NCBI GenBank assembly: GCA_016699955.1
Contig: CP064993.1
Coordinates: 1,110,001-1,142,000 of the forward strand
Direction: 5' to 3'
Length of the DNA: 32,000 bases
From: Candidatus Saccharimonadota bacterium
GTDB lineage: Bacteria; Patescibacteriota; Saccharimonadia; Saccharimonadales; UBA4665
This document shows, in pieces, positions 1 to 32,000 of this stretch. The notes beneath the pieces were generated by a model. The model did no database searches and was not told the DNA's origin. It saw only the letters and a list, made by a program, of their open reading frames with translations. A program made the translations under genes and the position numbers. Positions within the stretch are counted from its first letter, which is position 1; each line of letters starts with the position of its first letter.

Positions 1-219
1 GCAAAAGCGTACATTTACTCACGCGAAAGTGGCAATAACCCAAATGCCACAAACCCTACCGGCTGCTATGGGCTTGGGCAAGATTGCAACGGTGTACTCC
101 GCGCGCAGTGTGGCGCTGACTACGCCTGCCAAGATGCATATTTTGAAGGGTATGCGGCACGCCGATACGGCGGCTGGGAAGGTGCCTACAGTTTTTGGCA
201 AGCCAACCATTGGTGGTAG
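1..219 (+). CDS. 3' end of a secreted cell-wall-associated protein (Apf / transglycosylase-like C-terminal domain); the 5' part lies outside the window
   Basis: Frame 1 is open from base 1 to TAG at 217-219. It is absent from the ORF track because it has no Met. It reads AKAYIYSRESGNNPNATNPTGCYGLGQ...YAARRYGGWEGAYSFWQANHWW. The RESG..N...G.GQ...RYG.W..A..FW...WW pattern recalls C-terminal domains of Gram-positive aggregation-promoting-factor / transglycosylase-like surface proteins (from memory, not searched). Confidence 0.5.
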   Translation, partial: AKAYIYSRESGNNPNATNPTGCYGLGQDCNGVLRAQCGADYACQDAYFEGYAARRYGGWEGAYSFWQANHWW

Positions 220-260
220 AGCGAGCCTACGACTGCTAGAGATAACCTACTAGAGTCAAG

Positions 261-291
261 CAAAGACAGCTGTACACACCAGCTGTCTTTG
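261..291 (+). terminator. Hairpin downstream of the partial CDS
   Basis: CAAAGACAGCTG (261-272), loop TACACAC, CAGCTGTCTTTG (280-291) form a perfect 12-bp stem. The T-tract is weak and lies only within the stem. Confidence 0.4.
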
Positions 292-456
292 CGCTGCAAC
301 CGCGAGCTCTCACGCATTTCGCACCAGTCAGTCTGCATGCCGCCAGAGCTGTCAAAGCTGCTTACACCGACCCAGGATTCTATCCGCGGCTTGTTCTGGT
401 TGTAATTGTTGTAGAGTATACTTGCTTGTATATATTAAGTATAAGCAGGACATGCT

Positions 457-1176
457 ATGGATAAAGAAAAAAATGAACCAGCAACTTTAACAGAACAACC
501 AGCACCGTTTCAGACGGAAAGCTCAAATGAGGGCGTAATCACCCCAACCGAAACAACATCTAACGCATCGGCTACCAGCAGCGACCCGATGACATCATCG
601 TCAGGCAACGCCACAATTCTCAGTATCCAAGAGCTTCCAGAGAAAAGAGGCTGGCTGAAGTCATATGCCTACCTCCCCGAATACTTTGTCATGCTCGTGG
701 TTTTAACGGCGTTGCTTTTTGCGCTGACAAACCTACTAAACATTGGCATCGATAGCCTTATCTCGGCTGAAAAATCAACGGGAGATGACTTTAACTTGTA
801 CGATTTCAGTAACTTTGAACTAGTTTCCTCTCTGTCATCCGTGATTGTTGGCTTACCGTTTTTTATCATGCTTTACCTTAGAACAAAATCATATGAGACA
901 GAGTCACCGGCAGTCGTGACACATCGCTGGCGCAAAGGCTTTTTGGGTGTCTTTATTGTTGTACAGATTATGACTATAATCGGTAACTTGTCAGGACTTG
1001 TGTATCAAATAGTATCGCGAATGGTAGACGGAAATGACAACCTGTCACTTTTGACTAGCGCAACACAAGGGGATCCGGTGTGGCAGCTTGTGATTGCTTC
1101 AGTGCTCAACACTGCCCTGATTGGGTTTGCCGTTTTCGTGATTGGTAAAGAGTATCGTAAGCAGGGGGCTAAATAA
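457..1176 (+). CDS. Hypothetical multi-pass membrane protein with a low-complexity Ser/Thr-rich N-terminus
   Basis: ORF-track ORF of 239 aa with several long hydrophobic segments after a T/S/P-rich head. No family recognised. Confidence 0.6.
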   Translation: MDKEKNEPATLTEQPAPFQTESSNEGVITPTETTSNASATSSDPMTSSSGNATILSIQELPEKRGWLKSYAYLPEYFVMLVVLTALLFALTNLLNIGIDSLISAEKSTGDDFNLYDFSNFELVSSLSSVIVGLPFFIMLYLRTKSYETESPAVVTHRWRKGFLGVFIVVQIMTIIGNLSGLVYQIVSRMVDGNDNLSLLTSATQGDPVWQLVIASVLNTALIGFAVFVIGKEYRKQGAK

Positions 1177-1177
1177 T

Positions 1178-2014
1178 ATGCCTCTCTCATCTCAGCAAAA
1201 ACTGCTTGTCATTGTGCTCAGTGTTGTCAGTATTGTCGCAATTGGTCTGCAAATTCCTACCATTAGCCAGCAAAAAGCTAAAGCGTCAGACCAGCAAAAA
1301 AGCCAGGACATCGCTACTCTCCATTCAAGCATTGACACTTATAATTCTTCCCGCAACAGCCTGCCAAAAACCCTAAGCGATTTGAAGAACATTGATGACA
1401 CAAAAGACCGACTTGATGATTACAAATATAGCCCTAGCCAGGAGTCATACAAACTTTGTGCTACATTTAAGACAGACACGACGAAAGATACCGAGTCTTC
1501 GTACACAGCATACAGTAGTAGCTACAATAGCGATGTTGAGGCCGACCCGTATAAGCACGGCAAAGGCAATAAATGCTTTACGTACGAAGTCTCTTCGTAC
1601 GGTGGAAGGTATTTTGATACCTTCGACTCATCATCGTATCCGTCAGATTCAACGAACAGCTCATCTTCCAGTAGCATTCAAGACAATGCAAACGATGCTC
1701 AGCGCAAGTCAGACATAAACGCTGTCCGGTCGTATATTGAGGCCAGCTACGCCCAGAACGGCTATTACCCGACTTTGGCAGAAATCAACAATACCACTTG
1801 GCGAACTACCAACATGAAAGGTCTCGATACAACCAACCTCATAGACCCTGAAGGCGTCGACAATCGGATTAGCAATACGCCGGGCACAAATCGCTATTCA
1901 TATCAGCCCAAAACTGCCAGCGGCAAAACATGCGAAATCGCCAGTGAATGCACAACTTTTACGGTCACCGCCACCCTATCAAACGGCGACCTGTACACCA
2001 AATCTTCACTGTAA
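1178..2014 (+). CDS. Membrane-anchored pilin-like protein with two pilin-type head motifs and no canonical prepilin cleavage motif
   Basis: The likely start is ATG 1178, just after the upstream TAA (1174-1176) and a GGGGG run (1165-1169). The ORF-track start at 1142 overlaps the previous gene. An N-terminal TM helix (LLVIVLSVVSIVAIGL) is followed by DQQKSQDIATLHSSIDTYNSSRNSLP. Later comes NDAQRKSDINAVRSYIEASYAQNGYYPTLAEI. Both resemble the type IV pilin signature A.DA.RKSDL..I..ALE.Y..DNG.YP. Confidence 0.55.
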   Translation: MPLSSQQKLLVIVLSVVSIVAIGLQIPTISQQKAKASDQQKSQDIATLHSSIDTYNSSRNSLPKTLSDLKNIDDTKDRLDDYKYSPSQESYKLCATFKTDTTKDTESSYTAYSSSYNSDVEADPYKHGKGNKCFTYEVSSYGGRYFDTFDSSSYPSDSTNSSSSSSIQDNANDAQRKSDINAVRSYIEASYAQNGYYPTLAEINNTTWRTTNMKGLDTTNLIDPEGVDNRISNTPGTNRYSYQPKTASGKTCEIASECTTFTVTATLSNGDLYTKSSL

Positions 2015-2107
2015 CCGCCCTTGCCCACACGTAATAAGGGTCTTTTTGCGCTTTTATCCCATCTCTGACTTCTATTTAGGGTAGTCTTGCTTCACTCGAT
2101 TGAAACC

Positions 2108-2136
2108 GTGACTCGTGACCTGTAGGCCGGTATACT
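2108..2136 (+). promoter_or_regulatory. Putative rarA promoter (-35 GTGACT, 17-nt spacer, -10 TATACT) ending 6 nt before the ATG
   Basis: TATACT lies at 2131-2136 and GTGACT at 2108-2113. The start codon is at 2143, which implies a leaderless or near-leaderless mRNA. Confidence 0.4.
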
Positions 2137-2142
2137 GTAGCT

Positions 2143-3336
2143 ATGGATACAAGGCCGTTGGCGGAGAGGATGAGACCTAGTAAGCTCGATGATGTTATTG
2201 GGCAAGTCCATTTGGTTGGTGCTCAGAAAATCATCCGACAGATTATAGAGAACAAAGAACCGACCAGTCTCATCCTGTGGGGTCCGCCTGGCACGGGCAA
2301 AACGACCCTAGCGCGAATTATTGCAACCGAAACGGGTGCTGAATTTGTCGAGATTAGTGCCGTGACAAGTGGCAAGGCCGATGTTGTCAAGGTAATCGAC
2401 CGCGCTGGTCAGAACCAGCGACTTGGTCTGCAAACGATTTTATTTGTTGACGAAATACACCGCTTTAACAAAGCTCAGCAGGACGCTTTTCTGCCACATG
2501 TTGAGTCCGGCGTTATTACTCTCATTGGCGCAACCACCGAAAACCCAAGCTTTGAAATCATAAACCCCCTGCTTTCCCGCGCCCGGGTACTCGTGCTCGA
2601 GCCACTTAGTCGAAGTGAAATAATTGCAATTTTACAGAGAAGCGCGAAATTGATGAAGTTAAATGCCAAAGTTTTGCCCAAGAAATCTGTCGAACTTTTA
2701 GCAGATTTGAGTGGCGGTGATGCCCGCGTGGCCCTTGGCAATCTTGAGCTTGCGCAGCGCCTGGCACTTGGTAAAACAATTACATCAGAACTGGTTGAGA
2801 CGGCAGCGCAAACTAAGCTGCCAGGCTACGACAAAAAAGGCGAAACACACTACAACGTTATTTCAGCTTTCATAAAAAGTATGCGGGGAAGCGACCCCAC
2901 CGCCACGCTCTATTATTTAGCACGAATGATTCAGGCCGGTGAAGACCCAAAGTTTATTGCCCGACGCATGGTGATTTTTGCCAGCGAAGATATAGGCCTG
3001 GCTGCACCAGCCGCTCTCAATCTCGCCGTGTCGTGTTTTTTGGCGGTGGAACGAATTGGCTTACCAGAAGCAGAAATAAACCTCAGTCACGTAGCAGTCG
3101 TACTTGCCAAATCGCCAAAGTCGCGCGAAACCTACGACGCGTGGAGCAAAGCCAAAATAGCCGCCAGCGAGCACCCTGACTTACCCATCCCGCTCGGCCT
3201 GCGCAATGCGCCAACAAAACTTATGAAAGACCTCGGCTACGGCAAGGGTGCCAAATGGGAGGCCGGCTTCAAACACCCCAGCGGCTTTTTACCCCCCGAG
3301 CTCAGGGATATCAATTTGTTTTCTGGCTCAAAATAA
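2143..3336 (+). CDS. rarA: Replication-associated recombination protein A (RarA/MgsA, AAA+ ATPase)
   Basis: N-terminus PLAERMRPSKLDDVIGQ.HL, Walker A GPPGTGKTTLARIIA, Walker B ILFVDEIHRFNKAQQDAFLPHVE, and the C-terminal YDAISAF-type region (HYNVISAFIKSMRGSDP..LYYLARMI..GEDP.FIARR). Confidence 0.93.
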   Translation: MDTRPLAERMRPSKLDDVIGQVHLVGAQKIIRQIIENKEPTSLILWGPPGTGKTTLARIIATETGAEFVEISAVTSGKADVVKVIDRAGQNQRLGLQTILFVDEIHRFNKAQQDAFLPHVESGVITLIGATTENPSFEIINPLLSRARVLVLEPLSRSEIIAILQRSAKLMKLNAKVLPKKSVELLADLSGGDARVALGNLELAQRLALGKTITSELVETAAQTKLPGYDKKGETHYNVISAFIKSMRGSDPTATLYYLARMIQAGEDPKFIARRMVIFASEDIGLAAPAALNLAVSCFLAVERIGLPEAEINLSHVAVVLAKSPKSRETYDAWSKAKIAASEHPDLPIPLGLRNAPTKLMKDLGYGKGAKWEAGFKHPSGFLPPELRDINLFSGSK

Positions 3337-3405
3337 CCTCGGCACGTTTTCTCACGTCAACAAACGATGGTTTGGGGTTCTGCGCAGCACAAGTCAAGTC
3401 CTAGC

Positions 3406-3978
3406 TCAGTTCGTAGGGATACTAACCGATTCGACGGCTAGTATCATGAGGACGCCAAAGCTAAAGGTTGTCATTGTTTCAGCCATAAACAAGACGTGTA
3501 TAAGCCCAAAATAGGTCAAGCCAGAAAGTATGAATCCCGTGATAAACAGGCCAAGCAACCATCTGGCAGTAGTAGTTTTTGTTAGCCGAAGCGCAAACCA
3601 TAACGCCAGCGGTACTTCCGCTACAAAAAGTAAAACGGCGCTGTACACATGTACAAGATCAAAAAAACGATTAACTTTGTACGTGTAAGTAGAGAATGCG
3701 ACAAGCAAAGTCAGGCCACCCACTAGAAGGAGTGTTGTACGGAGTCCTGCACGATGAGCGGTGGCTACCGGCAAACTCAGCGCCGCCGCACAAACTAGTA
3801 GCCCACAGCCTATAAAGCCGATTGTAAACGGCCAGATTGTTTCGCGGTGCACCCCGTAGTTACTTATGCCACCCTGGTCGCGACTAAATAAAAATTGCGG
3901 CAAAATGATAGTGCAAACCACAATTGCAGCCGCCAGTACAAACTGGCTAAGGAATAGGAGCTTGCCCGTTTTTGTCAT
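3406..3978 (-). CDS. Hypothetical integral membrane protein
   Basis: 190-aa ORF that is almost entirely hydrophobic helices. No family recognised. Confidence 0.6.
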   Translation of the reverse strand: MTKTGKLLFLSQFVLAAAIVVCTIILPQFLFSRDQGGISNYGVHRETIWPFTIGFIGCGLLVCAAALSLPVATAHRAGLRTTLLLVGGLTLLVAFSTYTYKVNRFFDLVHVYSAVLLFVAEVPLALWFALRLTKTTTARWLLGLFITGFILSGLTYFGLIHVLFMAETMTTFSFGVLMILAVESVSIPTN

Positions 3979-3996
3979 ATAAATAATTGTAACAGC

Positions 3997-4572
3997 TTAC
4001 CCTTCCAGGCTACCAAAATTCTTTTGTAGTATTTCGGCTAGCATTTTTACTGGGAGACCAAGTATGGTGTCCTCAGAACCTTCGATGTGGTCAAGCATAG
4101 TACTGATGTGCTGGATGCCGTAGGCACCGGCTTTGTCAACATAGTCACCCATGGCAAGATAGGCCTCCACGAGCGTTTGATTGTACGGCTTTAAGTAGAC
4201 CCAGGCGTTGTCATAGGTCACTTTTTCGTAGTTTTCGGCCCTACAAATGACTGCCAGCGAGGACGTGACTTTATTTGGCGCCGAGGTAATCAACCGCCAC
4301 ATTCGGCGAGCGTCTTCGATGTCTGTTGGCTTACCAAGCTGAACATCACCAACGGTCACAATAGTGTCACAGCCAATCACGATTGCTTCTGGGTATATTG
4401 CTGCTACGGAGCGGGCTTTGCCGAGGCCAAGCTCCATGGCAATTTCTTCGACCGATCTAGATTCATCCAAGTATTCGTCAAACTCGCTGGGGATTATGAC
4501 AAAGTTTAACCCCATTTTCTCCATTAATTCTTTACGCCGCGGTGAACCACTGGCCAAAATAATTTGTCTCAT
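3997..4572 (-). CDS. maf: Maf-family nucleoside triphosphate pyrophosphatase (septum formation protein Maf)
   Basis: ILASGSPRRKELM N-terminal signature, an internal GCDT.V motif and a C-terminal AGAYGIQ motif. Confidence 0.9.
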   Translation of the reverse strand: MRQIILASGSPRRKELMEKMGLNFVIIPSEFDEYLDESRSVEEIAMELGLGKARSVAAIYPEAIVIGCDTIVTVGDVQLGKPTDIEDARRMWRLITSAPNKVTSSLAVICRAENYEKVTYDNAWVYLKPYNQTLVEAYLAMGDYVDKAGAYGIQHISTMLDHIEGSEDTILGLPVKMLAEILQKNFGSLEG

Positions 4573-4581
4573 AAAACGTAG

Positions 4582-4587
4582 TATACT
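4582..4587 (+). promoter_or_regulatory. -10 box TATACT, 8 nt upstream of the ABC ATPase start
   Basis: The sequence is GTAGTATACTAGAAGCTAATG. Only 23 nt separate the divergent maf and ABC start codons. Confidence 0.4.
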
Positions 4588-4595
4588 AGAAGCTA

Positions 4596-5492
4596 ATGAC
4601 TGTCAGTATCGACATACAAAATTTAACCAAACTTTATCCGGGCACAACAACTCCTGCGCTCGATGCGCTAAGACTTCAGGTAAAGCCGGGTGAAGTGTAC
4701 GGGTTTTTGGGTGCAAATGGCGCGGGCAAGTCTACGGCCATACGACTACTCATGAATTTTATCCAGCCGACCAAAGGCGGCGCGAAGATAATGGGGCTAG
4801 ATGTTGTCAGCGGTAGCGTGAGGGTCAAAAAACATGTTGGCTACCTAGCTGGAGATGTTGCTCTTTGGCCTCGTGTCACAGGAAATGAAATGTTTGCGTA
4901 TCTGATGAAACTGCAATCCCAGGTGAAAATGGACTATCTTAACGATCTTATTCGCCGGTTTGAGGCCGAGCCAGAAAAGCGTATCGACCAGCTCAGTAAG
5001 GGCAACCGACAAAAGATAGGGGTAATACAAGCGCTCATGCATGAGCCTGATGTTCTCATACTAGACGAACCAACCAGCGGGCTTGATCCGCTCATGCAAG
5101 AAGTATTTTACGAGTGTGTACGTGAAGCCGCGACACGAGGCGCAGCTGTGTTTGTGAGCAGCCACAACTTAGCCGAAGTGCAACGGATGTGCGACCGCGT
5201 TGGTATTATTAAACATGGTAAACTAATACGCGAGCAAAGCATTAAGGATGACAATAATCTAGCGGTAACGACATTCCGAGTAGTTTTGGCGCACCCAAAA
5301 GACGCCGAGAAACTAAAGTCAAATCGAGCTATTAAACTAATATCTACCGAAGGGCACATTGCCATTGTGCAGCCCAAGAAAACAATTGCCGAAGCGCTAC
5401 GGGTGCTTGCAACCTGCAACATTACGGGCATGACAACGCAACAGATTGATTTAGAAGACGAATTTCTCGGGTATTATGGAGACGGCGCATGA
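4596..5492 (+). CDS. ABC transporter ATP-binding protein (ABC-2 exporter type)
   Basis: Walker A GANGAGKST, signature LSKGNRQK, Walker B LILDEPTSGLD and an H-loop (SSHNL). Confidence 0.92.
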   Translation: MTVSIDIQNLTKLYPGTTTPALDALRLQVKPGEVYGFLGANGAGKSTAIRLLMNFIQPTKGGAKIMGLDVVSGSVRVKKHVGYLAGDVALWPRVTGNEMFAYLMKLQSQVKMDYLNDLIRRFEAEPEKRIDQLSKGNRQKIGVIQALMHEPDVLILDEPTSGLDPLMQEVFYECVREAATRGAAVFVSSHNLAEVQRMCDRVGIIKHGKLIREQSIKDDNNLAVTTFRVVLAHPKDAEKLKSNRAIKLISTEGHIAIVQPKKTIAEALRVLATCNITGMTTQQIDLEDEFLGYYGDGA

Positions 5493-6295
5493 AAGACGTG
5501 ATTGTTTGGGAGCTGAGGCAGCGGCGTAAAGCAATTTTTTGGTGGACATTCGCATCGGTAATCATGACAGCAGTTATACTTGCCCTCTTCCCCTCCATCC
5601 GTGACCAAGCTGCCGAAATGAACAAGGTCATAAACACTCTGCCGCCCGAACTGCGCGGGCTTAAAACTGGCGGTGCCAACAATATAGACGTGGGCGATCC
5701 ACTGCAATTTTTAAACTCTCAACTTTTCTATGCGACACTCCCCCTCATCTGGATGATTCTAGCCATCACTCGCGGAGCCGGGCTGCTTGGACGCGAAGAA
5801 CAGACCCACACCCTTGAGCTGCTACTTGCCCGTCCAATCAGTCGAGCGCGGTTACTGATCGCCAAAATTATTGCTTTCTGCCTCGAATTTACCACTGTAA
5901 CCATGCTGACCTTCACTACGATACTACTCCTCTGCCCTATTTTTGAGCTAAATGTGGGCGCTAGTCGTCTGTTTTCGGCAACAGCATATACCACCCTTTT
6001 TTGTTTTTCGTTTGGCTTAATTGCCCTCACTTTGCACGCAGCCAGCCGACTTACCAAGCGCGCTGCCACCGCCTTTGCGGTAACTCTCGCGTTTGGCGGC
6101 TATCTTCTGGCAAGCCTGAGCAGCCTAACAGATTGGCTTGAGGTACCTGTAAAGTTTATGCCCTACCACTATTTCACACCGCTTGATGCGCTTTCTGGCA
6201 AAACGCCGCGTGGTCTCGTAGTGTATTTGGTTTGCGTGTTTCTGATAAGCGGTTTTCTAGCAATCGTTGGATTCCGAAAACGAGATATTGAATAA
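5489..6295 (+). CDS. ABC-2 family transporter permease
   Basis: Its start overlaps the ATPase stop by 4 nt (ATGA), which indicates translational coupling. The 268-aa product is a multi-pass membrane protein. Confidence 0.8.
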   Translation: MKDVIVWELRQRRKAIFWWTFASVIMTAVILALFPSIRDQAAEMNKVINTLPPELRGLKTGGANNIDVGDPLQFLNSQLFYATLPLIWMILAITRGAGLLGREEQTHTLELLLARPISRARLLIAKIIAFCLEFTTVTMLTFTTILLLCPIFELNVGASRLFSATAYTTLFCFSFGLIALTLHAASRLTKRAATAFAVTLAFGGYLLASLSSLTDWLEVPVKFMPYHYFTPLDALSGKTPRGLVVYLVCVFLISGFLAIVGFRKRDIE

Positions 6296-6491
6296 TCGTT
6301 CCGAACTGGGCGTAAACAACGGTTTTAAAAAGGGCGAGCTCATCCACGAGCAAGTCAGAAGGTAATTCACTTTGAGCAGATGGCCCGTAGCTCGATAGAC
6401 GAGCAAACGTGGCCAATGGATGCTTCTGGTGAGTCTGATACCGCGAGAGTTCTTTCGCCGGGTAACAGCCCCGTGCGTGTATAATCTATAT

Positions 6492-6743
6492 ATGCTTCGG
6501 AAATGGGATACTGAAAATGAAGAGCTTCAACGCAAGCTGCTGAATGAGGTTATCACTAGAATTCAAGAACTTGATGACGTATCAACATTTGGCGTCATTG
6601 CTGCTCAGGAAATTGTCGATATTGTTACTGAAAATCTAGGACCGGAAATATACAACAAGGGTATTGCTGATGCCAAGAAACTAATTGTTAATAAGATGGC
6701 TGACATGGATGTTGACCTCTCTACTCTCGAACAAAAGGCATAA
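6492..6743 (+). CDS. DUF2164-like small cytoplasmic protein
   Basis: From the internal ATG at 6492 it reads MLRKWDTENEELQRKLLNEVITRIQEL.DVSTFGVIAAQEIVDIVTENLGPEIYNKGIADAKK. This resembles DUF2164 as remembered. The ORF-track start at 6420 adds an implausible N-terminus. Confidence 0.5.
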   Translation: MLRKWDTENEELQRKLLNEVITRIQELDDVSTFGVIAAQEIVDIVTENLGPEIYNKGIADAKKLIVNKMADMDVDLSTLEQKA

Positions 6744-6919
6744 GAGATACATGGCTATATCGCAATTTTTCCATACTCCTCAAAAGTAAGCAGCCAGATA
6801 GCAGTCTAAACTTTAATATCAGAATTCAGTCCATATCAAAACTGCCCACTATCAGAAACGAACTTGAGTGAAGCTTCGGCAATATATACGGCCCCTGCTT
6901 GCAACTGTGATATCAACAT

Positions 6920-6994
6920 CTCGTATTCACCGATACGGTGATATATACTAACAACATGAAAAGAACCTCTCCAAGAACCATCGATATAGTAATA
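6920..6994 (+). repeat. Copy A of a 75-nt duplicated promoter / 5'-CDS module (partner at 12681-12755)
   Basis: By manual alignment, 65 of 75 positions are identical to 12681-12755 on the same strand. Confidence 0.85.
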
Positions 6995-7171
6995 TTTGCA
7001 GTAGGAATGGTTTTTTTAAATATTTTTCTAATCTACGTCATGGATCATTTTCCAAGGAGCTTAAACCCATCCATCTCAGAGTTTATTATTGGGACAGTAG
7101 GCATGGGTCTCTTTGTCGGAGCAATGAATTTTTTATGGGCATTGTTTAGCTTAAAACTTAAACTTAAATAA
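6956..7171 (+). CDS. Small two-helix membrane protein
   Basis: MKRTSPRTIDIVIFAVGMVFLNIFLIYV... with two hydrophobic helices. ATG 6956 is preferred over the ORF-track GTG at 6938. Confidence 0.5.
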   Translation: MKRTSPRTIDIVIFAVGMVFLNIFLIYVMDHFPRSLNPSISEFIIGTVGMGLFVGAMNFLWALFSLKLKLK

Positions 7172-7199
7172 CTTTTTCCTAGCTAAAAATGCTGGTATG

Positions 7200-7574
7200 T
7201 TATAGATTAGAAATCCCGCTAAATCGACCGAACCGTGCAATGAGATAACGTACTGGGGTCAGTGAGCCTCTAAGTCTAAGCTTACCGTCTTGGGCAAGAC
7301 GAAAAACAGCCTGACTAAATGATTGGGCTTCACTAATGTTTTTTTTTCTTTGCCTGACGCTCATGATTACTGCCGCTAAAAATGCGCCGACGGCGATTGC
7401 GGCGGCAGGCAGAGTGACTATAACTGTAGTCCAAACTGCAGTACCTAACTTATCCCAGCCTGCAGCTCCATCATCGTAGTTTTCGAACATTGGAGACTCA
7501 ATATATATTTGACTAAGGATAGCAATAGTCAAAGAAATCACACTGGTCAAATAGAGTTTGCGTTTTAATGTCAT
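7200..7574 (-). CDS. Hypothetical membrane protein
   Basis: 124-aa ORF with two TM segments. Confidence 0.5.
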   Translation of the reverse strand: MTLKRKLYLTSVISLTIAILSQIYIESPMFENYDDGAAGWDKLGTAVWTTVIVTLPAAAIAVGAFLAAVIMSVRQRKKNISEAQSFSQAVFRLAQDGKLRLRGSLTPVRYLIARFGRFSGISNL

Positions 7575-7758
7575 GCGGTTATTGTATCAGGTCGTGAGCA
7601 TCAACATATTTCGAAATCACACGCATTTTGTACTTTAAAACTCATGTGCTTTTTCTCATCGAAGAACGTAAGGAGCCGCACTAAGGTACGGTGAGTGAGT
7701 CATTGCTAAGGGTTGAACCTTAAGGATAAAATACTTTGGTTTGTTAGAGCTGTCTAGG

Positions 7759-7965
7759 CTAGCCGTTTACAATTGGCAAACCCCACCCGATAAAACCCGG
7801 CTGGAGTGTAGCTACAGTCAGTACTTCTACGTAGGTTGTAGCGTTGCGAACGGCAGTAATCGGTTTGTCGAGTACTTCTATATAAGACGTAGCGTTGCGT
7901 ACAACCGAAGCACCGAGTGAGTCCAGCACTTCTACGTAAGTTATTGCATCTCGGGCAGCTGCCAT
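7759..7965 (-). CDS. Small protein made of three 17-18-aa R(D/N)A.(T/S)Y(V/I)EVL repeats; last gene of the tail-fibre-like operon
   Basis: It starts 9 nt after the stop of the upstream gene. Three repeats at 7819-7953 differ mainly by conservative substitutions (V/I, T/S), which argues for real coding sequence. Confidence 0.55.
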   Translation of the reverse strand: MAAARDAITYVEVLDSLGASVVRNATSYIEVLDKPITAVRNATTYVEVLTVATLQPGFIGWGLPIVNG

Positions 7966-7974
7966 ATGAAACTT

Positions 7975-8985
7975 TTAGGCCACTTCCATGCCGGATTCTA
8001 AACTGTCAACATCGGCTGCAGCCCGGGCAACTGTTGTGTTCGGGTTTGTTTCGAACATATCGCAATATGACAGATAAGATACCGAAAGGACTCGCGTCGC
8101 TCCATAATACAAACTACCGCCAGTATATAGCGCCGATTTTGCACTTGCGGCCGTCGCGTCACTTTTAGCTGCAATTATGTTGTTTTGTACACCAAACACT
8201 TGTGTGACTCCGGACGGTAGATTGGCAAGTGCATATGTATCACGTTCCCCTGTGGTGGCAGAGCCGGTGTAGTCTGCACTAGAGTACGGAAGTTCGTCTA
8301 CCAACTGGTAGTTATTGACTTGGTCGGCGTCCGAACCGGTAAGTTGAGAGTAGGTGCCATTGCCGTTTGGTGTCAACACATGCACACGCACATCGCCTAA
8401 AAAGGTATTGTTGGTGCTACCGGTAGAATTTAAAATATATACATCGTCAAAAAAGACGGTAGTACTATTCGAGTTTACGAATGCCACCATATCAATAGTA
8501 GTGTTTGTTCCAGCGTTTTTTGTGTCGCCAGTGTAGGTGACTTCGTCGGTACCTGCACCGTTTAACCGCACTTTTACGACACCACCGGCGTCGGCAATAG
8601 TTGCCTGAACTTCAATAAAATACCATGCATTAAGAGCCAGAGGTGTCGTACCTGTCGCTAAAACGGTGCCACTGACACCCCCTCTCCTAATTTGCAGTAA
8701 GCCTGTTGTGACTTCTCGATTAACTGTAATATGGTTTGTCGCGCCATTATCGCCGTATAGCGCTACACCAGAGCCATTGGTGCTAACAATATTAGTCCGC
8801 ATAGCAAAACCGCAAGTAACCTGAGCCGATGCGGAAATAAGCCTAGATGCAACAGAGACGAAGCCACTCGTAATAGACAACCCGGTTCCAAAACGTGTAG
8901 TAGCGTTCGTGGATACAGAACCGCTAAGATTCCATTTTAAAGCAACATCACCTGCGTCAAAACTATCTATAAATAATAATGCCAT
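7975..8985 (-). CDS. Phage structural-like protein (probable lectin/jelly-roll-type, tail-associated)
   Basis: MALLFIDSFDAGDVALKWN... is an N-terminus typical of phage tail or structural proteins as remembered. The composition is rich in T/S/G/N and looks beta-rich. Its start shares 1 nt with the upstream stop (TAATG at 8985). Confidence 0.5.
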   Translation of the reverse strand: MALLFIDSFDAGDVALKWNLSGSVSTNATTRFGTGLSITSGFVSVASRLISASAQVTCGFAMRTNIVSTNGSGVALYGDNGATNHITVNREVTTGLLQIRRGGVSGTVLATGTTPLALNAWYFIEVQATIADAGGVVKVRLNGAGTDEVTYTGDTKNAGTNTTIDMVAFVNSNSTTVFFDDVYILNSTGSTNNTFLGDVRVHVLTPNGNGTYSQLTGSDADQVNNYQLVDELPYSSADYTGSATTGERDTYALANLPSGVTQVFGVQNNIIAAKSDATAASAKSALYTGGSLYYGATRVLSVSYLSYCDMFETNPNTTVARAAADVDSLESGMEVA

Positions 8986-10412
8986 TACATTACCTCCACT
9001 TGTACTGTTAAATTACTGCCGGCTACCGTGCTACCTATTTGGTCTATATCGACCGTTATGTAGGCCCCGTCGGCAACTGTTGTTATGTCCATATTAGTTA
9101 CTTTACCCGAAGTATTAGCACTAGTTGCAATAGTGGGCCGATTGCCTTGAGTGCTAAAAATCGTTGACCCGTTGCTATTGATGTCAATAAGTATTGACGA
9201 ACCGGTAGGTGCTGTGCCAACACTAGCACGCACGCTGCGAATAGTCCACGTTGTACCCGAGTCGTTGTAAAGCCTGTGCGTACCCGATACTACTACCAAC
9301 GTGCCCGAATACGAAAAGGGGTATGTGCGCGTTAGTGCCACAGTTGGTATTTGGGAGATTGGCACCTTTGTGCCGCTGTCTAGCGATGCATAGCCGTTTG
9401 CAGCAGCCTTGTTGATCGTTTGCTCGGCGCCTACTATACGGCTGTCGTTACCTTCGGCAGCCGTGCCAACACCCGTACCGTAAGTAACTGTTAGCGTGCG
9501 GTCGGCAGATAAGTCGCCACCACCTGTTAAACCAGTACCAGTAATAATCTGCCTGGTTGTTGGTACTGTGCTATTTAGCGCTGTTTGTGTCGCTGTCGAC
9601 ACAGGTTTGTCTGCGTCGCTGGTATTGTCTACATTTGCAAGCCCAACGGCAGTTTTGTCTAGTGCTTGCCAGGTTTTGTCACCACGCCAATACTGACCAG
9701 TAGTACCAGCAGTAATAGTTGGTTCTTTGCCGGCAAGCGCGGCGTTGACTGTACTGGTGTCTGCCTTATTAGCTAAGCCTGGAACGGTGGGCGAAGTAGC
9801 GGTGCCACCTAAGTCACCGGTAAGCTGAACAATACCCTTAGTGGTTGGAGAAGCGTCTGGAACGCTTGCAGTAGCGCCGTCGACATATGCTTTGCTGGCG
9901 GCATGGTTGGGTAGTGTTGGTACTGGAACAATTGGGGAGATGGTAAAAGTTTTGGTGCCGACCACTACTTCATTTCCGGTAGTGTGGACAGTAGTCGTGT
10001 TGTCGGCTTTTGTTGCAAGTGCAGTGTTGACTGTACTGGTGTCTGCCTTATTGGCTAAGCCTGGAACGGTCGGCAAAGTAGCGGTACCGTCTAAGTCACC
10101 AGCTAGCTGAACGATACCCTTAGTGGTTGGAGAAGCGTCTGGAACGCTTGTAGAAGCGCCGTCGACATATGCTTTGCTGGCGGCATGGTTGGGTAGTGTT
10201 GGTACTGGAACAATAGGGGAAAAGATAAAAGTTTTCGTGCCGCCCACTGCTTGGTTGCCGGTAGTGTGGACAGTAGTCGTGTTGTCGGCTTTTGTTGCAA
10301 GTGAACCGGTTTGTTTTAACGTGCCGTCAGCATTATGCTCAACCAAAAGAAAATCATTGAGAATATCTCCCCATAGACCATCATCACCGCCAGACGTAGG
10401 TAATCGACTCAC
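8985..10412 (-). CDS. Phage tail-fibre-like protein with two tandem 94-aa fibre repeats
   Basis: GTG start. The N-terminus is GDDGLWGDILNDFLLVEHNADGTLK. The repeats contain G.KTF...P.VP.P..PNHAASKAYVD, a phage tail-fibre repeat pattern. The C-terminal domain looks beta-rich. Confidence 0.65.
   Translation of the reverse strand: MSRLPTSGGDDGLWGDILNDFLLVEHNADGTLKQTGSLATKADNTTTVHTTGNQAVGGTKTFIFSPIVPVPTLPNHAASKAYVDGASTSVPDASPTTKGIVQLAGDLDGTATLPTVPGLANKADTSTVNTALATKADNTTTVHTTGNEVVVGTKTFTISPIVPVPTLPNHAASKAYVDGATASVPDASPTTKGIVQLTGDLGGTATSPTVPGLANKADTSTVNAALAGKEPTITAGTTGQYWRGDKTWQALDKTAVGLANVDNTSDADKPVSTATQTALNSTVPTTRQIITGTGLTGGGDLSADRTLTVTYGTGVGTAAEGNDSRIVGAEQTINKAAANGYASLDSGTKVPISQIPTVALTRTYPFSYSGTLVVVSGTHRLYNDSGTTWTIRSVRASVGTAPTGSSILIDINSNGSTIFSTQGNRPTIATSANTSGKVTNMDITTVADGAYITVDIDQIGSTVAGSNLTVQVEVM
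9735..10298 (-). repeat. Tandem duplication, 2 x 282 nt, inside the tail-fibre-like gene
   Basis: The DNA starting at 9841 and the DNA starting at 10123 align at an offset of exactly 282 nt with high identity. This corresponds to aa 39-132 and 133-226. Confidence 0.9.
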
Positions 10413-10461
10413 GGTGCAGTTATGTCCAATCTGTTCTATTTCTCGATGTTGCTGTAGCAGT

Positions 10462-10470
10462 ATTGTACCA
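10462..10470 (-). promoter_or_regulatory. Possible extended -10 (TGGTACAAT on the minus strand) for the tail-fibre-like operon
   Basis: The reverse complement of 10462-10470 is TGGTACAAT, about 50 nt upstream of the GTG start at 10412. Confidence 0.3.
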
Positions 10471-10609
10471 TAAGCGGCATGTTGTTAGCTATTAAACCTA
10501 CAACTACCCCTAAACTGCTACACTCAAGACTTCAAACAAAAAAGGATATATTCACTCTCCGTCTGTACAACATGGTTTGTAACAACTAAATCATATGAAG
10601 GAGGCGCAT

Positions 10610-10750
10610 ATGCCCTGTGCCCATATTACCCACCACCTTTACTACGCTAAGAACTGTACTAAATACATAAATAGCGGTCGTAGATGTTCTATATATCCAC
10701 CCAAAAAAGGACATGCCATTTTAGGCCGACTGAACCATTATTATCGGTAA
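10610..10750 (+). CDS. Candidate 46-aa basic His/Tyr/Cys-rich small protein
   Basis: It encodes MPCAHITHHLYYAKNCTKYINSGRRCSIYPPKKGHAILGRLNHYYR. GAAGGAGG lies at 10598-10605, ending 4 nt before the ATG. It is below the ORF-track size cut-off and is the only ORF with a strong ribosome-binding site in a gap of about 500 nt. Confidence 0.35.
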   Translation: MPCAHITHHLYYAKNCTKYINSGRRCSIYPPKKGHAILGRLNHYYR

Positions 10751-10908
10751 TCAATCCTTAACATAGTGTACGCCATAAGCTCGAAACGCTGCTTATCTTA
10801 TTAACTCAGACAATGGGCTCATAGTCTGTCACCCTAGTGTACGGGTGAACAGTTCCGGCTAGGAGAACTCTGTTCTTGTATAGCCGGACGGGCAAGAGTT
10901 ATTCCTGA

Positions 10909-11307
10909 CTATTTTTTGTTTGCCCCAGGAAGCGGTGCTCCCCGCCGGGGCCTTTTTTCAATATCAGATGTTAACCTATATGATACTGTTGCAAGCAGCA
11001 ATATTATTATGGCGTTTACCGGGTTGATAAGATTGTCATACCATCCTGGACTTAAAGTATTTGGCGCACAGCCCGGTTGATGCCATATTTCACATACGAC
11101 GGTTCTGTACACTGGAAAAACAGCAATACTTCTTGTCTGTCGAGCGCAATTACCTGATTCGCTGATTGTATCAGTGATGCCGTTATATTTATCGGAACTT
11201 TCATTACAATTTGGAATTGCTTCAAAAGTAGATACCATCGGCGAGAGTGAAAAAAGAATGATGAATATAGCAAAGAAAATTGCCGTTAACTTGATAGTAA
11301 CCTTCAT
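10909..11307 (-). CDS. Hypothetical secreted or membrane protein (signal/anchor, 4 Cys, C-terminal TM)
   Basis: 132-aa ORF with an N-terminal hydrophobic segment, a cysteine-containing middle region and a C-terminal helix followed by a basic tail. Confidence 0.5.
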   Translation of the reverse strand: MKVTIKLTAIFFAIFIILFSLSPMVSTFEAIPNCNESSDKYNGITDTISESGNCARQTRSIAVFPVYRTVVCEIWHQPGCAPNTLSPGWYDNLINPVNAIIILLLATVSYRLTSDIEKRPRRGAPLPGANKK

Positions 11308-11366
11308 GACAAAAGTATATCACTAACCTTAATCTATATAAAAAAACCTGTCGCATATCGGCTAAT

Positions 11367-12080
11367 CTATTGGTTAAATAATTCAATAACAAAGTCAGTG
11401 CTTTTTGTGATTATTTCTTCTGCTTGGTCATATGTCCAACTACTATGATTATAGCCCACATAATCCACCACCTTATGGTTGGGTTGGGCATTGTCCGAGA
11501 TTGCTTTTCGGTTCGCCGTATCTACATATTCGTCGTCAGTACACTGAACAATAAATGCAGGTGCTTTCAGCCTGACCAATTTATCAGCGACTCTCGCATC
11601 ATGTGCTTGTTGCCAAAAAGCTGCTTGCACCCTCTGGCCACCTTCTTCTATGTAGCCACTTTCTGGGTATATAAATTCTTCAATATTTGGATCAGGCACC
11701 CAAGCAACAACTGCCGTCAGCTCAGAAAGCTCAGAGCCGACTGAAATGACAGTTGACCCACCCATACTTTGACCAAATAATGCGACCTTGTAGCCTTTGT
11801 TCAAATAATTATTTGCGATGGCTTTAGTAGTAGCAAGCCAATCATCAAAGTTTGAGTTGAAAAAATCACCATCAGAATTACCGCTACCGTACTGGTCAAA
11901 GCGAATACTGGATATGCCTGCTTCTTCAAATTTTTGAGCTGCTCGTACAAAAAAACATCTAGGACCAACCGCCGTCCCTCGGTATCCGTGACAGAAAATG
12001 ACAATACTCTTAGATTTTGCATCGTGATGAGATACGGCTATATTGTGATTATTATATTCTTCAGTTCTGACTTCGATCAT
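11367..12080 (-). CDS. Alpha/beta-fold hydrolase
   Basis: HGYRG oxyanion-region motif, nucleophile elbow GQSMGG (G.S.G), and later conserved Asp (CTDDEYVD) and His (GYNHS) positions. Confidence 0.75.
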   Translation of the reverse strand: MIEVRTEEYNNHNIAVSHHDAKSKSIVIFCHGYRGTAVGPRCFFVRAAQKFEEAGISSIRFDQYGSGNSDGDFFNSNFDDWLATTKAIANNYLNKGYKVALFGQSMGGSTVISVGSELSELTAVVAWVPDPNIEEFIYPESGYIEEGGQRVQAAFWQQAHDARVADKLVRLKAPAFIVQCTDDEYVDTANRKAISDNAQPNHKVVDYVGYNHSSWTYDQAEEIITKSTDFVIELFNQ

Positions 12081-12226
12081 TAAGCTAACTATAACAAAAA
12101 ATGCTCAATTATTGCGCGATTATGTTAGACGATATGCTGTTTAATAATTCTCTGGGTCGCAGTACGAGGTTGTCGAAAATATTGCTATTAAAACCAGAAG
12201 CCCCCTGAGTGAGGCAGTGTAGGATT

Positions 12227-12631
12227 CTAGACTTGCTTTTTTGTCTTGGCAGTACAATGATTAATAGTCACATATCCGAAAACCGCTACAGCGATAATTC
12301 CATACAGCGCATCAAGCAAATCTGGTGTATTGAAGTTAATAAAATCGACACCTAGAAGTCGAAGCGTGTCGAGCTTAATGGCTGTTTCAACGACAATATT
12401 TACTAACAGCCAAAAAGCAAGAGCTGTGAGGAGTGAAAATTTTGTCAGTTTGCGTTTTAGCAAATCTGGGAATATCGATAAACAAAGGAAACCTCCAGTT
12501 ATTGCGAAGTTCGTAATGTGCACCGATACATACGGGATTTGCGTAAAACGTAGCGCGTAACTGGCAGCAAAAACTATCAACATACCCGTGTATAATAATT
12601 TATTTTTAATCTTGTATGTTTGCTTCATCAC
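12227..12631 (-). CDS. Hypothetical four-helix membrane protein (possibly VanZ-like)
   Basis: 134-aa hydrophobic ORF. The VanZ resemblance is weak. Confidence 0.45.
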   Translation of the reverse strand: MMKQTYKIKNKLLYTGMLIVFAASYALRFTQIPYVSVHITNFAITGGFLCLSIFPDLLKRKLTKFSLLTALAFWLLVNIVVETAIKLDTLRLLGVDFINFNTPDLLDALYGIIAVAVFGYVTINHCTAKTKKQV

Positions 12632-12680
12632 TTATCAAAAATAATAACATAATCGCACCGCAAAAAAGGTGTTTTAAAAG

Positions 12681-12755
12681 CTCGTATTCGTCGATATGGT
12701 GATATATACTCAAAACATGAAAAGAACCTATCCAAGCACACTCGATATAGTAATT
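12681..12755 (+). repeat. Copy B of the 75-nt duplicated module; here it forms a 14-codon upstream ORF (12717-12761)
   Basis: It encodes MKRTYPSTLDIVIV*. Its TGA overlaps the ATG at 12758 (GTATGAATATG). Confidence 0.85.
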
Positions 12756-12757
12756 GT

Positions 12758-13390
12758 ATGAATATGCAAAACCAAACAGAGTCAGCACAAAATGATGAAC
12801 GCCAGAGTAAACCTGTAATGAGTGAAAAGATAGTTAAGCGCAGCCGTTACGGCTTGGGTATTTTACTTGCACTCGTATTTATGCTGGTGGCTACCGTCAT
12901 GCTGTTTGTTTCTAGTAGCAGGGCGACGAAGGTGCAGAATGACCGGCAAACAGCAGAAATCGCTCGCCTTTCAGCTGAGAACAAAGAAATTCAAAGAAAA
13001 ACCAACCCGGCTATTAGTAACGAATATCTTATAATTAAAGAGTGGGGCGTGAAGATCCCGCAAAATTACGTTGGTGATATGTATTATAAAGTTGAGGGCA
13101 ACGTTGCAGTTTTTGGTTCCAAGACTCTAGATTCTGTATGTAAAGGACAGGAAGTAAGAGTCGGGCGCGGCACCGGCGATGAAATATGGCGCAGTAGCGG
13201 CGGGGATGCGATTGGTACCACCAAAGAAAGGTACGATAAGCTGCGGGCAGCAGGCTCGCAGACTGTTTGGAAGGTTGGCGATTACTATTACCTCTACCCC
13301 ATAATTGGGCAATCAGCATGCGCCGTTGAGCTCGAGCGAGCTGCCACTTATGATATTTTAAGCAGAGTAATTTTTATGGAGACTTTGTAG
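12758..13390 (+). CDS. Hypothetical membrane-anchored protein
   Basis: 210-aa ORF with a single N-terminal TM helix (LGILLALVFMLVATVMLFV) and a soluble C-terminal domain. Confidence 0.55.
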   Translation: MNMQNQTESAQNDERQSKPVMSEKIVKRSRYGLGILLALVFMLVATVMLFVSSSRATKVQNDRQTAEIARLSAENKEIQRKTNPAISNEYLIIKEWGVKIPQNYVGDMYYKVEGNVAVFGSKTLDSVCKGQEVRVGRGTGDEIWRSSGGDAIGTTKERYDKLRAAGSQTVWKVGDYYYLYPIIGQSACAVELERAATYDILSRVIFMETL

Positions 13391-13542
13391 CCTTACCGAC
13401 CCACGGCTATTCTTTATGTAAATTGTATCATCCAGCCCCCGCAACAGGCGACCTGCATGCCACAGCAACAATACTGAGATTTCAGTGCCCCGGCTAGTTT
13501 GTTAAGAATTGAATCATAAGATTCAATTAATTGTATGGATTT

Positions 13543-13869
13543 TTACCATTTTTTACGCATATCATTGAGCACCGATGCTTCGTTGCATTCACAACCAATA
13601 CCACCTGTTGTTGCCTGCCGTTCACATAATTTCACTGCCTCATCGCCGTACAGTTTATCGATTGCGTCAGTTGGCCCGCTTTGGAGAGCGTAGTTTATTT
13701 CATGACAAAACTCAGGTTTCTGCATTTCGATTGCATCTGCATATTTTGGATTATATTGTGACGAGATCGTACCTGTACTTACTCGAGGATTATTCACGAT
13801 AAACAAAAAGGCGACTGATGCACATACAACTACCAGTGCAATACTGGCAATTGCAATATATTTTTTCAT
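13543..13869 (-). CDS. Small secreted or anchored cysteine-containing protein
   Basis: 108-aa ORF with an N-terminal signal/anchor (IAIASIALVVVCASVAFLFIV) and 5 further Cys. Confidence 0.5.
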   Translation of the reverse strand: MKKYIAIASIALVVVCASVAFLFIVNNPRVSTGTISSQYNPKYADAIEMQKPEFCHEINYALQSGPTDAIDKLYGDEAVKLCERQATTGGIGCECNEASVLNDMRKKW

Positions 13870-14017
13870 ATATTAATAGTACCATGCGCGGCGAATCTCA
13901 GATTTGTGCGTCAAATTTTATGGCCTCTAAACGAACGAATTGTTGGCTGCAAGGGCTTACTTAGCTGTTACTACTCACCCTGGTGCGACGTGAAACTGCC
14001 CGGAAATAACTGCCCTG

Positions 14018-14362
14018 CTAGGTTTTAACGCGTACAAAAATCATCTCGTGCTCATCGTTGCTCGAATTATAAATCATATGCTGGGTGTTTGCAGGATATA
14101 TAAAGACATCTCCTGGTTCATAGGTATAAACACCATCCTCATCATGTACTTCACCGCAACCTTTTACCACAATCATGATTTCTTCAATATCTTCGTGTTC
14201 ATGCCAATCAAAAGAATTGCCCGCAGGGAGGTAGCCATGCGTCACCATCTCAAGGTGAGGACTGCTCAGGTGTTCGGTTGATGCATAGACTCTACGAGAA
14301 CCGCTGCCACCGTGTGCGTCTTCTTTCGCGACTTCCGAAGCAGGACGTTTAATGATTTTCAT
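14018..14362 (-). CDS. Cupin domain protein
   Basis: Cupin motif 1 (G..FDWHEHEDIEEIMIVVKGCGEV) and motif 2 (PGDVFIYPANTQHMIYN). Confidence 0.8.
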   Translation of the reverse strand: MKIIKRPASEVAKEDAHGGSGSRRVYASTEHLSSPHLEMVTHGYLPAGNSFDWHEHEDIEEIMIVVKGCGEVHDEDGVYTYEPGDVFIYPANTQHMIYNSSNDEHEMIFVRVKT

Positions 14363-14443
14363 ATATCTATGATATCAAAAAGCCAGAATATGTTTTCTTT
14401 AAGGAATCATTTTGAAAGATACAAAGAACGGGCGCTTTTGTAC

Positions 14444-14956
14444 TTATATGGGCTCACAACCAAGCTCACCCGATGCATCCAGGGAGACGTAGACGGGCGT
14501 TCCGTCAGTATTGTCAGACGTTATGGAACCCCTGATGCACATTAACTTATCACCTTCGCCTTTACGAAATTTAAAATACGTTTCTGTACTATCAGAGATA
14601 TTAACGGGATACTCTACCCATGAATTCTCCAGCAATCGTTCGCGTAGGGTACTGACTACGGTCGGGTCTGAAAAGTTAAGCGCAATATGCCGCTCATAGT
14701 GCCAAGCCCCTTTGTAATCTTGATAGCGACCAGTATCGGCCTCAGCTCTGTATTGTGGTTTTGGTAAATCAAGGCCCGATTCGAGTTGACGCAGCGCTAT
14801 CATCTGTTCGCTTGGAAACAGCGCATGACGATTATAGTACACGGTCCATGCAATTCCCAAGATGGCGACAACTGATAGTAGCACTGTTAGGCGTTTCCGG
14901 TTCATATTCATTAACAGTATAGCAAGTCTTCGGTGTGGCGACGGAATATATGTCAT
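14444..14956 (-). CDS. Hypothetical membrane-anchored protein
   Basis: 170-aa ORF with one TM helix (LTVLLSVVAILGIAWTVYY). The true start may be the internal MNMNRKRL. Confidence 0.5.
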   Translation of the reverse strand: MTYIPSPHRRLAILLMNMNRKRLTVLLSVVAILGIAWTVYYNRHALFPSEQMIALRQLESGLDLPKPQYRAEADTGRYQDYKGAWHYERHIALNFSDPTVVSTLRERLLENSWVEYPVNISDSTETYFKFRKGEGDKLMCIRGSITSDNTDGTPVYVSLDASGELGCEPI

Positions 14957-15243
14957 CGGTTCTGAATAATCTTATAAAATTTACAAGTCTGACATGCTCT
15001 ATACTATTTACCTTCAGCTAAAGCTTCAGGCGTAAGAATGAATCATGTCACTGTACGTTTCTAATGAAACTACATAGGTAAATCGATTAATACATAACCT
15101 ACCATTATATTTGGCTCGCTCCTCACGCACCGCTCCACATCCTGGAATTCGATCCAAGCATCAAAATAAGTAGCATTTGTTGGCACTAAAGGTTTACCGA
15201 GTTGTTTCTGGGGCTGCACAGCGTTACCAATGATAGATCGAAT

Positions 15244-15975
15244 CTAACTCAAAGAGATTATTAGCAAGACAGTTGCCAGAGGCAAAATAAAAGGCAGACC
15301 GACGATAAATAGTATTAAATACTGGCCTTTCTCGCTATCAATAATCTTTAGCCGCCGCGTTAGACTAACAGCGTAAGCGTGTGATTGGTTCAAATAATTG
15401 GATCTGGTGATGACAAAGCTCATCAAATATTGTAGCTGCAAGGCTAGCACAAGTATGACACTTCTATAGCTAGCATCGGTATCGTAATATCCGATCACCG
15501 CCACATAAAGCACAATAATGGAGTATAAGGAGGCCAGTATTCCTATAATTGTGTTCTTCGTGTTAGCGTTCAACCTGTAAGCACTGATGCGAGGCACTAA
15601 AAACGGTAGCGTTCCGACAAGCACGACAGCCCAGTTTATGGACGGTGTGTGTACACCTGAGCCGAAAGCGTCTTTAGAGATTGCAAGAGCAATAGTAGCA
15701 ACTGAAACAAACCAAAAAAATACGAGTGAAGTGATTCCTACAAGCTTTACAATTACCCAATCCTTACTTTGAAATATTAGTTTTGCTAAATGTATTAACT
15801 GCCACGAGATTAACAATCCTAGAGCAATAGCAATAGTGACAAATGCTTCGTAGCCTTCATTACCAAAAATAAATGCAGTAAGTAGGCTAAATAATAAAGC
15901 GAGTACCACGTAAACACTAGTCAGAAAATTAACTGTAATCACACTTGAAGTATAGCAAATGTTAGAATGTCCCAC
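15244..15975 (-). CDS. Hypothetical multi-pass membrane protein
   Basis: 243-aa ORF with about 7 hydrophobic segments. Confidence 0.55.
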   Translation of the reverse strand: MGHSNICYTSSVITVNFLTSVYVVLALLFSLLTAFIFGNEGYEAFVTIAIALGLLISWQLIHLAKLIFQSKDWVIVKLVGITSLVFFWFVSVATIALAISKDAFGSGVHTPSINWAVVLVGTLPFLVPRISAYRLNANTKNTIIGILASLYSIIVLYVAVIGYYDTDASYRSVILVLALQLQYLMSFVITRSNYLNQSHAYAVSLTRRLKIIDSEKGQYLILFIVGLPFILPLATVLLIISLS

Positions 15976-16073
15976 TTTACAACTTAGTGTACCCCTGGCT
16001 CAGTGTAAGCGCGGCTATTAGCGCCTAAGGGCGCTAACGAGCGAGAGCAAGGCTTTCAGGGTTGGGTGGGCTT

Positions 16074-16104
16074 AAACAGCTGGAGTTACTCCAGCTGTTT
16101 TTCT
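16074..16104 (+). terminator. Strong rho-independent-type terminator oriented on the plus strand, between two minus-strand genes
   Basis: AAACAGCTGGAG, loop TTA, CTCCAGCTGTTT form a 12-bp perfect stem followed by TTCT, giving the tail TTTTTCT. On the minus strand the tail would be only TTTAAG. Confidence 0.55.
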
Positions 16105-16146
16105 GGGCTATGTTATACATCAGGTTGGAATGTTATTTCTTGCGGA

Positions 16147-16929
16147 CTAATCTTTTACAGTTTTAGCTTTTTCAATAGCTAAATACATCCTGAAACGAGT
16201 CATCAAAAGCAGACCTCTCAGTGTAAATGCTTTTACATACTCCCGATGTTTATAGTCCCATAAGCCAAGCTTAGTGGGCTTTTGACCAGTTCGCTGTTCG
16301 TTTCTAAGCGTTGTAAGACCAGCCCGATTCATCGCTCTTAGATATGCGACTTTGTCTCTGGGTACGCTGGAATCTTTAATCGCTTCGTTAAGCTTTCTTC
16401 TACTTACATTTTTTCGAAGCTCAGTAGTAAGGTAGCGAGTAGAACATACACTGGATCTTTTATTCATGAGTGGGCCAATTATAAGCTTGCTAGATCGACC
16501 ACTCTTGAGCAGTTTTAGCATGTTAATTATCCCTACTTTTATCAAAGCAGGATCCTCAAGCCCAATATGGGGCAATATCCAAAATGCATAGATTATGTCA
16601 TATTGTGGTTTGGGTAGATCATTTATATTAAGAACATCGCCACTTTTATACTTTAAGTTACTTGGAGCTTTGCGTCTCAAGTGAGTAAGCTCATCTACCG
16701 TATAGCTAACATCTAGATTCGTCCAAACTATGTCTGGCCTTAACTTTGTAATAACTTGCCCCAGTTCAGAGTTTCCAGCACCAACATCAAGGATTTCTGC
16801 AGAACAAGGAAGAGACATGGCATAACCATCAATACTTGACGCTCCATATACTGTGGCTAGAAATTCTGCGGTACTCGCAGTCACTGGCGCTCGTTTATAA
16901 ATTGGAATATATTTCTTACTCAAATTCAT
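16147..16929 (-). CDS. Class I SAM-dependent methyltransferase-like protein
   Basis: Motif I-like ILDVGAGNSELG followed by an acidic post-I (NLDVS). The substrate is unknown. Confidence 0.55.
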   Translation of the reverse strand: MNLSKKYIPIYKRAPVTASTAEFLATVYGASSIDGYAMSLPCSAEILDVGAGNSELGQVITKLRPDIVWTNLDVSYTVDELTHLRRKAPSNLKYKSGDVLNINDLPKPQYDIIYAFWILPHIGLEDPALIKVGIINMLKLLKSGRSSKLIIGPLMNKRSSVCSTRYLTTELRKNVSRRKLNEAIKDSSVPRDKVAYLRAMNRAGLTTLRNEQRTGQKPTKLGLWDYKHREYVKAFTLRGLLLMTRFRMYLAIEKAKTVKD

Positions 16930-17218
16930 AGATCAACTATAACAAAAGTTATGACGTAACACTTACGCCAAAATTTATAGCAGGTATAGTTCCCGGAGCC
17001 GTAAGCATATAGGTCTGGTACGATTTTTTTGGTTCTTAAATTCATCGATTAGTCGTTGGATATTTGGGGTAGGTTTTCTGCAAGTACAAAATTTCAAATG
17101 TTCAATGTACCATAAGACCTTTTGCTTACGCGTTAGGTTTTTTAGCAATTATGTAGCGCCTGGTATCTTTGGCAAGCACCTCAGGTATGTATATTGGCCA
17201 AGCTTATAATTCCGCTAC

Positions 17219-18433
17219 TCAGTTAGACCAGTTAAACAGCTGGTAAGCAATCGTGCAGATGCACAGTGCCGCGCCAACATATGGAACGAAAGAAGGCACA
17301 GTAATATACCCCTGATGCTTGTCGCCTCGACGTTTAATGACTACTAGCGACACATTAACTAATGTAAATATGCTTAAGACCAACAAGCTAGTCAGTTGAG
17401 CCAAAGAAACCAACGGGAGCAAAATCGTACCGGCTATCATAATCCCGACCACAACAAGAGTTGCCGTGACCGGTGTTTTGTTTTTCTTGTGTACTTGTGC
17501 CAGTCGACTAGTAATCCAGCCTTGATTCGCTAGACCATACAAAATTCGTGAGCCCATTATAATCTGGACAATCACACCATTAATGGTTGCCACCATACCA
17601 ATAAGAGTTAATATCCATACACTTGTTGCCCCGCTTCGTTCAAAAACTAGTGTTAATGGAGCGCTGCTATCAGCCAATTCGGCGGGTTTTACCAGGGTTG
17701 TGGATACAATCACCACCAGCAGATAAAGTAGCATAGACGTAGCAATGGCAATTAGTATAGCTAGTGGCATAGTGCGCCGTGGGTTTTTAGCTTCTTCGGC
17801 CACATTGACCATGTCTTCAAAACCGATGAATGCGTAAAACGCCAAAAAAGCACCTGCAACCACCCCGCTGAGACCTACGGCTGGATCAATCGTAAACGCA
17901 CTGTTTAGATCTGCTTGGCCAAAAGCGCTTCTACCAAACCATATAATTAGTAGTAGTCCTAAAACCTCTATTACCGTGAATATGGCGGCAGTTTTGGCAG
18001 ATTCGCCGATTCCTTTGATTGCAATTGCGCCTAAAAGAACCAGCAGGCCAACACTTGCCACAACTGTAGGAACAGCGACAAATGAACTTAGATATCCAGC
18101 AAAGCCTTGCGACAGGGCGGCAGCCGAAGCAATACCACCAGCAACCATTGCTAAGCCTATCAATACAGACAGCCAGCGCTTGCCGAAGGCTTTATGCAAA
18201 TACACCGAGACGCTGGCGCTTACAGGGTAGCGACCAGCTAGTTCCATGTATGAAAATGCGGTAAATGCTGCTGTGACCATTGCTATCAGGAATGCTAGTG
18301 TTGTACTAGCCCCCGAATAGTCGGCTACCTTTCCAACAAGTACGTATATTCCGGCGCCAAGGATGTTGCCCAGCCCATACAGCGCAACGACTGGCAGGCT
18401 AAGCGACCGCTTGAGTTTTACATCAATGCTCAT
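17219..18433 (-). CDS. APC-superfamily amino acid / polyamine permease
   Basis: 404 aa with about 11-12 TM segments. N-terminal signature GLGNILGAGIYVLVG, FAFIGFE-like motif (YAFIGFEDMVNVAEEAKNP). Confidence 0.85.
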   Translation of the reverse strand: MSIDVKLKRSLSLPVVALYGLGNILGAGIYVLVGKVADYSGASTTLAFLIAMVTAAFTAFSYMELAGRYPVSASVSVYLHKAFGKRWLSVLIGLAMVAGGIASAAALSQGFAGYLSSFVAVPTVVASVGLLVLLGAIAIKGIGESAKTAAIFTVIEVLGLLLIIWFGRSAFGQADLNSAFTIDPAVGLSGVVAGAFLAFYAFIGFEDMVNVAEEAKNPRRTMPLAILIAIATSMLLYLLVVIVSTTLVKPAELADSSAPLTLVFERSGATSVWILTLIGMVATINGVIVQIIMGSRILYGLANQGWITSRLAQVHKKNKTPVTATLVVVGIMIAGTILLPLVSLAQLTSLLVLSIFTLVNVSLVVIKRRGDKHQGYITVPSFVPYVGAALCICTIAYQLFNWSN

Positions 18434-18544
18434 GCATACAGTTTAAAACAATTGGTTGGGCTATAATAGGTGGCCTTAAAATTAAGAAACAAAAAACGCA
18501 TGGTAATGTTACACAAACTTGGCTGCTGGGGTTGGTTTCGAATC

Positions 18545-18919
18545 CTAAATCAAAAGCCTAACTTTTATCTGGATGAGGTCTTTATATAAATTCGCTAGTT
18601 TCTTGTCAAATGTAACAAACACTTCACAGCCGTTACGAATGGCGACTGCCAGCTGGAGAGCGTCTTCAAAGTCATTGTCTCGTGCATTTGCAAAAGCCCA
18701 CTCAAAATCGCTTGCTTCTAAGCTTAGTAATGTATAGTCGGCCAAAAATGAGCGCAGTATTGGCAGCTCAACGATTGATCTGCCAAAATGGGTAACGATA
18801 TGTGCTGTAAGGGCAGATATGAAAATCTCTCCGCTTTGCTCTTCAAGCAATTTCCGAGCACTTTTTTCATTTGGCCGACTTAGCAGTATTTCTAGCAGAA
18901 TGTTTGCGTCTAAGTACAT
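18545..18919 (-). CDS. vapC: PIN-domain toxin (VapC-like)
   Basis: MYLDANILLE (the first acidic residue of the PIN domain), with later acidic residues including a C-terminal TFD. It directly abuts the upstream antitoxin gene. Confidence 0.75.
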   Translation of the reverse strand: MYLDANILLEILLSRPNEKSARKLLEEQSGEIFISALTAHIVTHFGRSIVELPILRSFLADYTLLSLEASDFEWAFANARDNDFEDALQLAVAIRNGCEVFVTFDKKLANLYKDLIQIKVRLLI

Positions 18920-19195
18920 CTATTTGCCCAAGTACTTTTTACTAATGGATTTAGTGTAGAGGTCCTTTAATGAGGACTTTCGGTCAAATGGATTAGACTT
19001 TTTTGAAGCTGCGTCAAATGCATTCAGACCAGCGTGCCTCTCGTTAGATGTACTTGGGCTACGCGAATAGACTGCGCTTAACCGAATGGGGTGTTTCTTG
19101 AGCCGGTGACTTACGAGAATTTCTTCACCATTAGCAACCTGGTCAAGGATTTTATCTAGATTGATGCGTAATTCTTTTGCGCCAATTGTTTTCAT
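18920..19195 (-). CDS. vapB: Type II antitoxin (Phd/YefM-like, VapB role)
   Basis: MKTIGAKELRINLDKILDQVANGEEILVSHR is a typical Phd/YefM N-terminus. Its stop is adjacent to the vapC start. Confidence 0.7.
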   Translation of the reverse strand: MKTIGAKELRINLDKILDQVANGEEILVSHRLKKHPIRLSAVYSRSPSTSNERHAGLNAFDAASKKSNPFDRKSSLKDLYTKSISKKYLGK

Positions 19196-19201
19196 ATCTC
19201 T

Positions 19202-19230
19202 AGTTTAACTTAAAGTCAACTACGAGTCAA
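19202..19230 (-). promoter_or_regulatory. Putative vapBC promoter/operator: GTTGACT-CGTA-GTTGACT direct repeat, -10 TAAACT 6 nt before the ATG
   Basis: The minus strand reads GTTGACTCGTAGTTGACTTTAAGTTAAACTAGAGATATG. The distal TTGACT (19225-19230) lies 17 nt from TAAACT (19202-19207). Confidence 0.45.
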
Positions 19231-19232
19231 CA

Positions 19233-19263
19233 ACAAGGGCCAATAACTCGTTGGCTGGAGATA
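19233..19263 (+). repeat. R1: 31-nt direct repeat ACAAGGGCCAATAACTCGTTGGCTGGAGATA (partner at 21012-21042)
   Basis: 26 of 31 positions match R2. It contains the hairpin GCCAA-N7-TTGGC and the TTGGCTGG junction motif. Confidence 0.8.
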
Positions 19264-19378
19264 AATATCTGGAACATATACCTGTAAATTTAAGATAATG
19301 GTTTTTTTAGTTTGTTAAACAGGCGTTTAATAAACCTCCGCGCTAGAATCGTTTATCATCGATTTTGAGTGGTAAGTG

Positions 19379-20020
19379 CTAGGGAGCTTTATCTGCAAAA
19401 ACTACTAAGCGCTGCTCAAAACTTAACCCAGTGCTATCCCAATTACCGGCACAGGTAATAAGATTTAAATGTGAACCACTCGTGCTATTAAATACCTCAT
19501 CAGGCTGAGCATTTTCAGGATAATGACGTATCTCGCTAACAACGAAGGTGACAGAAAGGCCGTTGCTTTCTATGACAATAATACTATCGCCTTTAGCAAG
19601 TTTGTTAAGATTACTAAATACGCCTGGCTGACCACGCAGTCCATCCAGATGTCCAGCGATTACAGCAGTCCCCTCGTTGCCCGGCAGAACTCCATGTTTA
19701 TACCACCCTAAGTCATAGACGTTTGCAGGCATATCCATAATTCCATTTTTTGTCAGACCGACATACTTAACCTGAGAGTCTACTTGTATTTTTGGAATTT
19801 GTAACCGAGTAGGAAGCGAGTAATTAATACTAGTTTTATTCGCAGTTGCAGGTATACTTGCTGCAACCGCATGAACTGGTTCCTGCACATGCGTATCACT
19901 TGAATTATAAAAATAGTTAGATATTAGATAAGTACCAGATATCACCATTGGGCCAATAATAAATACGCTGTATCTAGGCTGTCTCTTCCTTTTGGAACCG
20001 CAGATGTACTTATAACTCAT
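19379..20020 (-). CDS. Sortase (class E/F-like cysteine transpeptidase)
   Basis: N-terminal TM anchor, catalytic His context TAVIAGHLDG, Cys context LNLITCAG (TL.TC-type) and Arg in QRLVVFA. Confidence 0.85.
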   Translation of the reverse strand: MSYKYICGSKRKRQPRYSVFIIGPMVISGTYLISNYFYNSSDTHVQEPVHAVAASIPATANKTSINYSLPTRLQIPKIQVDSQVKYVGLTKNGIMDMPANVYDLGWYKHGVLPGNEGTAVIAGHLDGLRGQPGVFSNLNKLAKGDSIIVIESNGLSVTFVVSEIRHYPENAQPDEVFNSTSGSHLNLITCAGNWDSTGLSFEQRLVVFADKAP

Positions 20021-20034
20021 TATGCGGGAAGAGT

Positions 20035-20925
20035 TTAAGCTGGTTTTCGTATAGTTCGTTTGATTATTAAGCCAGTTAGGGATAAAAATATTCCAGTATA
20101 AAAAGCGCCTTTAACTATGCTTGGATAAGCTGGTTGGCTTAAACCTGTGTTGGGCAAACCCGGCGTCCTAGGGGCAGCTGAGGAGGAGTTACCAGCTGGG
20201 TTCGAACTTGTACATGCGGTGCTGCTTATAGTATCTGCGTCTGTCGAAACAGTTCCGCCGAAAGCTAAAGCCCGACCAGTCCATATCACCAGATTACCAA
20301 TTGTGATTCCTGATGCGTCAATTACATTACCGCTGAATGTAGAATTTGCTCCGAGTGTAGTTGCCGCTCCGGGGGTCCACCATACATTACATGCTGAAGC
20401 ACCGCTAGCCTGTGCCACAACTGAATTCGCTGATGTATTGAAAGCGCCTGTCATTCTAAATATATATGTGCCTGCACCTGACAGCGTAATGGTGCCGCCG
20501 CCACCGATAGATGCAGCACCAGATATGCAGTAAACACCAGGAACATAAACTCCTGCTGCTCCATGAGTAACATCCGAAGCAAGGTCAATAGCACCTGGGG
20601 CAAATGTAAAAGTACAAGGCTGGCTATTTAACGCGCTAAGTGCAGTGCCTTGGTCTATCCCTTCTTGGTTATAAGTAGAATCGGCCACGTGTGTAGTGCC
20701 GTTTACTGTCGGAGGGGTAGCAGGAGGGGTAGTGTATCCCAAATCACCACTTATCGTCGTCCCTGAGGTCGTATTTGTATATGTACCTGATAGTACTGTA
20801 AACCCATCAGTTATGCCGAGCGAAGGCGAAGTTGCTGCGATGGCTAAAGGTGAAGCAGTTAGAATTGACAATCCAAGTGATAAAAACCCGATTTTTATTA
20901 ACTTTTTCATCGTTTTCCTTTTCAT
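20035..20925 (-). CDS. DUF3494 (ice-binding-like) surface protein with a C-terminal LPNTG sorting signal
   Basis: Signal peptide MKRKTMKKLIKIGFLSLGLSILTASPLAIA; start 20925 is preferred over the ORF-track start at 20991. DUF3494-type motifs are present: FTVLSG..TNT..T.I.GDLG, PGVYC, ACNVWW, F.GN.I..SGIT and GRALA.GG.V. The C-terminus has LPNTG, a hydrophobic helix and a basic tail. The gene lies 14 nt upstream of the sortase gene. Confidence 0.85.
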   Translation of the reverse strand: MKRKTMKKLIKIGFLSLGLSILTASPLAIAATSPSLGITDGFTVLSGTYTNTTSGTTISGDLGYTTPPATPPTVNGTTHVADSTYNQEGIDQGTALSALNSQPCTFTFAPGAIDLASDVTHGAAGVYVPGVYCISGAASIGGGGTITLSGAGTYIFRMTGAFNTSANSVVAQASGASACNVWWTPGAATTLGANSTFSGNVIDASGITIGNLVIWTGRALAFGGTVSTDADTISSTACTSSNPAGNSSSAAPRTPGLPNTGLSQPAYPSIVKGAFYTGIFLSLTGLIIKRTIRKPA

Positions 20926-21011
20926 TTTTGTATCCCACCTGGACTCACCGTTAAGAGACGCTTGCTTCAATACAAATTTTATCATAATCATTATCCTTAT
21001 GTCAAACTCAA

Positions 21012-21042
21012 ACAGGGGCCAATAACTGCTTGGCTGGGCATA
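21012..21042 (+). repeat. R2: ACAGGGGCCAATAACTGCTTGGCTGGGCATA, the partner of R1
   Basis: See R1. The two copies bracket the sortase/DUF3494 gene pair. Confidence 0.8.
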
Positions 21043-21107
21043 CTGGCTGTATTATTGGAAGAAATTAGTATGCTGCCAAACGTGTTTTACGCTAAAAAAT
21101 ATTTAGA

Positions 21108-21575
21108 TTATTGCAGGGAATGATATTTTTCTGTCATAAGTAAGTCGGTCATATGTTTTTTGATTTTAGAAACATCTTCCTGATTTAGTTTTTGAAAACC
21201 ATCATAGAAGCCGGTATCTCGAAATGGTAGTTTAACGGCTTCACCATACTTCTGCGTCTTGGCATTTATTGCCCTGCCAAACACGTGCATATGAAGTGTA
21301 AGGCCTTCAGGCTTAAACACACTCCAGTTACCCATCTCTTGCCAGTTTACGTTACCAATTTGTATGCCTTGTTCGCCCATTGCATTTTCAAGTGCCTTAC
21401 CAACAACTTCTGAAAGTAGGGCATATTCCATTGTTTGTTCAATATTTAACTCAGTACGATCTTTGATTCTGATCTTGGACATAATCCGTAAATGCCCACC
21501 GTCATTACGATCTACAAATGGGTTTTCTGGCACCTCAACGACAAATGTATTTGTTTTTAGAATGACTTCGTTCAT
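21108..21575 (-). CDS. HIT-like family protein with a variant histidine triad
   Basis: The layout GGHL.I..K...DRTEL..EQ..E...L...ALE......GN.N.QE.GN....LTLHMHVFGR parallels HIT proteins (..H.H.H..PR). The first His of the triad is Thr here. Confidence 0.5.
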   Translation of the reverse strand: MNEVILKTNTFVVEVPENPFVDRNDGGHLRIMSKIRIKDRTELNIEQTMEYALLSEVVGKALENAMGEQGIQIGNVNWQEMGNWSVFKPEGLTLHMHVFGRAINAKTQKYGEAVKLPFRDTGFYDGFQKLNQEDVSKIKKHMTDLLMTEKYHSLQ

Positions 21576-21691
21576 GTATATATCCTAACAGACAAAAGAC
21601 CTCCCAAAGAAAACTTTTCTATGGTTCATACTTAGCCTTAGATCATAGACGTCATAAGAACCATTCTGACTCGCTCCAGAGAAAGTGCATC

Positions 21692-22237
21692 CTAAAAGGT
21701 AGCGAATATAATTGCACCAAAAAAGACTCCATAATATGCTGCCTGTAACAAGAGCTGTGGTAGCGGTGATCTTTTCCAAACTATCACTAGGCCTAAAATG
21801 AGCAGCATGATCGCAAGACATGCTCCCATAATGATTTTGTCAAATGACGAAATAGTAGAGGCTACTATTGAACATACGATAACGGCTATTAGTAGTGCTC
21901 CCGATACCCTAGCGAATAGCTGATGTATCAATGTTTTTACTCCGCCTGTTTCTGGAACGAATGTACAGGCAATTTGGGCAAGTGTGGAAGATGCTACTAA
22001 GTAGAGGACTACGTTGGAAAGCTGATAATGCGGCACAAAATATTTATAGAAAAATAGGTAAAGAATCGGCAAAGCTAGCAGAAACAATACAATGTAGTAA
22101 AAGATTGTCGCGTTTTGAGCAGCAGCATGCTGGCTAAATGTTTTATTTATTCCTTGGGGCCATTTTAGCGTTAATATCACTAATCCCACTATAAGAATGA
22201 GTAATGCGTAAAGGATGTAATACTTATAAGTTTGCAT
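21692..22237 (-). CDS. Hypothetical multi-pass membrane protein
   Basis: 181-aa hydrophobic ORF. Confidence 0.55.
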   Translation of the reverse strand: MQTYKYYILYALLILIVGLVILTLKWPQGINKTFSQHAAAQNATIFYYIVLFLLALPILYLFFYKYFVPHYQLSNVVLYLVASSTLAQIACTFVPETGGVKTLIHQLFARVSGALLIAVIVCSIVASTISSFDKIIMGACLAIMLLILGLVIVWKRSPLPQLLLQAAYYGVFFGAIIFATF

Positions 22238-22255
22238 GTTGCCCTTACTTTATCA

Positions 22256-22280
22256 CTAAAAAGAACTTCCAAAGAAGTCC
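22256..22280 (-). terminator. Rho-independent-type terminator after the 72-aa gene
   Basis: The minus strand reads GGACTTC-TTTG-GAAGTTC followed by TTTTTAG. Confidence 0.5.
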
Positions 22281-22356
22281 TTAACTATGCATATGGTTGG
22301 CTGCCGTTAGTTGACTTAGTTCGCAACGTTGATATCCAAATCTGAATCTGTAGAAA

Positions 22357-22575
22357 CTACCGCCTTTTTAAAAATGCTATGGCTACCTTAATTATTACAA
22401 AAGCAGAAACCAAAGTCACAGGAAACCCTAGTATGAGGGCTAGTCCCATGAATCCGCTTTTGTCATCTCCTACCATAAAGAGACCCATTACAAACTGAAA
22501 TACAAATATGCCTGTAATTCCAAAAAATACTAACAATATTATGTAGTCGTACCACCGTAAATTATTTAAATCCAT
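22357..22575 (-). CDS. Small two-helix membrane protein
   Basis: 72-aa ORF with two hydrophobic helices. Confidence 0.45.
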   Translation of the reverse strand: MDLNNLRWYDYIILLVFFGITGIFVFQFVMGLFMVGDDKSGFMGLALILGFPVTLVSAFVIIKVAIAFLKRR

Positions 22576-22650
22576 GGCTATATCTTAACATAATATATAC
22601 CGATTATGGTTGGCCTGAGATCGTCGGCATTGCTAGGACTGGTTTTGTAA

Positions 22651-23331
22651 CTAAAAGGGTTGTCGGATAATGGTTTTAAGCTTTTCAGGGGCTGTCCGCC
22701 GCGCATCACCTAAGTAAATCTCGTGGTGATGTTTGTTAGTATCTTCAAGCTTCCCACCTTGATCACTTATGAACTGGTGTAATTCTTGAATGGTTGGCCC
22801 TTCATAAGCATAGGGACCCACGTACATCACTTGTGCAGCACGTCCTTCGTCGTAAGACTCAAAACGCACTTTATCTAATGATCTGGGAGACTTCTTCTCT
22901 CTTACTTGTTGAACCGCTTGGTTGTATATGTCTTCAGTAATCACATCGGGTTGCATAATCATTGCCGTCCACAGCCAGTTACTTTTGTCAGTTGGGCTAA
23001 AATCTGCCATATTTTCAGTCCACCATAGCCCCTCAAGAGGCATGACCCCAAAATCATTGCCGTACTTGAGCTTACTAATGAATTTAATTGTATAGGCAAC
23101 AGGATAAAGGCTTTGGATAGCGTCAATATATTCCTGGCTGATGTTTGGGTCGCCTTTGCCATCAATCATAATAAAGTTCATCTTTGGGACTTGTACAGCA
23201 ACCGGTTTACCGACTTTTCCACTAAACAAATGCTTCAGCTCTTTCTTATAGTCAGTTTTATTCACGACAGAACCTCCAAACTTTTTGGTATTGGCCGACA
23301 GCCACACTGCTTCTGGTGTACCAAATGCCAT
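22651..23331 (-). CDS. GyrI-like small-molecule-binding domain protein
   Basis: V.VP.MNFIMIDGKGDPN, PLEGLWW, W.WTAMIMQPD, GPY..EGPTI..LH.FI and HHEIYLGDARRTAPEKLKTIIRQP are near-textbook motifs of the GyrI-like family as remembered. Confidence 0.75.
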   Translation of the reverse strand: MAFGTPEAVWLSANTKKFGGSVVNKTDYKKELKHLFSGKVGKPVAVQVPKMNFIMIDGKGDPNISQEYIDAIQSLYPVAYTIKFISKLKYGNDFGVMPLEGLWWTENMADFSPTDKSNWLWTAMIMQPDVITEDIYNQAVQQVREKKSPRSLDKVRFESYDEGRAAQVMYVGPYAYEGPTIQELHQFISDQGGKLEDTNKHHHEIYLGDARRTAPEKLKTIIRQPF

Positions 23332-23463
23332 TTAACCCGTTCAGCTTTTGTAGCATTTCGTGGTAGTTTATTTTGTTGGTGCCAAAGTTTATTTATCATG
23401 CACACCTTTCTGCAATAAGCTTATATCCATATATTCAGCTATGCAACGGCTCTTTCGTACTTC

Positions 23464-23488
23464 ATAAATAAACTTCCCTACAGAAGTT
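23464..23488 (-). terminator. Hairpin terminator after the 62-aa gene
   Basis: The minus strand reads AACTTC-TGTAGG-GAAGTT followed by TATTTAT. Confidence 0.4.
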
Positions 23489-23523
23489 CTTTGTCATGAT
23501 AATGCTTGGCTGACAGTCTGGGT

Positions 23524-23712
23524 CTAGAACGTAATATTTAAATTCACTCCGAGTAAGAGCAGCGGCCAGAGAAAAATTGCGAGTAAAGCTGAAAGAATAT
23601 CCGGTACTGATCCTAGACTCGCAAGGTATCCTCGATTACTTGCTAGGATAATTCCAATAATAATATAGATGAGACTACCTATAGAAAAACGGTTCATAAG
23701 CTCCTCCTTCAA
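23524..23712 (-). CDS. Small two-helix membrane protein
   Basis: 62-aa hydrophobic ORF. Confidence 0.45.
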   Translation of the reverse strand: MKEELMNRFSIGSLIYIIIGIILASNRGYLASLGSVPDILSALLAIFLWPLLLLGVNLNITF

Positions 23713-24022
23713 CTAAAAATCTTAGTATAGCCTTGAGTATGCGCCACTATTTTTTTTAATACAATCAGTTGTCGCTCGGCTAAGTATTCGTCAAATTGCG
23801 AAAATATTTGCGCTGATCTTGCGGCCTATGTTTAATTTGCTGATTTTAGAATCAACTAGGCGACTAAATGTGATGTAAACAGGTTATTCAAATATCAAGC
23901 TAAGGTATAAAAAAGACATTCAAATCTATTTGGACGCTGTTTACGTGACCACGCGCACAGACACAAAGGATGATACAGCACATACTTTAGACTGTCATAT
24001 AAATTAACGAAGGGATAATATT

Positions 24023-24301
24023 ATGGACGATGCTTACGATGATAATCCAACAAAAAGTGATAACGTAGCAAAAACTTTAGCTGTTGTAGCAATATTACTC
24101 GCAATGATTGCTACTGGCTGGGCAATGAAGGCAGATAAGAGGGCGGGTGTTGCAGAAAATAAGGCTACACAATCAAGTCAACAATCTAGTGCGGACAACC
24201 AACCGGTTACAGGAACAAATGCTGCAAGCGAAACTAATGCTAGCGGTACCGGTGTTGGAGCGGCAGGAAGTGTATCAGAAGCTAACGGGACAGGACAGTA
24301 A
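24023..24301 (+). CDS. Small membrane-anchored low-complexity protein
   Basis: 92 aa with one TM helix (LAVVAILLAMIATGWAM) and a Q/S/A/G/T-rich tail. AAGGGA lies upstream of the ATG. Confidence 0.5.
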   Translation: MDDAYDDNPTKSDNVAKTLAVVAILLAMIATGWAMKADKRAGVAENKATQSSQQSSADNQPVTGTNAASETNASGTGVGAAGSVSEANGTGQ

Positions 24302-24455
24302 AGACTAAACTCTTACACTACCTCTAAATCATATTTTGAACATGTAAATATTTTACAGTTCATACACGGAGTTGAACCAAAAGGGCTAACCGAGTCTTGA
24401 TGTAGATAAGGTCCATTCTCCTGGCGCAAATATTTAATTATGAAAGGTTAACACT

Positions 24456-24800
24456 ATGGCTAAATTACAAGACTTAGACAATATGACAAAAGCATACGGA
24501 TGTCATAATACAGGTGCTTTTAATGGGCTTGGAATATTTTTTCTAGGATCATTTATGGGAATAGCAACGGGCTTATTATTAGCACCTAGAGGTGGTCAAG
24601 AAACTAGAACCAAAATTAAACAAAAAGCCTTGGATGTCTTAGATAAGAGCCGTGATAAAATGGGCAACGTCATGGACAAAGCAAAGGATAAAGTCGAACA
24701 GACAAGTGAAAAAACAAGTCAAGTTGCTGAGGTTGCCAAGCAAGCTGTGTCGGATTTAAAAGAACAGCAACCAAAGATGAATTCGAAATATAGTAGATAA
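24456..24800 (+). CDS. YtxH-domain protein
   Basis: A TM helix is followed by LLLAPRGGQETRTKIKQKA, which matches the YtxH hallmark LLAP.SG.ETR. The tail is Lys/Glu-rich and helical. Confidence 0.6.
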   Translation: MAKLQDLDNMTKAYGCHNTGAFNGLGIFFLGSFMGIATGLLLAPRGGQETRTKIKQKALDVLDKSRDKMGNVMDKAKDKVEQTSEKTSQVAEVAKQAVSDLKEQQPKMNSKYSR

Positions 24801-24852
24801 TTATTTGGGATTAAACCCTTCTGGATTGTTACCTGTTCAATCAGTCATATAT

Positions 24853-25018
24853 TTTCTGGGGATGAGGGGTTCGGCCTTGCTTCGGCAAGCCCGCAGCTAC
24901 GCGGTTAGCTGCACCCTCTCACCAGAAGATTGACTTGAGGTTAGAAAAATTCAATCTCAAATATGCAAAAAGCCGGCTCAAGAAGACCAGGCTTTTTGCA
25001 TGACTGGGGATGAGGGAT
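24853..25018 (-). repeat. Junction unit U1: core motif copy 1 (24853-24870), helix-closed two-hairpin core, bidirectional hairpin (24963-25001), core motif copy 2 (25001-25018)
   Basis: GGGGATGAGGG (24858-24868) pairs with CCCTCTCACC (24914-24923). Inner hairpins are CTTGC-TTCG-GCAAG and GCAGCTA-CGCGGT-TAGCTGC. ATGCAAAAAGCC pairs with GGCTTTTTGCAT. Confidence 0.8.
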
Positions 25019-25133
25019 GATTATAGAACCCTGATCGGCGTGGAGGCCGAGGCGCTATGTTTGCGTGAAATGAACGAAGTCGACATCGAGATTCAAGTAC
25101 ATGCTTACGACCATTCACTTTCACGCAAATAGT

Positions 25134-25964
25134 CTACGGTACGTGCATTCGATGGCCAACAGCATTTCTCAGAACGTACGTTATGCCGACGATGACTCCG
25201 CCGATTAGTGCAGGCAGTATATTAAGTTCAGCGCTTCGCACTGCTGACTCGGTACTAACTTTGAAGAGATAAAAATTATCCGACCCAAGTTGATACGAGC
25301 CTTCGAAGCCACTCGAAACCATTACAAGTGGGATAATAGCCTGAACCATTATTATGACCCCAGCCCCTATGAGCGCAGTTATCATGAACGAACTCCGTTG
25401 TTTTGATTTTTCAGTAGACTCTCTGCCGGTCTTTGCAGCAGTGGCATTACTTGAGAATACTTCCGTACCAATTTTAGTATCTAGAATCAGTACATCTTTG
25501 AATTTCAAATATTTCCATAATTTAGATGCTATCCATATATCACCAACGGCACCAGCGAAGTTTCCGAGAAAACCAATCATAAAAAGATTCTGGTAAGCAG
25601 GAAATAATATGCTTAAGACGATAAAGACTACCGATAGTACCACGAAGGGTAAATATGCTACAAGGAGCATATTTTTGACAGGTAATTTTTGGTCTGAAGT
25701 TGCATAGGCGACAGGTATAATGCCCGCAATACCAATCCCAAACCTTGGCCAAGCGCCACCCAGTAAAAACCCGAGGCCATGTAGTAGCTCATGAATAACT
25801 AGAGTAATCAGGTAAACGGCTAGAGCCTCAAAACCAAAGCTCTGCGACGTCTCACCCACTATACCTTGAAAAATTGCAGCGCCAATGAACAAGAACAGTA
25901 TCATTTGTGCACTGAGCGCATACGACTGTTGCCTCGTTATTTGAATTGTTTCTATTTTTTTCAT
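25134..25964 (-). CDS. Membrane protein with an HExxH motif (DUF3267-like putative zincin peptidase)
   Basis: 276 aa and multi-pass, with LVIHELLHGLGFLLGG embedded between TM helices. Confidence 0.5.
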   Translation of the reverse strand: MKKIETIQITRQQSYALSAQMILFLFIGAAIFQGIVGETSQSFGFEALAVYLITLVIHELLHGLGFLLGGAWPRFGIGIAGIIPVAYATSDQKLPVKNMLLVAYLPFVVLSVVFIVLSILFPAYQNLFMIGFLGNFAGAVGDIWIASKLWKYLKFKDVLILDTKIGTEVFSSNATAAKTGRESTEKSKQRSSFMITALIGAGVIIMVQAIIPLVMVSSGFEGSYQLGSDNFYLFKVSTESAVRSAELNILPALIGGVIVGITYVLRNAVGHRMHVP

Positions 25965-26031
25965 TTAGGTTATTGTATCAAAGTTCCGAGCTAGTAGCGA
26001 AGGAGCGTGTAGGATTCAAGTACTTATATCC

Positions 26032-26232
26032 TGGCTGGGGATGAGGGATAGCGGCTAAAACCTTCTCCACTTGTTTGCAAAATGAACAAGCTCATTTTTC
26101 TACACTGCGCTACGCCGAACCTCCCAATACGTTTTGCTCCGCAAAACTTCGGAGCCTCGTATCCCAACAGTCGCAGAGTCAAGAAGAAACACCCTGCAGC
26201 CGTAGGGTGTTTCTTCTTGACTGGGTATCTGT
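26032..26232 (-). repeat. Junction unit U2: core motif copy 3 (26032-26049), structured core, 18-bp hairpin (26178-26221), degenerate motif CTGGGTATC
   Basis: TGGCTGGGGATGAGGGATAG is present. GGGAT/GAGG pairs with CCTC-GT-ATCCC (26155-26165). Hairpins are CTTGTT..AACAAG and GCTCCG..CGGAGC. GTCAAGAAGAAACACCCT pairs with AGGGTGTTTCTTCTTGAC. Confidence 0.75.
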
Positions 26233-26249
26233 GACGAAGTTTGTATCAT

Positions 26250-26400
26250 ACCCCCTAGACCTACGGGTCTAAACTAAAAGAGGAGATCCAGCCTGATGAA
26301 GTTTGGAGAAATGGCGACAGCCATTTCATCCACTGTTCTAGCGTCTGGTCTCCTCTGTTGGTGTGTCAATCTATACCAGGTTGAGTGATGCTACTCAAAT
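26250..26400 (+). ncRNA. Candidate IS110 bridge-RNA-like structured leader
   Basis: Nested helices: 26279-26291 pairs with 26345-26356, GAAATGGC-GACA-GCCATTTC lies at 26308-26327, and TAGACC-TACG-GGTCTA at 26256-26271. Internal-loop segments match DNA at 27477-27492 (see findings). Confidence 0.35.
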
Positions 26401-26519
26401 AACACACAAGCCTATTGTACGCCAACGCCGGAGGGGACTGCAATGCATCTCCGCTTTCTTCTCTTTTCCTTTTCTCTTCTTTCTTTAACAGATGAACGTA
26501 ACACTGTAGGAGGATTACT

Positions 26520-27470
26520 ATGCAAGTAGTCGGTTTTGACGTAGGTAAAGACAGTTTATTCGGCGCCCGGATAGATGCCAGTACGAACGTAAAAGAACGC
26601 TTTGAGATACGAAACAACCAGGCAGCAATTACTACTGTCCTGGCGGACCTGCGGAGCCGCTACCGACGGCTTCTGGTAGCTAGTGAGTCAACCGCTGAAT
26701 ACCACCTAACACTCGCCCGGGTGTGCCTTGATCTGGGTATCCCATTTCGCCTGCTTAACCCGATTATTACTAAGCAATTTACCCGCGCTACCGTCCGGAA
26801 GATGAAGACCGATCCGTCTGACGCCTGGGTCATTGCTAAGCTCGCTCAACAAGGTGAAGGAACTCGTGTCACTGAAGATTTGTTCCATCCCAACAAACCA
26901 ATCCTGCGTACTAGCATGCGCTTGACGAGATTTTCCCAGATACTAGACCTCACGCAGCAACGACTTGCCACCAGATTACCGGAGGAGACTGCGTTACTAG
27001 AGGAACTACATGACTGCCAGGTACGCTTGGAGACGGCGGTAGCCGTCTTCCGAACGAGAGCCAGAAGTACGACTGATGACCATCTCCACCAACTACTCAT
27101 GACGATCCCGGGCATTGGTGAAACCATTGCCACTACCCTGATTGCTGAGATTGGAGATATTACTAGATTTCATGGGCCGAAGGCACTAGTGGCATTTGCC
27201 GGCCTCGACCCACGCGTCCGGCAGAGTGGCTACAGTTTGCAGCGCAATACCAAACTCACGAAACGAGGCTCGCCGTATTTACGGCGTAACCTCTACATTG
27301 CGGCGAGTGTGGCTCAGCGCTACGACAACCAGTACAAAGTTGCATTCAACAAGAAACGAGCTGAGGGCAAACGCAACAAAGCCGCCACCATTGTGGTGGC
27401 TAGAAAGATTCTCAACACTGCTTACGCAGTATGGAGTAGTGATACTCCGTACCACCCACCTAAAGCTTGA
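26520..27470 (+). CDS. IS110-family transposase (DEDD recombinase)
   Basis: The N-terminus VVGFDVGKDSL carries the first D of the DEDD motif. The C-terminus IPGIGETIATTLIAEIGDITRFHGPKALVAFAGLDPRVRQSG matches the Transposase_20-type signature. AGGAGG lies 7 nt upstream of the ATG. Confidence 0.92.
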   Translation: MQVVGFDVGKDSLFGARIDASTNVKERFEIRNNQAAITTVLADLRSRYRRLLVASESTAEYHLTLARVCLDLGIPFRLLNPIITKQFTRATVRKMKTDPSDAWVIAKLAQQGEGTRVTEDLFHPNKPILRTSMRLTRFSQILDLTQQRLATRLPEETALLEELHDCQVRLETAVAVFRTRARSTTDDHLHQLLMTIPGIGETIATTLIAEIGDITRFHGPKALVAFAGLDPRVRQSGYSLQRNTKLTKRGSPYLRRNLYIAASVAQRYDNQYKVAFNKKRAEGKRNKAATIVVARKILNTAYAVWSSDTPYHPPKA

Positions 27471-27558
27471 CTTGAGATACCAGGTCTAGAACTTTATTGG
27501 TAAACTCAATATGTATTTCTTATTAAGCTGCCCGTCGTAGACGTACTTCGAACTTTTG

Positions 27559-28119
27559 TTAGGAAGTGACTGGGTAACTGTTTGTAGCTACATCGATGCT
27601 ATTAACTGAAAGCAACTGTCTGGAACAATTATCGCCGATAATCATATCAGGTATTGCTATTATTTCGCCCTGATATACGAATGTCGTTTTGTCGGCGACA
27701 ATATTATGATCTTTGTCGCAGAATAATGAAGCAAATGAGGGATTAACATTGCCTTTCTCACTAATCATGACCACTTGCTGTGTGCCGGAGATGTCTTCAG
27801 TCCATTGATTGTTTACTGTAAACGGTCCGATTTTATGTTCAGTAGTAAGAGTTGCGCTACCTTCAACTTCATGATTTGATGTGATAATACTCAACACCCT
27901 TGCTCCAGTAGCACTGATATTCAGGTATAACTTATTACCGTTAGCAGTGAAGAACGGATGCTTATACTCTGAGATAGCAGTCATTTGTGGGCTTTCGGAT
28001 GAGCTGCTGCATGAAGCCAGCGCCCCTGATAGTAATAAACTTGATGCAAGTACTGCTGCATTTCTAGGTGTAGCTAGTCGTCGACCAGGAGATTCTGCAA
28101 TTGATTTTCTAATAAACAT
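27559..28119 (-). CDS. Putative lipoprotein
   Basis: Signal sequence ending in the lipobox LASC (SSLLLSGALASCSSSS), 186 aa. Promoter-like TTGACC-17 nt-TTATTA ends 7 nt before the ATG. Confidence 0.65.
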   Translation of the reverse strand: MFIRKSIAESPGRRLATPRNAAVLASSLLLSGALASCSSSSESPQMTAISEYKHPFFTANGNKLYLNISATGARVLSIITSNHEVEGSATLTTEHKIGPFTVNNQWTEDISGTQQVVMISEKGNVNPSFASLFCDKDHNIVADKTTFVYQGEIIAIPDMIIGDNCSRQLLSVNSIDVATNSYPVTS

Positions 28120-28166
28120 TAGATGATAATAACATAAAAGTACGGGTCAGGTCAACTAATATAGCG

Positions 28167-29687
28167 GTAGCTGCTCACTACCCCAAAGTAGCAAGTGCCT
28201 TAAAGTAACCCGTAGGGTTAGTGCGCCACGTAGTGGTGCACAAAGATAAGATGGTAGCGAGTGCTCGGGCACCCTTTTCTGTTTGGCTACCGAAAGAGCG
28301 TTTGCGCTTTAGTACAAGTTGCCTTAGGTCGCGTTCAGCTCGGTTATTGTCACAGGGCGTGTTGTAGATGAGACAGGCAAACAACTTTGCTTGTCCTGCT
28401 CTGGTAAGCTGAGCTTTCAGCTTGGTGAGTTTTACTGGCTCGGTGGCATTAGTCTGCAATAACGGTTGAAGCCGTTGCCAAAACACATTGCTTTGCTTTG
28501 TCCTGGCTGCAGGATCATAGGTTTTTGCGAGGCATTGTCTCAGATCCTGGTAGATACTCGCGAACTGCTCGTACCACCAAGTTACGTCAGGTAACTGTTC
28601 TTCGGGTAGGTTGTCGTTGTAGCGCAGATCCCGAATGCAACGGTACAAGTGAGCCCAGCATAGCTGTTGCTGTCCGGGGAGACTACGGTATACGGCGTAG
28701 TCATCAGAAATACGGACACCCGTAAACTGTTCACCAATGAGATTACGGGCGTGGGTTACACCACGACTGTTCTCTAGTGAATAGCAAACCTTTTCACTGC
28801 TGGCATCGCTAAGGCACCATGCGTAGCCATAGCCGTCATTCTGTTGGATTGCCCACGGCGTTTCATCAACATGGATGGCTGGTGCGGCGCGAATGTCAGC
28901 TTTGAGTTGGCCAAGAGCCTGACGCCACCGCTCGTGTTGTTTCTGAAGGATACTGGCTACTTCTCCGTCAGATACGGCAAGGCCGTACAAACTATGTAGC
29001 AACTGTGTTACCTGTGTATAGCTCATACCGAGTGCGCTGATCAGGTGACAGATAAGCAGCTTGGAATTAGGCCCAAGCGTCACCACTTGGCCGCCAAGTG
29101 CTTTGCCACTGGTGGCTTTGCCGCAAGCGGCACAAACACCACGCTGCACGAGATACTTTGTCACGAGGCGTGAAGAGTAGTTTGGAGTTAATTCAGGCGA
29201 AGGGATATCCTCTTCATAGCGATCATGGGTTGTGACGTTTCTTAACTCGCCACCGCAGAGACAGAGTTCAGGTAGGGGATGACTACCTCATTCATAATGG
29301 CTGTAGCGGGTGGAATTGGCCGACGGTAGGAGGCTTTGGTGCGGGGCAATTTCTGGATCTCGGGCTGCACTGGAACTGCCGTTCCAGTCGGTGGCCGTTT
29401 CTTCTTGCCAAATACCATGGTTTGAAGCTCTGCTATCTGAATTGCCTGAGTCTTGTTTTGCTCAAGTGCTTGGTTGAGCAGCTGGCGGAGCTCCTTGTTC
29501 TCAGCTTTCAATTCGGCGATCTGTATGCGATCATGCGCATGTAGCTTCCGAAGGTTACGGAGCTCTACCATCCGTGCGGTAATAACATCGTCTGAAAGTT
29601 TTCGAGTCATATGTGTTTGTTTTGATTCGTCCTAAACTAAAGTTTAGCCCGAATGCTTTGATGAGGCAAGAGGTAGTGAGCGGTTAC
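28167..29687 (-). mobile_element. IS66-family insertion sequence (single-ORF type), complete ends
   Basis: The left terminal repeat GTAGCTGCTCACTACCCC (28167-28184) matches the reverse complement of 29670-29687 (GTAACCGCTCACTACCTC) at 15 of 18 positions. A perfect 8-bp direct repeat ATATAGCG flanks the element at 28159-28166 and 29688-29695. Confidence 0.9.
28178..29610 (-). pseudogene. IS66-family transposase split by one frame change (ORFs 29242-29610 and 28178-29164, or up to 29287 in the second frame)
   Basis: The N-terminal coiled-coil ORF ends at 29242. The frame one nucleotide back (-1) is open from 29287 and reads HPLPELCLCGGELRN...VCAACGK (zinc-finger region). It continues into the DDE core (DETPW..., CWAHLYRCIRDL, CDNNRAERDLR). 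The frames overlap at 29245-29287 around a C4 run. Confidence 0.8.
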
Positions 29688-29718
29688 ATATAGCGATTAA
29701 TAACATAATACTTATGCT

Positions 29719-29736
29719 TGGCTAGGGATGAGGGAT
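29719..29736 (-). repeat. Core junction motif copy 4 (TGGCTAGGGATGAGGGAT)
   Basis: 17 of 18 positions match the copy at 26032-26049, and both continue with AG. It lies between the cupin stop (29776) and the IS66 target site. Confidence 0.8.
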
Positions 29737-29775
29737 AGAACTATTCCACACTTTGTTCGGAATAATTCATAGATC

Positions 29776-30168
29776 CTATGCCGTTGTTTTGCCGTCAAAT
29801 TTATCTTCAACTTCATCGGCCTTCGTAGGCTGAATAGTGTCCTTAAGGTGATTGGGTGGCGAATAAAGCGTGTAAAGTTTTAGCTCGACATCGCCCGTAT
29901 TGGTAACATTGTGGTAGGTGCCTGCTGGAATAATAATCGCCCAATCATCCTTCAGCTCATATTCATTTTCACCGTTGTTTAACACAACTTTCGCTTTACC
30001 ACTCTCGACCCTTATAAATTGATCGAGTCCGTGAATCTCATTACCAATTTCTGTGCCAGGAGGTAGGCTCATAAGAACTAGCTGTGTGTAATGCGTGGTG
30101 TGGATTACACGACGGTAATCTGAATTTTCGGTGGTTAGCTTTCCAATGTTTTTTACAAAGTATTTCAT
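29776..30168 (-). CDS. Cupin domain protein
   Basis: MKYFVKNIGKL... with G.EIGNEIHGLDQFIRVESG and IIIPAGTYHNVTNTG cupin motifs. Start 30168 is preferred: a TATACT -10 lies 6 nt upstream, and the ORF-track extension to 30324 runs through junction unit U3. Confidence 0.85.
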   Translation of the reverse strand: MKYFVKNIGKLTTENSDYRRVIHTTHYTQLVLMSLPPGTEIGNEIHGLDQFIRVESGKAKVVLNNGENEYELKDDWAIIIPAGTYHNVTNTGDVELKLYTLYSPPNHLKDTIQPTKADEVEDKFDGKTTA

Positions 30169-30221
30169 AAACTCAGTATACTCCGGCTGCGTTAATGCGT
30201 CTGTGATTAATAAAACAAAAC

Positions 30222-30425
30222 TGGCTGGGGATGAGGGATTCGACCTACTTTCAGCAGGCCTGTCGCAACTTCTTTGCAAAACTAGTTTGCAAGAGTTGAC
30301 TCCCTTGCGAATTGCCACCGGCAATTCTCACCCCGATCCTTAAGGTCAGAAATTCGAGCCCATAATCTCTAATATGCAAAAAGCCGGGTCAAGAAGACCA
30401 GTCTTTTTGCATGGCTGGGGGTAAG
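30222..30425 (-). repeat. Junction unit U3: core motif copy 5 (30222-30239, extended through a T-loop-like TTCGACC), helix-closed structured core, bidirectional hairpin (30373-30412), partial copy 6 (30412-30425)
   Basis: GGGG(A)TGAGGG (30227-30237) pairs with TTCTCACCCC (30325-30334). The inner hairpin GAATTGCC-ACC-GGCAATTC is perfect. The terminal segment AATATGCAAAAAGCCGG.TCAAGAAGACCAG.CTTTTTGCATG.CTGGGG is shared with U1. Confidence 0.8.
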
Positions 30426-30555
30426 TCCGACGCTTTGAACCCTTTATTTTCAGATTTCGTGCTCAATTGTCAGAAACCAAAGAAATTGGGCTTCATCCAC
30501 TTCAAGGGTAAAGTTACTGTTGCAGAACCTTAAGGGAATGAAGCAACCGGCTAGT

Positions 30556-31596
30556 TTACTCTATATCAAGAAGCACTCCGTACGAATCTTTGACGATTTG
30601 TTTCATGAGACTTATGTCGTTCATCTCATAGAACGCGATACAAGCACGTCGGTAGCGTGTCGGCTCGATACTGCCAAGGGTGATCGGTGGATATTCGTTG
30701 CTTTCAAGAATTGCGTTTGCGAGCACCCGTGCGGTTCTTTTATTGCCGTCGGCAAAAGGCTGCAGATAGGATATAAGCAGTAAAATTGCAAGTGCCTTAT
30801 CGAGTGGTTGTTCCATGGAGTTGACGGCGCTGATTACCTTATCGAAGTTCTCGTCGATTTGCGCACTGTGAGTAAGGGGGATGTATTTTGATCCGCTAAT
30901 ACGAACGGCTGCTGTACGCAAGCCATACGATACATCGAGATCTTGGACTAGTAGCTCATGGAGCCTGAGTATCAGCGGGCGTGATATTGTTTTGAAGCTT
31001 TCCCTGTTCCCAAGTATGAAGTCATAGGCTTTTTGATGGTTTACAATCATCACGGCTTCTTGGTGAGTTTTGCCAGCAGCTTCTACCCTGTCTAGCAATA
31101 ATGTTTCTGTCTCTAGCTCCGAGTATGTATTGCCTTCGATGGAGCTAGATTTCCAAGCAAACTCTATAAGCCATTTCTGGCGCCATCTTGCTAACAGGGT
31201 GCTGTCCAGAGATTCCAGAAAATGTTGATACTTTGTTACGATCATCCTTTCGGCATTACCAAAAACGCCCTCGCCGATGTATCGCGCAGTCATTTCTGGT
31301 GCGTCAAGCAGATAACGAACCGACTGCCTTGCATCGTCTCTTAAATACGCATCGATTGCATCTGCCGAACGTTCTATATGAAGCCGTCCTAGTGTTGTAA
31401 GAGAATGTTGGCGACTAGGGCCAGCACCTTCGCTGGCTACTAGGCCTGCTACCGTCAGAGCTTTAACATCTCGCTGGATCGTATCGTCAGATACAGCGAA
31501 GCCTATTTCTGTCATCATCTCTAATACTTTTGCCGTGCTCGCTGGCAGCATAAACAGAACATTCAGTAGGTCACTTTGTCGTTTCTGTAGTTTCAT
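30556..31596 (-). CDS. Fic/DOC-family protein with an N-terminal HTH-like region and a degenerate active-site motif
   Basis: The Fic core region reads ISYLQPFADGNKRTARVLAN, against the canonical HPF.(D/E)GNGR..R. The N-terminus STAKVLEMMTEIGFAVSDDTIQRDVKAL is HTH-like. Start MKLQKRQ (31596) is preferred to the ORF-track start at 31626. Confidence 0.75.
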   Translation of the reverse strand: MKLQKRQSDLLNVLFMLPASTAKVLEMMTEIGFAVSDDTIQRDVKALTVAGLVASEGAGPSRQHSLTTLGRLHIERSADAIDAYLRDDARQSVRYLLDAPEMTARYIGEGVFGNAERMIVTKYQHFLESLDSTLLARWRQKWLIEFAWKSSSIEGNTYSELETETLLLDRVEAAGKTHQEAVMIVNHQKAYDFILGNRESFKTISRPLILRLHELLVQDLDVSYGLRTAAVRISGSKYIPLTHSAQIDENFDKVISAVNSMEQPLDKALAILLLISYLQPFADGNKRTARVLANAILESNEYPPITLGSIEPTRYRRACIAFYEMNDISLMKQIVKDSYGVLLDIE

Positions 31597-31784
31597 ACGT
31601 GCCCTAATTTTACCACAACACCGCAAAGGTGGCGTATTTTAGTCTCGAATACCCGCATATTGCGGTGATTACCTGGCGTTTTTACTGATACTCACCTTGC
31701 TCATATCAACATGTCGCGGAGTATACAGTGATGTGATTTTTTTCAAATTGCCTAAAACATACCATCTATACAGTGTGATTATAT

Positions 31785-31802
31785 TGGCTGGGGCTAGTGG
31801 AT
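31785..31802 (-). repeat. Core junction motif copy 7 (TGGCTGGGGCTAGTGGAT, diverged)
   Basis: The first 9 nt are identical to the consensus and 14 of 18 match overall. It is intergenic, upstream of the Fic gene. Confidence 0.55.
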
Positions 31803-31857
31803 GTATTCCAGGAAAACCGACAATTCCACATCACGGGTGTGGTCTCACTAGAGATGG

Positions 31858-31863
31858 TATAAT
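31858..31863 (+). promoter_or_regulatory. Extended -10 (TGGTATAAT) for the last plus-strand gene
   Basis: TGG precedes TATAAT (31858-31863). AAGGAG lies at 31881-31886 and the ATG at 31896. Confidence 0.45.
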
Positions 31864-31895
31864 CAGCACATTATAGTAAGAAGGAGCATGGTCGT

Positions 31896-32000
31896 ATGAT
31901 TCTAACTGACAAAGTAGTCCAAACAGGATTAGATGATACCAACCAACATTTAGCCAGTGATCTTGCAGGGCATGAAAAAGAGGCTGAGGCTAAAGGTGAG
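31896..32000 (+). CDS. 5' end of an unidentified protein-coding gene that runs off the window
   Basis: An ATG with a good Shine-Dalgarno sequence, then 35 open codons (MILTDKVVQTGLDDTNQHLASDLAGHEKEAEAKGE). Confidence 0.4.
   Translation, partial: MILTDKVVQTGLDDTNQHLASDLAGHEKEAEAKGE

Follow-up and report, generated by a model that had tools for sequence, protein, structure and literature searches.

Positions 24853-31832 of the window, by which we mean the whole 32,000-nt stretch analysed here, probably represent the best-preserved part of a tRNA-Gln-anchored integration hotspot (genomic island) in a Saccharibacteria chromosome. This reading is supported by the identity of a repeated motif, its confinement to one strand and to intergenic sequence, the same architecture found again in relatives, behind tRNA-Gln as well as tRNA-Trp, a strain-level breakpoint inside a site, and an integrase and recombinases associated with the tRNA end. 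The general kind of island is already known from tycheposon-like islands and SCC-like arrays; what is unusual here is the single-gene grain, along with the diverged sites. The array comprises the following features:

31785..31832, minus strand: site c7, ATCCACTAGCCCCAGCCA, which differs from the tRNA-Gln 3' end at four positions and follows a degenerate T-arm-like hairpin; bounds the Fic module proximally
31597 to about 31670, minus strand: promoter/operator of the Fic gene itself
30556..31596, minus strand: Fic-family gene (Pfam Fic, E=1.5e-13)
30412..30442, minus strand: site c6, GGGTTCAAAGCGTCGGACTTACCCCCAGCCA, a degenerate tRNA-Gln 3' part that closes the Fic module
30222..30411, minus strand: geneless unit U3 (X CM 109.5 bits, E=1e-25; z=-3.6)
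30222-30243, minus strand: site c5, TCGAATCCCTCATCCCCAGCCA, the end of U3
29776..30168, minus strand: Cupin_2 gene (Pfam E=1.5e-13)
29719..29775, minus strand: site c4, GATC and a 35-nt hairpin insert followed by ATCCCTCATCCCTAGCCA; closes the cupin module
28167..29687, minus strand: IS66-family insertion (Pfam DDE_Tnp_IS66, E=2.7e-32) with 16-nt inverted ends
27559..28119, minus strand: lipoprotein-like gene, no Pfam family
27524..27557, minus strand: by-eye candidate 'type B' site, AAAAGTTCGAAGTACGTCTACGACGGGCAGCTTA, right behind the lipoprotein-like stop codon
26222..27472 (approximate ends), plus strand: IS110-family insertion (Pfam DEDD_Tnp_IS110 and Transposase_20; transposase 26520-27470) with CTTGACT repeated at either end
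26032..26235, minus strand: geneless unit U2, with partial copy c3b at 26218-26235 and site c3, exact, at 26032-26049
25134..25964, minus strand: DUF3267 putative zincin membrane peptidase (HExxH; Pfam E=4e-20)
25001..25036, minus strand: site c2, GATCAGGGTTCTATAATCATCCCTCATCCCCAGTCA, spanning tRNA-Gln positions ~44-76 and interrupted in the T-loop by a small insertion
24853..25000, minus strand: geneless unit U1, with a terminator hairpin, a shortened X (CM E=0.005) and site c1 at 24853-24870; distal limit of the well-preserved part

When up to three mismatches were allowed, TGGCTGGGGATGAGGGAT matched the 32,000-nt window five times, on the plus strand only, against 0.01 matches expected by chance, and none of 100 shuffles reached five. 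The matches lie at 24853 (three mismatches), 25001 (one), 26032 (none), 29719 (one) and 30222 (none). Three weaker copies add to these: those at 30412 and 31785 are genuine family members, and an eighth, partial copy lies at 26218, part of which is possibly the IS110 end. With a PWM trained solely on sites at other loci outside the window, the copy at 31785 gave the best score in the window (18.7 bits). Several copies exceed 18 nt, with 22 nt at 30222 and about 36 nt at 25001-25036. The first-pass annotation had described the copies as intergenic and co-oriented, and this was borne out: all are intergenic with tRNA sense on the minus strand, and no tRNA-sense copy was found on the plus strand of the window. 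It had also stated that no copy sits in a complete cloverleaf, and ARAGORN indeed called neither a tRNA nor a tmRNA over the window.

The tRNA-Gln assignment of the first-pass annotation proved correct. In more than 100 genomes of Saccharibacteria and other CPR bacteria, tRNA-Gln(CTG) ends in exactly this 18-mer, which makes up its positions 59-76 with the CCA. ARAGORN placed it at the end of tRNA-Gln(CTG), or in some cases (TTG), in nearly all of 50 loci tested, which were drawn from the genome scan matches (at least 120 loci), and the CCA is genomically encoded in these genes. In 28 loci among the 120 matches listed, the real tRNA is followed by further copies in the same orientation, and these 28 loci contain 36 geneless units together with roughly 30 small gene modules. 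In L118, a second Fic module lies directly behind tRNA-Gln with the exact 18-mer at either end.

We propose that each motif copy would be an attachment-site remnant consisting of the 3' part of tRNA-Gln(CTG), with positions 59-76 as the minimum (18 nt with CCA) and some copies reaching C56 or variable-loop position 44. Integrating elements would bring their own copy of the tRNA 3' part, thereby leaving the tRNA intact, and every new integration would displace the previous copy downstream along with its cargo. Such repeated shifting would leave sites and cargo alternating in a single orientation. As cargo there would be Fic, cupin, lipoprotein-like and DUF3267, each a lone gene with a promoter of its own, plus the three geneless units, and IS66 and IS110 would be later insertions. 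The boundaries in the window were probably made by recombination instead of duplication; the integrase-free modules may have been moved in trans or may be deletion remnants, and the anchoring tRNA would be located past base 32000.

Pfam confirmed the previously suggested Fic, cupin (Cupin_2), HExxH (DUF3267 zincin), IS66 (DDE) and IS110 identities. Sites are spaced 0.15-1.4 kb apart, or 3.7 kb where the two IS are included (about 0.9 kb without them). The earlier claim of exactly one cargo gene per interval fails for 24853-25000, 26032-26217 and 30222-30411, which are gene-free. IS110 had been paired with the HExxH gene; it actually lies within 26032-29719, together with the lipoprotein-like gene and IS66. 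A spacing of 53-70 nt from motif to start codon was likewise only partly upheld: the cupin start codon lies 53 nt past c5, that of DUF3267 67 nt past c3 and that of the lipoprotein-like gene 70 nt from its site once IS66 and its 8-bp target duplication (ATATAGCG, at 28159-28166 and 29688-29695) are removed, but the distance is 188 nt for Fic. It is IS66 that separates the lipoprotein-like module from its upstream site.

Relatives extend the pattern to a second tRNA. A Saccharibacteria contig from NCBI encodes a 100%-identical Fic protein, and a 78%-identical Fic in L121 belongs to an array directly behind tRNA-Trp that comprises 12 or more co-oriented genes and in which most spacers between modules carry tRNA-Trp-3'-like sites. 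Homology of the Fic module to its relatives is restricted to promoter and ORF. The same Fic cassette is followed by different 3' sites in different genomes, with near-identical sites on both sides of Fic in L123 and a Gln-type site after it in L259, and the identical Fic gene has different neighbours in different contigs. L125 and L126 are 100% identical across 3051 nt and then diverge inside a site. The c2 core GGTTCTRTAATCRT recurs in the Trp-type sites of L121, and this core and the right flank (CCA followed by AGTATAA) are common to Gln-type and Trp-type sites. Divergence from any functional tRNA end affects many sites of the related arrays. The candidate at 27524..27557 resembles, by eye and with no separate statistics, the tRNA-Trp array sites of L121; type B sites have GGGAC at the place of the tRNA GCCCC. 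Such divergence is not easily squared with the idea that every site once completed the tRNA.

Recombinases were found at this same tRNA end elsewhere. In the phage contig L133, which contains no full tRNA and which L132 resembles, a 32-nt tRNA-Gln 3' part is separated by 128 nt from a tyrosine integrase (PF00589, E=3e-39). In six loci from six genomes, tRNA-Gln has large serine recombinases nearby; in L032 and L022 they are convergent with the tRNA-Gln end at a distance of 0-72 nt, and in the other four loci they lie within 4 kb of it. Serial site-specific integration at tRNA-Gln, as first suggested, is thus supported by the related loci (extra copies in 28 of the 120 listed, integrase, serine recombinases), but the window itself lacks the tRNA and an integrase. 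Pfa​m and gene content revealed no site-specific recombinase in the window, no recombinase is consistently found beside the related arrays, and neither the window array nor L121 has integrase remnants between modules. Orientation also counts against the hotspot. In eight relatives tRNA-Gln(CTG) follows RarA at a distance of 1-4 kb and shares its strand, whereas the motif copies in the window, where RarA is at 2143-3336, point opposite to this arrangement, so a rearrangement must be assumed. Moreover, module-level presence/absence was not found in the tRNA-Gln arrays, the sole close pair among the 120 loci listed being collinear. The varying 3' sites on the same Fic cassette and the covarying geneless units speak against it as well.

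Tandem-element tRNA-anchored islands with partial tRNAs have been published, and the earlier statement that no described system is bounded in this way was therefore too strong. Tycheposons of Prochlorococcus occupy islands beside a specific full-length tRNA, are bounded by partial tRNA copies and are displaced deeper into the island by newcomers; the islands contain scattered degenerate remnants and extra partial tRNAs, with tyrosine recombinases as the commoner integrases and large serine recombinases as the rarer ones (bioRxiv 10.1101/2020.12.28.424599). The tRNA anchor, partial copies, pushed-back older elements, degenerate remnants, recombinase types and small, streamlined host genomes are all shared with the array described here. 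Unlike tycheposons, the modules here mostly hold one gene, each with its own promoter, at 0.15-1.4 kb spacing (3.7 kb with two IS); integrase or replication hallmark genes are absent between sites, many related sites have diverged from any tRNA, and geneless structured units are interleaved. SCC composite islands use CcrAB large serine recombinases and direct repeats of the rlmH/orfX 3' end (~15-18 bp) in one-orientation arrays, many elements being recombinase-less and moved in trans; CIME arrays, like SCC, are tandem-element islands already described. The array resembles SCC in its orientation, its short gene-3'-end repeats and the serine recombinases adjoining tRNA-Gln in six relatives, but it has a tRNA anchor instead of a protein gene, no ccr-like gene in the window and far smaller modules.

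The three geneless units, ~150-200 nt each, combine a terminator hairpin with a tRNA-3'-half fold-back whose T-loop position is occupied by a structured insert, either X or X2. The first-pass annotation had overlooked that these intervals are structured, tRNA-derived units. In U3 the order is terminator hairpin (30374-30412), degenerate antisense tRNA-3'-half copy (30344-30374), GATCGGGG, X (30236-30340) and TCGAATCCCTCATCCCCAGCCA. The U1 terminator hairpin (24963-25001) is 90% identical to that of U3; that of U2 is a perfect 19-bp hairpin (26177-26222), and U2 holds the second insert type, X2 (starting after GGTTCG, 26105-26125), which is common to L091. X itself is about 100 nt long with three covariation-supported hairpins, had no match in Rfam, adjoins at least 20 tRNA isoacceptors in metagenomes and appears not to have been described before. 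Non-canonical tRNA introns are reported at D-loop and T-loop positions in Thermoproteales archaea and Cyanidioschyzon (for example PMC9602550, PMC3241643). To these, X is similar in its T-loop (53/56) or D-loop position within tRNA-like sequences and in having related copies in many isoacceptors, but differs in its bacterial hosts, its length of about 100 nt and its carriage by partial tRNAs. Every X-bearing copy seen is a partial tRNA beside an intact copy, and there is therefore no evidence of X splicing.

Being structurally conserved and covarying, the geneless units are unlike expected inert scars, and this bears on a reading in which the tRNA-3'-like pieces would work as RNA, either as small tRNA-like RNAs or as signals for 3' ends, processing or stability, and would have multiplied through local duplication and unequal crossing-over. 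The precedent is the region behind E. coli tyrT, where the final 19 nt of tRNA-Tyr close every one of the 178-bp repeats (rtT RNA). L067 (three units) and L083 recall this arrangement with tandem, near-identical ~180-nt geneless units that follow tRNA-Gln and all finish with its last ~19 nt, as do the strong covariation, the cloverleaf-like fold of the X-containing unit (acceptor-like closing stem, free ...CAGCCA tail, z about -4) and a site 0-200 nt past the stop codon of every gene. Unlike rtT, to which there is no sequence or Rfam similarity, the units here include an antisense tRNA-half arm as well as a three-hairpin insert that is conserved, have protein-coding cargo between them, and follow a design found at 20 or more different tRNAs. 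We consider this account quite improbable, as it leaves unexplained the unrelated cargo genes between sites, the differing neighbours of identical genes and the integrase-linked partial tRNA of the phage contig. An origin by tRNA-primed or CCA-initiated cDNA synthesis is more improbable still and can hardly be entertained. Retroviral primer-binding sites span a copy of tRNA positions 59-76, and this coincidence of 18-nt length and position, with CCA in all good copies, is all that speaks for it; the CCA is already encoded in the genomic tRNA genes, modules contain promoters upstream of genes, copies are tRNA-sense 3' of genes instead of antisense 5', 22-36 nt copies exist as well, and no reverse transcriptase was seen.

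A less remote though still doubtful alternative refines the hotspot reading instead of opposing it. Integrons (IntI, attI, attC) hold co-oriented, mostly single-gene cassettes with a variable site after each, some cassettes being ORF-less, and attC sites are palindromes with a GTTRRRY core. By analogy, promoter-gene-site cassettes that never had their own integrases may be individually mobile, with a recombinase encoded elsewhere acting in trans on a tRNA-3'-half-like site family (T-loop-like, T-stem, acceptor strand, GCCA, A/T-rich flank) and the tRNA gene as the primary insertion point. The single-gene grain and co-orientation in the window and L121, one array holding several diverged site types that no longer match the resident tRNA, the core and flank shared by Gln-type and Trp-type sites, one cargo family behind two different tRNAs, the changing neighbours of Fic, the breakpoint inside a site and the lack of integrase remnants between modules all fit, and some support comes from the tRNA-Trp arrays, where the sites have diverged away from any tRNA. 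However, the arrays have no consistently adjoining recombinase, circular cassettes and empty sites were not observed, and integron hallmarks are missing: there is no intI beside the array, the sites are tRNA-3'-half-like direct repeats that lack the inverse-core/core palindrome of attC, and the cassettes have promoters of their own. The same picture could also arise by decay of ordinary small islands.

On the hotspot reading, an older continuation of the array probably spans 13944..23524 (minus strand), judged from candidate diverged ...GCCA sites in intergenic spacers, around which lie minus-strand accessory genes:

23507-23524, 22298-22327, 21633-21662 and 21031-21050, minus strand: candidate diverged sites
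19252-19271, 18520-18544, 15112-15155 and 13944-13958, minus strand: candidate diverged sites

At a PWM threshold of at least 8 bits, 11 of 21 minus-strand matches are intergenic compared with 1 of 17 on the plus strand, and the candidate at 21031 scores 17.8 bits.

Searching the window for the motif TGGCTGGGGATGAGGGAT with at most three mismatches returned five matches, at 24853, 25001, 26032, 29719 and 30222, all on the plus strand, against a chance expectation of 0.01; none of 100 shuffles attained five. Repeat finding added three weaker members (26218, 30412 and 31785), giving two exact and six diverged copies in total. The tRNA-sense motif had no plus-strand copy in the window and ARAGORN called neither a tRNA nor a tmRNA there, which confirms two statements of the first-pass annotation, namely that all copies share a single orientation and that none sits in a complete cloverleaf. 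Mimicry of a tmRNA 5' end by the plus strand (GGGGATGAGGGATTCGAC resembling GGGGCUGAUUCUGGAUUCGAC) was also considered, but ARAGORN found no tmRNA and Rfam gave no match, and this reading was dropped because the match to tRNA-Gln is exact. An exact scan with the 18-mer, using one genome per species, found at least 120 loci, and nearly all of the matches listed belong to Saccharibacteria, Peregrinibacteria/Peribacteria or Gracilibacteria MAGs. Of 50 loci tested, 47 have the 18-mer as the CCA-containing 3' terminus of a tRNA-Gln called by ARAGORN, mostly tRNA-Gln(CTG), and the 18-mer equals the exact tRNA-Gln 3' end at more than 100 CPR loci. The first-pass assignment to tRNA-Gln was correct. 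Since the tRNA-Gln gene ends in ...GATCGGGGGTTCGAATCCCTCATCCCCAGCCA, the 18-mer corresponds to tRNA positions 59-76.

The same architecture recurs in relatives. More than one copy of the motif (at most three mismatches) was present in 28 of the 120 loci listed, and the extra copies were almost always downstream of the tRNA and co-oriented with it. Among these 120 loci, 36 intervals between consecutive copies are geneless and measure 65-300 nt, with a mode at ~180-190 nt, and roughly 30 further intervals are modules of 0.5-4 kb with one to a few ORFs, including a 1147-nt Fic module in L118 with an exact 18-mer at each end. In the window, the intervals contain the following genes.

Genes between motif copies, assigned by Pfam (window coordinates)
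25134-25964, DUF3267 zincin
26520-27470, IS110-family transposase
28178-29164, IS66-family DDE transposase
29776-30168, Cupin_2 protein
30556-31596, Fic protein

The lipoprotein-like ORF (186 aa) matched no Pfam family. The earlier claim of one cargo gene in every interval fails for three intervals (148, 186 and 190 nt), which are geneless. Likewise, the reported distance of 53-70 nt between the motif and the next start codon does not extend to Fic, where it is 188 nt, and the IS110 element, formerly placed in the interval of the HExxH gene, actually lies in that of the lipoprotein-like gene. That element (26215-27472) has CTTGACT at either end and a non-coding stretch of ~285 nt upstream of its transposase, the region in which members of the IS110 family encode bridge RNAs. 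It directly abuts a geneless tRNA-derived unit, and the partial copy at 26218 may therefore be partly an IS110 end. The IS66 element occupies 28167-29687, with inverted ends of 16 nt and an 8-bp target duplication; the duplication, at 28159-28166 and 29688-29695, is clean and reads ATATAGCG, and the transposase is split over two ORFs (29242-29610 and 28178-29164).

A conserved promoter/operator sequence travels together with the Fic ORF. A pair of operator-like boxes, ATCACCGCAATnTGCGGGTATT ... TTTGCGGGTGTTATGnTAnAAT, lies upstream of Fic in the window (31597-31670) and in six related loci (L121, L123, L124, L127, L131 and L259). Its retention in every genome compared points to autoregulation of Fic, and the boxes mark where the cassette has its 5' limit. 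By eye, -10-like boxes were seen upstream of the DUF3267 gene and no clear one upstream of the cupin gene.

The array probably extends well beyond its first-reported limits, continuing a long way to the left of the reported start. Between 7200 and 23331 every gene except one lies on the minus strand. The genes of this run look accessory: a baseplate/tail-fibre-like phage pair, a hydrolase, a second cupin, a methyltransferase, a permease, a PIN/Phd pair, a sortase, an ice-binding-like protein, and HIT-like and GyrI-like proteins. A weight matrix built from the sites of other loci and one generic tRNA-Gln tail scored at least 8 bits at 21 minus-strand positions, 11 of them intergenic, versus 17 plus-strand positions, one of them intergenic; the best scores were at 31785 (18.7 bits) and 21031 (17.8 bits). 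Intergenic CAGCCA occurred 11 times on the minus strand versus twice on the plus strand. Diverged candidate sites ending in ...GCCA can be seen in the intergenic spacers of 13944-23524, for example at 21031-21050, 19252-19271, 18520-18544 and 22298-22327. The PIN-domain toxin and Phd/YefM-like antitoxin form a two-gene module at 18545-19195, immediately followed by the tRNA-Gln-like candidate site GATTCGAAACCAACCCCAGCAGCCA (18520-18544). The tail-fibre/baseplate-like pair (BppL_N, DUF5907 repeats) consists of two neighbouring ORFs at 7975-10412 with no further phage genes nearby, and its 475-aa ORF contains an internal near-duplicate of ~90 residues.

No site-specific recombinase was found within the 32-kb window. 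Of the recombinase families encoded by 122 ORFs downstream of tRNA-Gln, the large serine recombinase (Resolvase + Recombinase + Zn_ribbon_recom) alone recurred across loci, and the tyrosine integrase family (Phage_integrase) was absent from the families present in at least two of these ORFs. BLAST clustering placed large serine recombinases at tRNA-Gln in six loci; in L032 the recombinase stop codon abuts the tRNA-Gln end, and in L022 the gene is convergent with the tRNA and lies 72 nt from its end. Scanning viral contigs with the 18-mer returned two, L132 and L133. The latter is phage-like by gene content (M23 peptidase/holin, YqaJ, SLT) and encodes a tyrosine integrase of 280 aa (PF00589, E=3e-39); 128 nt separate its stop codon from GATCGGGGGTTCGAATCCCTCATCCCCAGCCA. 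This block is a 32-nt partial tRNA-Gln in a contig without a full tRNA and looks like an attP; L132 carries a comparable partial tRNA-Gln of 33 nt. Classical integrases therefore probably use the tRNA-Gln end. The L133 block and several window sites (copies c2 and c4 and the X units described below) share the same GATC start.

Fic cargo also occurs beyond tRNA-Gln. The window Fic protein has a 100%-identical entry in an NCBI Saccharibacteria contig, and a homologue with 78% identity lies in the related contigs L121/L122, where at least 12 co-oriented genes lie behind a tRNA-Trp(CCA) (four Fic, PadR, two DUF1048, NlpC/P60-like, LCM, SDR and hypotheticals). Most of the module-separating spacers in this array carry a tRNA-Trp-3'-end-like site, and the short internal spacers of its PadR-DUF1048-DUF1048 cluster carry none. 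Three kinds of site are present: near-copies of the tRNA-Trp end; type A, GGTTCTRTAATCRT + ACCTGCCCCTGCCA, with an odd T-loop core in common with window copy c2 (GGTTCTATAATCAT + CCCTCATCCCCAGTCA); and type B, AAAGTTGCGAAGT..GTCCACTAGGGACTGCCA, whose acceptor segment departs from the tRNA. Type B-like sequences occur in the window at copy c7 (ATCCACTAGCCCCAGCCA) and at 27524-27557, right after the stop codon of the lipoprotein-like gene. No integrase was found beside the tRNA-Trp arrays. Elsewhere, a Fic homologue lies between two near-identical sites (L123), or between an upstream tRNA-Trp and a tRNA-Trp-like site (L127), or is followed by a Gln-type site (L259; 85% identity, with homology to the window limited to promoter and ORF). 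The Fic homologues of L127-L131 and L258 have ordinary neighbours (polysaccharide genes, PRPP synthetase) and no recombinase close by, and these loci therefore add little on module movement.

Module-level differences between strains at site boundaries, as envisaged in the first-pass annotation, were found for the Trp type. Three loci, L124, L125 and L126, share an identical Fic gene with differing neighbours; L125 and L126 are 100% identical over 3051 nt and then diverge inside a tRNA-Trp-like site, directly after ...GCGTTGGACGTGTACCC. For the Gln type, the only close pair of arrays among the 120 loci listed (>88% identity) is collinear and hence uninformative.

The design of the geneless units emerged from aligning that at 30222-30411 (minus strand) with its BLAST relatives. 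Reading on from the preceding ...CCA, a terminator hairpin comes first and a degenerate antisense version of the tRNA 3' half second. A short loop then leads into the sense variable-loop/T-stem strand GATCGGGG, which is followed by an insert of ~100 nt, here termed X, and by TCGAATCCCTCATCCCCAGCCA; X occupies the position of T54/T55 of the T-loop. X was seen in the window at 30236-30340 (minus strand), in L039, L079, L092, L116, L118 and L120, and in metagenome loci within L138-L257. In L079, L120, L118 and L039, an intact 5' part of tRNA-Gln (positions 1-52) precedes X; beyond X come the remains of a T-loop, a TATAAT promoter and a complete tRNA-Gln. L024, L120 and L118 additionally have X-like inserts in the D-loop position. 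RNAalifold on eight sequences folded X into three hairpins with compensatory changes in 21 of 30 pairs; 92.9% of cells were paired, versus 30-45% when the partners were slid, and double changes affected 21 pairs, versus 4-7 with slid partners. None of 500 shuffles matched the observed score. Together with the tRNA tail, X is predicted to adopt a cloverleaf-like fold that is closed by a stem of 7 bp (GGGGUGA:UCAUCCC) and leaves a CAGCCA tail free, and fold z-scores were -3.6 to -4.4 in three of four sequences tested and -0.8 in the L092 unit. Rfam 15 returned only tRNA matches for eight X-containing loci and nothing for window 30222-30440. A covariance model found X in ~15 of the 120 loci listed, always beside tRNA-Gln, and gave a weak match to a truncated X in window unit 24853-25000. 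The unit at 26032-26217 has a different insert, X2, which starts after GGTTCG and is common to L091.

X also accompanies tRNAs other than tRNA-Gln. The pattern GTGARNNNNGCCNGTGGCNNNNNGCAAGG gave at least 120 metagenome matches and four viral contigs, and in 91 of the 133 matches listed a same-strand tRNA, of many isoacceptors, lies within 400 nt. Two sharp geometries were observed: either the tRNA ends 68-97 nt ahead of X, or it starts ~123-190 nt beyond the X start. A copy of the last 15 nt of that tRNA (at least 13 of 15 matching) was located 99-141 nt past the X start in 26 of 44 'downstream' cases, and in 16 of 47 'upstream' cases X is preceded by a copy of the tRNA's first 40 nt. Such tRNA-end copies verified at least 20 isoacceptors next to X in CPR-type metagenome contigs. 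Removing X in silico produced an ARAGORN-callable tRNA in 16 of the 133 matches listed. For the cases inspected, we rejected the idea that X is an intron in the only copy of a tRNA: in all eight of these splices the same tRNA is found intact immediately downstream, so nothing shows X being spliced from a working gene, and the 3' acceptor strands of these eight are poor. The one CPR paper found to mention tRNA introns concerns group I introns; we found no description of X in the literature. The most economical interpretation is that X may be a T-/D-loop-directed insertion that persists only where a tRNA copy is partial and dispensable, as att duplicates are, or else a small RNA scaffolded on a tRNA. 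The T-loop is the most conserved tRNA sequence, and its use as the target of X suggests tRNA-directed insertion of a new kind or a tRNA-scaffolded RNA. X is a separate lead, being a covariation-backed RNA-like structure absent from Rfam at the T-loop of partial tRNAs of many isoacceptors.

Several known systems resemble the array in part. With the att-remnant arrays of tRNA-targeting elements it shares direct repeats that reproduce the 3' part of a tRNA actually present in the lineage. Within the window the copies all face one way, although no anchoring tRNA lies there and synteny predicts the opposite orientation; in 28 related loci they are downstream of and co-oriented with the tRNA. Serial integration at a tRNA would be the base explanation, and we consider it probable, because tycheposon islands show that tandem integration and decay can leave scattered partial tRNAs (bioRxiv 10.1101/2020.12.28.424599). 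The rtT/tyrT repeats are alike in their tandem geneless units of ~180 nt behind a tRNA, each ending in its last ~19 nt, as in L067 (three units, 179-197 nt), L083, L092, L020 and L037; the Rfam rtT model found no match in window 24000-32000 (E<=10) or in eight related loci (E<=1). Positions 59-76 are also the 18-nt span of the retroviral primer-binding site. We judge this overlap a coincidence because orientation and promoters are unfit for reverse transcription, and a retroelement origin was rejected on these grounds and on the absence of a reverse transcriptase.

Cassette-like behaviour is favoured by the fine grain of the modules, by sites that no longer match any tRNA and by the occurrence of one cargo family behind two different tRNAs. 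Integrons differ in carrying intI beside attI at the head of the array, whereas none was found in the window or beside the tRNA-Trp arrays. Their attC sites are imperfect palindromes with an inverse core and a GTTRRRY core, in contrast to the tRNA-3'-half-like sites ending in GCCA seen here, in which an antisense arm occurs in geneless units only. Moreover, integron cassettes are promoterless and expressed from Pc, whereas a conserved promoter/operator accompanies the Fic ORF. Overall, we regard cassette-like behaviour as rather unlikely and retain serial integration. The analysis demonstrates what the sites are, their polarity, a recurring architecture, a breakpoint within one site and recombinases linked to the tRNA-Gln end. 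That recombination made every boundary in the window is an inference, as is the identity of the acting enzyme, and single modules may move on their own. At its boldest, and only tentatively, we propose that Saccharibacteria, and probably other CPR, possess a tRNA-anchored cassette system in which an unlinked recombinase reads tRNA-3'-half-like sites and shuffles promoter-bearing single genes individually among tRNA-Gln and tRNA-Trp arrays, together with the undescribed X, specific to the T-/D-loop of spare partial tRNAs of at least 20 isoacceptors and, as a T-loop-targeting mobile insertion or a tRNA-scaffolded ncRNA, new either way.

Saccharibacteria and other CPR have tiny genomes with few recognised mobile elements, and their acquisition of accessory genes is poorly understood. 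Long arrays headed by tRNA-Gln and tRNA-Trp, in which most modules are a single gene (Fic toxins, toxin-antitoxin pairs, surface proteins, peptidases), offer a concrete route for gene flux in CPR, and tRNA-tail repeats a simple signature by which metagenome bins can be searched for their flexible genome. Should individual modules be mobile, integrons would have a natural counterpart, a second system that captures cassettes and one whose cassettes bring their own promoters.

The position of the window array is at odds with synteny. In eight relatives (L068, L047, L109, L102, L089, L038, L086 and L092), RarA is followed 1-4 kb downstream by a tRNA-Gln(CTG) on the same strand. No tRNA follows the window RarA (2143-3336), and the tRNA-Gln fragments, 21 kb on, point towards RarA from the right, opposite to the orientation predicted by synteny. 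Judged from gene order, this mismatch would imply a rearrangement or a second anchor; an inversion of tRNA and array, a second tRNA-Gln or an assembly issue are all possible.

The geneless units come in several size classes. Very short ones behind tRNA-Gln, 65-77 nt from site to site, occur in L045 (6247-6311) and L046 (5470-5611) and have a small hairpin and ...AATCGA preceding the 18-mer. In L214 and L216, TCACTTCCTGGCT just upstream of tRNA-Gln is the reverse complement of the AGCCA tail plus downstream flank (AGCCAGGAAGTGA), a complementarity that would allow a leader-trailer helix spanning the whole pre-tRNA. Within L121 9214-21038, a geneless tRNA-Trp-derived unit of 129 nt occurs twice, at 9283-9411 and 15915-16043, the two copies being 79% identical.

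Follow-up and report, generated by a model that had tools for sequence, protein, structure and literature searches.

Junction units ending in the 3' end of tRNA-Gln separate the genes of a putative cassette array in a Saccharibacteria genome

The window, a 32,000-nt stretch of the genome of a Candidatus Saccharimonadota bacterium, contains an array in which single genes are separated by junction units that end in copies of the 3' end of tRNA-Gln. The preferred explanation, to which we attach about even confidence, is that the cassettes of this region are tied to tRNA-Gln and that the junction modules serve as their attachment or boundary sites; the region would then be a flexible island of small cassettes anchored at tRNA-Gln. 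The body of one type of unit is a conserved four-helix structured element of approximately 110 nt that is absent from Rfam, and the module is therefore a candidate for a new structured element. Saccharibacteria are ultra-small episymbionts with reduced genomes, and their gain of genes is little understood; a recurrent variable island at the 3' end of tRNA-Gln would be one concrete means by which genes flow into and out of this lineage.

The repeated motif of the junctions, GGGGATGAGG(GAT), corresponds on the complementary strand to the final ~17-25 nt of tRNA-Gln(CUG) and covers part of the T-loop, the 3' strand of the T-stem, the 3' strand of the acceptor stem and GCCA; the tRNA-Gln genes of relatives terminate in ...GGGGGTTCGAATCCCTCATCCCCAGCCA. 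A scan of one genome per species for the 17-mer GGCTRGGGATGAGGGAT yielded at least 120 matching loci, and among the matches listed nearly all belong to Saccharibacteria or other bacteria of the candidate phyla radiation (CPR). The match was identified by ARAGORN as a tRNA-Gln 3' end on the opposite strand in 37 of the 40 loci checked. Within the window, there are five copies of CTGGGGATGAGGGAT when a single mismatch is allowed (24856, 25004, 26035, 29722, and 30225, all on the plus strand), a number reached in none of 100 window shuffles. Five window copies also match, on the minus strand throughout, a tRNA-Gln HMM built from 41 distinct tRNA-Gln sequences, starting at profile position 49, 51, 54, or 57 and extending to 74 (nhmmer E-values of 7e-5 to 0.18), and weak matches to this HMM are located at 30442-30412 and 31801-31785 (minus strand). 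Taken together, the window carries five good and about five degenerate tRNA-end copies, all on the minus strand, as are all 10 matches of the CC(C)AG(C/T)CA type. ARAGORN identified no intact tRNA in the window, the tRNA-Gln HMM aligns there at positions 49-74 only, and a cloverleaf with a CUG or UUG anticodon is absent from the window, which is consequently devoid of a tRNA-Gln gene. A decayed, formerly intact tRNA at 30413-30500 or 31785-31880 was considered and dropped, as these segments show no more than weak similarity to a tRNA 3' end. A viral origin of the motif was likewise rejected: its 20-mer had no match in viral contigs and its 15-mer had 57 single, chance-like matches. An Rfam scan of the window returned no match at the gathering threshold and noise at E-values of up to 10. 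For annotation, the motif illustrates that a “GGGG...” repeat resembling the start of an RNA can be the tail of a tRNA on the other strand.

Three composite units, U1 (24853-25018), U2 (26032-26232), and U3 (30222-30425), had been proposed from the sequence alone, and they are indeed present at these positions, at the junctions of a cassette-like gene array. The motif copies recognised in these units are real; two further good copies, at 25004 and 29722 and outside the U-type units, and degenerate copies at 26218-26232, 27567-27581, 30412-30442, and 31785-31817 had been overlooked. Read on the minus strand, the unit layout comprises a more or less decayed tRNA-end copy, a terminator-like hairpin, a spacer, a structured body, and a well-kept tRNA end, in this order. 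Within the spacer, the 3' third of the tRNA recurs in inverted and degenerate form, and the terminal tRNA-end copy is kept far better than the box that starts the same unit. Along this strand, a boundary motif (31817-31785) is followed by the Fic gene, U3, the cupin gene, a short cassette end (29783-29719), the gene for a 186-aa protein, U2, the DUF3267 gene, and U1, after which comes a convergent YtxH gene. The cargo separated by the modules includes the Fic, cupin, 186-aa, and DUF3267 genes, all four of which are co-directional with the tRNA ends, plus two IS elements. U3 and 22 other units make up one family, to which U1 also belongs in truncated and diverged form, while U2 falls into a second family, each of the three unit types in the window being nearer to units of other genomes than to its neighbours.

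The upper limit of the clear array is marked by the variant boundary motif TTTCCTGGAATACATCCACTAGCCCCAGCCAA (31785-31817, minus strand). This motif (TTTCCTGRAAYACATCCACTAACCCCAGCCAAG) has homologous 33-mers of ~90% identity at the 3' ends of cassettes or genes in L194 (twice), L231, L223, L071, and L216; boundary motifs of this type are usually followed by a terminator hairpin in other Saccharibacteria arrays. The Fic/DOC family gene (30556-31626, minus strand; Pfam) lies in a cassette whose 3' end is the degenerate tRNA-end box GGGTTCAAAGCGTCGGACTTACCCCCAGCCA (30412-30442, minus strand), a weak nhmmer match with a homologous end in L060. The terminator-like hairpin T3 (30374-30412, minus strand; fold z -4.4) comes next and precedes a spacer (30335-30373, minus strand) in which the T-arm region of the tRNA is repeated, inverted and degenerate (GGGCTCGAAT...; columns 44-92 of alignment A3), and which conforms to the family consensus TGGCT..AG..GGGATTCGAAC.CCCGA. 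The U3 body (30246-30334, minus strand), defined by family alignment and covariation, consists of the closing 5' strand GGGGTGA (30328-30334) and the hairpins Pb (30309-30327), Pc (30266-30298), and Pd (30242-30260), and the unit ends in the tRNA-end copy GGTCGAATCCCTCATCCCCAGCCA (30222-30245, minus strand; tRNA positions 51-74; nhmmer E 7e-5).

Further along the minus strand, the cupin gene (29776-30168, ATG at 30168; Pfam) is followed by the short cassette end (29719-29783, minus strand; motif search, nhmmer, fold z -3.0), which is composed of a partner sequence CATAGGATC that pairs at chance level in the duplex test, a hairpin (29738-29768), and the tRNA-end copy ATCCCTCATCCCTAGCCA (29719-29736). 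In many cases, the last tRNA-end copy precedes a conserved AAGCATAAGYAYWATG, which forms a small AT-rich hairpin, with a terminator beyond it (window positions 29703-29718, and L180, L227, L229, L236, L201, and L217); the AAGCATAAGYAYWATG motif is inverted in L221, L223, and L216. An IS66-family element (28167-29687, minus strand; Pfam DDE_Tnp_IS66) is inserted in the 5' leader of the 186-aa cassette. It is flanked by an 8-bp duplication, ATATAGCG, at 28159-28166 and 29688-29695 and has imperfect terminal inverted repeats; two ORFs (28178-29164 and 29242-29610) share what should be a single transposase, and the element is therefore probably inactive. The 186-aa protein itself (27559-28119, minus strand; ORF call) has no Pfam match.

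An IS110-family element (26233-27566, plus strand; transposase 26520-27470; Pfam DEDD_Tnp_IS110 and Transposase_20) is flanked by a pair of degenerate tRNA-end boxes, ACAGATACCCAGTCA, on the minus strand (26218-26232 and 27567-27581). Counted with these boxes (26218-27581), it sits exactly in the junction unit, between two 15-nt copies ACAG(A/T)TACCCAGTCA of the degenerate box, and a guide (bridge) RNA with the box as its target could be encoded in the non-coding left end of the element (26233-26519). The hairpin that had been described before the second motif copy is, in U2, the perfect 19-bp hairpin T2 (26177-26222, minus strand; fold z -8). The U2 body (26050-26170, minus strand; GGGAGGTTCGG... 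followed by hairpins) was assigned by homology, with 83% identity to L211 over 127 nt and weaker similarity to L235, L223, L219, and L199. Compensatory hairpins were seen by eye in the U2-type family, whose MAFFT alignment is too heterogeneous for a consensus fold, and the whole U2 unit is no better folded than its shuffles (z -1.2). It ends in a tRNA-end copy at 26032-26049 (minus strand; tRNA positions 57-74; motif search and nhmmer).

The DUF3267 gene, coding for a putative zincin peptidase (25134-25964, minus strand; Pfam), belongs to a cassette whose 3' end is a tRNA-end copy with an expanded T-loop (25001-25031, minus strand; tRNA positions 49-74; nhmmer), a type of end also present in L186. 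Directly after this copy lies the terminator-like hairpin T1 (24963-25001, minus strand; fold and scan). T1, T2, and T3 are hairpins with fold z-scores of -4 to -8, and T1 is additionally predicted by a terminator scan of the minus strand. They conform to the make-up of an intrinsic terminator, with GC pairs in the hairpin and a run of T behind it, and are thus candidate terminators. T1 and T3 belong to the segment of about 60 nt that U1 and U3 had been said to share; it is 62 nt long with 90% identity (24953-25014 and 30364-30425) and forms an A-tract/T-tract hairpin in both units (z -4.0 for T1, z -4.4 for T3). As T1 and T3 are 90% identical while the bodies differ, these hairpins could stem from local duplication or gene conversion rather than from import. 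The U1 body (24874-24928, minus strand; fold z -4.7) is a truncated U3-type unit with 28.4 bits (E 4e-6) in the covariance model R1 and resembles the Pc/Pd part of L234, L229, and L210 in BLAST comparisons. Its 5' partner CTTCTGGTGAGAGGGT (24913-24928) pairs with the terminal tRNA-end copy GAACCCCTCATCCCCAG (24853-24873, minus strand; tRNA positions 54-71; nhmmer and motif search), enclosing hairpins at 24893-24912 and 24873-24892. The local hairpins noted earlier, i.e., GAATTGCC/GGCAATTC, the UUCG-capped stem, and GCAGCTA/TAGCTGC, are all present. The proposed pairing of each motif with an inverted partial copy exceeds chance for U1, where only 2 of 300 shuffles form an equal duplex, but not for U2 (140/300) or U3 (115/300).

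The fold of the unit body was analysed in a 23-sequence alignment of U3-type units by RNAalifold, with a four-pair extension of the middle helix. RNAalifold predicted a closing helix and three hairpins, and all three arms end in triloops. Across the 36 pairs, 95.4% of cells are paired, compared to 31-50% in controls with the partners displaced by one to three columns; double changes occur in 27 of the 36 pairs, and the covariation score of 0.51 exceeds those of shuffled (0.17) and slid (0.04-0.09) alignments. None of 500 shuffles reached the observed pairing or covariation score. The covariation is confined to the three internal helices of the U3-type body. The closing helix, formed by GGGG.GA and the UC..CCCC of the tRNA end, had been singled out as the place where covariation should be sought; it shows none, four of its six pairs being invariant. 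The helix is conserved, and its 3' strand, which has to match the tRNA, leaves little room for covariation. G·U cells (48) outnumber A·C cells (11) in the alignment, and R1 scores U3 with 123 bits on the minus strand as opposed to 10 bits on the plus strand, indicating that the fold belongs to the tRNA-sense strand. The polarity in the sequence-only reading was therefore the wrong way round, as units on the minus strand finish with the motif instead of starting with it. R1 also retrieved members outside its training set (L098 with 82 bits, L144 with 79 bits, and L095 with 51 bits). R1 matches of 25-32 bits on genuine tRNA-Gln genes were rejected as structural homology, as these alignments rest mainly on the shared 3' end. 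Two findings that had been named in advance as counting against the earlier reading apply in part: the closing helix lacks covariation, and the motif is a fragment of a known gene, the tRNA-Gln 3' end. Its central idea is nevertheless upheld, in that the body is a conserved structured element with strong covariation in three internal helices.

Comparable arrangements exist in related genomes. In many Saccharibacteria, an intact tRNA-Gln gene is followed by a terminator, a unit, and a second tRNA end, at a spacing of about 175-200 nt; the pattern of the metagenome search selected spacings of 173-203 nt. In an unbiased set of species, the module was found within 350 nt of tRNA-Gln in 16 of 81 loci, with further downstream copies in seven of the 81, which characterises the element as accessory. 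Copies within one locus are always co-oriented, with no antisense case, and the terminator always lies between tRNA and unit. Unit length and type vary widely (65 to 280 nt). An intact tRNA is present at the proximal end of most related loci; L217, by contrast, is an “orphan” array that lacks an intact tRNA but has five tRNA ends within 3.2 kb, and in which cassettes are composed of gene, decayed box, terminator, unit, and tRNA end, and one unit is gene-less. The cargo located between tRNA ends in L060, L135, L166, L230, L186, and L194 includes genes for MFS, racemase, asparagine-synthase-like, and SAM synthetase proteins, as well as a glycosyltransferase, P-type ATPase, PLD, and protease. A homologue of the window cupin, 58% identical, is located within the tRNA-Gln array of L194.

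Several loci (L144:89-244, L098:30-186, and also L226 and L180) contain the 5' part of a tRNA (positions 1-50) fused to a U3-type body, and these fusions are situated upstream of an intact tRNA-Gln. The position of the body after the tRNA-Gln 5' part in L098 and L144 points to descent from, or recombination with, a copy of tRNA-Gln. The fusions look like a tRNA-Gln paralogue whose T-loop has taken up an insert of ~88 nt and whose 3' end has decayed. Such an insertion or intron of a tRNA-Gln paralogue (L144, L098) may be inseparable from the inverted-repeat reading, because the T arm itself is palindromic.

Two Clostridia MAGs (L130:4100-4731 and L092:2269-2588) carry the same tRNA-Gln 3' end with one to three tandem gene-less units of ~180-245 nt, each with its own terminator, which shows compensatory differences, and a GCCAGTGGC-loop hairpin like that of the Saccharibacteria units. 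A 13-mer, CCCTCATCCCCAG, occurs for unrelated reasons in further metagenome loci (L181, L203, L209, and L218; L206 and L214; L220), where it belongs to tandem repeats of ~198 nt that contain GC-rich hairpins, to microsatellite-like repeats of 18 nt, or to a protein-coding domain present in several copies.

Degenerate tRNA-end-like sequences are also found on the minus strand of the window at 18520-18545, 19251-19263, and 21031-21042, just after minus-strand genes. One of them, TAGGATTCGAAACCAACCCCAGCAGCCAAG, lies right after the stop codon of ORF 18545-18919 and another corresponds to a 32-nt repeat pair. The cassette island may therefore extend from about 18.5 kb to 31.8 kb. Elsewhere in the window, a 282-nt tandem duplication of 91% identity (9733-10296) is located inside ORF 8985-10412, a match to DUF5907 and to the phage baseplate domain BppL_N, and a 79-nt repeat of 86% identity (6915-6993 and 12676-12754) comprises the ATG and first codons of small ORFs and is possibly a shared promoter or leader. 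Three proteins encoded in the window were looked up by exact sequence, and no identical entry exists for any of them.

The island reading accounts for this arrangement as follows. In a site-specific recombination, the conserved tRNA end would provide the segment of identity or crossover, and the adjoining folded module the cassette-borne part of the attachment site, which would also bring a terminator to the position right after the regenerated tRNA or the upstream gene. The location of the terminator between tRNA and unit is expected if inserted DNA has to restore the 3' flank of the tRNA. Cassettes devoid of a recombinase would be moved in trans, and either single-stranded DNA or a transcript would adopt the strand-specific fold. 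The layout would then be like that of an integron array and the choice of target like that of tandem tRNA-integrating elements. The mobility of the cassettes is inferred from their layout only. In the window, direct repeats of the tRNA 3' segment, co-oriented with the tRNA, flank inserted DNA. Against this reading stand the negative search for a recombinase, the lack of an intact tRNA-Gln at either end of the window array, the near-identity of T1 and T3 next to differing bodies, the elaborate fold, and the closing helix without covariation. Domain searches identified no tyrosine or serine recombinase among 30 ORFs of the window and no recombinase domain among 10 cargo ORFs of L230, L186, and L194, and none was seen by eye in the cargo of L060, L135, and L166; the searches in relatives covered loci of at most 8-15 kb, a range that a distant gene would escape. 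A conserved recombinase upstream of tRNA-Gln was considered and discarded, as the protein clusters there are MetK, TrmD, RarA, ABC transporter and the like.

The main rival, and a serious one, holds that the units are genes or cis elements for a tRNA-Gln-derived, tRNA-shaped RNA that is handled by tRNA enzymes (RNase P, 3' trimming, and CCA addition). With its acceptor-like closing helix, 3' ...AGCCA tail, and three arms, such an RNA might serve as processing or stabilising punctuation between genes or as a decoy, and the cassette array would be a by-product of recombination between repeated copies. This explains the covariation better than the island reading does. No known att arm has the complexity of a four-way junction in which three helices covary and the linkers are conserved, an organisation typical of functional RNA. 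The conserved linkers are unpaired, and the G·U bias falls on the strand of the tRNA and the four cargo genes. Further features in its favour are the 21 nt identical to the tRNA 3' end, encoded CCA included, the terminator hairpins that bracket units on both sides in basal loci, the location of the window units 44-68 nt upstream of gene starts, the tandem gene-less units of the Clostridia MAG L130, and the body inside an otherwise complete tRNA-Gln 5' part in L144 and L098. However, a terminator stands between the promoter of the tRNA and the unit, and no promoter of the sigma-70 type is recognisable in the ~45-nt spacer, the conserved sequence of which is GGATTCGAAC.CCCGA. Moreover, the unit occurs in only about 20% of species, varies in length and type, and lacks an Rfam match. 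A tRNA-shaped RNA is regarded as somewhat improbable.

An extension of the island reading, advanced here with considerable reserve, is that Saccharibacteria and some Clostridia might possess a tRNA-Gln-anchored, integron-like mode of gene capture in which each single-gene cassette bears a tRNA-shaped foldback module with the tRNA-Gln 3' end as its terminus and an unlinked recombinase acts on the folded single strand. The DNA might, for instance, be acquired through natural competence, the module would be recombined with the tRNA gene or with other modules, and the tRNA promoter and tRNA-like processing sites may aid expression of the cassettes.

It was also considered that the copies are functionless, decaying relics of old integrations or of tandem duplications of the tRNA-Gln 3' flank, with variable genes accruing by homologous recombination after natural transformation and the repeats serving as homology anchors only. 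The many degenerate boxes (30412-30442, 26218-32, and 31785-817), the possible decayed boundaries down to 18.5 kb, the near-identity of T1 and T3 within one genome, the patchy distribution, and the failure to find a recombinase would all agree with this. Yet relics would not keep three helices via compensatory changes across 23 genomes, nor is it expected of them that the terminal tRNA-end copy is better kept than the box at the unit start, and we hold this scenario to be unlikely.

The sequence-only reading had likened the units to integron attC sites. An array of attC sites (a CALIN), in favour of which are the imperfect inverted repeats with bulges around a variable centre, the co-oriented single-gene cassettes, and the gene-less units, is very improbable, as GTTRRRY/RYYYAAC cores occur at chance frequency (65 GTTRRRY matches in the window vs. 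70.7 expected) and are absent from unit ends, no integron integrase (IntI) is found, the conserved core is a tRNA end, and the body is a multi-helix junction instead of a single bulged hairpin. Hardly any weight is given to a function read from the plus strand, i.e., a tmRNA-like 5' end (GGGG...GGATTCGAC), a tRNA-Gln primer-binding site, or an antisense RNA: although U3 starts with GGGGATGAGGGATTCGAC on this strand and TGGCTGGGGATGAGGGAT is an exact complement of the 18 nt at the tRNA-Gln 3' terminus, the fold lies on the minus strand, the copies are co-oriented with and adjoin a real tRNA gene in relatives, there is no reverse transcriptase, and the tmRNA idea was rejected on negative ARAGORN and Rfam results, even at E-values of up to 10.

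The units were also compared to known systems. With regard to MITEs, an inverted copy of the tRNA 3' third is present at the unit start, the tRNA end is the only duplication, and unit copies were found only in tRNA-Gln-linked arrays. With the tRNA-like domain of tmRNA, YrlA, and tRNA-like punctuation elements they share an acceptor-like helix, an encoded NCCA tail, several arms, and an origin from tRNA. They differ from these RNAs in having no Rfam match and no anticodon-type loop, the arms ending in triloops instead, as well as in a G-rich acceptor partner without the U1-A72 pair of tRNA-Gln and in the terminator upstream. The attP of CTX-type phages is a folded single strand that is recombined by the host XerCD, the element itself lacking a recombinase. 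Here, too, two inverted imperfect copies of the target could fold into a duplex mimic of the target on one strand, but the target is a tRNA end and not dif.

The likeness to integrons and CALINs extends to co-oriented, promoter-poor single-gene cassettes, gene-less cassettes, and a structure-conserved, sequence-variable, possibly imperfectly palindromic site with a strand-specific fold. IS1111-attC elements insert in the attC sites of integrons and, similarly, an IS110-family element occupies a junction in the window. In contrast to integrons, the window has neither R''/R' GTTRRRY cores at the unit ends nor IntI, its conserved core is the tRNA 3' end, and in place of a lone bulged hairpin its site combines a multi-helix junction with a terminator.

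The closest parallel is provided by tandem elements at tRNA genes, i.e., islands, the tycheposons of Prochlorococcus, and cis-mobilisable elements (CIMEs), the latter being left by ICEs and likewise forming tandem or remnant elements at tRNA genes. Partial tRNAs between tandem elements or their remnants are a hallmark of tRNA-targeted integration; downstream of the tRNA gene, partial-tRNA 3' repeats divide the accessory genes into consecutive blocks, older blocks are displaced outward as newer ones arrive, and remnants without an integrase are frequent (10.1101/2020.12.28.424599). The arrays described here have the same partial-tRNA 3' direct repeats between gene blocks. Their blocks, however, are single genes of 0.5-1.2 kb without an integrase in any array examined, and several arrays, including that of the window, are devoid of an intact tRNA. 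Partial-tRNA repeats in islands are well known, whereas a covarying tRNA-like junction module bounding integrase-less single-gene cassettes was found neither in Rfam nor in the searchable literature. The conserved, covarying folded module of ~110-190 nt, present beside the tRNA end of each block, is a further difference from other tandem elements at tRNA genes.
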